NCBI GenBank assembly: GCA_029862925.1
Contig: JAOTWJ010000004.1
Span: forward strand, 503 to 64,502
DNA: 64,000 nt
Reading direction: 5' to 3'
From: Gemmatimonadota bacterium
GTDB lineage: Bacteria > Gemmatimonadota > Gemmatimonadetes > Gemmatimonadales > GWC2-71-9
The translations under genes were made by a program, and so were the position numbers. Positions 1-64,000 of this stretch are shown one piece after another; position 1 is the first letter of the stretch, and each line of letters opens with the position of its first letter. Under the pieces are notes generated by a model. That model saw nothing but the letters and a program-made list of their open reading frames with translations, did not search any database and was not told where the DNA came from.

Positions 1-1
1 C

Positions 2-2290
2 ATGACGCTCGCCGTCCTGCTCGTGGCCCTCGCCCAGGGGCCGGCCCCGCCGGCCCCGTCCATCGTGCCGGCGCCGGCCACCCTCACGCGGCGGGCGGGG
101 GCGCTGACCTTCGCCGCCATCACGGCCGTCACGGTGCCGGATACGGGCCACGCCGAACTCCGGGCCCTGGCCCGGATGCTGGCCGACGAGCTGTCCGCGC
201 CCGCAGCCCGCACGGTCCCCGTCCGGGCGGCCGACGCACTGGCTGGCGGGACCGTGACGATCGCGCTCATGCTCGACACGGCGCTCGCACTCGACCCCGA
301 AGGCTATCGCCTGACCGTGGGACCGGAGGGAGCGCGGCTCGTCGCGCCGTCCCCGGCCGGGCTGTTCTACGGCATCCAGACCGTGCGTCAACTGCTGCCG
401 CCCGGCGAACCCGGGGCGGCCCTTCCCGCGCTCGAGATCGAGGACTGGCCGCGCTTCCGCTACCGGGGGATGCACCTCGACGTCGGGCGCCACCTGTTTC
501 CCGTCGCGTTCATCAAGAAGTACATCGACCTGATGGCGATGTACAAGATGAACACCTTCCACTGGCATCTCACCGAAGATCAGGGCTGGCGGATCGAGAT
601 CCGGAAGTACCCCAGACTCACGACCGTCGGCGCGTGGCGGCAGGAGACGATCCGCGAGAAGAACTTCAGTCCCTACGTCGGCGACGGCACGCCCTACGGG
701 GGATTCTACACGCAGGCACAGGTCCGCGAGATCGTGACGTACGCGCGCGCGCGGTACATCACGATCGTGCCGGAGATCGAGATGCCGGGACACTCGAAAG
801 CGGCGCTCGCGGCGTACCCGGAGCTCGCGTGCACCCCGGGGCCGTTCAGGGTGGCAACCGTCTGGGGCGTGCACGAGGACATCTACTGTCCTAGCGACGC
901 GACGTTTGCCTTTCTGGAAGACGTGCTCACCGAAGTGATGGACCTGTTCCCCGGCCAGTACATCCACATCGGCGGCGATGAAGCCCCCAAGACGCGCTGG
1001 GAGCGGAGTCCGGTGGCGCAGGCCGTGATCCGCCGTGAAGGACTGGCCAACGCCCACGAGCTGCAGAGTTGGTTCATCCGACGCATCGAGCGGTTTCTCA
1101 CGGCCCACGGTCGCCGCCTGATCGGGTGGGACGAGATTCTCGAGGGCGGCCTGGCACCGGACGCGACGGTCATGTCCTGGCGCGGCATGGTGGGCGGGAT
1201 CGCAGCGGCGCGGCAGGGACATGACGTGATCATGACCCCGTCCAGCCACGTGTACTTCGACCACTACCAGGGCTCGCCGGCGTTCGAGCCGCTCGCCATC
1301 GGCGGCTACGCTCCCCTCGAGAAGGTGTACGCGTTCGAGCCCATGCCGGCGGAGCTGACGCCCGAGGAGGCGCGGCACGTCCTGGGCGCGCAGGGAAACG
1401 TCTGGACCGAATACATCGCGACGCCCGAACACGTGGAATACATGGCCGTCCCCCGCATGTTGGCGCTGGCCGAGGTCGTCTGGTCCCCCCGCGAGCGGCG
1501 CGAGTGGAGCGGGTTTGTGGCACGGCTCCCAGCGCAACTGCGCCGGCTCGACGCTCTGGACGTGCGGTACCGAATCCCGGGCGTGCGGGGACTCGAGGCC
1601 GATCGCCTCACGCTCGCGGACAGCATCACGATTCGCCTCGAGAGTCTCCTGCCCGAGGCGCAGATCGTGTACACGCTCGCAGGCGCCGACGGGTCACCCG
1701 CCCGCACGCAGATCTACGACGGCCCCGTCCGGGTGTCCGTGCGACCCGGGCCCGTGCGCGTCACCGCGCGGGTCGTGCTGCCCGGCGACCGTACGAGCCC
1801 CGCCCGCAGCGCCACGTTCGCCCACACGACGCTGCGGCGGGCGGAGCCGGTCGACGCCGACGCCCTCGCGCCGGGTCTGCGCGTGGCGTACTACGAGGGC
1901 CGCATGAGCCGCGCCGCGCGACTCGTGACGCTGCGCCCCGCGCGCCGTGCGATCGCGCCCGGCGTGGCCCTGCCGGGCGACGCGCGGCAGGAGCAGTTCG
2001 GGTTACGCTTCACCGGCTACCTCCTCGCGCCCGAGGACGGGATCTACGAGTTCGCGCTCACGTCCGATGATGGCAGTCTCCTCCGGATCGCCGGCCACAC
2101 CGTCATCGACCACGACGGGTTCCACTCGTCGGCCGACAAGCCGGGCGTGATCGCGCTCGCCGCCGGCGCGCATGGCTTCGAACTGCTCTATTTCCAGGCG
2201 GGCGGGGACCGGGAACTGCGCCTCCAGACCCGGCGTGACGGCGAGCCGCTGCGCGACCTGCCCGCCGAGTGGCTCGCCCACGCGCGCTGA
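2..2290 (+). CDS. Beta-N-acetylhexosaminidase (GH20) with C-terminal PA14 domain, secreted
   Basis: GH20 motifs RGMHLDVGRH, FHWHLTEDQGWR, PEIEMPGH, HIGGDEA, GNVWTEY; PA14-like end (FTGYL..PEDG.YEF.L.SDDGS.L); hydrophobic N-terminus. The start is at the window edge. Confidence 0.93.
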   Translation: MTLAVLLVALAQGPAPPAPSIVPAPATLTRRAGALTFAAITAVTVPDTGHAELRALARMLADELSAPAARTVPVRAADALAGGTVTIALMLDTALALDPEGYRLTVGPEGARLVAPSPAGLFYGIQTVRQLLPPGEPGAALPALEIEDWPRFRYRGMHLDVGRHLFPVAFIKKYIDLMAMYKMNTFHWHLTEDQGWRIEIRKYPRLTTVGAWRQETIREKNFSPYVGDGTPYGGFYTQAQVREIVTYARARYITIVPEIEMPGHSKAALAAYPELACTPGPFRVATVWGVHEDIYCPSDATFAFLEDVLTEVMDLFPGQYIHIGGDEAPKTRWERSPVAQAVIRREGLANAHELQSWFIRRIERFLTAHGRRLIGWDEILEGGLAPDATVMSWRGMVGGIAAARQGHDVIMTPSSHVYFDHYQGSPAFEPLAIGGYAPLEKVYAFEPMPAELTPEEARHVLGAQGNVWTEYIATPEHVEYMAVPRMLALAEVVWSPRERREWSGFVARLPAQLRRLDALDVRYRIPGVRGLEADRLTLADSITIRLESLLPEAQIVYTLAGADGSPARTQIYDGPVRVSVRPGPVRVTARVVLPGDRTSPARSATFAHTTLRRAEPVDADALAPGLRVAYYEGRMSRAARLVTLRPARRAIAPGVALPGDARQEQFGLRFTGYLLAPEDGIYEFALTSDDGSLLRIAGHTVIDHDGFHSSADKPGVIALAAGAHGFELLYFQAGGDRELRLQTRRDGEPLRDLPAEWLAHAR

Positions 2291-2361
2291 CCATCTGGCG
2301 CCGCCGCGCTTCCTGCCCTACGCTACCGTCGGTGCGCTCGCACCGTCACGGGAGGAACTCC

Positions 2362-4113
2362 ATGCTCCGCCGCATTGGCACCGTCGCCGGCACCAGCGTC
2401 GTCGCGCTCCTGCTGCTCGTTCCATCGCCCGGCCGCCCCAGCGATCAGGCCGCGGTCGGTCCCCGGTTCCTCATCTCGTTCTCCCGCGCCCGCAGCGCCG
2501 AGCCGCAGGACGGCCGGCTGCTGCTGATGCTCGCCGCGGACTCCACGAGCGAGCCACGGTTCCAGATCTCGGACGGACCCACCACGCAGCTGATCTTCGG
2601 GATCGATGTGGACGGCCTGCCGCCGGGCCGGGAAGCGGTCATCGATGCCACCGTCTTCGGCTACCCGGTCGCGAGTCTCGCCGACCTGCCACCTGGTCGG
2701 TACTGGGTCCAGGCACTGCTCAACCGCTACGAGACGTTTCGCCGCGCGGACGGACACGTGGTGAAGCTGCCGCCGGACCGGGGCGAAGGGCAGCAGTGGA
2801 ACCGCAAGCCCGGTAACTTCTACAGCACACCACGCTGGGTGACCGTGGACGGGCGGCGCGACGCGGTCGTGCGACTCGCGCTCGATGGGGAGATTCCGCC
2901 GATTCCCGATCCTCCGGACACGAAGTACATCAAGCATGTGAAGCTCCGGAGCGAGCGGCTCAGCGCCTTCTGGGGCCGGCCCATGGAACTCGGCGCGCAC
3001 GTGCTGCTGCCGGAGGGCTTCGACATACATCCGGAGGCCCGTTACCCGCTCGTCGTGAATCACGGGCACTTCCCGTACACGTTCGACGGCTTCCGGGAGA
3101 TCCCTCCCGATCCGGACCTGCCGTGCACCTACAGCGCGCGCTTCGGCCTCGAGTGCTACAACCGGATCCAGCAGCAGGCCGCGCACCAGTTCTACCGCGA
3201 CTGGACGAGTCCGGCGTTCCCGCGTGTGCTCCTCGTCGAGATCCAGCACCCGACGCCCTATTACGACGACTCCTACGCCGTAAATTCGGCCAACAACGGC
3301 CCCTACGGCGATGCGATCATGTACGAGCTCCTTCCGGAGATCGAGCGGCGGTTCCGCGGCCTCGGCGCGGGCTGGGCGCGGTTCACGTATGGCGGCTCCA
3401 CGGGCGGCTGGGAGGCGATGGCGGTCCAGCTGTTCTACCCGGACGAGTTCAACGGCGCGTGGGTGGCCTGCCCCGACCCCATCGACTTCCGCGCCTACAC
3501 CGCGGTCAACCTCTACGAAGACACGAACGCGTACTACGCGGCGAGCCGGTGGAAGCGCACCCCGCGTCCCGGCATGCGAAACAGGCTGGGACACGTCTCC
3601 GCCACGCTCGAAGAGATGAACCACCGGGAGTTGGTGCTCGGCAGCCGGGGGCGGTCGGGCGACCAGTGGGACATCTGGCAGGCCGTGTATTCACCGGTCG
3701 GCGCCGACGGCTACCCGAAGCCGATCTGGGACAAGCGCACGGGGACGATCGACCGGTCGGTCGCGGAGTACTGGCGGGAGCACTACGATCTGTCGCACAT
3801 CCTGCGGCGCGATTGGCCGACACTCGGCCCCAAGGTCGCCGGCAAGCTGTTCATCTACGTGGGCGACATGGACAACTACTACCTGAACAACGCGGTCTAC
3901 CTCGTCGAGGAGTTCCTCACGAACACGTGGGCGCCGCATTACGGCGGCGAGGTGGACTACGGCGACCGGGCGGAACACTGCTGGAACGGCGACCACACAC
4001 GATCGAACGGCTACTCGCGCCTGCGCTACCACCAGATGTTCATTCCCCGGATCATGGACCAGATCCGCAAGCGCCATCCGGTGGGAGCCGACACCCTGAC
4101 CTGGAGGTACTGA
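2362..4113 (+). CDS. Secreted alpha/beta-hydrolase (putative esterase family)
   Basis: GGAGG RBS before ATG 2362; signal peptide; VLLPEGF..HPEARYP; nucleophile elbow GGSTGG; YVGDMDNY and EHCW acid/His candidates. Confidence 0.8.
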   Translation: MLRRIGTVAGTSVVALLLLVPSPGRPSDQAAVGPRFLISFSRARSAEPQDGRLLLMLAADSTSEPRFQISDGPTTQLIFGIDVDGLPPGREAVIDATVFGYPVASLADLPPGRYWVQALLNRYETFRRADGHVVKLPPDRGEGQQWNRKPGNFYSTPRWVTVDGRRDAVVRLALDGEIPPIPDPPDTKYIKHVKLRSERLSAFWGRPMELGAHVLLPEGFDIHPEARYPLVVNHGHFPYTFDGFREIPPDPDLPCTYSARFGLECYNRIQQQAAHQFYRDWTSPAFPRVLLVEIQHPTPYYDDSYAVNSANNGPYGDAIMYELLPEIERRFRGLGAGWARFTYGGSTGGWEAMAVQLFYPDEFNGAWVACPDPIDFRAYTAVNLYEDTNAYYAASRWKRTPRPGMRNRLGHVSATLEEMNHRELVLGSRGRSGDQWDIWQAVYSPVGADGYPKPIWDKRTGTIDRSVAEYWREHYDLSHILRRDWPTLGPKVAGKLFIYVGDMDNYYLNNAVYLVEEFLTNTWAPHYGGEVDYGDRAEHCWNGDHTRSNGYSRLRYHQMFIPRIMDQIRKRHPVGADTLTWRY

Positions 4114-4116
4114 CCC

Positions 4117-4572
4117 GTGTGGGATCAGCGTTCCGACTACTCGGCGCCGTCCGGATACCCGGCGCCGCCAACAGCGGCACCGCCGGCCCGGTCGGTCTCC
4201 GAGCGGTCTCGGCTGACGACGACCCTGCTCGCCGTGTTCACCGGGGTGTTCGGCGGGCACCGCTTCTACGTGGGCAAGACCGGGACCGGCATCCTGATGC
4301 TGTGCACGCTCGGCGGGCTGGGAATCTGGTATCTGGTCGACTGCGTGATGGTCGCCACCGGGGAGTTCCGCGACGCCCGGGGTCGTCGCGTGCTCCGCTG
4401 GGCGACCGACGAGGAGTTGTACGGCACGGCCGCCGATCCCCACGTGCGGGGGGATCTCGAGTCGCTGCGGTCGAACGTGCAGGAACTCGAGGAGCGCGTG
4501 GACTTCCTGGAGCGCCTGCTGGCCCAGGTCCGCGAGGCCCGCGGCTCGGTTCCTCCGGCGGGATCGCCCTGA
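4117..4572 (+). CDS. TM2-domain membrane protein with C-terminal coiled coil
   Basis: TM2 signature GVFGGHRFYVGK.GTGILML.TLGGLGIW.LVD; tail LEERVDFLERLL. Confidence 0.85.
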   Translation: MWDQRSDYSAPSGYPAPPTAAPPARSVSERSRLTTTLLAVFTGVFGGHRFYVGKTGTGILMLCTLGGLGIWYLVDCVMVATGEFRDARGRRVLRWATDEELYGTAADPHVRGDLESLRSNVQELEERVDFLERLLAQVREARGSVPPAGSP

Positions 4573-4582
4573 GCCGCCGGCG

Positions 4583-4984
4583 TCAGTTTGGCCGGCGGAC
4601 GTCGTAGCGCATCAGCCGCCACGCGCACCCCAACCCGCCCTCGCCACGTTCGAACCCAAAGCCGAGGACGCGCGGGTCGTCCCTCCCCAGCTCGATCGTG
4701 AACCGTGGCCCCATCGGACTCGCGCACAGAATGCTGATGGGGCGCCAGGCACGCCGCACATCCACCTCCCACACGAGCAGCGCCAGCAACACCGAATCCG
4801 CCTGCACGGTGGGGAAGCGATAGCGGAAGGTCCGCAGCGAGTCGAACACGTCGGGCAGCGCGGCGTTGTCGACCTCGAGCGAGTCGATCACCGGCCGCGG
4901 CCGCGGAGCGGCATCGTCGCGGCAGGCGCTCGCGGAAAGAACGAGTGCGACGCTCACCAAGACGGATCCGGCATGGCGTGGCAT
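4583..4984 (-). CDS. Hypothetical lipoprotein
   Basis: ATG 4984 gives MPRHAGSVLVSVALVLSASAC (lipobox-like); the ORF fills the gap between two + genes. Confidence 0.55.
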   Translation of the reverse strand: MPRHAGSVLVSVALVLSASACRDDAAPRPRPVIDSLEVDNAALPDVFDSLRTFRYRFPTVQADSVLLALLVWEVDVRRAWRPISILCASPMGPRFTIELGRDDPRVLGFGFERGEGGLGCAWRLMRYDVRRPN

Positions 4985-5152
4985 GGTCAGAGGGCCTCCT
5001 CGTCGGATACCCGCCCCCACCCGCGGCGGTCACACGGCTCCTAGTGTCGCACTTGGTCCGACCCGCGCCCGCGATGGCAGGCAACAACATGGCGGTTGTC
5101 GGTCCCGGCCCGCACATTTCCCGGAGATCGTTCACCTTCCTGGCGGCGACCC

Positions 5153-6064
5153 TTGACCGCACCCACGCTCCGGCGCTACGCCGTGTTGTCGATCTCCACG
5201 GCCGTTCTCACGATCGGCCTCAAGGCCACTGCCTACGCGCTCACCGGCTCGGTGGGACTCCTGTCAGACGCGCTCGAGAGCGGGGTCAACCTGCTCGCCG
5301 CCGTCGTGGCCCTGCTCGCCCTCTGGGTGGCGGCGCAGCCGGAAGACGAGGAACATGCATACGGCCATAACAAGGCCGAGTACTTCTCCAGCGGGTTCGA
5401 GGGCGGTCTGATCCTGGTCGCGGCGGTGAGCATCGCCTACGCGGCCACGCGTCGGCTGCTCGATCCCCATCCGATCGACCAGGCCGGCCCCGCCCTGGCC
5501 CTCGCCGCGGTCGCCGCCGGCGTGAACTTGGCCGTCGCCCGCGTGCTCGCCACGGCGGGCCGGCGCCATGAGTCCATCGCGCTCGAAGCGGACGCGCACC
5601 ACCTGATGGCCGACGTGTGGACGTCGGTCGCCGTGATCGCGGGCGTCGGCCTCGCGGCCGCTACCGGCTGGACCATGCTCGATCCGCTAGTGGCCTTCAT
5701 CGTGGCGGCCAACATCGTGCGGATCGGACTGGATCTGCTGCGTCGCTCCGCCCTGGGACTGCTGGACACGGCGCTCCCGGAGCCGCTGCGCCAGGAGATC
5801 GTCGCCACGCTCGAGGCCCACCGCGGCGCGGGCCTGCAGTATCACGCCCTGCGCACGCGCCAAGCCGGTCGCTGGCGGTTCATCTCCTTCCACGTGCTGG
5901 TGCCGGGCGACTGGTCCGTCCAGCGGGGGCACGACGTGCTCGAGCAGATCGAGGAAGAGGTGCGCACCCGGGTACCCCACAGCACCGTGTTCACACACCT
6001 GGAGCCGATCGAGGATCCGTTGTCCTTCGAGGACCAGCGTCTCGAGCGGGAGCGCGACGCCTAG
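5153..6064 (+). CDS. Cation diffusion facilitator (FieF/YiiP-like) transporter
   Basis: [36 protein letters not shown]-terminal HLEP. The start (TTG 5153) is uncertain; the ORF is open from 5096. Confidence 0.9.
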
Positions 6065-6065
6065 C

Positions 6066-6902
6066 ATGAGCCCGTCACACTACGGATGGGCGACGCTCGC
6101 CATCGCGTTCCTCGCGGGGTGCGGCGAGTCCGTGGCCCCGTTCGACGGAGTCCACGACTTCGAGCTGCGGTTTGACGTCGGGCAGACCGTGCGGTCGGCC
6201 GTCGTGCACGTGCCGCCGAGTTACGACGGCTCCCGTGCCGTGCCCCTCGTGCTCGCCTTCCACGGTGCCGGCATGACGGGCGCCCAGATGCAGGACTTCT
6301 CGGGGCTCGACGACCCGGCCGATCGCCTGGGCTTCGTCGTGGTGTATCCCAATGGGGCCCCCGACTGGGAGGCGGCGGAAGCGGACGACCTCCCGTTCGC
6401 CCGTGCGCTGATCGAGCGCCTTGGGGATCGGCTGCGCATCGGGCGAACCTACGCGACCGGGTTCTCGCGCGGCGGTTTCTTCACGATGCGCCTGGCCTGC
6501 GAGGAGTCGCGCCGCTTCGCGGCCGTCGGGATCGTCGCCGCCACGATGCCGGCCGACCTGGCGGCGACCTGCAATCCGGCGACCCGTATCCCCACGCTCC
6601 TCATGGTCGGCACGCTGGATCTCCTCGTTCCCATTGACGGCGACAGCGCGAGCGGGCGGCTCTCGGCCGATTCGACGATCCGGCTGTTCGCGCGCCGCAA
6701 CGGATGCAACCTGCAAACGCCGTCCGTGGGTTACCTGCCCGATACCGCCGCCGACAACCGCCGCATTCGCTTCGAGCGCTACCTCGACTGCGGCGCGGAG
6801 ACGATTCTGTACGTGGTGGAAGGGGGAAACCACACCTGGTTCGGCGGCGACGCTGATGCAGGTTGGTTGATCGGGGCGTTTTTCCTGAGCGGAGGGCGGT
6901 GA
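6066..6902 (+). CDS. LpqC/PHB-depolymerase-family esterase, lipoprotein
   Basis: Lipobox FLAGC; PLVLAFHGAG, GFVVVYPNG, GFSRGG, GTLD..VP; the His position reads GGNHTW. Confidence 0.85.
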   Translation: MSPSHYGWATLAIAFLAGCGESVAPFDGVHDFELRFDVGQTVRSAVVHVPPSYDGSRAVPLVLAFHGAGMTGAQMQDFSGLDDPADRLGFVVVYPNGAPDWEAAEADDLPFARALIERLGDRLRIGRTYATGFSRGGFFTMRLACEESRRFAAVGIVAATMPADLAATCNPATRIPTLLMVGTLDLLVPIDGDSASGRLSADSTIRLFARRNGCNLQTPSVGYLPDTAADNRRIRFERYLDCGAETILYVVEGGNHTWFGGDADAGWLIGAFFLSGGR

Positions 6903-6936
6903 CCGCGGCACGTGCCTGTGGCGCCGGCTGACCTTC

Positions 6937-7851
6937 TCAGGGCGCCGTTTTCTCCCCGGCAATCACCTGGAGTGCCGCCGGCATCACGGTGATCGTCACC
7001 GTGGCTGCCGGGAACACCTCGCCATCGAGATCGAACGCCGGGAATCCCGGTGCCGGCTCCAGCGTCACGGTTCGGCCGCGACTCGCCCGGACGAACGACA
7101 GCCGCACATGGGAGCCGCGATAGATCTGTGGGAGTCGGAAGGGCAGCGCCCATCGCGCTACGGGTTGTACCAGCACGACGTCGGCGAGGCCATCGTCCAC
7201 GCGCGCGTCCGGCGCCACCCGCATGCCGCGCCCGAAACACGGCCCGTTGGCCACGGCGACGAGCAGCACCGGTCCGTTGTGCCAGGGCTCGCCGTCCACG
7301 CTGACCCGACACGGGGCCGGCCGATAGCGGAACACGGCACCCAGCGTCGCCCCGAGGTAGGACAGGGTGGTGCGACGAGGGAGCGCGTTGACCGCCTCAT
7401 CTACCAGCCCCGAGATCCCGGCGGACGCCACGTTCAGCACATGCCGCCGACGGCCGTCCACCGTTTCGAGTCGGAGCACGTCCAGGGGGCGCGCCGCTCC
7501 GTCACAGGCCAGCCGGGCGGCGCGATCGGCGTGCGTCGGGATCCGCAGGGTGCGCGCCAGATCCGAGCCGGTGCCCGCCGGCAGCACCGCGAGGGCCGGC
7601 CGCCGGGCGGCTGGCTGCTCGAGCACGACGTTCGCCACGAGATGCATCGTCCCGTCACCGCCCACGACGAGCACGCGATCGACCGGCTGACGCAGCGCGT
7701 CGGCCAGGGCCGCCGCTGCTCGGTCGCGGTCGGCCACACAGATGACGACGGCGTCGCGCAGCCGCGCCTGCCCGCCCCGCACGGCCTCCCAGACCTCCGC
7801 CGTGCGGCCGCGCCCGGAGCGCGGATTCACGAACACCACTATGCCGCTCAC
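6937..7851 (-). CDS. Diacylglycerol/lipid kinase family protein (YegS/Rv2252/BmrU-like)
   Basis: VNPRSGRG, VGGDGT, LPAGTGSDLAR, NGPCFGRG, DLDGE; GTG 7851 overlaps the glpD stop (GTGA). Confidence 0.9.
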   Translation of the reverse strand: MSGIVVFVNPRSGRGRTAEVWEAVRGGQARLRDAVVICVADRDRAAAALADALRQPVDRVLVVGGDGTMHLVANVVLEQPAARRPALAVLPAGTGSDLARTLRIPTHADRAARLACDGAARPLDVLRLETVDGRRRHVLNVASAGISGLVDEAVNALPRRTTLSYLGATLGAVFRYRPAPCRVSVDGEPWHNGPVLLVAVANGPCFGRGMRVAPDARVDDGLADVVLVQPVARWALPFRLPQIYRGSHVRLSFVRASRGRTVTLEPAPGFPAFDLDGEVFPAATVTITVMPAALQVIAGEKTAP

Positions 7852-9464
7852 CGCACGCCCTCCGGCGTCCACGCCGCCAGCGCCCAGTGGAACGCCTCCT
7901 CCTCGGTATCCCACCGGCCACTCGTCCATCCCAGCTCCTCGGCAAACAGCGGCCGCAGGGTCGGGACGAGTGCCCGCGCCACCTGCGGATTCCACAGTCC
8001 CACCCGCACGCGGCGCAGCAGGAAATCTTCCAGCCGCAGCACGGCACCGAAGCGCAGGTGCACTCGTACCTCCGCCGCCGTGAGGTCGACGTCCTCGGCG
8101 ATCGGCTCGAGCTCGCGGGCGTCCCGCGCGAGGCGCGGCACCCACCAAACCAGGGCACGGAGCCGACGGGCCATCGCCGCCGCGATCGGACCCGCCACGG
8201 CCGTTTCCGCCCGGAGTCGATCGGCGAGGTCGGGCGGCGCCGTGCCCGCGAGCGGCGTACCCTCGGTGTGGCACTGGGCCGCGATCGTGGCCCGGTCTTC
8301 CGGCAGGTGGCGCACCGCCTCGTCCACGACCTCCGCAGCGGTCACCCGCCACGTCGTGAGCTTGCCCCCCGCCACCGACAGCAACCCCCGCTCTTCCCAG
8401 ATGTCCTCTTCACGGCTCGCTTCCGAAGGGTTTTCCGCATGCGTGTCGAGGATCGGGCGCAGTCCGGCGAAGGCCCCGACCACGTCCCGCTCCGTCACGT
8501 CCCGCCCCGGGAACCGTTCGCGTACCGCGCGCAGCAGGTAGGCGACTTCGCCGCGGGTAGCTCGCGGGTCGTCGAGCGGCCCCTCGTGGTAGAGATCCGT
8601 CGTCCCAATCAGGACCCCCTCGGGATGCGGGACCAGAAACACCGGGCGGCCATCGTCGGGCGACGGCAGGGTGACCGCCGCGGCCAGCGGCAGCGTGCGC
8701 CGTGACACGATGACATGCGACCCGCGGGACGGGCGCACGTGGCGTCCGGCCAGTCCGAACGCGTCGCGCACCTTATCGACCCATACGCCCGCGGCGTTGA
8801 CCACGACGTGGGCCCGAACCCGGTGCGTGCGCCCGCTCTCCACATCCCGCACCACGACCCCGGCAATGCGCTCGCCGTCGATCAGCGGCTCGAGCGCCTC
8901 GGCCCGGGTCAGCATGAGCCCGCCGAACGCGAACCCCGTGGCCGCCACCGCCAGGGTCAGCGCGGCGTCGTCCGCGACCGCGTCCGTGTACACCATCGCG
9001 CGCTCGAGACCGTCCAGAGAGATCCCCGGTGCCAGCGCGGCCAGTTCATCGGGCGTGATGTGCGTGTGCCGCTGCGGCTGCGTCGTCAGCCGATCGTACA
9101 TCCACAGCCCGAGATCCACGGTCCAGCCCGGCACGCGGTCCGCTTCCAACGCCGGATAGAGAAACCGGATCGGACGGACCAGATGCCGATCAAGCGTCAG
9201 CATGCGGTCGCGCTCGCGACAGGCGAGGCGCGTGATCCGAAACTGCATCTGCTTGAGATAGCGAAGCCCCCCGTGAATCAACTTGGAGGAGCGCGACGAC
9301 GTCCCTGACGCGATATCGTGCCGCTCGAGCAGCAGCACGCGCAGGCCCCGTTGCGCCGCATCCAGCAGAATACCGGCACCGGTGATGCCGCCACCGATCA
9401 CCACCAGGTCGAATAGATCGGTGAGGGACGCCACGGCGCGGGGGCGCCATCCGGCATGGAACAT
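7848..9464 (-). CDS. glpD: FAD-dependent glycerol-3-phosphate dehydrogenase/oxidase
   Basis: DLVVIGGGITGAG, GTSSRSSKLIHGGLRYL, VNAAGVW.D, IGTTD, AGLRP, GGKLTT.R. Confidence 0.88.
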   Translation of the reverse strand: MFHAGWRPRAVASLTDLFDLVVIGGGITGAGILLDAAQRGLRVLLLERHDIASGTSSRSSKLIHGGLRYLKQMQFRITRLACRERDRMLTLDRHLVRPIRFLYPALEADRVPGWTVDLGLWMYDRLTTQPQRHTHITPDELAALAPGISLDGLERAMVYTDAVADDAALTLAVAATGFAFGGLMLTRAEALEPLIDGERIAGVVVRDVESGRTHRVRAHVVVNAAGVWVDKVRDAFGLAGRHVRPSRGSHVIVSRRTLPLAAAVTLPSPDDGRPVFLVPHPEGVLIGTTDLYHEGPLDDPRATRGEVAYLLRAVRERFPGRDVTERDVVGAFAGLRPILDTHAENPSEASREEDIWEERGLLSVAGGKLTTWRVTAAEVVDEAVRHLPEDRATIAAQCHTEGTPLAGTAPPDLADRLRAETAVAGPIAAAMARRLRALVWWVPRLARDARELEPIAEDVDLTAAEVRVHLRFGAVLRLEDFLLRRVRVGLWNPQVARALVPTLRPLFAEELGWTSGRWDTEEEAFHWALAAWTPEGVR

Positions 9465-9467
9465 CGG

Positions 9468-11099
9468 TCACGACTCCAGGCGGTCCGTGGGATCGAGCAG
9501 CACGTGCGGGTTGAGGATGCCGGTCGGGTCCAGGCGGCGGGCGGCATCCCCGAGCAGTGCGGCGCCCGCCGGCCCAATCTCGCGCTCGAGCCAGGGCGCG
9601 TGCCAGCTGCCGACGCCGTGATGATGGCTGAGGGTTGCGCCAGCGGCAACAATCGCCTCCGTCGCGGCCCGCTTGAGCGTCGCCCACCGCGCGATCGCCT
9701 GGGCCGGATCCGGCGGACAGCGGAAAAACAGCGTGAAGTAGAGGGAGGCGCCGTCGCGGTACGGGTGCGACACGTGCGCGAGCACCACCACCTGTTCGTC
9801 CTCATGGACCAGCGTGCTCGTGAGCGCCGTTCCCACCGCCTCCCGCACCCGCTCGAGGCGCGCCCACGGCGCGGCCGTCTCAAGCGTGTCGGTCGCGACC
9901 CCCGCATCGAGCAGCGCATCCCGCAGATACGGGTGGCGGAACCGGTCGCTCAGCCAGCGTCGACCCGGGGTCCGGCCGAGGCCCACGCCGCCGTGCGAGC
10001 GGAGGATCGCCCGCGCGTCCCCGAGCGTCCGCCGCACGGTCGACGGGTCGCCGGCCGCCCCGAGCAGCATCAGGCACCCCCCCTCCCACGCGCCGCGCGC
10101 GGCCAGCCAGCGCCGCACGAGGGTGCCCACGATCCCGCGCCGCGCCAGCCCGAGCGCCATGCCGACGGTCGTCTCGCACTCGTCCGAGAGACGGAGCAGG
10201 GTCAGCGGCACGCCTTCCTGCACCACGTCACGGGCGGCGCTGAGACCCGCGCGCCAAGAGGGCAGCACGGTGCCGGTCACGACGAGCACCGGCGGCCGAC
10301 GTCGCACGCGCACGGTCGCCCGCGTCACGATGCCCAGCCGGCCCTCGCTCCCCGCCACGAGGTGCCGCAGATCGGGTCCCGCGGCGCTCGCGGGCCGCGC
10401 GCCCAACTCCAGCCGCCCGGCGGGCGCGACCAGCGTGAGACCCGCCACCAGCGCGTCGATCGAGCCGTAGCCGAGCGACTCCTGACCGGAGGACCGGGTG
10501 ACGATCCAGCCGCCCAGGGTGGACAGCTCCCACGATTGGGGAAAATGGCCGAGCGTGAGGCCGTAGCGCGCGAGGGCCGCTTCGAGCGCGGGACCGCGGA
10601 TCCCGGCACCGAACGTGGCGAGCCCCGACTCGCCGTCCACGTCGCCGAGCCCGTCGAGACGCTCGAGGTCCAGCGCGACCACCGGAGTGTCACCGGCGAC
10701 GCTGTTCACACCACCCGTGACCGACGTGCCACCCCCGAACGGGATCGCGCGCACGCCCGCCGCCGCGCAGGCCCGAAGGATCGCCTCCACCTGCGCGTCG
10801 TCGGTTGGGCGCACGACGCCGTCGGGTGCGCTGGTCACGGTGCCGGTACGGAACCGCAGCAGATCCGGGAGTCCCTGCCCGCGGGCGTGCGCGAGCCGGT
10901 CGTGTGGCTCCCGCCCGATTTCGAGGGGGAAGGCCGGCAGCGCGCGAGGGCCCGGGAGACGGACGTCCGGGGGCGTGTCGGCGACGCGGCCGTCGCAGGG
11001 ACCGAGCCGATGCTGCAACCACTGCAGCAGGTCCGGGGGCAGCGGATATCGCTCGCCCTCGAATCCCCACCCCCCCACTCGACGCCTGCGATCGGACAT
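9468..11099 (-). CDS. FAD-binding oxidoreductase, alkyl-dihydroxyacetonephosphate synthase (AgpS)-like
   Basis: PFGGGTSV, LGHFPQS.E.STLGGW..TRSSG..S..YG, GSEGRLG, HVSHPY.DGASLYF, SHHHGVG, DPTGILNP; start ATG 11099. Confidence 0.85.
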   Translation of the reverse strand: MSDRRRRVGGWGFEGERYPLPPDLLQWLQHRLGPCDGRVADTPPDVRLPGPRALPAFPLEIGREPHDRLAHARGQGLPDLLRFRTGTVTSAPDGVVRPTDDAQVEAILRACAAAGVRAIPFGGGTSVTGGVNSVAGDTPVVALDLERLDGLGDVDGESGLATFGAGIRGPALEAALARYGLTLGHFPQSWELSTLGGWIVTRSSGQESLGYGSIDALVAGLTLVAPAGRLELGARPASAAGPDLRHLVAGSEGRLGIVTRATVRVRRRPPVLVVTGTVLPSWRAGLSAARDVVQEGVPLTLLRLSDECETTVGMALGLARRGIVGTLVRRWLAARGAWEGGCLMLLGAAGDPSTVRRTLGDARAILRSHGGVGLGRTPGRRWLSDRFRHPYLRDALLDAGVATDTLETAAPWARLERVREAVGTALTSTLVHEDEQVVVLAHVSHPYRDGASLYFTLFFRCPPDPAQAIARWATLKRAATEAIVAAGATLSHHHGVGSWHAPWLEREIGPAGAALLGDAARRLDPTGILNPHVLLDPTDRLES

Positions 11100-11175
11100 C
11101 GCCACTCGCAATGGACGATGTTCGAAAGCTACTGCCGGCCTCCGACCGCGGCGACCGGCCGCGGCAGTGCGCGCG

Positions 11176-12654
11176 TCAGCGGATGGGCACCGCCACCGAC
11201 AGTTGATGGGTCCAGACGTGCACCTCCTGCAAGGTGAGCGGGCCGCCTGGCGGCACCACGATGTCGTTCGCAAACCCGGCATCCGCCGCCCGCTCGGCGA
11301 CGATGCCCGTCCAGGCGATGCCCGGGCGCCCGGTACCCGTGGTCACGCGCCCAACGTACCGCACCTCGAACCCCGGGAACCGAACGCGCGCCCCCCACGT
11401 CGGCGTCCACTCCATCCACTGCTCGTCCTGGCGACGGAATTCGTCGGTCACGTTGTCCCACTGGTCCAGATGATAGTCGTACGCGCGCAGTTCGAGGCCG
11501 GCCTGGAAGGCCGCCGGCCCGACCTGCTGCTGGACGCCCATGCGTACCTGCGCGTTGGAGAAGCGGAACTCGTTCTCCACCGTGCGTCCCCCGCTGGGGA
11601 TCGTGTCCCCACCCACCGTCGGCACCGGACCCGCCGCTTCGGCCCACGTGCTGCTCCACGCCGGCTCGTAGACGATGTCCATCCCGAAGGTCGTCGCGCC
11701 CTGCTGTTTCGCCACGCCGAGGCCGATGTCGAGCGCCGTGCTGTGCCCCGGGTCGCGCGGGATGTTGACGATCTCGTAGTTCGGGATCTTCGGATGGGAC
11801 TTGTAGTTGCCGGTGAGGGTACCGCCCACCCGCCAGCCGTGCGCCCCGACCGGCCGCCGGAACCCGAGGTGCAGGCCCCACGTGTTGGTCTTGTCCGCGT
11901 TGGTCTCGACGCGTGCCTGTTCCTCCCACTGCCAGGTCACCGAGTCCACCAGCACCCAGTCGACGTAGGTGACGACGTGGGTCGCGTCGAATCGGTTGTA
12001 CAGCGCGGTCGCCTCGAGCACGCTCCCGTCGCCGAGCGCCTTGGTCATGCCCAGGCGCACATCCTGCGAGCTGCCCGACTCGTCGATGTCCCGGCTCAGC
12101 GCATAGAGATGCTCGACCCCGTCAATGCCATTAAGGTCGGAGAAGAACGCGCTCACCCCGACGGTGAACCCGGGACCGACCTCCGACCCGAGCATCAGGA
12201 ACGCGTACTTGTTCGTGGCCGACTGCTGACTCAGGGCGTTCGGCGGCAGGATGGCGATGTCACGGAGCGGGACCGGACCGAAGAACTGCTCGCCGGACTT
12301 GAGCTGCTGCAGCGCCACCATGCCACCGCCAAAGGCCTTGCCGCCAAACAGCCCCCCGGCCGTGAGCGTGGTGGCGCTTCCCGCGTTCTGCGACATCGAG
12401 TAGTGCGTCGGCAGCGCGAAGAAACGGGACTCGCCGATCCGGGAGCCTTTGGCGGGGTTCACGAACGGATCGAGCCAGTCGTCGTCGAGTGCGATGGACA
12501 CGCCGCCCATGCCGAGGTTCTGCGACGGGAACACCAGGAACTGATCGCCGGCCGCAACGGGGACGGTCTTCAAGCTGATGTACTGCGCGGCTGCCGGGGT
12601 GGCGGGCAGGAGCGCCACCAGGAGCGCGACCGAGCTAACGAGGGTGCGGGCCAT
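11176..12654 (-). CDS. Putative outer-membrane beta-barrel protein (FadL/PorV-like N-terminus)
   Basis: Signal peptide ending AAA-Q; LGMGGVSIA...NPA; amphipathic beta-strand pattern; overlaps the end of the upstream gene by 20 nt. Confidence 0.6.
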   Translation of the reverse strand: MARTLVSSVALLVALLPATPAAAQYISLKTVPVAAGDQFLVFPSQNLGMGGVSIALDDDWLDPFVNPAKGSRIGESRFFALPTHYSMSQNAGSATTLTAGGLFGGKAFGGGMVALQQLKSGEQFFGPVPLRDIAILPPNALSQQSATNKYAFLMLGSEVGPGFTVGVSAFFSDLNGIDGVEHLYALSRDIDESGSSQDVRLGMTKALGDGSVLEATALYNRFDATHVVTYVDWVLVDSVTWQWEEQARVETNADKTNTWGLHLGFRRPVGAHGWRVGGTLTGNYKSHPKIPNYEIVNIPRDPGHSTALDIGLGVAKQQGATTFGMDIVYEPAWSSTWAEAAGPVPTVGGDTIPSGGRTVENEFRFSNAQVRMGVQQQVGPAAFQAGLELRAYDYHLDQWDNVTDEFRRQDEQWMEWTPTWGARVRFPGFEVRYVGRVTTGTGRPGIAWTGIVAERAADAGFANDIVVPPGGPLTLQEVHVWTHQLSVAVPIR

Positions 12655-13558
12655 GAGGGGGTCCTTGCGTCAAAGTGAAAGTCGGGGGAGCACCATTGGC
12701 GCCGACGAGCCGTGGCAGAATGACTTGCAGCCGACTCTCGGCACCCGCGGCGATCAGCACGTCCGGGACGGTGATCGGCCCCAGGCCGGCGCCGGGGGGC
12801 GCGGCGATCTCGACGGTGTAGACGCCGCTCGGGAGAAAGCCAACGAGGTATCCACCCGTCGCGTCCGTCCTCCCTGTCACCCGGAGCGCTCCCGGGTCGG
12901 GCGCGCGGCCGCGAAGCGCGCGAATCGTCGCGAACGCCACCGGACGGGGCGCACCCCCTGCGGTGGCGCCGAACACGCTTCCGGCGAGCCCGCCGGTGAC
13001 CGCCGCGTCAACAGCGCGCAGCTGTGGGATAAACGTGAGATCGAACAGCGGCTCGAAGGCCGCGGTGAAGCTCCGGGTCACGTCCAGATCGAGCACGATC
13101 ACGCTGCCGGCTGGCGGAATCGCCACCGGAGCGGCGACACTCGCCCGGATCGTAAAGGGGTCTGGCGCCGGCCATCGGACCCGGGCCTGGCTCCCGTCCG
13201 CGTAGACGACCGTCGAGGAATCCCCGCGCACTGTCATGCGGACCGCGCGGTACGTACCGGCGGGGAGCACGCCGCTGCCGGCGAGCGCCGTCCGCCCCTG
13301 CTGCAACGCGGCGAAATCGAAGCGGCGCTCGGGCGTGGCGATCGTGATCCAGTCGCCGGCCGTCCCGTCCTCGGTCGTGGACGCCGCCACCGCCGCTACG
13401 TAGACTTCGACCCGTTCGATGGACCCGGACGAGAGCGGCGCGTCCGTCAGCACGACGCGCGTGAGGCCGGCGCCGGATACGGGTCCCGCCACTTCCCGGT
13501 AGCAGCCCGGAAGCGGGACCGCCACCACCAACACCAAGCTCAGCCAGCGACGCGCCAT
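12635..13558 (-). CDS. DUF4382-like lipoprotein with carboxypeptidase-regulatory-like C-terminal domain
   Basis: Lipobox LPGC; V.LTDAP, LPAGTY..VR, VLDLDV.RSF, F.PQLRA; GSV.G...TDATGGY...LPSGVYTV; GAGAGGG RBS. Confidence 0.75.
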   Translation of the reverse strand: MARRWLSLVLVVAVPLPGCYREVAGPVSGAGLTRVVLTDAPLSSGSIERVEVYVAAVAASTTEDGTAGDWITIATPERRFDFAALQQGRTALAGSGVLPAGTYRAVRMTVRGDSSTVVYADGSQARVRWPAPDPFTIRASVAAPVAIPPAGSVIVLDLDVTRSFTAAFEPLFDLTFIPQLRAVDAAVTGGLAGSVFGATAGGAPRPVAFATIRALRGRAPDPGALRVTGRTDATGGYLVGFLPSGVYTVEIAAPPGAGLGPITVPDVLIAAGAESRLQVILPRLVGANGAPPTFTLTQGPPHGPHPR

Positions 13559-13585
13559 GCCCTCTCGCCATTTCGTCCACCCGGG

Positions 13586-13613
13586 ATACCCGAGCCGCCC
13601 ACCGCGCGTCACA
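13586..13613 (-). promoter_or_regulatory. Candidate ECF promoter TGTGAC-N15-CGGGTAT for the lipoprotein/barrel operon
   Basis: The minus strand reads TGTGAC GCGCGGTGGGCGGCT CGGGTAT, with the same boxes and spacing as the + strand copy at 13634-13661. Confidence 0.65.
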
Positions 13614-13633
13614 GGTTGGGGCCGGGGGATGGG

Positions 13634-13661
13634 TGTGACCCGCCGGGGTCGGGACGGGTAT
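13634..13661 (+). promoter_or_regulatory. Candidate autoregulatory ECF promoter TGTGAC-N15-CGGGTAT
   Basis: TGTGAC CCGCCGGGGTCGGGA CGGGTAT directly ahead of the sigma gene; twin of 13586-13613(-). Confidence 0.65.
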
Positions 13662-14211
13662 GGTTGACGTGGAGCACGCCGGCGATGCCGAGCTGGTGCA
13701 GCGGGTGCTGGACGGCGACGCCGGAGCCTATGCGGGCCTGGTGACGCGGTATCGGGACCGCCTCGGCCGCTACGCGGTCCGGATGCTCGGCAACCAGGCG
13801 GATGCGGAAGAAGCGCTCCAGGATACCTTCGTTCGGGCGTACCGCTCGCTGGGCCGATGCACCGACCCCGCGCGGTTTGGCGCCTGGATCTTTGGGATCC
13901 TGGTGAATCGGTGCCGCACGGTGGGGGCGCAGCGGGCGCGGCGCGAGCGCACCGTCATCCCCGATGAAGGGGCGCTGAGCCGGGCCGCCGTGGGCGACAC
14001 CGCCGATCGGCACGCGTGGCGCGAAGCCATTGCCTGGGCGATGGCCCGCCTGGCGCCCGCACAACGCGAGGCGTTCGTGCTGAAGCACGTGGAGGACCTG
14101 AGTTACGAGGAGATGGTCGAGGTGACCGGCGCGAGCGTTCCCGCGCTCAAGATGCGCGTCGCACGGGCGCGCGAGGAACTGCGACGGCTCCTGACGGAGG
14201 CGGACCGATGA
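13660..14211 (+). CDS. ECF RNA polymerase sigma-70 factor
   Basis: D.ELV.R...GD..AY..LV.RY; DAEEALQDTFVRAY; FGAWIFGI..NRC; region 4 L...QREAFVL...E.LSYEE....G.....LKMRV.RAR. The true start may be GTG 13669. Confidence 0.95.
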   Translation: MVDVEHAGDAELVQRVLDGDAGAYAGLVTRYRDRLGRYAVRMLGNQADAEEALQDTFVRAYRSLGRCTDPARFGAWIFGILVNRCRTVGAQRARRERTVIPDEGALSRAAVGDTADRHAWREAIAWAMARLAPAQREAFVLKHVEDLSYEEMVEVTGASVPALKMRVARAREELRRLLTEADR

Positions 14212-14777
14212 GGCAGCAGCGGAACGACCCGATCGAGCGGGCCATCGACACCCTGCGCGAGCCGGTGGAATTGCGTCCGGATTTCGAGCGCCGCGTGATG
14301 GCCGCGGTGGCCTCGCTGCCCGTGCCGCGTCGCGCCGGTCCGCTCCGACTCGTGGCCGCCTGGATGGTCACCGCCCGCACCGTTCGCCTCAGTCCGCTCG
14401 GCGGGCTCGCCGCGGCCGCCGTGGTCCTTACCGCCCTGCTCGGCGGGCGGGCGCTCCTCGGCCCCGGCGCGGAGTCGGCGCCCCTGGGAGCGCCGCTGGC
14501 CGCCGACGGGCGCGCCGTGCAGTTCGTCGTTGCCGTCCCCACGGCGTCGACCGTTGCCCTTGTGGGCGATTTCAACGACTGGAACGCCGAGGCCACACCG
14601 ATGCGGCCGGTGCCGGGAGACGGGATCTGGACCGTCCTGGTTCCGCTCGGGCCGGGCCGGTACCGCTACTCGTTCCTGGTGAACGGCACCGAGTGGTTGA
14701 CGGATCCGACGGCGCCGCGCACGATGGAAGACGATTTTGGGCGACCCAACTCGGTCGTGACGGTGGGAGGCACGTGA
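14208..14777 (+). CDS. Candidate anti-sigma factor: short N-terminus, TM helix, CBM48/AMPK-beta glycogen-binding domain
   Basis: ATGA overlap with the sigma stop; TM LSPLGGLAAAAVVLTALLG; V.LVGDFNDW...M...DG.W...V.L.PGRY.Y.F.V.G.W..DP....DDFG..NSV. Confidence 0.8.
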   Translation: MRQQRNDPIERAIDTLREPVELRPDFERRVMAAVASLPVPRRAGPLRLVAAWMVTARTVRLSPLGGLAAAAVVLTALLGGRALLGPGAESAPLGAPLAADGRAVQFVVAVPTASTVALVGDFNDWNAEATPMRPVPGDGIWTVLVPLGPGRYRYSFLVNGTEWLTDPTAPRTMEDDFGRPNSVVTVGGT

Positions 14778-15409
14778 TGCGTCACCGACTGCTGGCGGCT
14801 GTCCTCGCGACCACGGCGCTCGCCGCCTGGCACGCGCCGGCGCAGGCACAGGACCCGCGGCTCGCGCGCCGCCTGCCGGACGAGGTGCGCATCCCGATCG
14901 AGGCGTTGATCGACTCCGCGCGGGCCCGAGCACTCCCCGCAGAACCGCTGGTCGACCGGGCGCTCGAAGGGGCGGCCAAGGGCGCCGGTGGCGAGCGGAT
15001 CGTGGCCGCCGTGCGGCGGCTCGCCGGCGAGCTCGGCGTAGCGCGCGACGCGCTGGGATCCGGTTCGACAAGTGCCGAGCTGGTCGCCGGTGCCGCCGCC
15101 CTGCGGGCGGGCGCGCGATCGGACGATCTGCGCCACCTCCGCCAGCGGCGGCCCGACCGGCCCGTCACCGTGGCCGCGGGCGTGTTGGCCGACCTCGTGG
15201 CGGTGGGCGTGCCGCCGGACACCGCCGCCGCAGCCGTGCTGGCCCTCGCCGGGCGGGGGGAAGATGCGGACTACATCGCGTTCCGCCGCAACGTCGAGCG
15301 AGACGTAGCGCTCGGCGCCACCCCCACCGCGGCCCTCACGGTCCGGCTCACGGGCGAAACCCTGAGCAGCGGTGACGCTCCGGGCCCCACGCGAGCGCGA
15401 AAACCGTAA
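14777..15409 (+). CDS. Secreted alpha-helical hypothetical protein
   Basis: TGATG overlap with the previous gene; signal peptide ending AQA-Q; LP.EPL..RALEG.AKG motif. Confidence 0.7.
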   Translation: MRHRLLAAVLATTALAAWHAPAQAQDPRLARRLPDEVRIPIEALIDSARARALPAEPLVDRALEGAAKGAGGERIVAAVRRLAGELGVARDALGSGSTSAELVAGAAALRAGARSDDLRHLRQRRPDRPVTVAAGVLADLVAVGVPPDTAAAAVLALAGRGEDADYIAFRRNVERDVALGATPTAALTVRLTGETLSSGDAPGPTRARKP

Positions 15410-15422
15410 CGCTGCCTCGATC

Positions 15423-16562
15423 GTGGCGGGTGCGCGGGGCGGGCGGTGGCTGACGGGGATTGTCTGGTCCCTGGCCGCCGCCCCACCGCTCGTGGCCCAG
15501 GGCAGCGGCACCATCGACGCCGGGCTCTCCGCGGTGCGCTACGATGGCTTCCTCGGATCCGCCGCCGCCTTTCTCGCTCCCACGCTCCGCTTCGACACGC
15601 CCAGTCTGAGCGCGCTCGCCCAGGGCAGCTACGTGCTGTTCGAGAGCGGCAACCGCATCGTGCAGGGAACGGCTGCCGCCGCGTGGCTGAGTCCGACCGT
15701 GCGCGGCGTCCGCGCCGAGATCGGTGCCACCGGTGGACTCAGCGCCTATGCCGACGAACCGCGCACGGGCTATGCGAGCGCTCGCGCGCGGGCCCACCTC
15801 ATGGGCCGCGCGCGCGGTGCCTGGCTGGGCGGAGCGGTCGGGCACCTCGCGCTCGACACCACGGGACGGACGACGCGCGAATTCGCCGCGGGCGGATGGG
15901 TCATCGTGGATCGGGTCGCGCTCGCCGCCGCCGCCACGTGGAGCGCCGCGGCCGACAGCGCCTATCTGGATCTCACCGCGGGCGCGCATGCGGTCTGGCA
16001 CGCGGTGGAGCTGGACGGTCTCGTGGGTGCGCGCACGTGGAGCGACGGTGCCGGCGAGGGTGTCTTCGGCGACGTCACGGTGCGTCTCCTGCTCACACCC
16101 GCGCTCGCCGGTCAGGTCAGCGCCGGCCGCTACCCGTCGGATCCGGTGCGCGGGACGGTGGGGGGCCGCTACCTCAGCGCGGGAATCCGCCTCACTCCGT
16201 TCGGTCCGCGCCCGTCCGCCCACCTCGACATCGCAGACCTGCGCCGTCGGGCGCCGCGCACGCCCGACGACGCGACGCAACCGGATGCACCGCGCCTCAC
16301 GCTGAGGGCGGCCGGCCCCGGCCACCGCGTGGTCGTCCGTGCAACCGGCGCCCGCGCCGTCGAGCTGGCCGGTGACTTCACCGACTGGGAACCCCTCGCC
16401 CTCCTGCCGCTCGACGACGCCTGGTACATTGACCTCGCGCTGTCGCCGGGCGTCTACCGGGTGAACGTGCGCGTCGACGGAGGGCCATGGACCGTCCCGG
16501 TGGGCCTCGCCGTGCTGCGCGACGAGTTCGGAAGCACCGTCGGCATCCTGCTCATCCAGTAG
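15423..16562 (+). CDS. Exported beta-rich (barrel-like) protein with C-terminal CBM48 glycogen-binding domain
   Basis: Signal-like N-terminus, alternating beta strands, tail A..VELAGDFTDW.P..L......W...L.L.PGVY....RVDGGPW..P.G.....DEFG. Start uncertain (ORF open from 15372). Confidence 0.75.
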   Translation: MAGARGGRWLTGIVWSLAAAPPLVAQGSGTIDAGLSAVRYDGFLGSAAAFLAPTLRFDTPSLSALAQGSYVLFESGNRIVQGTAAAAWLSPTVRGVRAEIGATGGLSAYADEPRTGYASARARAHLMGRARGAWLGGAVGHLALDTTGRTTREFAAGGWVIVDRVALAAAATWSAAADSAYLDLTAGAHAVWHAVELDGLVGARTWSDGAGEGVFGDVTVRLLLTPALAGQVSAGRYPSDPVRGTVGGRYLSAGIRLTPFGPRPSAHLDIADLRRRAPRTPDDATQPDAPRLTLRAAGPGHRVVVRATGARAVELAGDFTDWEPLALLPLDDAWYIDLALSPGVYRVNVRVDGGPWTVPVGLAVLRDEFGSTVGILLIQ

Positions 16563-16566
16563 CGCA

Positions 16567-16602
16567 ACGACCCTCCACCGCACCTGCGCGGCGGAGGGTC
16601 GT
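16567..16602. terminator. Hairpin between convergent genes
   Basis: ACGACCCTCC(A)CCGC ... GCGG(C)GGAGGGTCGT inverted repeat just after the stop at 16562. Confidence 0.55.
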
Positions 16603-16622
16603 ACGCGTCGGAACGACGTCCG

Positions 16623-16820
16623 TCAGGCCGGCTCGCGCACCACGCGCCGGACGAGACGCCACGCCGCCCAGAGGATCAAGGCGACCAGGATCAGCTTCAG
16701 CGCCAGCATCGCAAAGCCGAGCACGCCGGCAAGGAGGGGCAGCACCAGAAACCATAGCAGCTGCCAGATGGCGACGCCCGCCAACCCCACGGCGGCGACG
16801 GCCAGAATCGGTCGCAGCAT
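16623..16820 (-). CDS. Small integral membrane protein
   Basis: GAGG RBS, ATG 16820, two long hydrophobic segments and a basic tail. Confidence 0.65.
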   Translation of the reverse strand: MLRPILAVAAVGLAGVAIWQLLWFLVLPLLAGVLGFAMLALKLILVALILWAAWRLVRRVVREPA

Positions 16821-16912
16821 GAAACGCCTCGACAAGAGTGTGTGATATCCCTACGGACCGAGCCCCGTCCGGGTTTCCGATCCGGACCCCAGCCAGCGCC
16901 GGTCTGGTGCCG

Positions 16913-17067
16913 CTAGCGAGTTCCGAGGGCGAGTCGCTCCGCCAGTGCACGAAACCGGGCGGAGGCGCGCAACGCCCCGAACGTCGGACGAGCGATCAAG
17001 AACGTCAGAGCTCCCGCTCGATCGTATAGCGGTCATGAAGCGCAAGGCGCAGGTGCTCGAGAGTCAC
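16913..17067 (-). pseudogene. Internally deleted remnant of a Ser/Thr kinase-TPR gene
   Basis: 17067-17005 encodes MTLEHLRLALHDRYTIEREL* (kinase N-terminus that normally continues G.GGM). A shifted frame at 17002-16913 encodes FLIARPTFGALRASARFRALAERLALGTR*, resembling the P.F..LR..PRF..L C-terminus of kinase-TPR proteins. Confidence 0.55.
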
Positions 17068-17160
17068 GCGACCATGAGGGGACTGGGACCCCTAAGATCG
17101 TGCACACCCCGTCCCCACACCAGGGAGGCGGGGGCAAGCCGGTGGCTCGAAGAGCGGGAA

Positions 17161-17745
17161 CTAGAGGCGCGTGACGCTCAGGCCGAGATGCAACAAGGTG
17201 AGACGCACGTCGGCGAGCAGGGTCTGATCATCCCGGAGATTCGCGAAGAACGAGTTGGAGAACCCGGCGAACGGCGTCAGCGCGTACGCACGGCCGATGC
17301 GCACTTCGTACCCCACGCCCAGCATCACGCCCAGCGACGAGGCGGACAGCGCGTCCGTCGAATCCGACGCCCGGAAGCGGGCCAGTCCCACCCCACCCAT
17401 CACGAAGTAGCGGGTGCGAGCGGGACTGGGATACCAGTACAAGGTCGGGGCAACGGCCAGGAACGTGGACCGGATCCCCTCGCTCCCATCGGTCCAGCCC
17501 TGCACCTCACCACCCAGCCGGAGATGATCGGAGAGGGTACCGCCGAGGGCGACGCGGGCCGCCCAGCCGCCGTTGTACTCGCCGCGGCAGACGTCACAGG
17601 AGAGTTGGTGCATGCCGGTACCGAGACCCGCCGAGGCCCAGAAGCCGGACGGCTCCTGCGCGCGGGCCGGCGCGGCGGCGAGGCAGAGGGCGAGCGCCGT
17701 GCACACGACGCGTCCGAGGCTGGGTCGAACGTGGTCGAGGGTCAT
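17161..17745 (-). CDS. Small outer-membrane beta-barrel protein
   Basis: Signal peptide ending ARA-Q; about 8 amphipathic strands; CxxC loop (CDVC). Confidence 0.7.
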   Translation of the reverse strand: MTLDHVRPSLGRVVCTALALCLAAAPARAQEPSGFWASAGLGTGMHQLSCDVCRGEYNGGWAARVALGGTLSDHLRLGGEVQGWTDGSEGIRSTFLAVAPTLYWYPSPARTRYFVMGGVGLARFRASDSTDALSASSLGVMLGVGYEVRIGRAYALTPFAGFSNSFFANLRDDQTLLADVRLTLLHLGLSVTRL

Positions 17746-17778
17746 GGGAAAGGTCTACAGCGGCGCGCGGCGCGGGGC

Positions 17779-17794
17779 CGTGACAGGCGTCACG
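17779..17794. promoter_or_regulatory. Palindrome CGTGAC-AGGC-GTCACG (CRP/FNR-like GTGA-N6-TCAC) between divergent genes
   Basis: Perfect 6-bp arms in the 17746-17877 divergent intergenic region. Confidence 0.35.
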
Positions 17795-17877
17795 CATCGC
17801 GAGGCCGGTCGGGAGGAGCGGGCTGCTCGCCGGGCCCCCGCCCCGGGGATATCTTCGGGCACAACCAGGAGGCTGAC

Positions 17878-18858
17878 ATGGGCGAGACTTTTCCGCGCGG
17901 GCGCATCGTTTGGCACGAGCTGATGACGACCAATCCGGATGCGGCCGTGCCGTTCTATCGCAGCGTGGTGGGCTGGGACGTCATGCCGTGGGAACAGGAC
18001 CGGTCCTACCGGCTGTGGACCATGCGGGGCGATCCCTGCGCCGGACTCATGGAGCTGCCGGAAGAGGCGCGTCTGGGGGGAGCACCGCCCAATTGGATGA
18101 TGTACGTCGCCGTGCCGGACATCGATCAGACGATGGGCCAGGCGACGGCGATGGGCGGCATGGTGCTCCACGGACCCCAGCAGATCGAAGGTGCCGGTCG
18201 CTTCGTGGTCCTCAGCGATCCGCAGGGGGCGGTGTTCGCCGTGATGCGGTCCCCGGGCGAGCAGGGCGGCCACGATGGACCCCCGAAGCCCGGGGAGTTC
18301 TCGTGGCACGAGCTCGCCACCACCGACTGGCGCGCCGGGTGGCGGTTCTATCAGGCGCTGTTCGGGTGGGAGAAGATGGAGGCCATGGAGATGGGCCCCA
18401 TGGGCGTCTACCAGATGTTCGGCCGGAAGGGCCAGATGCTCGGCGGCGTGTACAACAAGCCGCCCGACATGCCCGCGCCACCGCACTGGCTGTGTTACGC
18501 GATGGTCCCCAACGCAGACACCGCCGCCGCTAGCGTCACGCGCCTCGGCGGGAAGGTGTTGAACGGCCCCATGGACGTCCCCGGTCCCAGCGGGGACCGG
18601 ATCGCGCAGTGCATGGATCCCCAGGGCGCCGCGTTTGCCGTTCACTCCACGCCACGAGTCGCCAAGGCGCGGCCACCGGCGAAGCCCAAGGCCGAGGGGC
18701 CGAAGGCCAAACCGGCTGCGGCACCGAAGGCCGGGAAACCGGCCCCCAAGAAGCCGGCTCCCAAGAAGAAGGCTCCGGGTGCCAAGAAGCGCCCTGTGAA
18801 GAAGGTGGCGCCCGCCAGGAAACGGCCGGTGAAGAAGGCGGCGGTGAAGAAACGCTAG
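17878..18858 (+). CDS. Tandem VOC/glyoxalase-family protein (CFP32-like) with Lys/Ala/Pro-rich tail
   Basis: AGGAGG RBS; two repeats of W.EL.T.D....FY..(V/L).GW ... W..Y..V.D.D ... DPQGA.F; about 65-aa PKK/AKK tail. Confidence 0.9.
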   Translation: MGETFPRGRIVWHELMTTNPDAAVPFYRSVVGWDVMPWEQDRSYRLWTMRGDPCAGLMELPEEARLGGAPPNWMMYVAVPDIDQTMGQATAMGGMVLHGPQQIEGAGRFVVLSDPQGAVFAVMRSPGEQGGHDGPPKPGEFSWHELATTDWRAGWRFYQALFGWEKMEAMEMGPMGVYQMFGRKGQMLGGVYNKPPDMPAPPHWLCYAMVPNADTAAASVTRLGGKVLNGPMDVPGPSGDRIAQCMDPQGAAFAVHSTPRVAKARPPAKPKAEGPKAKPAAAPKAGKPAPKKPAPKKKAPGAKKRPVKKVAPARKRPVKKAAVKKR

Positions 18859-18874
18859 ATCAGTAGTTGTCCGT

Positions 18875-18895
18875 TGGTCAGTTATTAACTGACCA
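18875..18895. repeat. AT-rich perfect palindrome TGGTCAGTTA-T-TAACTGACCA
   Basis: 10-bp perfect arms with a 1-nt centre in the short gap before the cupin RBS. Confidence 0.6.
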
Positions 18896-18918
18896 CGAGT
18901 CGGTTAACTGGAGGCCCC

Positions 18919-19302
18919 GTGAGTGCAGAACTCGGCGGTGTCGTGCGCCGCGCGGCTGACGTGCCCACCAAAGCGGTCGCCGCGGGCGTCGCGACCCAGG
19001 TACAGGTGCTCGTGGGCCCCGCGGAGGGGGCGCCGAACTTCGTTTTGCGCCGGTTCATCATGGGCCCCGGCGGCGGCATGCCGACCCACACAAACCAGGT
19101 CGAGCACGAACAGTACGTACTGCGAGGGCGAGCCCGGGTCAGCATCGGCGGGCAGGTGCACGAGGTCGGACCCGACGCCACGCTCTTCATCCCGGCCGGC
19201 GTGCCGCACGCCTACCAGGTCGTGGAGTCGCCCTTCGAGTTCCTGTGTGTGGTACCGAACGTGCCCGACGAAATCCGGCTGGCTGGTGCGGAGGGCTGCT
19301 AG
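18919..19302 (+). CDS. Cupin domain protein
   Basis: GGAGG RBS; PGGGMPTHTN..EHEQYVL.G; G...FIPAGVPH.Y; FLCVVP. Confidence 0.9.
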   Translation: MSAELGGVVRRAADVPTKAVAAGVATQVQVLVGPAEGAPNFVLRRFIMGPGGGMPTHTNQVEHEQYVLRGRARVSIGGQVHEVGPDATLFIPAGVPHAYQVVESPFEFLCVVPNVPDEIRLAGAEGC

Positions 19303-19481
19303 CTCGCGTCGCCTGGATCGGTCAGCGCCCGCCGCACGGCGGCCGCCAGGTCCGCCGGGGTGAACGGCTTGCCCAGGAACGCGATCCGCGCGGCCAGCAC
19401 GCCGCGCCGGACGACGGCGTCCACGGTGAAGCCCGACGTGTAGAGCACCCGGAGGTCCGGCCGCTCCGCGATCAGCCGATC
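19299..19481 (-). pseudogene. C-terminal half of a receiver domain (hybrid-kinase type), 5'-truncated
   Basis: DRLIAERPDLRVLYTSGFTVDAVVRRGVLAARIAFLGKPFTPADLAAAVRRAL...*; in-frame TGA at 19497-19499 upstream, with no ATG/GTG before the homologous part. Confidence 0.7.
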
Positions 19482-19523
19482 TATGCGGAGGGGATGTCAA
19501 CCTCCCAGCGCACTCGGAAAGGA

Positions 19524-19552
19524 CGAGGGGGCGCGTGTTCCGCGCCCCCTCG
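19524..19552 (-). terminator. Intrinsic terminator-like hairpin after the S9 peptidase
   Basis: CGAGGGGGCGCG-5nt-CGCGCCCCCTCG, followed by TCCTTT on the minus strand. Confidence 0.6.
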
Positions 19553-19577
19553 CACTCCGTCTCGCCCGAATTGCGGC

Positions 19578-21827
19578 TCAGCGACCGCCGGCCGGCAGAT
19601 TCTCCACGAGGTAGCGCGTGAGCAGCGAGAACACGTGCAGCGTGGTACCGCGGCCCTCACAGATGCAGTGACTCCGGTTGGGATACGCCACGTAGTCGAA
19701 CCGCTTCCCCAGCTCGATCAGCCGGTTGACGAGACGTTCCGTCCCCTGCCAATGCACGTTGTCGTCCCCGGTGCCGTGGACCACCAGCAGCCGTCCCGCG
19801 AGGCCCTCGGCGTGATGGATGGCGGAGGCACGCTCGTAGTTCGCCGCATCGTCGGGCAGGAGCCCCATGTAACGCTCCTGGTAGATCGTGTCATAGAGCG
19901 TCTCGTCCGGTACCGGGGCGACGGACAGACCGACGTGATACACGTCGGGGTAGCGAAACATGGCCTGCAGGGTCGCCGAGCCACCGCCGCTCCATCCCCA
20001 CACGGCCACGCGAGTCGAATCGAGATACGGACGCGTGCGCGTCAGCTGCCGCACCGCCGCCGCCTGATCCGCGCTCGTGATCACCCCGACTTGCCCGTAC
20101 GCCGCCTTGCGCCACGCCCGGCCCCGCGGGGCCGGGGTACCGCGGTTGTCCACGCTCGCCACCACGTAGCCCAGGTCCGCCAGCATCCGATGCCACAGGC
20201 CTTGCGGCCCGAACCATGCGTCGCGCACGGTCTGGCCCGCCGGCTCCGTGTAGACGTACATCAGCATGGGATAGCGCTTGGCCGGGTCGAAGTCCTTCGG
20301 CCGGATCATCCACCCATCCAGCTCCACTCCCTCCGCCACCGGCACGTGGAAGAACTCGGTGGGGCGGTGGATCAGGGCGGTCGTGGCCTGTTGGGTCTGC
20401 TCCCGCGAAGCCAGGACGCGGACGACCTCGTGGCCGGGCAGCCGCACGAGATCCGTCTGCGTGGGGAGATCGAACGCGGAGTGGCTGTGGATGGCGAACC
20501 GTGCGTCCGGCGACAACGTGTACGAGTGCGAGCCCGGCTGGTCCGCCGGCGTGAGGCGCACGGGACGCCCCCCCGCCAGCGGCACGCGGAACAGATACCG
20601 CTGCGTGGCGTTGTCGGGGGAGGCGCTGACGTACACCCATCCGCCGGGTTCGTCCACGGCGATCACGCTGACCACATCGTAGTTCCCGGGCGTGAGCAGC
20701 TTCGTCTGCCGCCCGTCGCGCGAGACCGTATACAGGTGACGCCAGCCGTCCCGCTCGCTGACCCACAGCAGCCGGCGTCCGTTGTCGAGCCACTGCCAGT
20801 CGTCCACGACGTCGAGCCAGGCCGCATCCCGTTCCACAAACAGCTCGCGGACCGCCCCGGTGGTCGCGTTGGCCAGCAGGACCTGATTGGTGTTCTGCCG
20901 CCGGTTCATCCGCTGGAGCACCAGCTCGCCCGCTCCCGCCCACTCCAACCGCGGCAGGTAGTTCTCGCGCGGATCGTCGGGCAGCTGGACCCACGTGATC
21001 GGCCCGCCCGTCGCCGCCACGATCCCGGCGCCCACGGCGGAGTTGGTCGTGCCGACCTTGGGGTACTGGAAGGTGATCGTGTAGGGATACAGCGAGTCGG
21101 TGTTGTTGATCATCATGAAATTGCGTACACCCGACATGTCGAATCGCCAGAAGGCAATCCGCTGCCCGTCCGGCGACCAGCGGAACCCGTCGCGCAGGTC
21201 GAATTCCTCTTCGTAGACCCAGTCGCTGGTGCCGTTGACCACCGAGTCGGACCCGTCGCTGGTGAGCCGGGTGATGGCCCCGTCGCCCAAGTTCTCCACG
21301 TACACGTCGCCCTGCCGAACGTAGGCGACCTTGTCGCCGGCCGGCGAGAACTTGGCGAACATCAGGGACGCCTCGGGCGCATCGGAGCCGCCGAGCTTGC
21401 GCAGCTGGCCGGTGCCGCGGTCGAGCACCCAGTAGTCCCCGCGTGTGTTGCGGCGCCACACACGCCGGGTGTTGGTGAAGAGCAGCATCTTGGCCCGGTC
21501 GGGCGTGAAGGCGAAATCCTGCGGGACCACCCCGACCGAGTCGCCGGCCGGCACGAGCTGGCGCGCGCTCACGAAGACCTGCGAGCTGCCGCTGACCGCG
21601 TCGACCCGCACGAGACGCACGCCACGCGGCTGGGTTGACCGCTCCGTCGTCACGTAGGACGTGGCATCCAGCCACTCCGCGGATCCAAAGCGTTCTCCGA
21701 AGAACTCGCCGGACGCGTAGATCCGCCGCAGCATATCCTCACCAGGCTGCTGCGCGGCGGCCTGCGCCACCATCACTGCCATACCGAGCGCCACGAGCGC
21801 GGCGCGCACGAACCGTCGAATCGTCAT
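19578..21827 (-). CDS. Dipeptidyl-peptidase IV (S9B family), secreted
   Basis: Signal peptide; NGTSDWVYEEEF, WSPDG, YPKVG; GWSGGG nucleophile, HGTGDDNVH, RSH. Confidence 0.93.
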   Translation of the reverse strand: MTIRRFVRAALVALGMAVMVAQAAAQQPGEDMLRRIYASGEFFGERFGSAEWLDATSYVTTERSTQPRGVRLVRVDAVSGSSQVFVSARQLVPAGDSVGVVPQDFAFTPDRAKMLLFTNTRRVWRRNTRGDYWVLDRGTGQLRKLGGSDAPEASLMFAKFSPAGDKVAYVRQGDVYVENLGDGAITRLTSDGSDSVVNGTSDWVYEEEFDLRDGFRWSPDGQRIAFWRFDMSGVRNFMMINNTDSLYPYTITFQYPKVGTTNSAVGAGIVAATGGPITWVQLPDDPRENYLPRLEWAGAGELVLQRMNRRQNTNQVLLANATTGAVRELFVERDAAWLDVVDDWQWLDNGRRLLWVSERDGWRHLYTVSRDGRQTKLLTPGNYDVVSVIAVDEPGGWVYVSASPDNATQRYLFRVPLAGGRPVRLTPADQPGSHSYTLSPDARFAIHSHSAFDLPTQTDLVRLPGHEVVRVLASREQTQQATTALIHRPTEFFHVPVAEGVELDGWMIRPKDFDPAKRYPMLMYVYTEPAGQTVRDAWFGPQGLWHRMLADLGYVVASVDNRGTPAPRGRAWRKAAYGQVGVITSADQAAAVRQLTRTRPYLDSTRVAVWGWSGGGSATLQAMFRYPDVYHVGLSVAPVPDETLYDTIYQERYMGLLPDDAANYERASAIHHAEGLAGRLLVVHGTGDDNVHWQGTERLVNRLIELGKRFDYVAYPNRSHCICEGRGTTLHVFSLLTRYLVENLPAGGR

Positions 21828-21985
21828 TCCTCACCCCTTCCCCACGTTGTCGTCCAGCACGTCTCACGCCGCCTCCGGCGACGCCGGAAGATCGCTGGGA
21901 GGTGGGGGTGTGCACCAGCGGCCCCGCATCTTGTGCGGCGGGCCGCCGCGCGGCACTCTCCCATCACCCCCAGTGGAGCACGCCG

Positions 21986-23146
21986 ATGGCCAAAACCCCC
22001 GAAGCGCCGGAGATCCCGCCCGGCGAGCTGGCGCAGGCGCTGGAGACGGACGCGCCGATCCAGATCGTGGACGTGCGCGCGCCGCAGCGACTCGTGGCGG
22101 GTCGGATCGAGCCCGTGCCGGAGAGCCGCTTTCACAACATCGTCGGCTCGCAACTGATTCGTCACCGCCGGCTGGAGGACGCGGGCCTGGATCCGGCGCT
22201 CCCCATCGCGGTGGTCTGCGACCACGGAAACGACAGCCGGGCCCTGGCTCGGCATCTCAACCGTCTGGGGGGCCGCGCACGCTCGCTGCGCGGCGGCATG
22301 GCGGCTTGGATGCAGCTCGTGCTCCCTCGGCCCGTGGCGGCCCCGCCATCGCTCGATCGGCTCGTCCAGCTCGACCGGGTCGGCAAGGGCGCGCTGGGAT
22401 ACGCACTGCTGAGTGACGGCGAGGCGCTGCTCGTGGATCCGCCCCTCGCGGCCGACGCGTATCGCCGCGTCGTGGCGGAGCAGGGGGCCCGGCTCATCGG
22501 CGTGGCCGACACGCATGTCCACGCCGACTACGTGAGCGGCGCCCCGGCCCTCGCGCGCGAATTCCGCGTGCCGTATCACCTGCATCCCGCCGATACCGTG
22601 TACCCCTACGACAACCGCCCCGGCCGGCTCGACGTGCATCCGCTCGTGGACGGCGACCGGTTGGCCGTGGGTCGCTGCCGCGTGCGCGTGGTGCACACAC
22701 CGGGACATACGGAGGGCAGCGTGACCTACGTGATCGACGACGCCGTGGCACTGACGGGCGACTTCCTGTTCATCGCATCGGTCGGCCGGCCGGACCTGGC
22801 GGGACGCACCGGCGACTGGACGCCGCAGCTCTGGTCGAGCGTCGTGCGCGCTCGGAACGAATTCCCGCCCGACCTCGCGATCCGCCCGGCCCACTACGCG
22901 AGCGACGCCGAGCGCGAGCGGGATCGGTCGGTTGGACGGCCCTTTGCGCGACTCCTGGCGGAAAACGCCGCGTTCCAGTGCCGGGACGGCGCCGCGTTCG
23001 CCCGCTGGGTCGAACGGCAGGCGGGGAGCTTTCCGGAGTCGTACCGCACCATCAAGGCGATCAACGTGGGGCTCCATCCCGCCGATTCCGCCGAGGTCGA
23101 GGCACTCGAGTTCGGAAAGAACGAATGCGCGCTGGGCGGCCGGTGA
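21986..23146 (+). CDS. Rhodanese + MBL-fold hydrolase fusion (sulfurtransferase/persulfide-dioxygenase-like)
   Basis: IVDVR...VVCDHGNDS...LRGGMAAW; DTHVHADY, HTPGHT, TGDFLF..SVGRPDL, PAHY, C-terminal GKNECA. Confidence 0.85.
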   Translation: MAKTPEAPEIPPGELAQALETDAPIQIVDVRAPQRLVAGRIEPVPESRFHNIVGSQLIRHRRLEDAGLDPALPIAVVCDHGNDSRALARHLNRLGGRARSLRGGMAAWMQLVLPRPVAAPPSLDRLVQLDRVGKGALGYALLSDGEALLVDPPLAADAYRRVVAEQGARLIGVADTHVHADYVSGAPALAREFRVPYHLHPADTVYPYDNRPGRLDVHPLVDGDRLAVGRCRVRVVHTPGHTEGSVTYVIDDAVALTGDFLFIASVGRPDLAGRTGDWTPQLWSSVVRARNEFPPDLAIRPAHYASDAERERDRSVGRPFARLLAENAAFQCRDGAAFARWVERQAGSFPESYRTIKAINVGLHPADSAEVEALEFGKNECALGGR

Positions 23147-23246
23147 CCACCTTCGGTGCGCTCGGCCTCCGCATCCCGAGGGTTGCGCTCCAACGGTGCT
23201 CCCTCTAGCGGACCGCCGTGCGAAAGCGTACATCGTCTAGGTGAGC

Positions 23247-23555
23247 ATGAAATCCTCCGAGTCGGACCGCCCGCTGGCCCTCGATCGGCGCCGCACCGAC
23301 CGGCGCGCCCACACCGAGCGCCGGGTCGCGGTGCTGCCGTTCCCCGGCGAGCGACGCGGCGCACGTGACCGTCGCCTCGGCGTGGACCGCCGGGTCGCCG
23401 ACCTCGACCCGCGCGACCAGCTCCACACCGCGCTCGAGCTGCTGTTCGAAGTCGTCGAACGCAGCGGACTCGACGACATCGCGCTGCAGCAGCTCGACGG
23501 CGCCATTCTCCGCGTGCGCGTGGCGCTCGACCGACTGGAGACCCGGGTCCCCTGA
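23247..23555 (+). CDS. Hypothetical protein with repeated (D/E)RR motifs and a helical C-terminus
   Basis: DRRRTDRR..TERR...ERRGARDRR...DRR; ordinary helical composition downstream; fills the gap between two + genes. Confidence 0.6.
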   Translation: MKSSESDRPLALDRRRTDRRAHTERRVAVLPFPGERRGARDRRLGVDRRVADLDPRDQLHTALELLFEVVERSGLDDIALQQLDGAILRVRVALDRLETRVP

Positions 23556-23636
23556 GTCGCGACGCCTCAACACCCGCGCGGAACCGGCCGTACACCTGAG
23601 CATGATGGCCCGCAGACCCGCGGCGAGGCGGGGCGG

Positions 23637-24941
23637 ATGCTGAGACCGCTCGTTGCACGGTTCGTGTCCGCCCGTGACGACGAGCTGACGCCGGTGCTGT
23701 GGGCCACGGCCTACGGCTTCTGCATCCTGTTTTCCTACTACATCCTGCGCGCGGTGCGGGACGAGATCAGCTCCGCCGACCGCGGCAACCTCCAGATTCT
23801 GTGGACCGCCGTCTTCGTCGTGATGCTGCTGGCGGTTCCGCTCTACTCCTGGGTGGCGTCCCGGTACCCGCGCGGCGTGTTCGTGCCGCTCGCCAACCGG
23901 TTCTTCATCGCCAATCTGGTGCTGTTCTACGTTGCGCTCACGCTGCTCCCCCCCGCGCTGCGCCCCTGGATCGATCGTGCCTTCTACGTGTGGGCGAGTG
24001 TCTTTGCCCTGTTCGTGGTGACGGTGTTCTGGGGGTTCATGGCCGACTGCTTTCGCAATGAGCAGGGCAAGCGACTGTTCGGGTTCATCGCCGTGGGAAG
24101 CTCGCTCGGCGGCATTGCCGGGTCCGCCGTAACGGCGTCGCTGGTCGAAGTGGCGCCGGCGTTCACCTTGCTCCTCGTGGCCTGCGTGCCGCTGGAACTG
24201 GCCTCCTGGTGCGCGGCCGTCCTGCATCGCCGCTTCGGCGGCGGCGCCGACGCCACGCGCGTCGAGAACCAGCCACTGGGCGGGAGCGCATGGAGCGGTA
24301 TCGGCGTGATCTTCCGCTCACCCTATCTGCTCGGCATCGCCGCGTACATTGCCTTGATGACCTTCGCCTCCACGGTGCTGTACTTCCAGCAGGCCCATCT
24401 GGTCGGCGAGGCCGTCACCGACCGGGCCGCGCGCACCGCGTTGTTCGCGCGGATCGACCTGTGGGCCAACGCGCTCACGATTCTGCTGCAGACGTATCTC
24501 ACGGCGCGCATCATCCGCGCCATCGGGATTGCCGCGAGCCTGCTCCTACTTCCGGCGGCCCTGAGCCTCGGCTTCCTGGGACTCGGCGCGTATCCGCTGC
24601 TCGTCGTCCTCATCGGGCTCCAGGTATTCTACCGATCGGTGCGGTATGGGCTGGCCAAACCGGCGCGCGAGGTCCTGTTCACCGTCGTCAGCCGGGAAGA
24701 GAAGTACAAATCGAAAGCGTTTCTCGATGCCGCCGTGTACCGCGGCGGCGACTTGGTGAGCGGCTGGCTCTACGCGGGCCTGGCCGCGCTCGGGCTCAGC
24801 GTGGGCGCCATCGCCTTTGTCGCGGCGCCGGTGGCGGTTGTGTGGGCCGTCGTGGGATTCCGGCTCGGCACCGCGCAGGAGCGGCGGGCCCGAGCCGGGA
24901 CCCCCGGGACCCCGGAGAGCCCGACCCCGGCATCGTCCTGA
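23637..24941 (+). CDS. NTP/NDP exchange transporter-like MFS protein
   Basis: SYYILRAVRD, FYVW.SVF.LF...VFW..M.D.F...QGKRLFG.I..G, KPAREVLFT.V..EEKYK.K...D..VYRGGD. Confidence 0.85.
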   Translation: MLRPLVARFVSARDDELTPVLWATAYGFCILFSYYILRAVRDEISSADRGNLQILWTAVFVVMLLAVPLYSWVASRYPRGVFVPLANRFFIANLVLFYVALTLLPPALRPWIDRAFYVWASVFALFVVTVFWGFMADCFRNEQGKRLFGFIAVGSSLGGIAGSAVTASLVEVAPAFTLLLVACVPLELASWCAAVLHRRFGGGADATRVENQPLGGSAWSGIGVIFRSPYLLGIAAYIALMTFASTVLYFQQAHLVGEAVTDRAARTALFARIDLWANALTILLQTYLTARIIRAIGIAASLLLLPAALSLGFLGLGAYPLLVVLIGLQVFYRSVRYGLAKPAREVLFTVVSREEKYKSKAFLDAAVYRGGDLVSGWLYAGLAALGLSVGAIAFVAAPVAVVWAVVGFRLGTAQERRARAGTPGTPESPTPASS

Positions 24942-24961
24942 ACCTGCGAAAGGAGTCCCAG

Positions 24962-25876
24962 ATGATTCTCTCGAGGCGCGCCGTGCTCGAACTGAGTGCA
25001 GGCGCGGGATTGGCTCTGACCCTCGGTGTCCGCCGACTGCGCGCGCAGGCCCGCGGGCTGATCACCCGGGCGATCCCGTCGAGCGGCGAACGGCTCCCGG
25101 TCGTCGGCATCGGCACCCGCGAGTACCGCACGGGCGCCGGAATCGACACGGCCCCGCTGCGGGCCACGCTCCAGGCGTTCGCGCAGGCCGGCGGCACGGT
25201 GGTGGACACCGCCCCTTCCTACGGCAACGCGGAGACGGCGCTGGGCGAGCTCGTCACCGACCTGGACCTGCGCGACCGGCTGTTCCTCGCGACGAAGGTG
25301 GACCGCGAAGGACGAGACGTGGGGGTGGAGCGCATGAACGCCTCGTTCGAGAAGCTCCGCACCGACCGCATCGACCTGATGCAGGTCCACAACCTCCGCG
25401 ACACCGCCACGCAACTCGCGACCATGCGGGAGTGGAAGCAGGCCGGGCGGATTCGCTACGTCGGGATCACGACCTCGTCGGATCGGCAGTACGACGCGTT
25501 CGAGCGGGTGATGGCGGCCGAGCAACTCGACTTCATCCAGGTAGACTACTCGCTCAACAATCGAACGGCCGCCGAACGCATCCTGCCGCTCGCCCAGGAC
25601 CGCGGCGCCGCCGTGCTGGTCAATCTCCCGTTCGGCCGCGCGAGTCTGTTCCGGGCCGTGGGCGACCGTGCGGTTCCGGGCTGGGCCGCGGAGTTCGACT
25701 GCACGAGCTGGGCGCAGTTCTTCCTCAAGTACATCATCGCCCACCCGGCTGTCACGTGCGCCATCCCTGGCACCACCAAGGACTACCACGCGGTGGACAA
25801 TATGGGGGCCGCCCAGGGGCGGCTGCCCGATGCCGCACTGCGGCGGCGGATGGAGGAGTTCTTCACGGGTCTGTAG
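24962..25876 (+). CDS. Aldo/keto reductase with Tat-like signal peptide
   Basis: AAGGAG RBS; SRRAVL Tat-like motif; IGIGT, DTAPSYG.AE, LATKV, IDLMQVHN, GRIRYVG, IPGT. Confidence 0.9.
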   Translation: MILSRRAVLELSAGAGLALTLGVRRLRAQARGLITRAIPSSGERLPVVGIGTREYRTGAGIDTAPLRATLQAFAQAGGTVVDTAPSYGNAETALGELVTDLDLRDRLFLATKVDREGRDVGVERMNASFEKLRTDRIDLMQVHNLRDTATQLATMREWKQAGRIRYVGITTSSDRQYDAFERVMAAEQLDFIQVDYSLNNRTAAERILPLAQDRGAAVLVNLPFGRASLFRAVGDRAVPGWAAEFDCTSWAQFFLKYIIAHPAVTCAIPGTTKDYHAVDNMGAAQGRLPDAALRRRMEEFFTGL

Positions 25877-25898
25877 CCCGGCCGTGCCCTCGGCGGAC

Positions 25899-25928
25899 GT
25901 GGCGGCCGGCCCGCGGCCCGGCCGCCAC
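25899..25928. terminator. GC hairpin after the AKR gene
   Basis: GTGGCGGCCGG-8nt-CCGGCCGCCAC; no U-tract. Confidence 0.4.
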
Positions 25929-26076
25929 ACTGGCCCCACGCCGGCCGAACGCGTATTCTACACGCCCCGGTGATCCAGACACATCCCGCGTTTCCTGAAG
26001 CGCCGTGCCATCGGCGCCCGGTTGCGTCCGTCCTCGCGTGGGACAGACGGAGCGGCTCGCGCCGTTGGGTGGCACC

Positions 26077-29000
26077 GTGACCAACCACTCGGCACCGCAG
26101 CCCGACACCGCACGCACCGAGATCCCGGCGGACCTGCGCACGGCGCTGCTCACCATGAGTACGCGCATCGCTGAGGCCCCCGACGAGGACGCCGTGTGCC
26201 GCAGCGTGGTGCAGGCCCTGCATCACCAGGCGTTCGGGTTCGACGGCGTCGGCCTGTACCTTGCCGGCACCTCGACCTTCGAGCCGGCGCTGCGCGCCGC
26301 GGCCGGGACGTTCGCGGACGCCAAGGACGGCGGCTCCGAGCTGCGATTCCCGCTGCGCCTCGAGCAGAGCGCCATCGGCGAGCTGGTCGTGCGCCGGGGC
26401 CGCGAGCATTCCTTCAGCAAGGGCGACCTCGAGATTCTCGCCGCGGCGGCCAACCAGGCGAGCATCGCCATTGCCCGCGCCCGGCTGCTCGATGCCGAGC
26501 GCAAGCGGCTCGGCGAGCAGCGTGCCCTCCTCGACACCCTCGCCGATCTCTCCGGCCAGCTCGAGCTGGACAAGCTGCTGCACGCCGTGCTGGAGCGCGC
26601 GGTCGATCTGCTGAGCGTGACCGGGGGCGAGCTCGCGATCTACGACGAGCGCAGTCGTGAGCTCGTCATCGCCGCGAGCCACAACATGCCGACCAATGCC
26701 GTCGGAGCCCGCATGACGCTCGGCGAAGGCGCGATGGGCCGCGTGGCCGAGACGCACGAACCGCTCATCATTCCGCGGTACCAGGAATGGGCCGGCCGCT
26801 CCGCCCAGTACACTCAGAGCAGCGTCCAGTCGGTGATGGCGGCGCCGTTGCTCATCGGGGACCGTCTCGTCGGCGCGATCGCGAGCGTGCACGCCGATCC
26901 GGCCCACACCTTCGGTGAGGGCGACCTGCGACTGCTCGGCCTGTTCGCCGCGCAGGCGGCCATCGCGATCGAGAACGCGCGTCTCTATACCGTGGAGCGC
27001 GAGCGGGCGACCGAACAAGAGGCGCTGCTCGACTCGCTCGCCGACCTCTCCGGCGAGCTCGAGCTGTCGAAGACCCTGCAGGCCGTGCTCGTCCGCGCAG
27101 TCGGCCTGCTCGACGTCACGGGCGGGGAGCTGGCCATCTACGAGGAGGGCACCGAGAGCCTCGTCGTGATGGCCAGTCACAACATGGAGACCAACGCGGT
27201 CGGGACGCGCATGGCGATCGGCGAAGGCGCCATGGGCCACGTGGCCAAGGCCCACGAGCCGCTCATCATTCCGCGCTATCAGGACTGGGAGGGGCGCTCG
27301 GCCCAGTACACGCAGAGCTCGGTCCAGTCCGTGATGGCGGTGCCGCTCATGATCGGGTCCCGGCTGGTGGGCGCGCTGGCGAGCGTCCACTCGGATCCCA
27401 AGCGTGAGTTCAGTGACGCGGACCTGCGCCGCCTCACGATGTTCGCGCCCCAAGCCGCCATTGCCATCGAAAACGCCCGGCTCTTCACGGCCGAGCGACG
27501 GCGGGCGGGGGAACAACGGGCACTGCTCGACACGATGAAGGACCTCTCGGGCGAGCTGGAGTTGGGCAAGGTCTTGCAGGGCGTGTTGCAGCGCGCCGTG
27601 ACCCTGCTCGGCGTCACCGGTGGCGAGCTCGCCACCTTCGACGAAACCCAGCAGACCCTGGTGGTCGCGGCGTCTCACAACCTCGAGACCGATGCGGTCG
27701 GCACGCGCATGCGCCTGGGTGAAGGCGCCATGGGCCACGTCGCCAAGACGCACGAGCCCCTCATCATCCCCCGCTACCAGGAGTGGCAGGGGCGCTCGCC
27801 CCAGTACACCCAGAGCAGCGTGCAGGCCGTCATGGCGGCACCGCTCCTGATCGGGAACCGGCTCGTGGGCGCCATCGCCAGCGTGCACTCGGATCCGCAT
27901 CGCGTCTTCGGCCCCGAAGACCTGCGGCTGCTGCAGCTGTTTGCCCCCCAGGCGGCGATCGCGATCGAGAATGCCCGCCTCTATGCCGCGCAGCAGCGCT
28001 ACTTCGAGAGCCTCGTGCTCAACAACCCCGTGGCCATCGCCAACCTCGACCTCGACTTCAACATCGTGTCGTGCAATCCGGCCTTCGAGCGGTTGTTCGG
28101 CTACACCGAAACGGAGATCATCGGACAGAATCTCGACCGGCTCGTCACCACCGAGGCCACGCTGGCCGAAGCGCAGTCGTACACCGGCGAAGCGGTGGAG
28201 GGGCGCACCGCCGGCGGCACCGGGAAGCGACGCCGCAAGGATGGCAGCTTCGTGGATGTCGAGATCTTCGCCATTCCAGTGTTCGTCGGTGAGGCCCGGG
28301 TCGGGATGATGGGACTGTACCACGACATCACGGAGTTGTTGCAGGCGCGGCGCGAGGCGGAGGCGGCCAATTCCGCCAAGAGCCAGTTCCTGGCCAGCAT
28401 GAGCCACGAGCTGCGCACGCCCTTGAATGCCATCATCGGCTACAGCGAGATGCTGCAGGAAGACGCCACCGACGCCGGCCAGCCGGCGTTCGTGCCCGAT
28501 CTCGAGAAGATCCACGCCGCCGGCCAGCACCTGTTGGCCCTGATCAACGACGTGCTTGATCTCTCCAAGATCGAGGCCGGCAAGATGGAGCTCTTCGTCG
28601 AGGAGTTCGACGTGCCGGAGGCCGTCACGGGGGTGGCGACGACCGTGCGGCCGCTGATCCTGAAGAACGGCAACACGCTGGTGGTCGAGGGCGCCGCGGC
28701 GGCGGGCCGCATGCGGTCGGATGCCACGCGGCTGCGCCAGATCCTGCTCAATCTGCTCTCCAACGCGTCGAAGTTCACCGAGGGGGGGACGATCACGCTG
28801 GCGGTGGCGCGGGCGGCGGGGTGGGTGACGTTCCAGGTGCGGGACACCGGGATCGGGATGACGGCCGAGCAGCGCGACCGGCTGTTCGAGGCGTTCACGC
28901 AGGCCGAGGCGTCGACGGCGGCGAAGTATGGCGGCACGGGGTTGGGGCTCACGATCAGCCGCCGGTTCTGTCAGATGATGGGTGGGGACATCACCGTTGC

Positions 29001-29892
29001 CAGCACGCCCGGCCAGGGGTCGACCTTCACGGTGCGCCTGCCCGTCACCGCGCCGGGGCCCCAGCCGGCGGGGGCCCCGGGGCCCGACCCGGCCGCGACG
29101 CCCGCCGGCGACGGGTCCCCCTCGGCCACCGCCGGCACCGTCCTCGTCATCGACGACGACCCGGCGGTGCGCAATCTGATGGCGCGGTTTCTGCGCAAGG
29201 AGGGCTACCGGGTCCTGCTGGCCGCCGACGGCCGGACAGGCATCGAGCTGGCGCGCTCGCAACGCCCCAACGCGGTGACGCTCGACGTGCTCATGCCCGA
29301 CCTCGACGGCTGGACCGTCCTGACGACCTTCAAGGAGGACCCGGCGCTCGCGGACATCCCCGTGATCATGGTGACCATCCTGGACGAGCAACGCCTCGGC
29401 TTTGCGCTCGGCGCGTCCGAGTACCTCACCAAGCCGATCGATCGCGCGCGGCTGCGGCGGGTGATCGGCACGTACGTGCCCGAGCGAGGGTCCGGTCGCG
29501 TGCTGATCGTGGATGACGACGCCGGCACGCGGACCCAGCTGCGCCGCGCGCTCGAGGCCGACGACTGGGCGGTCGCGGAGGCGGAGAACGGGCGCCGCGC
29601 GCTCGAACGGCTGGACGAGGGGCCGTTGGCGCTCGTGCTGCTCGACCTGATGATGCCCGAGATGGACGGCTTCGAGTTCCTCGAAGCGCTCCGGGCCCGC
29701 GAGACGGGACGCCGCACGCCCGTCGTCATCGTCACCGCCAAGGACCTGAGCGACGAAGACCATCGCCGCCTCACCGGCAGCGTCGAGCGCGTCGTCTCCA
29801 AGACGGATCGCGACCGTCAGACGCTGCTCGGCGAAGTCCGCGATCTCGTCGCCGCGTGCGTCGCCGCCCCGTCCCGACCGAACGGGCCATGA
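26077..29892 (+). CDS. Cytoplasmic hybrid histidine kinase: 4 GAF-PAS-HisKA-HATPase-REC-REC
   Basis: Shortened first GAF, then three 166-aa GAF repeats; PAS ([10 protein letters not shown]); [30 protein letters not shown]; two receivers. No TM segment. Start uncertain (GTG 26077; ORF from 26005). Confidence 0.93.
26515..28008 (+). repeat. Three tandem intragenic GAF repeats, 498-nt period
   Basis: EQ.ALLD...DLSG.LEL begins at 26515, 27013 and 27511; homologous units recur in the next two kinases. Confidence 0.85.
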
Positions 29893-32800
29893 GCGTCAAG
29901 CGACGCGCACCGCGGTCGACCACGGGCGTCGTGGCCCGCCGGCAGGCGGCATTGCTGCGCCTCGGCACCGCGATCGCGGTGGCCGAGACAGAGCGGGACG
30001 TCTGCCGGGCCGTCGTGGAGGGTCTGCACGACGCGGCCCTCGGATACGACTTCCTGGCGCTGCTGCTGGTCGACCGGGTCACCGGCGACCGGGTACTCGT
30101 CGCGAGTGCCGGCTGGGCGGAGGTGCCCGGCGACCTGCGCATCCGCCCTGGCCGGGGCCTGAGCGAGCGCCCGCTGCTCGACGGCCGGCTGCACTACACG
30201 CCGCAGGTCACGCGCGACACCCGGTACCTGCCGACCCGCAATGAGGGGTCCGAAGTCGACGTCCCGCTGCAGGTCAACCGTGAACTCGTCGGCGTGCTCG
30301 TGGTGGAAAGCAATCGCCCCGACGCGTTCGGGCCGGACGATTTCGAGATTCTCACGGCCGCCGCCAATCAGGCGGGGATCGCGATCGGGCGGACGCGGCT
30401 GCTGCACGCCCTGCACCGGCGCGCGGCGGAGGAGGAGGCCCTCCGCGCGACCATGGCCGATCTCTCCGGCCACCTCGAGCTCTCCACGCTCCTCCAGACC
30501 GTGCTCGATCGCGCCGTCACGCTGCTCGCCGTGAGTCACGGTGAGCTGGCCATCTACGACCCGCAGGCCGAGGAACTCGAGGTCGTCGCCAGCCGCAACG
30601 TGGGCCGCAGCGACACCACCGGCACACGCATGAAGGTGGGCGAAGGGGCCATGGGCCACGTGGCCCGCACCCGCGAGCCGCTGATCATCCCGCGGTACCA
30701 GGAATGGGTCGGCCGATCGCCGCAGTACGCGGAGGTGGAATTCTCCGGCGTCATGGTGGCACCGCTGCTGATGGCCGGTCAGCTCGTCGGGGCGATCGCG
30801 TTCATGGACAAGGACCCCGCGCGCCAGTTCGGCGAGGGCGACCTGCGGCTGCTCAACCTGTTCGCCGCCCAGGCGGCGGTGGCGATCGAGAACGCCCGGC
30901 TCTTTACCGCCGAACGGCGGCGGGCGGAAGAGCAGCAGGCCCTGCTCGACACGATGCAGGACCTGTCGGGGGAGCTCGAGCTCGGCAAGGTGCTCCAGGG
31001 GGTGCTCGAGCGGGCCGTCACGCTGCTGGATGTGACGGGCGGCGAGCTCGCGACCTTCGACGAGGTGCGGCAGGATCTCGTGATCGTCGCGAGCCACAAC
31101 ATGGGCGTCGATGCCGTGGGCACCCGCATGGCGCTCGGCGAAGGCGCGATGGGCCGGGTCGCCGAAACGCACGAGTCGCTCATCATTCCCCACTACCAGG
31201 AGTGGGCCAGCCGCTCCGGCAAGTACACCCAGAGCACCGTGCAGACGGTGATGGCCGCGCCGCTGCTGATCGGCGGCCGCCTCGCCGGAGCCATCGCCAG
31301 CGTGCATTCCGACCCCGCGCGCGTCTTCGGGCCTGAAGACCTGCGGCTCCTCGAGATGTTCGCGCCACAGGCGGCGATCGCCATCGAGAACGCCCGCCTC
31401 TTCACGGCCGCCAGCCGGCAGAAGCAGTATTTCGAAGAACTCGTGCTCAACAGCCCGGTGGCCGTCGTCACGCTCGACGCCGATCACAACGCCGTCGCCT
31501 GCAACCCGGCGTTCGAGCGGCTGTTCGGCTACACCGAGGCGGAGGTGCGCGGACGAAACCTCGACGACCTCATCACGACCGACGCCACCCGCGCGCAAGC
31601 CGTCGCGTACACCCAGCAGGCCCTCTCCCGGCGCCCCGTGAAGGTCATCAGCCAACGCCGCCGCAAGGATCACACGCTCGTGGACGTGGAGGTTCTCGGC
31701 GTCCCGATCGTGGTGGACGGCGAGCGCGTCGGCCTGATGGCGTTGTACCACGACATCACCGAGCTGCTGCTGGCGCGGCGCGAGGCCGAAGCCGCCAACT
31801 CCGCCAAGAGCCAGTTCCTGGCCAGCATGAGCCACGAGCTGCGCACGCCCTTGAACGCCATCATCGGCTACAGCGAGATGCTCGAGGAGGAACTGCAGGA
31901 CCGGGGCGACGAGCAGCTGTTGCCCGACCTCCGGAAGATCCACGCCGCCGGGAAGCACCTGCTGTCTCTGATCAACGACGTGCTCGATCTCTCCAAGATC
32001 GAGGCAGGCAAAATGGAGCTGTTTGCCGAGACTTTCGCCGTGCGGCCGATGCTGAATGACGTGATGACCACCGTGCAACCGCTCGTCGCCAAGAACGCGA
32101 ACACGCTCGTGCTGGACTGTGCCCCCGATGTGGGGAGCATGCACACCGATCTGACCCGGGTGCGCCAGGTGTTGCTGAACCTGCTGTCCAACGCGAGCAA
32201 GTTCACCGAGGCCGGGACGATCACCCTGCGCGCGCGGCGGGCGGGCGACATCGTGGAACTGGCCGTGGCGGACAGCGGGATCGGAATGACGCCGGAGCAA
32301 CTGCAACGCCTGTTCGAGGCCTTCACGCAGGCGGAGGCGTCCACCACGCGTCGGTTCGGTGGCACCGGCCTGGGGTTGACGATCAGCCGCCGGTTCTGTC
32401 AGATGATGGGCGGCGATATCGCGGTGACGAGCACCGCGGGCCAGGGGTCGACGTTCACGGTCCGCCTCCCCGCCACCTTGGCCGCCGACCAGCCGCCGGC
32501 GCCGGTCACCACGGACGTGGGTGCGGAGCCGGCGCCCGGCGACGGGACCGCCGGTACCGTGCTCGTGATCGACGACGATCCAGTCGCGCGGAACCTGGTG
32601 CGCCGGAACCTGGCCAAGGCCGGCTATCGCGTGGAGGAAGCCGGCGACGGGCCGACCGGACTCGCGCGGGCCCGCGCGCTCCGCCCGGACGTGATCACGC
32701 TCGACGTCATGATGCCGGGCATGGACGGCTGGGCCGTGCTCACGGCGCTCAAGGGCGACGCCGACGTCGCCGACATCCCGGTGGTCATGCTGAGCATCCT

Positions 32801-33308
32801 CGACGAGAAGACCATGGGCTTCACGCTGGGCGCATCGGACTACCTCACCAAACCGATCGATCGGCCACGCCTGCTCGCGGCCCTCGAGCGCTGCGCCGCG
32901 CGCGGCACCGCGGACGCCGAGGGCGTGCTCCTCGTGGAAGATGATGCGGACACCCGCGCCATGCTCCGCCGCATGCTGGAACGTGCCGGCTGGTCCGTGG
33001 CCGAGGCCGCCAATGGCCGCATCGCGCTCGAACAGCTCGCCACCCACACACCCCAGATCGTGCTGCTCGACCTGATGATGCCCGAGGTGGATGGGTTCGA
33101 GTTCCTCGAGGCGGTCCGGCAGCGGCCCGAGCTGAAGACCCTCCCCGTGATCGTGATCACGGCCAAGGACCTGACCGATGAGGATCTGCGCCGGCTGAAC
33201 GGTGGGGTCCAGGAGATCGTCCGCAAACGCGCCCATGGGGAGGACGAGTTGCTCGCCGAGATCCGCGACCTGGTGGCCACGCGGACCGACGTGGGGCGGG
33301 GGGCATAA
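29889..33308 (+). CDS. Cytoplasmic hybrid histidine kinase: 3 GAF-PAS-HisKA-HATPase-REC-REC
   Basis: ATGA overlap with the previous gene; the same motifs, with one N-terminal GAF and two repeat-type GAFs. Confidence 0.93.
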
Positions 33309-33313
33309 TCCCC

Positions 33314-35443
33314 GTGCCGCACCGGTCCCGCACCGGCCCGCGCACCACGAGCGCGCGCAGCGCGGCCGCCCATCGGCAGGCGGCCCTGCTCCGGCTGTCC
33401 ACGGCCATCGCGGCGGCCCAGGACGAGGAGGCGATCTACCGCAGCGTGGTCAACGGTCTCCACGACGAGGCCCTGGGCTACAACTTCCTCGGCGTGTTCC
33501 TGCTCGATTCGGAAACGGGAGACCGCGTGCTCCAGGCCAGCGTGGGATGGCCGGACGTCCCGACCGAGTGGCGGGTGCACCGGGGGGAGGGGTTGAGTGA
33601 GCAAGCGGTGCAGGACGGCAAGCTCCATTACACCCCCGACGTCACGCGCGAGTCGAAATATCTCCCCAGTCTGGCCAGTGGATCGGAGCTGGACGTGCCG
33701 CTGCGGGTGAACGGCCGCACGATCGGCGTCCTGGTGGTGGAGAGCGCCGAGCCCAACGCGTTCGGAGACGAGGACTTCGAGATCCTCCAGGCGGCCACCA
33801 ATCAGGCCGGTATTGCCATTGCCCGGGCACGCCTCCTCGAAGCCGAGCGGCGGCGCGCGGACGAGCACAAAGCCCTGCTCGATACCATGGCCGACCTCTC
33901 CTCGGAACTGGAGCTGTCGCGGGTCCTGCAAGCGGTGATCGAACGCGCGGTCACGCTGCTCGGCGTGACGGGCGGCGAAGTGGCCATCTATGAGGAGGAA
34001 ACGCGGGAACTCGTCGTCGTGGCGAGCGAGCGGATCGGCAAGGACTCCACCGGCACGCGGCTCAAGATGGGCGAGGGCGCCATGGGCACGGTCGCGCGCA
34101 CGCTCGAGCCACTGATCATCCCGTCCTATCACGAGTGGCTGGGGCAATCAGCGAAGTACGCCGACGTCCTGGTCCACTCGGTCATGGCGGCGCCACTGCT
34201 CATCGGCCGCCGACTGGTGGGCGCCATTGCCACGGTCCACTCGGATCCGGCCCGCGTGTTCAACCAGGAGGACCTGCGGCTGCTGAACCTGTTCGCGCCC
34301 CAAGCCGCCGTCGCGATCGAGAACGCCCGCCTGTACACCGCAGCGCAACGGCAACGGCAGTATTTCCGCGAACTCGTACGCAACAGCCCCGTCGCGATCG
34401 TCACGCTCAACCAGGTCTATCGCGTCGTCGAGTGCAACCCGGCCTTCGAGTCGCTGTTTGGGTATCCGCAGGCGGAGGCGGTCGGGCGCAATCTGGACGA
34501 GCTGATTGCCACCGACGCCACGCGCGAAGAGGCCGAGCAGTACACGCGCGAAGCGCTCGACCGGCCGGTGCACGGCATCGGCCGGCGCAAGCGCAAGGAC
34601 GGTACGATGGTGGACGTGGAGATCCTCGGCGTGCCCGTAATCGTCGACGACGAGCGCGTCGGTCTCATGGGATTGTACCACGACATCAGCGAGTTGCTCC
34701 AGGCCCGGCGCGACGCCGAAGCCGCCAACTCGGCCAAGAGCCAGTTCCTGGCGAGCATGAGCCACGAACTGCGCACCCCGCTCAACGCCATCATCGGCTA
34801 CAGCGAGATGCTCCAGGAAGAGGTCGAGGAGCTCCGGCAGCCGCAGCTGCAGGACGACCTCACGAAAATCAACACGGCCGGCCGGCACCTGCTGGAGCTC
34901 ATCAACGATATCCTCGATCTCTCCAAGATCGAAGCGGGCAAGATGCAGCTCCACCTGGAGACGTTTCCCATCGAGCCCATGCTGGAGGACGTGATCACGA
35001 CGGTCCGGCCGCTGGTGATGAAGAACGCCAACCACCTGGAGGTGCGGCGGGCCGATCGCCTGGGCACGCTGCGGGCGGATCTGACCAAGGTGCGTCAGAT
35101 GCTGCTGAACCTGCTGTCCAACGCGTGCAAGTTCACCGACCACGGGACCATCACCCTCTCGGCCGACCGGGACGACCAGCACGTGGTGTTCACGGTGCGG
35201 GACTCGGGCATCGGGATGACGGCCGAGCAGATGGAGCGGCTGTTCGAGGCGTTCGCGCAGGCGGACGCCGCGACCACCAGCAAGTACGGCGGCACGGGGC
35301 TCGGCCTGGTCATCACGAAACGTTTTGCACACCTGATGGGCGGCGACGTCCAGGTCATGAGCACGCCGGGCAAGGGCAGTACCTTCACGATCGAGCTGCC
35401 GGCACGGGGCCCCGACGGCGACCGCGAGCCGGCGACGGACTGA
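33314..35443 (+). CDS. Cytoplasmic histidine kinase: 2 GAF-PAS-HisKA-HATPase (no receiver)
   Basis: Paralog of the two upstream kinases; ends just after STFTIELP. Confidence 0.93.
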
Positions 35444-35461
35444 CGAGGAGGGAGCGAGGCG

Positions 35462-35833
35462 ATGGCGAGAATCCTCTTGGTCGAGGACAACGAGATGAAC
35501 CGCGACATGCTGTCGCGCCGACTCCAGCGCAAGGGGTACGAGATCACCATGGCAGTGGACGGCCGGGAAGGCGTGGACAAGGCGCGCACGGGGGGATTCG
35601 ACCTGATTCTGATGGACATGAGTCTCCCTGAAATCGACGGTTGGGAGGCCACCCGGCAGCTGCGCGCCGTTCCCGAGACTGAACACACCCCCATCATCGC
35701 GCTCACGGCCCACGCCATGGCGGGCGACCGCGAGAAGGCGCTGGAGGCAGGCTGCGATGACTACGACACCAAGCCGATCGAGCTGCCGCGGCTGCTCGAG
35801 AAGATCGAGACGCTCTTGAGGCGCGACGCGTGA
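35462..35833 (+). CDS. Single-domain response regulator (DivK-like)
   Basis: ILLVEDN, DLILMDMSLP.IDGW, IIALTAHAM, YDTKP; GGAGG RBS. Confidence 0.95.
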   Translation: MARILLVEDNEMNRDMLSRRLQRKGYEITMAVDGREGVDKARTGGFDLILMDMSLPEIDGWEATRQLRAVPETEHTPIIALTAHAMAGDREKALEAGCDDYDTKPIELPRLLEKIETLLRRDA

Positions 35834-37752
35834 CCGACTTCGCCGCCTTCGCCGGGCCGCTCACGCCGGAGCTCGCCTCCGAGTTGCGGCACGAACTGCG
35901 CACGCCCGTGAATCACATCGTGGGCTACGCGGAGATGCTGATCGAGGACGCCGAAGACGCGGGCGCGACCGAGCGCAAGGGCATGCTGGACGAGACGCTG
36001 ACCGCGGCGCGCGAGGTGTTGACGATCATCAATCAGATGCTTCCGCCTGGCGTCGCCACCATCGGTCGCGAAGCCGTCGATGGTCTGTTCGAGCGCCTGC
36101 GCACCCCGCAGGGCAAGATCGTCCACCTAGTCGACGGCCTGCTCGCAACGGTCACCGACGATTCCGCCGTCCAGGACCTCCACAAGATCCGCCGTGCAGC
36201 CCAACGCCTCGTCCCCGCACCCGCGGCGCCGGCACCGGCCGGCACGCCGCAGCCGGCGGCAGGACTCCCCAGTACTGCGGACGGCTCCACGCCGGCGCGG
36301 TTGCTCGTGGTCGACGACGACACCGGCAACCGCGATGTCCTCCGCCGTCGGCTCGAGCGCGAAGGGTATCAGGCCGAGTGCGCGGAGAACGGCCGCCAAG
36401 CCCTCGACCGCATCGCCGCGGAGCGGTTCGATCTCGTGCTGCTGGACGTCCTGATGCCGGAGCTCGACGGCTACGAGGTGCTCACGCGGCTCAAGGAGGC
36501 ACCGGCCACGCGCGACATCCCCGTCATCGTCATCTCGGCCCTCGACGACATGCCGAGCATCGTCCGCTGCATCGAGCGGGGCGCCGAAGACTATCTCACG
36601 AAGCCGTTCGACCCGATTCTGCTGCGCGCTCGGATCAGTGCGTCGCTCGAGAAGAAGCGCCTGCACGATCTGGAGCTGGAGTTCATCCGCCAGGTCGGGC
36701 GGGTGACCGAGGCCGCGACCGCGGTCGAGGACGGGACGTACCGGTCCGGGACGCTCGACGACGTCGCCGCCCGGGGCGATGCCCTCGGCCGCCTCGCCCG
36801 GGTCTTTGACGGGATGGCCGCGGAGGTACAGGCGCGGGAGCGGCGGCTGAAGGACCGGTTACGCGAGCTGCGGGCCGACATCGGCATTGCCCGCACGTCG
36901 CACGAGATGCCGGCGGTGCTCGATGGGGGGGCCCTCGAGCTCGGCCATCACTTCGCCGAACGCTACGAGATCGTGGCCATGATCGGCACCGGTGGCATGG
37001 GAACGGTGTACCGCGCCCGCGACCTGGAGCTCGACGAGGAAGTCGCCATCAAGACGCTCCGGCCGGAGCTGATGATGGACGAAACCCTGCTCGAGCGCTT
37101 CAAGAGCGAGATCCGGCTGGCCCGCCGCATCTCCCACCGCAACGTCGTGCGCACCCACGACTTCGGCGAGTGGCGCGGGGTGTCGTACTTGACGATGGAG
37201 TACGTCGAGGGACTCACCGTGCGCGACCTGATCCAGGCCCGCGGGCCGCTCCAGGCGCCGTCGGCCCTGGCCATCGCCACCCAGCTCGCGGAGTCGCTCA
37301 CCGTTGCCCACGAACAGGGAGTCGTCCATCGGGACATCAAGCCACAGAATCTGCTGCTCGACGCCAACGGCGTGCTGAAGGTGATGGACTTCGGGATCGC
37401 CCGGCTGGCCGAGAGCACGAGCGCGCTCACGGTTGCCGGACTCATCATTGGGACACCGGCCTACATGGCGCCCGAACAGCTGCTCGCAGAAACGGCGGAC
37501 GCCCGGAGCGACCTTTACGCCATGGGCGTGGTCCTGTACGAGTGCCTGACCGGCCAGCTGCCGTTCGACGCCCCGACCCCAGTCTCCCTCGTGGCCAAGG
37601 TGCTCAGCGAGGACCCGACCCCTCCGACCTCGCTCACCCCCGACATTCCCCCCGCCCTGTCCGCGCTCGTCCTCCGCCTGCTGGCCAAACGGCCCGAAGA
37701 TCGGGTCCAGTCGGCGAGCGAGCTCGCGGGCTTGCTCCGGCAGATCGGCTAG
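35830..37752 (+). CDS. HisKA-REC-HAMP-like-Ser/Thr protein kinase fusion
   Basis: HELRTPVNHIVGY (no HATPase); VVDDD/LLDVLMP/LTKPF; R.D.LG.LARVF..M HAMP-like segment; IGTGGMG, VAIK, HRDIKPQN, DFG, GTPAYMAPE. Confidence 0.9.
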   Translation: MTDFAAFAGPLTPELASELRHELRTPVNHIVGYAEMLIEDAEDAGATERKGMLDETLTAAREVLTIINQMLPPGVATIGREAVDGLFERLRTPQGKIVHLVDGLLATVTDDSAVQDLHKIRRAAQRLVPAPAAPAPAGTPQPAAGLPSTADGSTPARLLVVDDDTGNRDVLRRRLEREGYQAECAENGRQALDRIAAERFDLVLLDVLMPELDGYEVLTRLKEAPATRDIPVIVISALDDMPSIVRCIERGAEDYLTKPFDPILLRARISASLEKKRLHDLELEFIRQVGRVTEAATAVEDGTYRSGTLDDVAARGDALGRLARVFDGMAAEVQARERRLKDRLRELRADIGIARTSHEMPAVLDGGALELGHHFAERYEIVAMIGTGGMGTVYRARDLELDEEVAIKTLRPELMMDETLLERFKSEIRLARRISHRNVVRTHDFGEWRGVSYLTMEYVEGLTVRDLIQARGPLQAPSALAIATQLAESLTVAHEQGVVHRDIKPQNLLLDANGVLKVMDFGIARLAESTSALTVAGLIIGTPAYMAPEQLLAETADARSDLYAMGVVLYECLTGQLPFDAPTPVSLVAKVLSEDPTPPTSLTPDIPPALSALVLRLLAKRPEDRVQSASELAGLLRQIG

Positions 37753-38405
37753 CGCCGTCCCCCCACCCCGGGCATCTCCATCGGGGTCTCCGTAATGGAG
37801 GACTTCGCGTCCTTCCCGTGCTTGACCAGCACCATCTCGCCGCGGCCCTCCCAGATCAGCTTCACGAGCCCGAACGGGATGTCCGTCGAGACCCACCCCT
37901 CGCCCTGCCCGCCCGCCGTCGTGCGGAAGTGCACGGTCGCCAGCTTGCCCGCCGGAACCTCGATGGTCTCGCGACCCACGATCTGCGCCTCCGTGCACTG
38001 CTTGAGGGCGTCGCCCATGGACGACCCCGGGTTGCGCATCCGTTGCTGCATCATCGAGAGCATCGACTTGGGCATCTTCATCGCCGGCTGGTCGCCTGCC
38101 TTCATGACCATCGCCTCGATGTCCGCCTGCTCGTAGGGGAAGCCCGTCACGAGCACCTGGCTGATCACCGTCCCCTGCGGGGACGCCATCTTCATCTCGT
38201 GCCAGTAGTGGTCCTTCCCGTTGACGGCTTCCTTGCCCACGATGGCGAACCGCAGGTCCATCGTCCCCTCCGGCGCCGTCATGCGGTATTCGGCCCACTG
38301 GCCCACGGTCACGTGACCGATCATCTCGCACAGCTCCGCCGCGGTCTGTGCGGGGAGCGACGTGGCGCCGGTCATGAAGGCGACGAGGATGAGTAACATT
38401 CGCAT
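37749..38405 (-). CDS. Secreted hypothetical protein
   Basis: GGAG RBS; signal peptide ending LPA-Q; VGQWAEY; E.I.VPAG......F; W.S..IPFGLVK. Confidence 0.75.
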   Translation of the reverse strand: MRMLLILVAFMTGATSLPAQTAAELCEMIGHVTVGQWAEYRMTAPEGTMDLRFAIVGKEAVNGKDHYWHEMKMASPQGTVISQVLVTGFPYEQADIEAMVMKAGDQPAMKMPKSMLSMMQQRMRNPGSSMGDALKQCTEAQIVGRETIEVPAGKLATVHFRTTAGGQGEGWVSTDIPFGLVKLIWEGRGEMVLVKHGKDAKSSITETPMEMPGVGGRR

Positions 38406-38541
38406 CGGAAGATCTCCTTCGACAAAAGCTGGGGTCGAATCGTGCCGGGCGGGCGTCCGGGTCAATGGTCCCGGCATCGCTGCCGGGAACCTATACCGCC
38501 GCTACCCGCGAACGCAAAGCCTCGCCGCCGCCTGCCTCCCG

Positions 38542-39522
38542 CTACGGCCGCGTGGCCAGCGGCAGAAACCGCTTGGGAAACTTCGCCACGACCGTGTACG
38601 CGGGATCGACGACGTTGGCCACCGTGCTTTCCACCACCTGGCCGAGGACCGCGTAGGCGTCCCACCGGTCGAACCCGTAGTCCTGCTCCAGCCACTCGAC
38701 AAGCTCGACATGAGCGAGCCGGAACGCGTCGATCAGGGGACGGGCACTCCCCGCCACCATGATGTAGCGGTCGTTCTCCAACCGGGGCCAGTCGATGGTC
38801 CGCCCCCGCAGGAGATCGATTCGCAGCACGACGTCCATGCTGGTCTCGAGACCGGTGCCGGCGACTTCACCGTGTCCCTGGCGTGCGTGGCCGTCGCCGA
38901 AATAGAAGTACGCCCCGTCGTGAAAGATCGGCAGATAGACCGTCGTCCCCTCACGAATCTCGGGCGCATCCATGTTTCCGCCAAAGTCGCCGGGCCAGAG
39001 ACCGCCAAACGCTTCCGCGCCGCGCGGGGCCACCGCCACCCGTCCCAGCATGGGCTGGAGATCGATCTCGATCCGCCGTGCCCGGCTGTTCGGCAGCTCG
39101 GTGGTGGCGGTCATGCGGTCCCGATCCAGCCGCCACACATACCGCCGGGTCGGGATCGGGTCGTTGAGCAAGCGGACGCGCGCGTCAGCGGACAGGCCGC
39201 CGAATTCCGGACGGACCCGCGACGCCGCGAGAGGGTAGTTGGGACGAATCCGCAGAATCTCGACGACCAGGACGTCGCTCGTCGTTGCGCCCTCGACGAG
39301 GATCGGCCCCACCTCCCCGGGGAAAGCCCCGCCTTCCTCGGTGTAGTAAGCACCGAAGTTCGTCTGGGAGATGAGCACGGTGTTGGGACGGATTCGGAGC
39401 ACCGGCTCGCGGACAGCAAACGTCGGCTGCTGGATCGTGGGTGTGAATCGCACCGTGTCCTGGGCGTGAAGCGGCACGAACGGGCAGGTCGTGGCGAGCA
39501 GCGTGGCGCCGAGTAGTCGCAT
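38542..39522 (-). CDS. Acetamidase/formamidase family protein, secreted
   Basis: GPI.VEGA...D.L.V.I, PMLG.V.VAP, FGGNMD, GDGHA.QG.GE..G.GLE; signal peptide ending LHA-Q. Confidence 0.88.
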   Translation of the reverse strand: MRLLGATLLATTCPFVPLHAQDTVRFTPTIQQPTFAVREPVLRIRPNTVLISQTNFGAYYTEEGGAFPGEVGPILVEGATTSDVLVVEILRIRPNYPLAASRVRPEFGGLSADARVRLLNDPIPTRRYVWRLDRDRMTATTELPNSRARRIEIDLQPMLGRVAVAPRGAEAFGGLWPGDFGGNMDAPEIREGTTVYLPIFHDGAYFYFGDGHARQGHGEVAGTGLETSMDVVLRIDLLRGRTIDWPRLENDRYIMVAGSARPLIDAFRLAHVELVEWLEQDYGFDRWDAYAVLGQVVESTVANVVDPAYTVVAKFPKRFLPLATRP

Positions 39523-39675
39523 CGAGACCTCTGGAAAGGCGGCGTGGCAAATATGCGGAACCGTCTCGGCCCTGTCACGTACAGCGTGGACCTGCGCGTG
39601 CGGTCCGGGCCCGCGTTCGTTACCTTTCAAGGGTGCGGGTTCACATCGGACCCCTACCCACTTCCCGAGGTTCCC

Positions 39676-40710
39676 GTGGACACGTCGTCGATTCCGGACG
39701 CGCGCACGTTGGCCGCGATCCTCAGTCAGTACCGCACGCCTTCCTTCGGGCGCAGCCTGACCCAGCTGCTGACCTCCGCGATCCCGTTTGCCCTCGTCTG
39801 GATCGCCGCCTTGCTCGCGCTGCGGGTCGGCTTCTGGCTCACGCTGCTGCTCGCCGTGCTCGCGGCGGGCTTCATGCTGCGGCTGTTCATGATCCAGCAT
39901 GATTGCGGACATGGGGCGTTCTTCCGCTCGCAGCGACTGAACGACCTCGTGGGCGGGGTGCTCGGTGTGCTCACGCTCGTGCCCTACCGCTACTGGCGGA
40001 AGACGCACGCCATCCATCACAAGACCTCAGGCGATCTCGATTACCGCACGTTCGGCGACATCAGTACCCTGACCGTCGCCGAGTACCGGGCGCTCCCACC
40101 GCTCAAGCGGATAGGCTATCGGCTGTACCGCCACCCGTTCGTGCTGCTCGTGATCGGCCCGATCTGGCAGTTCATGCTCAAGCACCGCCTGCCGCTGGAT
40201 CTGCCGTGGTCGTGGAAGCGGGAATGGACCAGTGTGCTGCTGACCAACCTCGGGATTCTCGCGCTCGTGGTGGTGGCCTGGCAGGCCGTCGGGCTCACGA
40301 ACTTCCTGCTCGTGCAGCTGCCCATTTCGCTCATCGCGGGCTCGATGGGCGTGTTTCTCTTCTACGTCCAGCACCAGTTCGAGGATACGTACTGGCGCGA
40401 GCACCCCGAGTGGGACTTCCACGCGGCGGGACTCGCCGGCAGCTCCTATCTGGTCCTGCCCAAGGTGCTGCAGTGGTTCACGGCGAACATCGGGCTCCAT
40501 CACATCCATCACGTCAACAGCCGGATTCCCAATTACCGGCTGCCCGAGTGCTATGCCGAGCAACCCGTGTTTCGGCATGTCACGCGCATCACGCTCTGGG
40601 ACGGGATCAAGACCTTGCGGCTCGGCCTCTGGGACCAGGAAGCCGGGAAGCTGGTGAGTTTCCGCGAGGCACGGGCGCGGCGCGGGTTGGACGAACGCGT
40701 GCGGGCCTAG
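39676..40710 (+). CDS. Membrane fatty acid desaturase (Bacillus Des-like)
   Basis: His boxes QHDCGH, HAIHH and HHIHH, plus VQHQFE; GAGG RBS before GTG 39676. Confidence 0.93.
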   Translation: MDTSSIPDARTLAAILSQYRTPSFGRSLTQLLTSAIPFALVWIAALLALRVGFWLTLLLAVLAAGFMLRLFMIQHDCGHGAFFRSQRLNDLVGGVLGVLTLVPYRYWRKTHAIHHKTSGDLDYRTFGDISTLTVAEYRALPPLKRIGYRLYRHPFVLLVIGPIWQFMLKHRLPLDLPWSWKREWTSVLLTNLGILALVVVAWQAVGLTNFLLVQLPISLIAGSMGVFLFYVQHQFEDTYWREHPEWDFHAAGLAGSSYLVLPKVLQWFTANIGLHHIHHVNSRIPNYRLPECYAEQPVFRHVTRITLWDGIKTLRLGLWDQEAGKLVSFREARARRGLDERVRA

Positions 40711-40755
40711 CGGCCACGCGAGTCGTGCCGGGTCCTAGAAAACCCCTCCCGGACC

Positions 40756-40771
40756 GGGTACCTTTCATGCA
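40756..40771 (+). promoter_or_regulatory. Candidate sigma54 -24/-12 promoter
   Basis: GGGTAC-CTTTC-ATGCA (GG-N10-GC) about 115 nt upstream of 40886. Confidence 0.45.
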
Positions 40772-40885
40772 GCGGTGCGCCATCGTGGCGCGCCCGACAC
40801 GTGCGACGCGAGGGCGGGACCCGGCGCCTGGTGCGCGAGTTCCGCCCTTCTCGCTCCGGCTTGCCGAATCAAAGGAGGATCGCAC

Positions 40886-41581
40886 GTGACCGCGAAGCGT
40901 TCCAACCCGCCGCCCGCCACTGTTGCCGACCTGCTCCAGCGTCGTCTCAAGGAGCTCAAACGCTCCCCGACCGAGCTGGCGGCGGCGGCGCAGGTACCCG
41001 AGCCCTACATCCTGGATCTCCTGGCCGGCCGCCGTCAGCCGCCCCTGCCGGGCCGCACCGATCTCTACGACCGGATGACGCGGTTTCTCCGGCTTGCCCG
41101 CAACCAGCTGGCGAACTGCGCCTCGGCCGAACGGGCGACCACGGCGGCGGCGGACGCGCGGGGCCCCCGCGCACCTGTCGCCCGCGCCCTGCTCGCCCTC
41201 TGCGAACCGGCGACGGCGCAGGAGCTCGAGCGCCGCCGTGCCAAGGACGGTAACGCGGAGTTGGCCGACCTCACGCAGCGTCTGCTCGACATCTCCCAGG
41301 GAGCGGTGCGACGCGTGCTCGAGGACCCGGTGGGCCTCCGGATCGCGGCGTCACAGCAGCGCAAGACGTACGAGGCGATGCGCCTCAAGGTGCTGGAGTT
41401 CCTGGACGTCACGCCCGCGACCCTCACGGCCGGCGATCTCGCCGAGTTCATTCAGCCCCGCGTCGCGCTGTGGGACGTGGATCTGCAGTCGGGGGTTCTG
41501 CGCGTCGTCTTGCAGGGACAGGAACCGCGCGGACGCAACCGCCGCTCGGCAAACACGCGGTCGGCGTTTCCCACACACTAG
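40886..41581 (+). CDS. Hypothetical protein with N-terminal XRE-like helix-turn-helix
   Basis: AAAGGAGG RBS; LLQRRLKELKRSPTELAAAAQVPEPYILDLLAGRRQPP. Confidence 0.7.
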   Translation: MTAKRSNPPPATVADLLQRRLKELKRSPTELAAAAQVPEPYILDLLAGRRQPPLPGRTDLYDRMTRFLRLARNQLANCASAERATTAAADARGPRAPVARALLALCEPATAQELERRRAKDGNAELADLTQRLLDISQGAVRRVLEDPVGLRIAASQQRKTYEAMRLKVLEFLDVTPATLTAGDLAEFIQPRVALWDVDLQSGVLRVVLQGQEPRGRNRRSANTRSAFPTH

Positions 41582-41628
41582 CACCCTACGCGCTGGCGAT
41601 CACGACGGAGCGGCACGATCTTCCTCGC

Positions 41629-43152
41629 GTGACGACTCCGTCCCTCCCACTCACCATTGGACCCGCGGGCACGTTCGCCCGCGTGGTCGATCATCTCCGG
41701 GCCCGCGGCTACGACGAGCTGACGGTCAGCAAGGCGCTCGGGATCCCGTCGATCTTCGCGTTCGGGTCCGTGCGGCCGGAGACGCTCACCTTGCCCACGG
41801 CCGCCGACGACCCGCTGGCCTTCCTGATTCGGACGTTCCTCTTGGTCGAGCGCATCTCGGGCGACGCCGTGCGCGCGCAGCTCGACGTGCCCGTCCGGGC
41901 GGCATTCGAACAGCTCGGTCTGCTGCGGCCCGATGCGACCGGCGATTCCTTTACGGCTCCGGTTCTCCTCTATCCGGTGAGCGAGTTCTGGATCGCGTCC
42001 GATGTCCACCACAACCCGGACGACTCCCCGTACACGCCCCCCCCGGACGCGGTGTTCCCCGCCATCTTCCCCGGGAACTTGCGGTTTCTCCGGCTGCTGC
42101 CGCAGGGCACCTACGAGGCAGCGCTCGACCTCGGAGGGGGAACGGGGATCGGGGCGCTCGTGCTGAGTCGGCGGGTGCGGCATGCCGTCTCCGCCGACAT
42201 CACGGCGCGCGCGACGCATTTCGCACAGTTCAATCGGATGCTCAACGCGTGTGCCAACCTCGAAATCGCCCGGGGCGATCTGTACGACGCGGTCCCCGGG
42301 CGCACGTTCGACTGCATCGTGACTCATCCACCGTACATGCCGTCCCCCGACGACACCTGGATCTTCCGCGACGGCGGACCCACCGGTGAGCGCCTCGCGC
42401 AGCGGATCATCGCGGACTTGCCGGCGGCCCTTCGCCCGGGAGGCATCTTCTGCGCGGTCTGCGCCGCCTGGGACACCGATGAGGCCCCACTGGAAGACCG
42501 GGTGCGCGGCTGGCTGGGCGAACGGGCCGACGAATTCGAGCTGCTCCTGGGGGTGGAAACCGAGATGGCGCCAGCCGAGCTGGCGCGCATGCTCGCGAAG
42601 CCGGAGCACGGGCCGGGCCGGGGCACGGTCGCCGAGTGGGAAACGCGATTCCGGGAATGGAAGCTCGAGCGGCACGTGTACGGCGCCCTGGTACTGGCAC
42701 GTCGCGACGGGCCGGGGGACCCTGTGACCCTGCGGACCTGGCTGGGGACGAGCACGACGGGCGCGGACCTCGAGCGGGAGATCGCCGCGCTCCGCTGGCG
42801 GGCGGCCCGCCGGGCCGCCGGCACCTTGAGCAGCATTCTCGACGCGCTGCAGCCGCGTCTCGCCGACGCACTCGAAGTGCACGTCACGTACGTGAAGGGC
42901 GAGAGCGGCTTGGCACCGTCGGAGGCGATCCTCGCGACATCGGAACCGTTCCGCAGCCGCACGCGCATCGAGCCATGGATGCTGTCATTGCTGTCGGCGA
43001 TCGACGGCGACCGCACTCCGGCCGCCATTCACGCCGACCTGCATGCCAAAGGGGTGCTCCCCGACGGCTTCAGCCCCGCCGACCTGCGGACGTTCGTCGA
43101 GTTGATGCTGGAACGCGGCTACCTCGAGACGATCGCGCCGCCGACTCCGTAG
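41629..43152 (+). CDS. Class I SAM-dependent methyltransferase (HemK/MTS-like) with N- and C-terminal extensions
   Basis: LDLGGGTG, DITARA, GDLY..V....FDCIVTHPPY, FRDGG; C-terminal IDG.RT...I...L...GYL winged-helix/PqqD-like pattern. Confidence 0.8.
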   Translation: MTTPSLPLTIGPAGTFARVVDHLRARGYDELTVSKALGIPSIFAFGSVRPETLTLPTAADDPLAFLIRTFLLVERISGDAVRAQLDVPVRAAFEQLGLLRPDATGDSFTAPVLLYPVSEFWIASDVHHNPDDSPYTPPPDAVFPAIFPGNLRFLRLLPQGTYEAALDLGGGTGIGALVLSRRVRHAVSADITARATHFAQFNRMLNACANLEIARGDLYDAVPGRTFDCIVTHPPYMPSPDDTWIFRDGGPTGERLAQRIIADLPAALRPGGIFCAVCAAWDTDEAPLEDRVRGWLGERADEFELLLGVETEMAPAELARMLAKPEHGPGRGTVAEWETRFREWKLERHVYGALVLARRDGPGDPVTLRTWLGTSTTGADLEREIAALRWRAARRAAGTLSSILDALQPRLADALEVHVTYVKGESGLAPSEAILATSEPFRSRTRIEPWMLSLLSAIDGDRTPAAIHADLHAKGVLPDGFSPADLRTFVELMLERGYLETIAPPTP

Positions 43153-43168
43153 CGAACCCCCGCCGGCG

Positions 43169-43546
43169 TCACGCGTCCCCGCGTCCCGGCGCTCCGAACA
43201 GGAGCTTGGCCAACCAGGCCCCCACCACCACCCCGGCCGCGCCAGCGGCGAGATCCGCCGCGTCGCCGGATCGGTACGGCAGCAGGCTCTGCACCAGCTC
43301 GATCAGCGCCGCGAGCACCACCCCCGCCGCCACCACTGGCAGCAGCCCCGGCCGCCCGGCAGCTCGCAGATCCCAGTACGTGAGAAAGCCCAGCCCGAGA
43401 AAAAGCGCCACGTGCACCAGCTTGTCGAACCCGCCCGGGACGTAGGTCGGCGTGTCCGGCACCGGAACGAACATCACGGCCAGCAGGCCGAGCGTGTACA
43501 CGGCGAGGACCAGGTGCCCGATGCGGCGCGGAATCGTCGGCCTCAC
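43169..43546 (-). CDS. VanZ-like family membrane protein
   Basis: DKLVH..LF..L, IELVQ..LPYRSGD..D; start uncertain. Confidence 0.8.
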   Translation of the reverse strand: MRPTIPRRIGHLVLAVYTLGLLAVMFVPVPDTPTYVPGGFDKLVHVALFLGLGFLTYWDLRAAGRPGLLPVVAAGVVLAALIELVQSLLPYRSGDAADLAAGAAGVVVGAWLAKLLFGAPGRGDA

Positions 43547-43707
43547 CCCACGAGCGGCAAACGGCAGCCGAGCAGTCGTCTCGTCATGCACCCAAGTTGC
43601 CCGGTCCGTCGCCCGTTCACCACCGTTCCGCGGCTTGTGTGCCCGGTCACGGTGGACGCCGGGGGCCCCACGCATTCTTCTTTGGTCGTCACCCCAGGGT
43701 GTGGCAC

Positions 43708-44085
43708 ATGTCGCACATGACGAGGTCGTTTGAGCTGGGCACCGCGCTGCTCGTGCTGGTCGCGCTCGGAAGCACCCCAGTCTGGGCGCAGGGCCGCGGG
43801 GATAAAGGGAAGGGACACGAGGACGGCAAGTCCAAGGTCACCGTCGAGGTCGCGGTGACGGCGGCGAAGGACGTGCTGCTGAAGCAGGGGTTCGAGGTCG
43901 TCCGCGTCGAAGCGAACCCCGATCACCACATTATCTACTACCGCGCCGGCAACCAGGGGCGCGGCAAGGGCCACGGTCCGCCGGTTCGCATGATCGTGCG
44001 GCGCGTGGACGATCGAGTCGTGCTCGAGGAAGCGCCCGACGGGCTGCGCCTCGAAATCGGCGTGAAGCTCGGCATCAAGCTGTAG
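43708..44085 (+). CDS. Secreted hypothetical protein
   Basis: Signal peptide ending VWA-Q; QGRG.KGKGH and QGRGKGHGPP motifs; followed by a terminator. Confidence 0.7.
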   Translation: MSHMTRSFELGTALLVLVALGSTPVWAQGRGDKGKGHEDGKSKVTVEVAVTAAKDVLLKQGFEVVRVEANPDHHIIYYRAGNQGRGKGHGPPVRMIVRRVDDRVVLEEAPDGLRLEIGVKLGIKL

Positions 44086-44111
44086 GGCTCGCTCACCGTT
44101 CCGGATCACGC

Positions 44112-44150
44112 CAGCGGACGGCCGCACCAGTGTGCGGCCGTCCGCTGTTG
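44112..44150 (+). terminator. Intrinsic terminator
   Basis: Perfect 16-bp stem CAGCGGACGGCCGCAC-CAGT-GTGCGGCCGTCCGCTG, then TTG. Confidence 0.7.
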
Positions 44151-44276
44151 TGATCATGCCGCACTCGGGTCCAACCGCACCATCTCACCGACCGCGGGTC
44201 TGCCCCGGAAGCGCCGAGGGCGTCGGAACGGAACCTGCGGCGTTCCGGGCAGCTTGCCATCGTCCGGAGACCGAAC

Positions 44277-44558
44277 ATGGCCGACAAGGACCCCCCCGTT
44301 CGCACCACTGCGCGCGTGGGCCGCGCGCCGATGCTGACGCTCACCCTCCAGCGCGTCGAGCGCACGACGGGCAGATTCGTGGACGATGCCGGCGGTGAGA
44401 TCGCCGTGCCGCTCGCCCGCCTGCCCGGCGATCGCGCGTGGGGTGCCGGTGACGTCATTCGGGTCCCGCTCGACGAGGCCCAGCGGCCGCGTTGGACGGC
44501 GGCGGCGCTGGACGAAGCGGAGACTGCGCGACGGCGACCGACTCCCCCTCCCCCCTAG
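44277..44558 (+). CDS. DUF3006-like small protein
   Basis: GGAG RBS; RVE...G.EI.VP...LP......GDVI...LDEAET.RRR pattern. Confidence 0.5.
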   Translation: MADKDPPVRTTARVGRAPMLTLTLQRVERTTGRFVDDAGGEIAVPLARLPGDRAWGAGDVIRVPLDEAQRPRWTAAALDEAETARRRPTPPPP

Positions 44559-44562
44559 GGGA

Positions 44563-45099
44563 CTACGTCCCGGCCGGGCGCGCCTGCGCCGACGCGCGAT
44601 ACTCGCTCTCCGACAGCGGCTCGTGCCCGACGAACTGGTCGATCGTGACCGAGCCCGTGGGGAGCGGATCGCCCTGCGGCCAGAGATGGAAGATGATCCC
44701 GTCGGTCGTCGCGACAAGGTCGGCCACCTTCTTCGCTTCGACTTCCGGCATGTCCAGAACTTTCACCCGTCCGGTGGCGATCTCCACCAAGTGATCGTGG
44801 AAATCGGCGTTCCAGAGCCGGCGCGACACCTGCGGCCGGGTGAGGGACTTGGCCTCGACGTACTCGATGCCGTGCAGGTGCGCGTTCGGCTCCATGGTGT
44901 CGTACAACAGGCACATGATGATGGGATCCTCGGCGATCGGCTTGCAGAAACGGTGCACCCGTCCGATCTCCCGACCCTGATACATGTGCGGGGCGGTGAC
45001 GTGGATCGAGTAGCCGTCCGCGGGGGTGGGCTTCGACCCCATCTGCTGGGCGACCGCCGGCCCGGCGGCGAGCGGCATGGCCACGAGCGCCGCGGCCAA
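44563..45099 (-). CDS. DUF1264 (OBAP-like) domain protein, probably exported
   Basis: H.FCK......MCLLYD...PNA.L.GIEY; H.H..EI..G; T.G.IFHLW; signal ending AVA-Q. Only TTG/CTG starts precede the signal peptide. Confidence 0.7.
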   Translation of the reverse strand: MAAALVAMPLAAGPAVAQQMGSKPTPADGYSIHVTAPHMYQGREIGRVHRFCKPIAEDPIIMCLLYDTMEPNAHLHGIEYVEAKSLTRPQVSRRLWNADFHDHLVEIATGRVKVLDMPEVEAKKVADLVATTDGIIFHLWPQGDPLPTGSVTIDQFVGHEPLSESEYRASAQARPAGT

Positions 45100-45153
45100 G
45101 TGCGGGATCGAGCGCAGGTTCGCACTTTCGTGTTAGACGCCTCGGCGAGCGAC

Positions 45154-45756
45154 CTAGTGGTGCCCGACGATCTTCGGCGGCTTCTCACGCATCGTGTAGC
45201 CGCCGGGCGGGCACGTCACCCGCGGGTTGGTCGGGCTGAACAGCCCTTCCGGATTGTCCCTCCAGAGCCAGACATGCAGGTCGTAGTGCGTCATACTAGC
45301 CGGCATCAGGGGGTGGTGCCCTTCCATCGGTCCCCCGAACGCCTGTCCAAACAGGACGGGGCGCTCTTTGACCCCCGTGGCGAGCGGCACGAACCACTCG
45401 GCCGCGACGAGCTCGAGCTTGTCCCCCTTTGGTGCGTAGATCAGTACCTGGGGCTTCGTGGGATCGAGCGTCGGTCCCACCAGTGCGGGGTTGAGGAAGT
45501 GGACGCCCATGCCACCCTTGGGATACTGCATCTGCCCGTCCGTGCCCGCCTCCGGGAACTCCATGCAACCGACCGTCGAGAAGTAGCCGTCGTGGACCGC
45601 GACGACGGGATCGCGATACTTCTCCAGCGCCGCACGTACCGGAACGAGCTCCGCGGGGAGCGGGCTCTGCGCGGCTGCGGGACTTGCCACGAGGATGGCG
45701 ACCGCCAGCGCAGCGAGCGACGTGCCCGCAGCGTGGTTCCTGCGATCTCGACTCAT
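45154..45756 (-). CDS. Secreted hypothetical protein (GMGxH...LHxW...NP family)
   Basis: GGAGGGAG RBS; signal peptide; GGMGVHFLN...D..KP.VLIY...EW...YDLHVWLW..NP.G.F...NP.V.C. Confidence 0.75.
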   Translation of the reverse strand: MSRDRRNHAAGTSLAALAVAILVASPAAAQSPLPAELVPVRAALEKYRDPVVAVHDGYFSTVGCMEFPEAGTDGQMQYPKGGMGVHFLNPALVGPTLDPTKPQVLIYAPKGDKLELVAAEWFVPLATGVKERPVLFGQAFGGPMEGHHPLMPASMTHYDLHVWLWRDNPEGLFSPTNPRVTCPPGGYTMREKPPKIVGHH

Positions 45757-45955
45757 AGACTCCCTCCATCAGTTTAGTGGACGAGTCCTGCCTGCCGGCG
45801 CAGCCAGACGCGGGACTCGATGAAAGGCGAGTAGATCTATCCCCTAAGTTCCGTTTCGGCAAGACCTCCGCCAAGCCCGTCACCGGATGCACGGAGTCAC
45901 TCCCGACCCCGACTGGCGGGGCGGCGTCCGACTGTGTAGATCGGTTCCTGCCCGC

Positions 45956-47152
45956 ATGACCCTCGTGCTCAAGACCACCCCATTCCACCCGCGCACGGCG
46001 CCACTCGTGCGCGCGCAGACGTGGCGCCGCTGGGCCGGCTACCAGGTCGCCAGCGCGTACGATCCGCACCCCGACCGCGAGTACGCCGCGATCCGCAATG
46101 CGGCCGCGCTGCTCGACGTCTCGCCGCTGCGCAAATACCGGATTGCGGGACCCGACGCCGTTCGGCTGCTGGATCGTCTCGTGACGCGCGACGTCACACG
46201 CTGTGCGGTCGGGCAGGTGCTGTACACGCCGTGGTGTGACGCCCGCGGCAAGGTGCTCGACGACGGCACGCTCAGTCGTTTGGACGAGCGCACGTTTCGA
46301 CTCACCAGCGCCGAACCCAATCTTCGGTGGCTCACGATGAGCGCCGCCGGTATGGACGTGACCATCGAGGACGTCTCCGAGCACACCGCGGCGCTGGCAC
46401 TCCAGGGACCGCTCGCCCGGGCGATCCTCGCAACGGTCTCGCCCGCCGACCTGGGAGCGCTGCGCTACTTCCGCCTCCTGCACAGCACCGTGCGCGGCAT
46501 TCCCGTCACGATTTCGCGCACGGGCTATACCGGCGACCTGGGCTACGAGCTGTGGGTGGACGCCGACGGGGCGCTCCCGCTCTGGGATGCGCTCGTCGAG
46601 GCCGGCGCACCGTACGGCATCACGCCGGCCGGCATCTGGGCCCTCGACCTCGCGCGGATCGAGGCGGGGCTGGTCATGATCGACGTAGACTATTTCTCGG
46701 CTCATCACGCCCTGATCCCCGACCAGCTGTCCTCGCCGTTCGAGCTGGGCCTCGGCTGGACCGTGAGTCCGGACAAGGGACCCTTCACGGGTCGCCGGGC
46801 GCTGCGCGACGAGCGGGCGCGGGGCCGTATGTGGGCATTCGTCGGTCTCGGGATCGACTGGGACTCCCTCGAGCGCCTCTACCGACAGCGTGGTCTGCCG
46901 CCGCAGCTGCCTCCGATTGCGTGGCGGGGCAGCGCCCCAGTGCTCGTGAACGGACGGCAGGTCGGGTACGCAACGAGCGGTTGCTGGTCGCCGCTGCTCA
47001 AGCGGTACCTCGCCCTCGCGCACGTGACCGCGGCGCACGCCGAGCGCGGCACGGGCGTCGAGTTGGAGCTCACCGTGGAGCACCGCCGGCAGCGAGCCGA
47101 CGCGGTCGTCACCCCCCTCCCCTTCCTCGATCTCGAGCGGAAACGCGCATGA
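45956..47152 (+). CDS. GcvT-family aminomethyltransferase
   Basis: TTPFH, EY.AIRN.A.L.DVS, GPDA, DDG, LQGP, SRTGYTGDLGYEL, RIEAG. Confidence 0.9.
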   Translation: MTLVLKTTPFHPRTAPLVRAQTWRRWAGYQVASAYDPHPDREYAAIRNAAALLDVSPLRKYRIAGPDAVRLLDRLVTRDVTRCAVGQVLYTPWCDARGKVLDDGTLSRLDERTFRLTSAEPNLRWLTMSAAGMDVTIEDVSEHTAALALQGPLARAILATVSPADLGALRYFRLLHSTVRGIPVTISRTGYTGDLGYELWVDADGALPLWDALVEAGAPYGITPAGIWALDLARIEAGLVMIDVDYFSAHHALIPDQLSSPFELGLGWTVSPDKGPFTGRRALRDERARGRMWAFVGLGIDWDSLERLYRQRGLPPQLPPIAWRGSAPVLVNGRQVGYATSGCWSPLLKRYLALAHVTAAHAERGTGVELELTVEHRRQRADAVVTPLPFLDLERKRA

Positions 47153-48735
47153 CGGCGCGGCGTTACGACGTGATCGTCGTGGGCGGCGGCCACAATGGAC
47201 TCGTCGCCGCCGCCTATCTCGCCCGCGCGGGTCGCCGCGTGTTGGTGCTCGAGCGGCGTTCGATGGTAGGCGGCGCGGCCGTGACCGAGGAGATCTTCCC
47301 CGGCTTCAAGTTCTCGGTCTTCTCGTACGTGGTGAGCCTGCTGCGACCGGAAATCATTCGCGAGCTCGATCTCCCACGCCATGGACTCCAGATCCTGCCG
47401 CTGGAAAGCACGGTCACGCCGCTCGACAACGGGGACTACCTCGCGTCATGGGCCGATCCGGACGAAACGCGCCGCGAGTTGTGTCGCCATTCGCCGCGCG
47501 ACGCCGAGGCGATGGCGGTGTTCGGCCGGCTGATGCAGCACATGGCGATGGCGGTGAAGCCGATCCTCGGCATGGTGCCGCCCGATCCCGGCTCGCTGGC
47601 CCCGTCCGACCTGGCCGGATTGCTGCGCTTCGGCCGCCACATGCGGGGGCTCGGCCCGGACCGATTCCACGCGCTGTTCAAGCTCATGACGATGAGCAGC
47701 GCCGATTACCTGGACGAGTGGTTCGAGTGCGGACCGCTCAAGGCGACCAAGTCGGCCAGCGGCATCATCGGGACCTTCCTGGGACCGCGGTCGCCTGGAA
47801 CCGCGTACGTCCTGCTGCACCACTATATGGGCGAGATCGACGGCGCGTTTCGCGCCTGGGGATTCCAGAAGGGCGGTACCGGCGCCATCAGCGACGCGAT
47901 TGCGGGCGCGGCCCGGGCCCTCGGCGCGGAGATCCGGACCGACGCCGCGGTGGAGCGGGTGCTGGTGCGCAGCGGACGCGTCACCGGCGTCGCCCTCGTG
48001 TCCGGGGAGGAAGTCGCGGCCCCCGTGGTCATTTCCGGACTCGATCCCCGCCTCACGTTCACGCAGCTGGTGGACCCCGACGAGCTGCCCGCCGACCTGG
48101 TGGAGGGCGTGCGCCGTTTCAAGTTCCGCGGCTCGTCGGCCAAGGTGAACCTCGCGCTCGCGGGACTGCCGGAGTTCACGTGTCTCCCCGGCCCGGGACC
48201 ACATCTGCGGGGCGCGTTTTCGATCAGCCCGAGCGTCGAATACCTGGAACGGGCGTACGACGACGCCAAGTACGGTGACTTCTCCCGCCAGCCGTACATG
48301 GACATCGTCATCCCCTCGATGATCGACCCGGGCATGGCACCGCCCGGCAGGCACGTCATGAGCATCTTCGTGCAGTACGCCCCGTACGCGCGGACCGGCG
48401 GATGGACGGACGCGGCCCGCGACGCCTTAGGTGACGCCGCGGTGCAGACCCTCGCCCGCTATGCGCCCAACCTCCCGTCCCTCGTCCTCCACCGACAAGT
48501 ACTCACCCCGCTCGACATCGAGCGGATCACGGGACTCTCGGAAGGGAACATCTTCCAGGGGGAGTTGGCGCTGCATCAGCTCTTCTTCCTGCGGCCGGTG
48601 CCGGCCTGGGCCAAGTACCGCACCCCCATCGAGGGCTACTGGCAGTGTGGCGCGGGCACGCATCCCGGCGGCGGCATCATGGGCGCCTCGGGCCGGCTAG
48701 CGGCCTACGAGCTCCTGGGCAGCTCGGCCCGATGA
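47149..48735 (+). CDS. Phytoene-dehydrogenase-like (PYROXD2-type) FAD oxidoreductase
   Basis: ATGA overlap; GGGHNGLVAA.YL, VGGA..TEE..PGF, TP.D.E...GL..GNIF.G, CGAGTHPGGG..G.SG. Confidence 0.88.
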   Translation: MTARRYDVIVVGGGHNGLVAAAYLARAGRRVLVLERRSMVGGAAVTEEIFPGFKFSVFSYVVSLLRPEIIRELDLPRHGLQILPLESTVTPLDNGDYLASWADPDETRRELCRHSPRDAEAMAVFGRLMQHMAMAVKPILGMVPPDPGSLAPSDLAGLLRFGRHMRGLGPDRFHALFKLMTMSSADYLDEWFECGPLKATKSASGIIGTFLGPRSPGTAYVLLHHYMGEIDGAFRAWGFQKGGTGAISDAIAGAARALGAEIRTDAAVERVLVRSGRVTGVALVSGEEVAAPVVISGLDPRLTFTQLVDPDELPADLVEGVRRFKFRGSSAKVNLALAGLPEFTCLPGPGPHLRGAFSISPSVEYLERAYDDAKYGDFSRQPYMDIVIPSMIDPGMAPPGRHVMSIFVQYAPYARTGGWTDAARDALGDAAVQTLARYAPNLPSLVLHRQVLTPLDIERITGLSEGNIFQGELALHQLFFLRPVPAWAKYRTPIEGYWQCGAGTHPGGGIMGASGRLAAYELLGSSAR

Positions 48736-50315
48736 ACGACCGACACGATGTGATCGTCATCGGCGCCGGGGCCAACGGTCTCGCGGCGGCCGCGACGCTC
48801 GGACGGGCGGGCCTCGCGGTCATCGTGTTGGAGCAAAGCGGGGCGGTTGGTGGCCTGCAGCGCACTGTCGAGTTCGCCCCAGGGTTCCACGCCACCCCTA
48901 CGGCGGCAGACGACGGCTGGCTCCCGCCGGCCATGGCACGTGACCTCGGTCTCGGCGTTCCCGTCCGGACCATCCCCGACATCCCGCTCACGGTTGCCTT
49001 GGCACCAGGCGACGTTCTTCCCCTCGCGCGCGAATCCCGCGCGGCCGCCGAGGCGATCCGCCGCCATTCGGCACGGGATGCGGCGACCTGGCCGGCATTC
49101 ACGGCGCAGCTGCACAAGCTCGCGGGATTTCTCGCGGTCCTCTACCAGCGGCCCGCCCCCGACATCGCGACCACGGGCCTGCGCGACCTGGCGAGCCTGC
49201 TCCGCGTTGCCCTAGGACTCCGCGCCCTTGGCCGCGCCGACATGGCCGAGTTCCTCCGCATCGTTCCCATGTCGGTCCGGGAGCTGCTCGACGACCGGTT
49301 CGAGTGCGAGGCGCTCAAGGCAGCGGTGGCGGCGGGAGCTGTGCGTGACCTCCGGCAGGGACCGCGGTCCGGCGGCACGGGCTTCGTGCTCCTGCACTAC
49401 CTCGTCGGCGCCGCTCCCGGGTCCGTGCGGGATCGGGGCTATTGCCGCGACGGACCGGAGACGTGTGTCGCCGCACTCGACGCGCTCGCCCGCCGGAATG
49501 GCGTGACGATTCGCACGGACACCGCCGTCAGCCGCATCCTCGTGCGCGACGATGCCGTGACGGGAGTCGCCCTCGCGAGCGGCGCGGAGGTCTCCGCTCC
49601 GCGTGTGCTCTCCACGGCCGACCCCGCGGCGACGTTCCTGGGCTTGGTCGATCCCGTGTGGCTCGACCCGGAGCTGCTCCACGCCGTGCGCAACATCAAG
49701 TTCCGCGGCGCAGCGGCGGTGGTGCTGTACGCACTCGACTCGCTGCCCCAGCGTGGCGGCCTTCCGGCCGCGAGCCTGGCCGGGGTCGTGACCCTGACGC
49801 CGCAGCTCGATGCGCTCGAGCGGGCCGCCGACGCGGCCAAGTACGGCAACGTCTCGGAGCACCCGCACGTCGAAATCTCCGCACCGTCGATCCGCTGGCC
49901 GGCTGTCGCGCCGCCGGGGAAACACGTCGTCGTCGCGCGTGTGCAGTACGCGCCACACTGTCTCAAGGACGGGAATGGCTGGGACGGCGCGCGGCGCGAG
50001 GCGCTGGCCGACCGCGTGAGCCATTTGATCGACACGGCCGTCCCCGGCTTTCTCGACCGGGTCCTGCACCGGGCCATGTTCACCCCCGCGGACTTCGAGG
50101 CGCGCTACGGCGTCACCGAGGGGGCGCTGACGCACGGGGAGCTGACGCTGGATCAGGTGCTGTTCATGCGGCCGATTCCCGGTCTGGCCCACTACGCGAC
50201 GCCCCTCACGGGCCTCTACCTCGGCGGGGCCGGTACGCATCCCGGCCCCGGGGTGATGGGCGGCGGCGGCTGGCTGGCGGCGCGACGGCTGTTGCAGGAT
50301 GGGACGGGGCCGTAG
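48732..50315 (+). CDS. Second, more divergent phytoene-dehydrogenase-like FAD oxidoreductase
   Basis: ATGA overlap; GAGANGL, TPADFE.RYG...G...HGE, GAGTHPG.G. Confidence 0.85.
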   Translation: MNDRHDVIVIGAGANGLAAAATLGRAGLAVIVLEQSGAVGGLQRTVEFAPGFHATPTAADDGWLPPAMARDLGLGVPVRTIPDIPLTVALAPGDVLPLARESRAAAEAIRRHSARDAATWPAFTAQLHKLAGFLAVLYQRPAPDIATTGLRDLASLLRVALGLRALGRADMAEFLRIVPMSVRELLDDRFECEALKAAVAAGAVRDLRQGPRSGGTGFVLLHYLVGAAPGSVRDRGYCRDGPETCVAALDALARRNGVTIRTDTAVSRILVRDDAVTGVALASGAEVSAPRVLSTADPAATFLGLVDPVWLDPELLHAVRNIKFRGAAAVVLYALDSLPQRGGLPAASLAGVVTLTPQLDALERAADAAKYGNVSEHPHVEISAPSIRWPAVAPPGKHVVVARVQYAPHCLKDGNGWDGARREALADRVSHLIDTAVPGFLDRVLHRAMFTPADFEARYGVTEGALTHGELTLDQVLFMRPIPGLAHYATPLTGLYLGGAGTHPGPGVMGGGGWLAARRLLQDGTGP

Positions 50316-50397
50316 GCGCGAATTGAGCAACGAGTGCGTGCCCGTCCGCGCGCGGCACGAGGCGATCCGAACCACGACGGAGATCATCAGACCGGAG

Positions 50398-51555
50398 ATG
50401 CCCCTTCGCATGCCTTTCGACATGACGCTCGTCCAACGCGGCGCTCGCCTGCGCCGCAGTCCCTTCTTCGCCGCGACGCAGCGGTACGGCGCCAAGGGAT
50501 ACACGGTCTACAACCACATGCTCTTCCCGATCAACTTCGCGGACTTCGAGGAGGAGTACTGGCACCTGGTGCGGCACGTGACCCTGTGGGATGTATGCGT
50601 CGAGCGCCAAGTCGAGATCACCGGTCCGGACGCCTTCGCGTTCACCGACCTGCTCACGCCACGCGATTTGTCCAAATGCGCCGTCGGTCAGGGCAAGTAC
50701 GTCGTTATCACCGCCGAGGACGGTGGGGTGATCAACGACCCGGTGCTGCTGCGGCTGGGCAAGAACCACTTCTGGCTCGCGCTCGCCGACAGCGACGTCC
50801 TGCTCTGGGCGCGCGGTGTGGCTCTGCGGTCGGGACTCGACGTCTCGATCACCGAGCCCGACGTCTCGCCGCTCCAGCTGCAGGGACCCAAGGCCAAAGA
50901 CGTCGTCCACGCCCTGTTCGGCGATCCGGTGCTGGCTCTGCGGTACTACTACTTCCTCGAGACCACACTCGACGGCATCCCGGTGGTGGTCACGCGCACG
51001 GGATGGTCGGGGGAGGTCGGCTACGAGATCTACCTGCGCGACGGCAGCCGCGGCGACGACCTCTGGGAGCGGATCATGGCGGCCGGCAAGCCGCACGAGA
51101 TCCGGCCCACGGGGCCGTCAGACATCCGCCGCGTCGAAGCGGGAATCCTCAACTGGGGCGCCGACATGACGCTCGACGACAACGTATACGAAGTGGGGCT
51201 CGACTGGCTGGTGGACGACGCCAAGCCGCGCGACTACATCGGGCGCGACGCGCTGCGCCGGATCAAGGCCACGGGGGTGGCCCGACAACTCGTAGGGGTG
51301 GAGATCGCCGGTGACCGGCTCCCGTTCAACACGGGCACGTGGCCGGTCATCACCGCCGCCACCACCGTTGGCCGCGTGACGTCGGCCCTCTGGTCACCGC
51401 GGCTCAAGAAGAACATCGGCTACGCCATGGTCCCCGTAACGCAGGCCACACTGGGAACGCGGCTCACGGTGCAGGTTCCCGACGCGGGCGAGCGGGGCGC
51501 GACCGTCGTCGCCAAGCCGTTCCTCGATCCCAAGAAGGAGATCCCGAAGGGCTAG
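50398..51555 (+). CDS. DmdA-like GcvT-family THF-dependent demethylase
   Basis: RLRRSPF.......KGYTVYNHML.P, WDV..ERQV.I.GPDA, NDPV...L....W..LADSD, EPDVSPL..QGP resemble DMSP demethylase; the start may be 50398, 50410 or 50422. Confidence 0.8.
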   Translation: MPLRMPFDMTLVQRGARLRRSPFFAATQRYGAKGYTVYNHMLFPINFADFEEEYWHLVRHVTLWDVCVERQVEITGPDAFAFTDLLTPRDLSKCAVGQGKYVVITAEDGGVINDPVLLRLGKNHFWLALADSDVLLWARGVALRSGLDVSITEPDVSPLQLQGPKAKDVVHALFGDPVLALRYYYFLETTLDGIPVVVTRTGWSGEVGYEIYLRDGSRGDDLWERIMAAGKPHEIRPTGPSDIRRVEAGILNWGADMTLDDNVYEVGLDWLVDDAKPRDYIGRDALRRIKATGVARQLVGVEIAGDRLPFNTGTWPVITAATTVGRVTSALWSPRLKKNIGYAMVPVTQATLGTRLTVQVPDAGERGATVVAKPFLDPKKEIPKG

Positions 51556-51567
51556 ACCCGCCGCCGG

Positions 51568-52524
51568 CTAGCGTCGTTGATCCACGCTCCGCAGAAACGC
51601 CCGCACCACGCGGAGGTTTTCCGCCGGGTTGTCCTGCATGGTGAGGTGCGCAGCGCCGGGGATGATCGCGACCTCGGCGCCGGGGATGAGCGACGCATAG
51701 TAGCGCACCGTCGCGGGCAGCGCCTCGTCGTACTCGCCCGTCGTGAGCAGCGTCGGGGCGCGAAGCCGGCCCAGCGAGCTCGTCACATCATAGTCCTTCA
51801 ACGTGCCCACGCCGGTGAACTCGCTCGGGCCCCACATGTACTCGTAGACCGCCGGGCCGAACTCGGCGAAGGTGCTGTCGATGTCGGGCGACCACGGGTC
51901 GAGCCGCGACAGGTACAGCCGGTAGAACGCCACCACGGCACCCTGGTATTCCGGCGAATCGAACGTCCCGGCGGCTTCATGCCGGGCAATCGCCCGCTGC
52001 AGCGTGTCCGGAAGGGTGCCGAGCAAACTGTCCGCGTCCGCGAGCCAGCGCGGGATGCTGAGGGCGGGGCTCGCGAGAATCAGGCTCGTGACCTGTTCCG
52101 GGTGGGCGAGCGCGTACTCCACGCCCAGAATCGTGCCCCACGAGTGGCCGAGCACGTGGAATCGCTCCAGCCCCAACGCGCGACGCAGGCTGTCCAGCTC
52201 CGCCACGTAGCTGGCGATGGTCATGCGCGTGGTATCGGTGATCCGGTCCGACCGGCCCGCGCCGAGCTGGTCGTAGATGATCACCGGCCGCTCGTCTCTC
52301 AACGCCACCAGCGGGTTGAGATAGTAACTCGGAGCACCGGGACCGCCGTGCAGCAGCACCACGGGCGTGGCGGAGCCCGTCCCCGTCACGCGGTACCAGA
52401 TCTGGCCACCGGGTACGGGCAGGGAGCCTTCGCCCGGCGTAAGCCGCGACTGCCGGTCGGCGCAGGCGGTTACGAGTGCGAGCGACCACAGCGTGGCGAT
52501 GGCGGTACGGCGGCGGATAGTCAT
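51568..52524 (-). CDS. Proline iminopeptidase-family hydrolase (S33), lipoprotein
   Basis: Lipobox LVTAC; LHGGPG, YDQLG.GRS, GHSWG, MWGPSEF, GEYDE, AAHL. Confidence 0.9.
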   Translation of the reverse strand: MTIRRRTAIATLWSLALVTACADRQSRLTPGEGSLPVPGGQIWYRVTGTGSATPVVLLHGGPGAPSYYLNPLVALRDERPVIIYDQLGAGRSDRITDTTRMTIASYVAELDSLRRALGLERFHVLGHSWGTILGVEYALAHPEQVTSLILASPALSIPRWLADADSLLGTLPDTLQRAIARHEAAGTFDSPEYQGAVVAFYRLYLSRLDPWSPDIDSTFAEFGPAVYEYMWGPSEFTGVGTLKDYDVTSSLGRLRAPTLLTTGEYDEALPATVRYYASLIPGAEVAIIPGAAHLTMQDNPAENLRVVRAFLRSVDQRR

Positions 52525-52668
52525 GGAGAACTCGGCACCGGGTCAGCGAGGCTGGAAGATGCGCGCGGGACTCGGGGTCCGCCACAGCCCCCTCATCCCG
52601 CCGGTGCTCTTGCCGCGAGTGGCACACCGCCACTTGTATTCCCCTGACTGGGCTGGGACGGCCGACCG

Positions 52669-53010
52669 ATGAGCACGAAGGGAAGACGCGGGCGACGACA
52701 CTATCACGTGTACGTCGTCGAGCTGGATCCCGCGATCCTCGACCGCCGGAAGTTTCGCGAGGTCAATCCGGCCTACGTCGCCGGCAAGGACTGCCTCTAC
52801 ATCGGCATGACCGGCCTCACGCCGGAGCGGCGCTTCCACAACCACAAGCAGGGATACAAGGCCAACCCGTTCGTGCGTGACTACGGGTGGAGCCTGCGGC
52901 CGGATCTCTATCCAGACGGCAGCCCGTTCACGTATCGCGAGGCGCTGGCACTGGAGGAGGAGGTCGCCCGGGAGCTACGCAAGCTGGGGTATGGAGTCTG
53001 GCAGCACTGA
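52669..53010 (+). CDS. Small GIY-YIG-like protein
   Basis: HVYVVEL...LYIGMT...PERRF.NH..G; EA..LE....L...GY. Confidence 0.7.
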   Translation: MSTKGRRGRRHYHVYVVELDPAILDRRKFREVNPAYVAGKDCLYIGMTGLTPERRFHNHKQGYKANPFVRDYGWSLRPDLYPDGSPFTYREALALEEEVARELRKLGYGVWQH

Positions 53011-53052
53011 GGGCCGGAAACGGCGGACGGGGGGAACCGCAGGTGAGGCGCC

Positions 53053-53253
53053 TCAGCGATCGCCGGACCCTCGATACTCGGCGTCGAACGTTATCTGCCA
53101 CGTGGTCCCGCCATCGGTGGAGGTCTCGATCACCTGGCGCAGTCCACCGCCGGGCAGCCGGGTCAGCGTCGTGCGATCCAGACAGCTCGGTCCGTCGGTC
53201 CGCGGGGTCTCCCCCTGGAAGCGCAATCCGCCGTCAGTCGCCCGCTCCGGCAT
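53053..53253 (-). pseudogene. C-terminal fragment of a DUF1579-like beta-barrel protein
   Basis: R.T......G.LRQ..E.S.DGG.TW...FDAEY.R is the C-terminal motif only; 66 aa, N-terminal half absent. Confidence 0.45.
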
Positions 53254-53313
53254 CGGCCCTCCCGACTCGTCCCGCGGCGACGCCGTGGCGTGCTCCGGCG
53301 TACGATCTCCGAT

Positions 53314-54306
53314 TCAGCAGGCGGCGAGTAATGCGTCCAGCGGCTTGAGCTCGGCTTCCGCACCGAGTTCCTGGAACCGCGCGCGCGCGGTCTGCGCCAC
53401 GTCCCGCGCCTCGTTCGCGCGTCCCAGCTTGCGAAGCAGATGGGCCAGATCGCGACCGGCCTGCGCGGCCAGTAACGGACGCTCGAGCACTTCGGCACGT
53501 TCGAGCACCTTGCGCAACGTCGTCTCCGCCGCGCGCGGGTCACCGAGCGCGGCGAGCGCGCCGGCGAGGACCCGGAGATCCTCGGCCTCGCGCACCACAT
53601 CCCCCAGGCGGCGGTGCGCTTCGAGCACGGCCTCGATCTCCCGCCGCGCCACCTGCGCCTCGCCGTCGAGCAACCGATACTCCGCCCGACCCGCGCGGGC
53701 CTGCGCGGCGAGCGTCAGATCGCCCGCCGCCTCCGCCTCCTGCACCGCGTTGTCGGCCGTTTCGCATGCCGCCTGCAGATCGCCCTGATCCGCGTAGACC
53801 TTGGCGAGGTTGTGCAACGCCTCCGCCACGCCCTGCCGGCTCCCGACCTGCTGGAACGCCGCCACCGCCATCGTATAGGCTCCCAACGCCTCCGCGTACC
53901 GGCCCTGCATCGCATGGACGATGCCGATGTTGTTCGAGCACCGGCCCAAGGTGGCGTCGTCCCCTTCCCGTTCCGCCAATGCCCGGGCACGCGCGAAGTG
54001 CAGCTCCGCCTCCTGCACCCGTCCCGCCTCCAGCGCGATGGCCCCCCGCGCATTGGCGGCACGCGTTTCGATGGCGCTGTCACTGCGCTGCCGGGCGCGA
54101 TCGAGCGCGATGCCGACCCAGTGCTTGGCCGTCGTGTGCGCCCCCAAACGCCCGTGGGCGATGCCGCACAGCAGGGCGAGCGTGGGCGACTCCGCCAGCT
54201 CGGTCTCCTCTCGAGCGGCGAGATACTCGAGCAGAGCGGCGTACTGCCCCGACTCGGCGAGCTGATTCGCGTGGGTGAGCATCCGCAGCGACCTCCGGGC
54301 GCTCAT
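53314..54306 (-). CDS. Tetratricopeptide-repeat protein (MalT-like TPR)
   Basis: Repeated A...N..G.....G...EA helices (CSNNIG.VH..QGRY.EA; ALHNLA.VY..QG); ATG 5 nt after the upstream stop. Confidence 0.88.
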   Translation of the reverse strand: MSARRSLRMLTHANQLAESGQYAALLEYLAAREETELAESPTLALLCGIAHGRLGAHTTAKHWVGIALDRARQRSDSAIETRAANARGAIALEAGRVQEAELHFARARALAEREGDDATLGRCSNNIGIVHAMQGRYAEALGAYTMAVAAFQQVGSRQGVAEALHNLAKVYADQGDLQAACETADNAVQEAEAAGDLTLAAQARAGRAEYRLLDGEAQVARREIEAVLEAHRRLGDVVREAEDLRVLAGALAALGDPRAAETTLRKVLERAEVLERPLLAAQAGRDLAHLLRKLGRANEARDVAQTARARFQELGAEAELKPLDALLAAC

Positions 54307-54311
54307 CGGGT

Positions 54312-54983
54312 TCACCACGAAACGGCGTATCCCGAGAAACTGGTGAGCGACGCGAGGAAGTAGCGATTCTCCCACGAGTGGAGCGCTGGCTGCCGATCCC
54401 ACGCGGCGCCTGCCTGGCTCTGATGCCAGAGGGCGAGTCTGGTCGCCCCGATCAGGTTGTCCGCCGCGTCCACGTCCCCGTCTCCATCGAGATCCAGGAT
54501 GGCTCCACTGTACCAGACCTCGAGCGTGACCGGACTCGACGGGTTGAAGACCAGTCCGGTGGGGGCGAACCGCGCCACGACGTAGTCGCGGTCAAGGGTG
54601 ACGGTGATGAGCACCGAATCCCCGACCGCGATTGCCGTCCCGTTGGGGAGCGTGGACAGACCGTCGGCCGGCACGAAGACGCGCAGGAACCGCGCCGCCC
54701 GTGACCTCCGATCGGCGTCATCCTCGTCACCCCGGCTCGGCGTCGTCTGATACTCGCGGTAGTAGACCAGCGCCGAACGTGACTGCCCGCGTACCGCCCA
54801 GAAGCTGATCTGATACGTGTCCAGACCCGCCCCGTGACGCAGCGGCGTGAGGGACTGCCCCGTCGTGCTGCTCAAGTGCAGTGGCGAGTCCCGCGGGGCC
54901 AAGGGCGGTCCGGTGGGCTCCGAGCACCCTGCGAGTAGCAGGACTCCGGTGACCGCGCTGGCCAGGAATCTCCGATACGACAT
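54312..54983 (-). CDS. Lipoprotein with ZU5-like C-terminus and DxDxDG loop
   Basis: GGAGGAG RBS; lipobox LAGC; F.P.GL.F...V.L...Y; DLDGDGDVDAAD; terminal SFSGYAV. Confidence 0.75.
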   Translation of the reverse strand: MSYRRFLASAVTGVLLLAGCSEPTGPPLAPRDSPLHLSSTTGQSLTPLRHGAGLDTYQISFWAVRGQSRSALVYYREYQTTPSRGDEDDADRRSRAARFLRVFVPADGLSTLPNGTAIAVGDSVLITVTLDRDYVVARFAPTGLVFNPSSPVTLEVWYSGAILDLDGDGDVDAADNLIGATRLALWHQSQAGAAWDRQPALHSWENRYFLASLTSFSGYAVSW

Positions 54984-55125
54984 GGTCTCCTCCGTGCCGG
55001 CAATCGGCATCTGTGCTCGGCTCCTTCGCTCGACGTCGTTCGCCACGTTGTCCGTGGCCGTGGCGCGCATCCCCAACCGGAGGCGCCAGGGCGGAAACGG
55101 TCAGATCCGTTCACCGGTCGTGAAT

Positions 55126-55141
55126 TGCATCTCCCGTACCC
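55126..55141 (-). promoter_or_regulatory. Candidate sigma54 promoter for the lipoprotein-TPR operon
   Basis: The minus strand reads GGGTACG-GGAG-ATGCA (GG-N10-GC). Confidence 0.6.
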
Positions 55142-55231
55142 GGGCCGGAACGCGGTGTCCAACTGTCAGGGTGGCTTGGAGTTGGGGGTGTTTGAGGACG
55201 CACCGCGCTGGCGCGGAGTCACCGCGCGGGC

Positions 55232-55248
55232 TGGGACGACTCGTACCA
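55232..55248. promoter_or_regulatory. Candidate upstream activating sequence (UAS)
   Basis: TGGGAC-GACTC-GTACCA, centred 100 nt upstream of the -24 GG at 55140. Confidence 0.45.
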
Positions 55249-55265
55249 GTTCGGTGCAGATCGAC

Positions 55266-56615
55266 TCAGGCGTCCTGGGGATCCGGTTCCGCCAGGAGCC
55301 GGCGCAGGCGACGCCGGGAGATCCGCAGCCGGCGGGCCGCCTCACTGCGGTTGCCGCGGCAGAATTCCACGGTGGCGCGCGCGGCCGCGCCCGCGATGTC
55401 GTCGAGGGGCGCCGGGAACGGGAGCGGACCGTTGGCCGTCGGCGGCACGGGCTGCTCCGGCACGAGTTCCGAAAGGCTCAGCTCACCTGGCGGCGAGAGC
55501 AGCAACGCCCGCTCAACGGCGTTCCGCAGCTCGCGAACGTTGCCCGGCCAGGCACTGCGGAGCAGCGCCCGTTTGGCGTCGCTCGTGAGCGGCGGGACCG
55601 GCAAGCCACGTTCCCGCGCGAGCCGTTCCAGCAGCGTCTCCGCGATCACCACCACGTCATCCCCGCGTTCACGCAATGGGGGTAGGCGAAGCACCACGAC
55701 GCCCAGTCGGTAATACAGGTCGTGTCGGAAGGCCCCACGCTTGATGGCGTCCTCCAAGTTTTCGTTCGTCGCGGCCAGGATGCGCACGTCGACGCGCCGC
55801 GCCTTGGTACCACCGACGCGCCGGATTTCGTGGTCTTCGAGCACCCGCAGCAGCTTGCTCTGCAGATCCGGGGCGAGCGTGCCGATCTCGTCCAGAAACA
55901 GAGTCCCCCCATCCGCCACTTCGAAGAGACCCGGCTTGGCGACGTGGGCGTCCGTGAAGGCTCCGCGCTCGTGGCCGAACAACTCCGACTCGATGAGGTG
56001 CGAGGGCAGCGCGGAGCAGTTGACGGGAACAAAGGGCCCGACGCGCCGCATGCCGCCTTCGTGGATGGCCCGGGCCAGCAGCTCTTTGCCAGTCCCGGTC
56101 TCGCCGACCAGCAGAGCCGTCGCGTCGGCATGGGGCAGCAGCCGCGCCGCGCGGTTCAACAAGCTCTTGAACGCGGGGCTCCCTCCGACGAGCCGTTCGA
56201 AGGCCGCAGCGGCGATACCCGCCAAGGCCGCAGACTCCCGACTGACGGCCTGTCGCGAGCGAGCAACGGCCGCGCCCACCGCGTTGCGGAGCAGTTCCAC
56301 GTCCTCGGGCACGGCGAAGTAGTCGCGCGCACCCGAATGCACGATCTGCGCGGTGATCCGCCGTCCGGGATCCGCGCCGACGACGAACACCGGCAGGCCG
56401 AGCGGCACCTCGTGCCGATCGAGCCAGTCCAGCGCTTCACGCTCCATTCCCCCGGCCGCGACGACGACCGCGCTGAGTTCCGGCGGAAAGCCATGAGCGT
56501 TGTCGGGTCCGCTCAGGCGCAAGGTAACGCCCAAGTCGCTCGCGAGATCCTTCCACAGATCCGCGAACGAGTCGGACAACTCGACGACCAGCAGGGCAGC
56601 GTCAGCCAACGGCAC
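55266..56615 (-). CDS. Sigma54-dependent transcriptional activator (bEBP) with degenerate receiver-like N-terminus
   Basis: [44 protein letters not shown], Fis-type [13 protein letters not shown]; GGAG RBS before GTG 56615. Confidence 0.93.
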
Positions 56616-56629
56616 CTCTCCAAGGCAAC

Positions 56630-56646
56630 TGGTCCCTTTTGTACCA
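56630..56646. promoter_or_regulatory. Candidate UAS / autoregulatory site
   Basis: TGGTCC-CTTTT-GTACCA, centred 96 nt upstream of the -24 GG at 56734 and just upstream of the activator RBS. Confidence 0.45.
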
Positions 56647-56732
56647 TCTAGCACGGACCGTACCACGGTCCAACCCACTCCGCGCTGCGCGCAAAGTCAA
56701 CTGGTTCAATCTGTTAACCAAGCTCGCGCAGA

Positions 56733-56748
56733 TGGTACCGGGGTTGCG
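56733..56748 (+). promoter_or_regulatory. Sigma54 -24/-12 promoter for the HD-GYP gene
   Basis: TGGTAC-CGGGG-TTGCG versus consensus TGGCAC-N5-TTGC; AT-rich IHF-like tract at about 56693-56720. Confidence 0.7.
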
Positions 56749-56809
56749 CTCCTTCCCAACGGCGAACGTAGTCGCGGCAACGCCACAGCGATAGGACGAA
56801 GGAGCCACC

Positions 56810-57751
56810 GTGTCCAACGTAAGTTGTTTTCCCGCAAGCGCTGTCACGAAGGTCACCGGCGGGCCGAGCGACCCGATCGGGAGCGCTGATGGGGTAAGCA
56901 ACCTGGGCCGATTCGACCCAACCGCGCCAGCGGCGGCGAGAACGTTCGCCGCTGTCATGCGCGCGCTCGTGGGTGCGTTGGACGCCAAGGATGCCGACAC
57001 CTGGCAGCATTCGTCCCGCGTGTCGGCGGTGTCGGTCGCGATGGCGCGTGTCCTCGGATTGGACGACCGGATGCAGTCGGAACTACGGATTGCGGGCGAG
57101 CTGCATGACGTGGGGAAGATCGGGGTACCGGTGGAGTTGCTCCGCCGCCCGGGCCGCCTCACGGCGGCCGAGTACCGGGCTGTGTTGCTCCACACGGTGA
57201 TCGGGGAACGAATGCTCCGGCCGCTGATGCGCCGCCATCCGCAGGTGCTCCAGGCGGTGCGTTCCCATCACGAGCGCTTCGCAGGCGGGGGATTCCCGGA
57301 CGGCCTCCACGGTTACGCGATCCCGCTCGCCGCGCGCATCGTTGCCGTCGCCGACGCCTTCGACGCGATGACGTCGTCGCGCCCGTATCGAGCCGCGTTA
57401 GGCGTGACCGCCGCCGTCCGCGAACTGCGCGCCAGCGCGGGCACGCAGTTCGACCCCGCCTGCGTGCGCGCGCTGCTGATCGTGCTTCGGGTGCAAGGCC
57501 GCGTCGGGCGGCCACGCGCAGTCCCGACGCGGCGCGCGACGCGCTGCGGAGAGCCTCGCCCACGGCGCGGGATGATGAGCGTGGCGGCTAGGGGACGGAG
57601 GGCACGGTGGCTGTCCGGGCCCGCCCGCGCGGACCCCGACTGGCGGCGCCCGCGCTGGCTGGCGTCGGACCACCGGCGCCCAAGCGCGGCCACGCCCTGC
57701 ATTGCCGCACCTGCACGGGCGGGTCCACATTGCAGGCGTGGCGCCTCCTGA
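56810..57751 (+). CDS. Stand-alone HD-GYP domain phosphodiesterase
   Basis: AAGGAG RBS; HS.RV, LHDVGKIG, HHERF.G.GFPDGL, RI.AVADAFDAMTS.RPYR, GTQFDP; Arg-rich tail. Confidence 0.9.
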   Translation: MSNVSCFPASAVTKVTGGPSDPIGSADGVSNLGRFDPTAPAAARTFAAVMRALVGALDAKDADTWQHSSRVSAVSVAMARVLGLDDRMQSELRIAGELHDVGKIGVPVELLRRPGRLTAAEYRAVLLHTVIGERMLRPLMRRHPQVLQAVRSHHERFAGGGFPDGLHGYAIPLAARIVAVADAFDAMTSSRPYRAALGVTAAVRELRASAGTQFDPACVRALLIVLRVQGRVGRPRAVPTRRATRCGEPRPRRGMMSVAARGRRARWLSGPARADPDWRRPRWLASDHRRPSAATPCIAAPARAGPHCRRGAS

Positions 57752-58562
57752 CCTAATCGCGATCGTCCGCCCCCCCAGCGAGGCCCTCGCCCGTTGCGAG
57801 GTGACCCATGTCGCGCGGGAACCGATCGACATCCCCCGCGCCCGATCCCAGCATGCGACCTATGTCGCGACCCTCGGTGACCTCGGGGCCGCGGTAACCG
57901 TCCTGCCACCGGAGCCGGACCTGCCCGACGCCGCGTTCGTGGAAGACGTCGCGGTGGTGTTCGACGAGGTGGCCATGATCACGAATCCCGGGGCGGCGTC
58001 CCGCCGTGCCGAAGTGGAATCGGTGGCAGCGGCACTGGTGGGACACCGGTCCCTCGAGCGGATGCAGGCGCCGGCGACGCTCGACGGCGGAGACGTGCTG
58101 GTGATCGGGCGCTCGGTGTACGTGGGGCGCTCCACCCGGACGAACGCCGAGGGGATTGCATGGCTTCGGACGCGGCTCACGCCCCTCGGCTATGCAGTTT
58201 CCGCCGTGGAGGTGCATCACTGCCTCCACCTCAAGTCCGCGTGCTCCTACCTCGGGCGCGGCCTCGTGCTGGCCAACCCCCGCTGGGTGGACGTCGGCGT
58301 CTTTCAGGACTGCGAGGTGATCGAGGTGGCGGCCACGGAACTGCGGGCCGCCAACACGTTCCGCGTGGGTGACACGCTCGTCATGGCCGACGGGTTTCCC
58401 GCCACCCGCGCGGTGATCGAGGCCCGGGGGTTCGCGGTTCGCACCGTTGACCTCTCCGAGCTGCAGAAGGCCGAAGCGGGCGGGAGCTGCCTGAGCCTGG
58501 TGTTCTGGAGCGGCTGCGCGAACGGGACGCTCGGCCAGTGCCCGCCCCGCACTCCTGCGTAG
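57738..58562 (+). CDS. Dimethylarginine dimethylaminohydrolase family amidinohydrolase
   Basis: PDA.FVED, SRR.E, LDGGDV, S.RTN, LHLKS, AN, EL.KAE.G.SCLS. Confidence 0.88.
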   Translation: MAPPDLIAIVRPPSEALARCEVTHVAREPIDIPRARSQHATYVATLGDLGAAVTVLPPEPDLPDAAFVEDVAVVFDEVAMITNPGAASRRAEVESVAAALVGHRSLERMQAPATLDGGDVLVIGRSVYVGRSTRTNAEGIAWLRTRLTPLGYAVSAVEVHHCLHLKSACSYLGRGLVLANPRWVDVGVFQDCEVIEVAATELRAANTFRVGDTLVMADGFPATRAVIEARGFAVRTVDLSELQKAEAGGSCLSLVFWSGCANGTLGQCPPRTPA

Positions 58563-58570
58563 ACTCGATC

Positions 58571-59473
58571 ATGTCCGCCACAGGCTTCTGCATCGGCATC
58601 GACCGCCGTAACACCAACCGAGTCCGGCGGTGGTTCCGGACCCACCCCCAGCTTCCTCCGAACAACCTGACGGTTGATTCGATGACCGTGCCGTCGGGGC
58701 CGGCCAGCCTCAAGACCCTCCTCCAGGCCATGCTGGCGTCCGCTTCGCGGAGCTTCGCGGTCGTATCGCATGGCGAGACACGCGGGTTCTTCTGGCCCCT
58801 GGTGCCCGGAGGCGCGGTATCGTCGCTGGCTTCGTCGCTCGACCGCCTCATGCAGATCGCCGACGGCGCCGGCACCCGGGCACCGGGCCAGATCCAAGAC
58901 CGCGACCGGACGTACCTCCAGCTCAACGATGCGCGGATCGGTGAGCTGCTCCAGCTCATGCGCCGGATCCGCGCCAAGCACATCGACCAACTGGAATTCC
59001 GGTCATGTATCATCGGGCGCGAACTCGCGGTGGCACGGACCATCCGACAGTTCTTTGGCGCGCGGCGCCTCGGTGCCCCTCAGCTGTTCAACCAGTTCGG
59101 CGCAGGGTCGTTCACGATCGCCACCACTCCCGCGGCGCGACACCGCTCGAGTTCCTGGCGGGTCTACCAATACGATGTGCATCCAGGGGTGGTCCACGCG
59201 TGCGTGAAGCCGCAGGCCGCGTCGACCCCCGGCCTGGTGAAGATCGACGAGATGGCGGTGTACGCGGACAGCCTGCGGACCGCCGGCCTGTGGGTGCGGG
59301 AGTATCTCGCGCCGAACGCCTCGTACCCGTCGGGCGGCGGGATCCCCCTGCACATGATGTTCGGCCGGCCGCCGGTCGGCGGCGACCCCCTCTTCGCTGC
59401 CACGCCGGAGCCGGAGCTCGCCTGGCCGATGACGAATCTCTACAAGGACCGGATCCGGTACGTCTTCGGCTAA
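58571..59473 (+). CDS. Hypothetical protein with clan-CD-like His/Cys motifs
   Basis: Typical codon style; FAVVSHG and LEFRSCIIG; no family recognised with certainty. Confidence 0.65.
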   Translation: MSATGFCIGIDRRNTNRVRRWFRTHPQLPPNNLTVDSMTVPSGPASLKTLLQAMLASASRSFAVVSHGETRGFFWPLVPGGAVSSLASSLDRLMQIADGAGTRAPGQIQDRDRTYLQLNDARIGELLQLMRRIRAKHIDQLEFRSCIIGRELAVARTIRQFFGARRLGAPQLFNQFGAGSFTIATTPAARHRSSSWRVYQYDVHPGVVHACVKPQAASTPGLVKIDEMAVYADSLRTAGLWVREYLAPNASYPSGGGIPLHMMFGRPPVGGDPLFAATPEPELAWPMTNLYKDRIRYVFG

Positions 59474-59587
59474 TCGCGCACTGATTCCACCGCGTCACCC
59501 TGGCCCTGACCCCGGCCCCGGCTCGCGCCCTGGCCGACTCTCCCCTCCGACCGCTATCGTCAGGTTTCGCTCCTCTCGGAGCGGCCC

Positions 59588-61792
59588 ATGGCCGACCAGC
59601 TGCCTTGCCCCAACGGACGCGCGCACGACAACGCTCGCACACCAGGAATCGGGCATCGCCACGTCACGTGGCGCGCGGCCGGGCTGATCGCTCTCGCGAT
59701 GTTGGCGCTGCCGCCAACCGCCGCCGCGCAGACCGACACCACCGTGGACCTCGAGCGGCTGCGCGCCGACGCGCGGGCGTACCCCGACAGTTTCCCCGTC
59801 GTATTCGCCCTCGGCCGTGCCCTGGCCCGGCGGGCCACGGAACTGGAAAAGGACTGGCCGCAGCGGCAGGAAGCCCGGAAGGTGCTCGATGAAGCCTTCC
59901 GCCTCCGACCAAACGACCCGCGTCCGTTTCTCGAGATCGGCCTGCTCTTGCGGAAGCAGGGGCTGCGCCAGGACGCCACCCGCGTCTTGCAGCGCGCCGA
60001 GGAGCGCGCCGCGGCCGCTGACGCCACGCTCGATCCGCGCGACGCGGCCGAGATCCACCATCAGCTGGCCCTGATCCATGAGGTCTGGTGGGAGGACGCT
60101 GAACACTTGGGCCTCCTCTCCGCCGATTTCACGCGCAGCAGCTGTCCCGGACTCGTGTGGCTCAACGAGGCCTCCGAGCCCGCGCCACCCACGTCGCCGC
60201 GGGCCAACCTCCTGGCGTACAACGTCATCTGTCCCACGGTGTTCGATGAGGTGATGCAGTATTGGGTTCCGTTGGACGCCGGCGAGGCCGACTACGTGAC
60301 CATGGTGGAGCATTTCCGCGCGGCGGTCCGGCTCGACCCCACCCGGACCGATGCCGCGGTCCGGCTGCTGCGCCACCTTGCGTCCGCCGGCAGGTGGGAG
60401 GAGTACCTCGCGGTGGCCGAGCCCCTTGCCCGCCGACTGCCGACCGATCCGTACGTCCTGCTCTTCCTGGGACTCGCCTACCACGCGATGGGGCTGGCTG
60501 AGCGGGCGGACTCCGTCCTCTCGCTCGCGCTGGAGCGCGCGGACTCCGTCACCCGCGACCACTGGCTCGCCCCCGCACAGCTCCTCCGCACCAACGACTC
60601 TGTGACGTTCGGCCGGCTGAGCGAAGACCGGCGCGTGGTCCTTGGGGATCTGTTCTGGCGGTCGCGGGACCCCCTGTTCCTGACCGCTCAGAACGAGCGT
60701 CTCGCGGAGCACTTGGCGCGCATCGCGTACGTGGAGGTGGCGTACGGCACGCCGCAGTCGGGCGTGCGGGGCCGCTGGACCGACCGCGGGGCCGCCTGGC
60801 TGCGGTACGGCCGCCCGTTGCAGATCCGCGTCATCAGGGGCGGTACCGAGCTGATTGAGTTCTGGGACTACGGCGCGGGCACGCCCGATCTCGTGTTCGT
60901 GCGGCAGCGCACGTATCGCTACGCTCGGTACGAGGAGTACGCCGAGCAGTACGCCCGGCATGCGCGCGAACGGGTACCGGAGCTCTATGCGCCGGCGCAT
61001 CCGCGCATCATCGCGCGCATCCCCTTCCAGGCCGCGGCGTTTCGCGCGGAGGACGGAGAATCCGTCCTCGAGGTGTACGCGGCGCTCCCCGGCACGGCCT
61101 TGCGAGAGGCCGCGCACCTCGCCGACTTCGACGCCGCCGTGTTTGTCGTCACGGCCGACCTCTGGGAGCCGCGCGGCGCGCGGCGGGAGCGGCGGGCGAT
61201 GGGGAGCGCGGACACGCTGCTCGATGCCGCGTTTCCGCTCGCCCCGGGTCGCTACATCGTGAGCGTCGAGGCCGCGGCGGGAGATGTCGCCGCGCAACGC
61301 CGCTACCAGGTAGACGTGCCGCGGTTCGGGGACTCGCTCATGCTCTCCGACCTGTTGCTGGTCGACCGGTTCGGCGCGGAGCAGGAGCAGGTCGACTCTC
61401 GCGCCGATCTCGCGCCCGTCGTCTCGCGGACGCGGGTGTTCCCGGGCGCGCAGCCGATTGGCGTGCTGTGGGAGATCTACGGCCTGCGGACCGATTCCAG
61501 CGGCGTGGCGCGCTACGCCGTCCGGGCGGAGGTGGCGGATACGAGCCAGGCCAACACCGTCGTCCAGCTGCTGCGCGAGCGGGCCGGCCGGATCGACCGG
61601 CCGACGCGCGTGGAGTGGGAAACGAGCCGGGTACCGCGGGCCGACGGCGCGGTCGTCGAGCACGTCACGCTCGATCTGCCGGACGCCAAGCCCGAGGCAT
61701 ACCGGATCTTCATCACCGTCACCGACCGCCTGACGGGGCGATCGTACACGGTCCACGCGCCGTTTGCGATCTCTGAATCGAGACCGAAGTAG
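59588..61792 (+). CDS. GWxTD-domain protein with N-terminal TPR-like helices, secreted
   Basis: Signal ending AAA-Q; FW.SRDP...T..NE...EH..RI.Y; GRWTDRG...LRYG.P; beta-rich C-terminus. Confidence 0.8.
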   Translation: MADQLPCPNGRAHDNARTPGIGHRHVTWRAAGLIALAMLALPPTAAAQTDTTVDLERLRADARAYPDSFPVVFALGRALARRATELEKDWPQRQEARKVLDEAFRLRPNDPRPFLEIGLLLRKQGLRQDATRVLQRAEERAAAADATLDPRDAAEIHHQLALIHEVWWEDAEHLGLLSADFTRSSCPGLVWLNEASEPAPPTSPRANLLAYNVICPTVFDEVMQYWVPLDAGEADYVTMVEHFRAAVRLDPTRTDAAVRLLRHLASAGRWEEYLAVAEPLARRLPTDPYVLLFLGLAYHAMGLAERADSVLSLALERADSVTRDHWLAPAQLLRTNDSVTFGRLSEDRRVVLGDLFWRSRDPLFLTAQNERLAEHLARIAYVEVAYGTPQSGVRGRWTDRGAAWLRYGRPLQIRVIRGGTELIEFWDYGAGTPDLVFVRQRTYRYARYEEYAEQYARHARERVPELYAPAHPRIIARIPFQAAAFRAEDGESVLEVYAALPGTALREAAHLADFDAAVFVVTADLWEPRGARRERRAMGSADTLLDAAFPLAPGRYIVSVEAAAGDVAAQRRYQVDVPRFGDSLMLSDLLLVDRFGAEQEQVDSRADLAPVVSRTRVFPGAQPIGVLWEIYGLRTDSSGVARYAVRAEVADTSQANTVVQLLRERAGRIDRPTRVEWETSRVPRADGAVVEHVTLDLPDAKPEAYRIFITVTDRLTGRSYTVHAPFAISESRPK

Positions 61793-61814
61793 TCACCGTG
61801 GCTCGAGACGCAGC

Positions 61815-61845
61815 GCCCCTGCCGGCCAGCCTGGCCGACAGGGGC
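61815..61845. terminator. Hairpin between convergent genes
   Basis: GCCCCTG(C)CGGCCAG-C-CTGGCCG(A)CAGGGGC. Confidence 0.5.
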
Positions 61846-61867
61846 ATTGGACCGGGCTCGACTCGGT

Positions 61868-63358
61868 CTACTGCAGCTTGCTGCGGGCCTCGTTGCGGGT
61901 CAACGCAGCCGCGGCGTTGTTGAAGTTGTACTCGGCGACCTCGCGATAGAGCGCCTGGGCGTCGGCCGCGTGCCCCAGCCCCTCGTGCGCCCGCGCTTTG
62001 AGGTACGTGACGTAGATGAAGTTGGGGTTCGCCTGATCGAGATGGGTCAGCGCCTCGGCGTGATTCCCCGCCTCCAGCTCGGCGAGCCCCAGGAGCATGT
62101 GCGCGCCCTCCATCTTGCGCGGGTTGTCCATCGGCGCGAGCAACTCGCCGATCCGGTCCGCGCTGGCCTTGGCGCCCTGCACGTCACCGTGATACGCGGC
62201 CCGCAGCCCCTCCCAGAACGCGATGTTGGACTGCTCCTGGCGCCGGAAGTCATCGGTACCGACCTGCTCCATGCGGGCGTTGAACAGCGCCGTAATCCGC
62301 GCCAGCGACTCGTCGTACACCTGCCACTTCCCAGTATGCCCGGCGATCCAAAGGATCTGTGCTTCGGTGCCGATCTTGAGACCGCGCGGCTCTTCCACGC
62401 CCATCGTGTCGATGGCCGCCGCCAGCTGGCGCAGCTCCGCGATGGCGGCGTCGGGGTTGCCGGCATACAGGGGCACGAATGCCCGCCACTGCGCGAAGGC
62501 AGCGCGCTGATTCCGCTTGCCCAGTGCGATCGCGGCATCGTAGTCGGCGCGGGCGGCGTCGAAGTCGCCGAGGAACGAGTTCACGTGCCCGCGCTGCTGG
62601 AGGTAGTTCCCGTTCGTCGGGTCCAACGCGGCCGCGCGCGTGTAGGCGTCCCGGGCGCCGGCCAGGTCCCCCTGCCGTCGCAGGGCATCACCGAGCATAT
62701 CATGGGCGTACGGCTCGTCGGGCTCGATCTCCACCGCCCGGCGCGCGTACTCGGCACCCCGCGCGAAGTCCTTCGGGTCGTTGAAGAGGTACGAGTTGCT
62801 GAGATCAATGACGGCGGGTAGGAAAGCGGGTGCGACGCCGAGCGCCTGTTCGAGTGACGCCCGCTCACCCGCGTAGTCCTTCACCGAGGCCTGCCAGCCC
62901 GCGAGGTTGGTGAGCGCCCGCGGACTCCCGGGCGAGATCTCTGCCAGCTGCTTCGCGTACGACAGTCCGGTTGCCCAATCGTTCTGGAAGCCTGCACGGT
63001 CCATCTTGATCAGGAGCTGCTCCGACTGGGACGCGCTGTCGGCCAGGGCTTCCGCATGCGCGAGATGTGTGGTGTACCCCTCGAGTGATGGCGCCGTGTT
63101 GGCGGCCCGCAGATGCGCGAGCGCAAAGTCGGGATCCGCCGCCACCGCCTGAAGGAAATGCTCGTGCGCCACCGGACCGTTGGCGAGGTCCATCGCGCGT
63201 TGCCCCTGCTCGAAATGCGTGCGCGCGACGTCCGACGTGGTCGTCATTGGCAGGGTGGGCGACCCGGCGCGTGCATCGGCGTACCCAGTTTCGCCTTGTG
63301 CACAGGCGGCCAGGAACGCCAGCGTCAGGAGTCCGAGACTTCGGGAGGGAAGCTGCAT
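61868..63358 (-). CDS. TPR-repeat lipoprotein
   Basis: GGAGG RBS; lipobox LAAC; TT.S..A...F..G, A...DPDFALA, multiple TPRs. Confidence 0.88.
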   Translation of the reverse strand: MQLPSRSLGLLTLAFLAACAQGETGYADARAGSPTLPMTTTSDVARTHFEQGQRAMDLANGPVAHEHFLQAVAADPDFALAHLRAANTAPSLEGYTTHLAHAEALADSASQSEQLLIKMDRAGFQNDWATGLSYAKQLAEISPGSPRALTNLAGWQASVKDYAGERASLEQALGVAPAFLPAVIDLSNSYLFNDPKDFARGAEYARRAVEIEPDEPYAHDMLGDALRRQGDLAGARDAYTRAAALDPTNGNYLQQRGHVNSFLGDFDAARADYDAAIALGKRNQRAAFAQWRAFVPLYAGNPDAAIAELRQLAAAIDTMGVEEPRGLKIGTEAQILWIAGHTGKWQVYDESLARITALFNARMEQVGTDDFRRQEQSNIAFWEGLRAAYHGDVQGAKASADRIGELLAPMDNPRKMEGAHMLLGLAELEAGNHAEALTHLDQANPNFIYVTYLKARAHEGLGHAADAQALYREVAEYNFNNAAAALTRNEARSKLQ

Positions 63359-63526
63359 GGTGCCTCCACCGACTGAGGAAACTGCACTCTGGCGGGTGTT
63401 CGGGGTGGGCGGAAGTGAGTCCGCCCGGAAACCGGTTGGAAACGAAGTCGACATCAGCCGGCGGATCCGGTGGGAGCGCCGACGGCACGGCCGATCATGG
63501 GGTACCCGACGGAAAGCCGAGCAGTG

Positions 63527-63556
63527 GTTGTAGCTCGTGGGACCGGCCGGCGTCAA
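63527..63556 (-). promoter_or_regulatory. Possible sigma70 promoter
   Basis: TTGACG-N18-TACAAC upstream of the TPR lipoprotein. Confidence 0.3.
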
Positions 63557-63650
63557 GCCTCGGCACCGCACGCGCCTTGCACTCCGCGCCACGCGAACCC
63601 AGGAGAATCCGCGCCGAACGGTCGCAAGTGGCTGCGGCTATTCGCGTTGT

Positions 63651-63998
63651 TCAGCCGGCCCGCAGCCCGTCTAGGAGCAAGTCGCTCACCGCCTCGGCGC
63701 GGGCGGCCAGCCGGACGTTCTTCTTCGCGAGCACCCAGTCGGTGGCCATCTCGTCGAGTACGCCGAACACCGCTTTCGCGGCGAAGAGGGCGTCCATGTC
63801 GGAGCGGAACGTGCGCTCTCGCTTCCCCTGCTCCACCACCTCGGCGATCAGCGCCAGATAGTTCCGCATGCCGCTGCGCGAGAGCAGCTCGAGCACATGG
63901 AGCGTGTGCCGGAATTCCACCTGGAAGATCACCGCCAGATCGCGATCCTCCCCCAGCAGCGAGAGATGCAGCTCCACGAACCGACGCAGCTTTTCCTC
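63651..63998 (-). CDS. TetR-family regulator (FadR/YsiA-like C-terminal domain), 5' end outside the window
   Basis: EKLRRFVELHL......DLA.IFQVE.R; I..G.....FR.D; VFG.LDEMAT.W. Confidence 0.8.
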   Translation of the reverse strand, partial: EEKLRRFVELHLSLLGEDRDLAVIFQVEFRHTLHVLELLSRSGMRNYLALIAEVVEQGKRERTFRSDMDALFAAKAVFGVLDEMATDWVLAKKNVRLAARAEAVSDLLLDGLRAG

Positions 63999-64000
63999 GG

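Follow-up and report, generated by a model that had tools for sequence, protein, structure and literature searches.

A five-gene Gemmatimonadota operon that may convert a multi-kinase His-Asp phosphorelay into Ser/Thr phosphorylation

Within the 64,000-nucleotide stretch of Gemmatimonadota DNA that was analysed (the window), five co-oriented and almost gap-free genes on the + strand (positions 26077-37752) form an operon, which we consider, with a probability of roughly 0.5, to specify a Spo0-like four-step His-Asp-His-Asp phosphorelay gating a Hanks-type Ser/Thr kinase. According to this proposal, cytoplasmic ligands would bring about the autophosphorylation of three soluble GAF-PAS kinases (viz. 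HK1, HK2 and HK3), and these kinases would phosphorylate a stand-alone small receiver (REC, or P0002) acting as their common hub. From this receiver, the phosphoryl group would be passed to His21 in the ATPase-less tandem-DHp module of a fusion protein (P0001), and from His21 to Asp206 of the receiver tethered to it. The phosphorylated fused receiver would then alter the HAMP-like linker and coiled coil, switching the Hanks kinase on or off, and the switched kinase would phosphorylate its substrates; the additional receivers of HK1 and HK2 would be dispensable modulators or phosphate sinks. Each of these transfers and its direction, as well as the control of the Hanks kinase by the fused receiver, is inferred; what was observed is how the domains are arranged, that the catalytic residues are conserved, in which order the genes lie and that the components are inherited together. 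The coordinates of the different features are listed in Table 1.

Table 1. Genes of the operon and regions of the fusion protein, with positions in the window.
Feature	Positions	Strand	Remarks
HK1	26077..29892 (start perhaps 26005)	+	Soluble hybrid kinase: 4 GAF, PAS, HisKA, HATPase_c, 2 Response_reg
HK2	29889..33308 (longest frame from 29856)	+	Soluble hybrid kinase: 3 GAF, PAS, HisKA, HATPase_c, 2 Response_reg
HK3	33314..35443	+	Soluble non-hybrid kinase: 2 GAF, PAS, HisKA, HATPase_c; without receiver
REC (P0002)	35462..35833	+	Single-domain receiver, 123 aa; Response_reg only (Pfam); proposed phosphate shuttle/hub
Fusion (P0001)	35830..37752	+	640 aa; tandem DHp, receiver, HAMP-like linker, Hanks Ser/Thr kinase
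DHp hairpin 1 (residues 12-76)	35863..36057	+	Carries the H-box
DHp hairpin 2 (residues 80-127)	36067..36210	+	Internal duplicate of hairpin 1; without a conserved His
Tether (residues 128-155)	36211..36294	+	Pro/Ala-rich, variable (mean identity 23%); joins DHp module and receiver
Fused receiver (residues 156-271)	36295..36642	+	Asp162/163, Asp206 (36445-36447), Ser236 and Lys258 invariant in 48/48 orthologues
HAMP-like linker (272-345) and pre-kinase helix (346-378)	36643..36963	+	Conserved
Hanks-type Ser/Thr kinase domain (379-640)	36964..37749	+	Full set of catalytic motifs

The initial annotation of this DNA described five co-oriented genes that overlap or lie less than 20 nt apart, and the coordinates of the open reading frames agree with this. 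The longest + strand frame for HK1 opens at 26005 and ends at 29892; the alternative GTG start at 26077, which was the one given in that annotation, is plausible because alignments with HK1 orthologues begin at about residue 29-42 when the longer frame is used. The longest version of the HK2 frame extends from 29856 to 33308, and its true start is likely the ATG at 29889, where the start of HK2 and the stop of HK1 share the letters ATGA. HK3 follows HK2 after 5 nt and REC follows HK3 after 18 nt, while the start of the fusion overlaps the REC stop as GTGA. Across all five frames the GC3 values are 0.88-0.91, which indicates that they are coding. The same annotation regarded the products as three soluble GAF-PAS histidine kinases, a single-domain receiver and an H-box-receiver-Hanks kinase fusion, and this description is borne out by Pfam and a hydrophobicity check. 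HK1, HK2 and HK3 are sensor histidine kinases, with HisKA matches of 74-79 bits and HATPase_c matches of 106-112 bits in Pfam, and none of them contains a hydrophobic stretch reaching 17 residues, a crude check that is consistent with soluble proteins. The Pfam counts for the whole operon (nine GAF domains, counted as GAF_2 stretches, three PAS domains and six receivers) are the same as those noted earlier. An acidic pair, a phospho-accepting Asp, a T/S residue and a Lys are present in 6/6 receivers, which by sequence appear phospho-competent; in the second receivers of HK1 and HK2 the Lys is without a following Pro. The Ser/Thr kinase was also correctly identified as the sole output domain that Pfam finds in the operon, and no gene for a substrate is linked to it. 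The pathway may, however, not be self-contained: Hpt domains are present at other sites in the genome (C282 and C44) and dozens of additional Hanks-kinase matches are found across it.

For the fusion protein P0001, Pfam reports HisKA (residues 14-71; 40.2 bits, cut-off 26.9), Response_reg (residues 159-269) and Pkinase (PF00069; residues 379-627; 179.2 bits versus a cut-off of 31.7), and no HATPase_c, Hpt, DNA-binding or cyclase match. Possessing HisKA without HATPase_c, P0001 is not a sensor histidine kinase; its DHp module therefore cannot autophosphorylate, and its conserved His fits an acceptor/donor role. This residue, His21 (positions 35890-35892; motif HELRTP), is invariant in 48/48 orthologues, and its conservation across the wider family is 90% or more. 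The 87 residues separating the HisKA match from the receiver comprise a second DHp-like hairpin and the Pro/Ala tether, so that the H-box region consists of two tandem DHp-like hairpins rather than one. Pfam alone finds nothing in the region of hairpin 2, and the duplication is recognised by hhalign, in which the two hairpins match each other at 98.4% (E 6.7e-15) for the wide family and at 60% (E 8.7e-5) for the close orthologues. By sequence, P0001 thus fits a DHp-type histidine phosphotransferase, viz. a hairpin with a conserved His and without an ATP-dependent autophosphorylation domain; the duplicated module is likely the histidine phosphotransferase of the operon, and the presence of two tandem hairpins in one chain suggests an intramolecular four-helix bundle. 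The earlier statement that the operon encodes no DNA-binding regulator, cyclase or Hpt accordingly needs to be divided: it holds for the Pfam Hpt family, as no PF01627 match is found in the five proteins at E values up to 0.01, but not for phosphotransferases in general, given the likely function of this module.

Downstream of the fused receiver, HAMP (PF00672) is listed in 8/120 close homologues of P0001 and is not reported for P0001 itself; it is also found in two relatives of the module, viz. P0170 (32.4 bits) and P0134 (28.2 bits; cut-off 25). The kinase domain is complete, as had been claimed, for it has the Pkinase match and keeps the Gly-rich loop, the VAIK Lys and the HRD, DFG and PE motifs; of these, K408, HRDIKPQN (500-507), DFG (520-522) and PE (548-549) are invariant in 48/48 orthologues. 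The closest solved relative of residues 371-640 is PknB of M. tuberculosis (PDB 1o6y, 1mru and others; E ~4e-67), and no NCBIfam model reached its cut-off on P0001, the 345 bits of PknB_PASTA_kin falling short of the required 450.

The small receiver P0002 is 70-87% identical over 20 Gemmatimonadota loci and 64-75% identical to its counterparts in the cassettes of other phyla, as expected for a hub constrained by several partners. It keeps all of the phospho-acceptor residues, its closest solved relatives include DivK and PleD Rec1, and, as the best conserved part of the system judged from these comparisons, it is probably a hub rather than an accessory. Receivers of the P0002 type, taken as those with an identity of at least 60%, are present in 17/23 loci with a protein of the DHp-only-receiver type versus 2/57 loci without one, counts which overstate independence as the loci were picked by similarity to the module and include related genomes. 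Such a receiver was also found in 28/28 fusion-bearing genomes (26 with full-length fusions, together with the partial matches in G128 and G048), while a 29th fusion match (G085), covering residues 286-640 only, is from a genome without a P0002-type receiver. The transmitter core of the kinases travels with the cassette: that of HK3 is 65-66% identical to those of HK1 and HK2, and the core shows 55-62% identity to cassette kinases of other phyla, whereas the closest kinase elsewhere in its own genome reaches 36%. Further, the predicted contact helices match, as the H-box helix of the kinases is nearly the same as that of hairpin 1, and the motif NRDxLxRRL on the first helix is common to P0002 and the fused receiver and absent from the receivers of the hybrid kinases. 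Relays of this order, in which many kinases act via a single-domain receiver and a DHp-type phosphotransferase on a terminal receiver, have been proven in the cases of Pak-SdrG-PhyT-PhyR (PMC5898713) and MrrA-PhyK-PhyR (PMC5964349).

However, these common contact helices would also permit a direct transfer from the kinases to the fused receiver, and cross-reaction among these proteins is plausible. The operon could thus be a branched two-component system, in which the kinases phosphorylate both the small and the fused receivers, the DHp module is a non-obligatory shuttle between receivers or a phosphatase, and the small receiver is a sink or buffer that determines at which threshold the Ser/Thr kinase responds and how long it takes to reset. 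The H-box of the fusion has the HExxT pattern, which is the HisKA phosphatase motif, in accordance with a phosphatase role of the DHp module. In one Gemmatimonadota genus (G053, G138 and G150), a hybrid kinase and a P0002-type receiver are found beside a receiver-PP2C protein having no space for a DHp module, and a further locus (L095) contains a kinase, a receiver and a receiver-cyclase without this module; a working pathway is therefore not always dependent on the DHp step. In another locus (L080), which lies close to a contig start, a DHp-receiver-cyclase is present without an intervening small receiver, which also speaks against the relay. In addition, the kinases of the PhyT system phosphorylate the terminal regulator in vitro too, and LovK/LovR act as a sink (PMC5898713, PMC5964349). 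Nevertheless, if the small receiver were a mere sink, one would not expect it to surpass all other proteins of the cassette in conservation between phyla, or its occurrence to be so closely linked to that of the DHp module. The covalent tethering of an invariant His to a receiver also suggests productive transfer. We regard the branched arrangement as unlikely, at about one chance in four.

A relay running through the hybrid kinases is less probable still. In such a scheme, the phosphoryl group would pass from the kinase His to its own attached receiver, then to the DHp module of the fusion as a stand-in for Hpt, and then to the fused receiver, with the small receiver merely modulating, e.g. 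by a DivK-like allosteric binding to the DHp module, in keeping with the solved relatives noted above. HK1 and HK2 are indeed hybrids with intact receivers, hybrids normally require a histidine phosphotransferase, and Pfam finds no Hpt in the operon; the Hpt domains elsewhere in the genome could serve these kinases, which counts against the four-step relay. However, two loci (L045 and L049) have only non-hybrid kinases and yet keep the small receiver and the DHp module, indicating that receivers on hybrid kinases are optional; the small receiver is always present. In the operon described here HK3 is likewise non-hybrid, the NRDxLxRRL face common to the other two receivers is not seen on the first helices of the hybrid ones, and the small receiver has kept its phospho-acceptor residues. 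The least probable alternative is that the Ser/Thr kinase is an input phosphorylating the kinases or receivers of the operon, as Ser/Thr kinases acting on two-component proteins are known to do and as the lack of a linked substrate gene would allow, or that the DHp module and receiver are only dimerisation or docking modules without phosphate flow, for the invariance of His21, Asp206 and the other residues of phospho-chemistry is hard to reconcile with a passive scaffold, and the same chassis terminates in outputs in other phyla.

Full-length orthologues of the fusion are present in 26/151 sampled Gemmatimonadota genomes, and in 20/20 loci from this phylum one to four GAF-PAS kinases, the small receiver and the fusion follow each other in this order on one strand; the possibility raised in the initial annotation that the kinase fusion is a one-off thus fails. 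Further, no fewer than six phyla besides the Gemmatimonadota possess the transmitter core, the small receiver and the tandem-DHp-receiver, and there the outputs on the DHp-receiver chassis include cyclase, PP2C, HD, TIR and histidine kinase domains. Due to the occurrence of these other outputs on the same parts, the Ser/Thr kinase is to be seen as one of several outputs that are plugged into a more general relay chassis. The earlier reading of this operon as converting a phosphorelay into Ser/Thr phosphorylation is supported in part, namely in its anatomy, but the system is specific to neither this organism nor this output. We advance, tentatively and at somewhat less than even odds, the broader view that a single-chain four-helix-bundle phosphotransferase derived from a duplicated kinase hairpin, a hub receiver that hardly varies and a transmitter core of its own constitute a plug-and-play chassis over many phyla, with exchangeable sensors and outputs, which in Gemmatimonadota converts a His-Asp relay directly to Ser/Thr phosphorylation. 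If this is true, the duplicated hairpin would add a third type of structure for histidine phosphotransfer to the Hpt domains and the dimers of the Spo0B/ChpT type.

It is usual to regard two-component and Hanks-kinase signalling as distinct layers between which there is only cross-talk. Should the four-step reading be correct, an entire lineage of bacteria would have wired a phosphorelay with several kinases permanently to a Ser/Thr kinase, and behind the operon there would be a widespread and unstudied relay chassis with exchangeable outputs; no description of this system was found in our searches of the literature. Four of its soluble proteins would provide a compact test system for how a receiver controls a Hanks kinase, why extra relay steps exist, and whether a duplicated DHp hairpin can work as a monomeric phosphotransferase. 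The operon would also be a first handle on signalling in the Gemmatimonadota, a soil phylum that is common but little studied.

Of the known systems, the sporulation phosphorelay of Bacillus subtilis (KinA-E, Spo0F, Spo0B and Spo0A) is similar in that several soluble PAS kinases feed one single-domain receiver, a kinase-inactive DHp-type phosphotransferase and a terminal receiver with an output. However, in the operon described here the phosphotransferase and terminal receiver are on one polypeptide, the output is a Hanks kinase rather than a DNA-binding domain, and the DHp module is an internal duplication without any CA-like domain, whereas Spo0B is homodimeric; no kinship with Spo0B is detectable, a PDB sequence search having matched the receiver part only. 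The yeast Sln1-Ypd1-Ssk1-Ssk2 pathway is likewise a His-Asp-His-Asp relay ending in control of a Ser/Thr kinase, and its logic would have its counterpart here. However, the yeast phosphotransferase is a classical Hpt, and the yeast kinase is a protein of its own to which the receiver protein binds, whereas the bacterial system has its kinase and receiver fused to each other. PknB of M. tuberculosis shares the catalytic motifs of the kinase domain, but it is, unlike the fusion, a membrane receptor kinase with PASTA sensors. ChpT of Caulobacter has a degenerate CA domain. The CckA-ChpT-CtrA/CpdR pathway in which it acts resembles our proposal in placing a DHp-type phosphotransferase between intermediary and terminal receivers via promiscuous DHp/receiver contact patches, but its intermediary receiver is part of a hybrid kinase and ChpT is a separate protein (PMC9981736). 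The cyanobacterial cbSTKIII/HstK dual kinases also combine a Hanks kinase and two-component domains in one polypeptide, with GAF sensors on the cyanobacterial side; their order is described as STK, GAF and then HisKA with ATPase, without a receiver (PMC2176072), and membership of the fusion in this group is ruled out on that description by its DHp-REC-STK order and its lack of ATPase and GAF domains. The alphaproteobacterial stress relays Pak-SdrG-PhyT-PhyR (PMC5898713) and MrrA-PhyK-PhyR (PMC5964349) similarly consist of many kinases, a single-domain hub, a kinase-derived phosphotransferase and a terminal regulator. Their output is a partner-switch sigma-factor regulator instead of a Hanks kinase, the hubs SdrG and MrrA have the FATGUY motif (PMC9981736) where P0002 has LTAHAM, and their phosphotransferases are separate proteins, either membrane-bound or full-length kinase-like. 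PhyT also binds and sequesters PhyR, and the covalent fusion seen in P0001 would make such a contact permanent.

The domain list that the initial annotation had drawn up for the operon (nine GAF, three PAS, receivers, HisKA and Pkinase) agrees exactly with the matches from Pfam. Within HK1, HK2 and HK3, the three GAF-PAS sensor kinases, the numbers of GAF stretches are four, three and two, respectively, with one PAS in each, and all three kinases carry HisKA-HATPase_c, to which two receivers are added in each of the hybrid kinases HK1 and HK2; neither a LOV motif nor a long hydrophobic run was found in these kinases. The fourth gene product (P0002, encoded by REC) is by Pfam a receiver of 123 aa, whose closest relatives of solved structure are PleD Rec1, DivK and receivers of hybrid kinases. 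For the fifth protein, the fusion (P0001), Pfam recognizes the three domains listed in the table and no ATPase, Hpt, DNA-binding or cyclase domain. Every Hanks motif is kept in its kinase domain, for which PknB of M. tuberculosis is the closest solved relative (E ~4e-67), and a PDB sequence search with fusion residues 1-378 gave matches to the receiver part only. The residues for phospho-chemistry are kept in all six receivers of the operon. None of the five proteins reached the cut-off of an NCBIfam model.

The window, with a G+C content of 70%, is part of contig C97 in a genome of 3.49 Mb and 290 contigs. The HK1/HK2 junction is an ATGA overlap, provided that HK2 starts at the ATG listed in the table, and alignments with HK2 orthologues begin at about residue 19-29 of the longer HK2 frame. 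The next junctions are a 5-nt gap (HK2/HK3), an 18-nt gap (HK3/REC) and a GTGA overlap (REC/fusion), and a gap of 129-200 nt separates the operon from an aldo-keto reductase gene upstream. The genes flanking the operon (DPP-IV peptidase, MBL-rhodanese protein, aldo-keto reductase, acetamidase-like protein and fatty acid desaturase) are unrelated and are not conserved beside it, so that they offer no candidate for a kinase substrate; further, no FHA, PP2C or other substrate candidate is linked to the operon within the window. Scans of positions 25700-38600 yielded no promoter-like site and one terminator-like site (minus strand, inside HK1), both results being at or below the expectation from shuffled sequence and uninformative at 70% GC.

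Table. Coordinates of the operon, of the parts of the fusion protein and of related features at other loci
Feature	Location	Strand	Remarks
Five operon ORFs	window, 26005/26077-37752	plus	GC3 0.88-0.91
Probable HK2 start codon (ATG)	window, 29889	plus	
Convergent ORF	window, 37749-38477	minus	242 aa; GC3 0.91; overlaps fusion stop codon by 4 nt; no Pfam family
Fusion, hairpin 1	residues 12-76		bears His21
Fusion, HisKA	residues 14-71		Pfam
Fusion, hairpin 2	residues 80-127		no Pfam match on its own
Fusion, Response_reg	residues 159-269		Pfam
Fusion, Pkinase	residues 379-627		Pfam
Hpt domain, window's genome	contig C44, 774-1486		in a 189-aa frame, receiver match alongside
Hpt domain, window's genome	contig C282, 12898-13182		
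466-aa protein of the cassette (genome G106)	locus L130, ~2583-3980	minus	
Apparently split fusion (Gemmatimonadaceae MAG)	locus L059, ~7982-10256		DHp-receiver-linker frame and linker-kinase frame

More than 119 homologues of the fusion were found at an identity of at least 61%, and HisKA, Response_reg and Pkinase are all present in 119 of the 120 homologues listed, the exception being a 481-aa fragment; among these 120 matches, all seven close homologues named by organism are from Gemmatimonadota. The fusion is single-copy in its own genome, where its kinase domain alone has dozens of other matches. At E <=1e-100 it was matched in 29 of the 151 sampled Gemmatimonadota genomes (26 full-length and 3 partial matches), and at E <=1e-90, with 6-8 candidates scored per genome, it was not found in 201 Acidobacteriota, 151 Myxococcota and 151 Planctomycetota genomes. 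When 20-kb contexts from 20 of the fusion-matching genomes were compared, an orthologue of REC (70-87% identical) was present directly before the fusion gene, and one to four GAF-PAS kinases were also present upstream, on the same strand in all 20 loci, the remaining flanks being not conserved. The number and kind of these kinases vary by locus: one hybrid kinase alone is present at four loci, only non-hybrid kinases at two (L045 and L049), and a genome of the same genus has two kinases versus three in the window. The homologues, the genome sample and the conserved gene order rule out an isolated accident of domain joining as the origin of the kinase fusion, an outcome which the initial annotation had named as speaking against its reading. 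A separate second Hanks kinase gene (~675-785 aa in full-length cases; truncated in L033, where the locus ends) is seen within ~3 kb downstream of the fusion, on the same strand, in 5 of the 20 loci (L030, L032, L033, L035 and L039); the window has no such gene at that place. The apparent split of the fusion in the record of one Gemmatimonadaceae MAG is probably a frameshift or an assembly error.

In an alignment of 48 fusion orthologues, His21 (within HELRTP) is invariant, and the hairpin bearing it precedes a second helical region, after which come a variable Pro/Ala tether and the receiver. Hairpin 2 is a diverged copy of hairpin 1 (profile-profile probability 98.4%, E 6.7e-15 for the wide family; 60%, E 8.7e-5 on close orthologues only), in which the position equivalent to His21 has no conserved His and is occupied by E, D, A or S. 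The duplication of the DHp hairpin within the fusion, which is visible only by profile-profile comparison, is thus confirmed at the level of sequence profiles.

A search with fusion residues 1-378 against 1.84 billion representatives gave many matches spanning the DHp, receiver and linker, and 56 of the top 150 relatives were scanned with Pfam. A stand-alone module of ~366-441 aa accounts for about 30 clusters, and elsewhere the module is joined to Pkinase (P0122, P0131, P0137, P0208, P0211), SpoIIE/PP2C (P0167, P0185, P0210), HD_5 (P0148, Anaerolineaceae by record name), Guanylate_cyc (P0213, P0251), a complete histidine kinase (e.g. P0188, P0243, P0269) or TIR_2 (83 bits; P0203, a metagenome representative of 479 aa); in the last of these, a TIR domain would be under receiver control, which may be relevant to defence or to signalling by NAD consumption. 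Stand-alone proteins of ~400 aa (e.g. P0128, P0130, P0138) consist solely of the tandem DHp, receiver, HAMP-like linker and a conserved tail (consensus ...VAEITETxYF..LQ..A..LR in alignment A2) that no Pfam family covers. The idea that the linker arrived together with the kinase was rejected, since the stand-alone proteins have it too.

Comparison of the module alignment with species-representative genomes gave 80 loci, and 49 proteins from 15 non-Gemmatimonadota loci were scanned with Pfam. The order sensor kinase, ~125-aa receiver and HisKA-only-receiver-output protein is recurrent, with a cyclase as output in Bryobacterales, Burkholderiales, a gammaproteobacterium, a deltaproteobacterium, Methylocystis and Arenicella, and with PP2C in one Verrucomicrobiae genome; in L058 (gammaproteobacterial) and L060 (Verrucomicrobiae), no Pfam HisKA reaches the threshold and the DHp module is recognized by a local HMM. 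A protein of the form HisKA-only-receiver-PP2C is encoded in an Acidobacteria genome, with the small receiver and a hybrid kinase on the opposite strand. The sensors of these cassettes differ greatly between loci (dCache-HAMP-PAS, Cache_3-Cache_2, GAF, PAS_7). In a quick tree of the module, 9 of the 10 kinase-output rows and one possibly truncated row form one clade (SH-aLRT 100), outside which the outputs are interleaved, and this is weak evidence for a grouping of the kinase-output modules. On a 3.5-kb contig of a Holophagales MAG (L107), a receiver-Hanks kinase frame is seen in which local models find no DHp module; it is 42% identical to residues 162-341 of P0128, the first sequence of the module alignment. 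Outside Gemmatimonadota, fusions of a receiver to a kinase may have arisen independently.

A P0002-type receiver (>=66% identity) is present in 33 of the 151 Gemmatimonadota genomes, including all 28 with the fusion; the 29th fusion match (G085), which covers residues 286-640 only, is in a genome without it. The five receiver-bearing genomes without the kinase fusion served as a test of receiver-DHp pairing, which held in two of three lineages. In G116, a kinase and the receiver occur together with a tandem-HisKA-receiver-cyclase protein. In G106, a hybrid kinase and the receiver are followed by a protein of 466 aa, in which an N-terminal HisKA stretch and RsbRD_N precede another HisKA with HATPase_c; this looks like a DHp module placed before another kinase rather than before a receiver. 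In the three genomes of genus g16 (G053, G138 and G150; loci L131-L133), a hybrid kinase and the receiver (67-71% identical) are followed by a 459-aa gene, and a convergent receiver-SpoIIE/PP2C gene ~2 kb away leaves no space for a DHp module. The 459-aa gene was considered as a hidden DHp module; none is present inside and its product resembles a lipoprotein. The cassette of this genus is a natural 'DHp-less' version that could be compared with the full relay.

The small receivers of cassettes in other phyla are 64-75% identical to P0002, whereas that of L095, a cassette without a DHp module, is just 48% identical. Across the 80 loci, a P0002-type receiver (here >=60% identity across >=100 aa) is present in 17 of the 23 with a DHp-only-receiver protein versus 2 of the 57 without. 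The six misses are two loci at contig edges (L071, L080), one with an apparent frameshift (L053), two with receivers of 56% identity (L084, L088) and a different Gemmatimonadaceae locus (L073). Further, the transmitter core of HK3 shares 55-62% identity with kinases from the cassettes of other phyla, but only 36% with the best-matching kinase outside the operon in the same genome. Based on these three lines of evidence, the parts of the cassette are co-inherited, although the co-occurrence counts, coming from related genomes and from loci picked by module similarity, represent association and not independent events.

The most economical reading of the operon, to which we assign a probability of about 0.5, would be a linear relay similar to that of Spo0. 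Several kinases would phosphorylate the small receiver as a hub, from which the phosphate would move to the tandem DHp (His21) and on to Asp206 of the fused receiver, and the HAMP-like linker and a coiled coil would relay the change to the Hanks kinase. This reading is supported by the invariance of the phospho-residues, by the absence of an ATPase adjoining His21, by a strictly kept gene order together with translational coupling, by the hybrid receivers being dispensable where the small receiver is always kept, and by the co-occurrence of the cassette parts. The contact helices also match: the H-box helix of the kinases and hairpin 1 are nearly identical, and NRDxLxRRL is found in the first helices of both the small and the fused receivers, the hybrid receivers being different. 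However, this similarity would also permit phosphotransfer straight from the kinases to the fused receiver, and a strictly linear relay is further weakened by the natural variants without the DHp step (genus g16 and L095), by the Hpt domains elsewhere in the genome and by the placement of P0002 outside the FATGUY class, as that class is described for SdrG and MrrA in PMC9981736. We regard a branched or buffering design as rather unlikely. The Hpt frame on C44 is possibly a separate phosphotransfer protein for other hybrid kinases. A route through the hybrid receivers is improbable, and a reverse or scaffold logic very improbable. Of the initial annotation, which had read the operon as possibly converting a phosphorelay into Ser/Thr phosphorylation, the anatomy of the operon is borne out and the system is conserved, and the interpretation is supported only in part.

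In the main texts of the full-text literature, no description was found of this operon, of HisKA-only-receiver proteins, or of a receiver-Hanks kinase fusion or receiver-controlled Hanks kinase; the Galperin 2006 census, which is outside this scope, may list the architecture. Receiver-Pkinase clusters of other phyla are seen in a protein atlas (scores <0.9, leads only), so the bare receiver-kinase architecture is visible in databases. The system of the operon is conserved and apparently unstudied. Relays of this shape are proven elsewhere: PhyT, besides transferring phosphate from SdrG to PhyR, sequesters the latter (PMC5898713), and PhyK carries out the same transfer from MrrA, on which six or more kinases converge (PMC5964349). 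With DHp and receiver covalently joined, sequestration of the PhyT type would become permanent. The fusion does not belong to the dual-kinase family of cyanobacteria, in which a complete histidine kinase follows the STK (PMC2176072). The working principle proposed for the operon would be like that of the Spo0, ChpT and PhyT relays. The system is similar to the Sln1-Ypd1-Ssk1-Ssk2 pathway of yeast in its end point. It differs from these known relays in four respects: its putative phosphotransferase is fused to the terminal receiver and consists of a duplicated DHp that lacks a CA-like domain, its output is a Hanks kinase, and the whole set is present in one operon.
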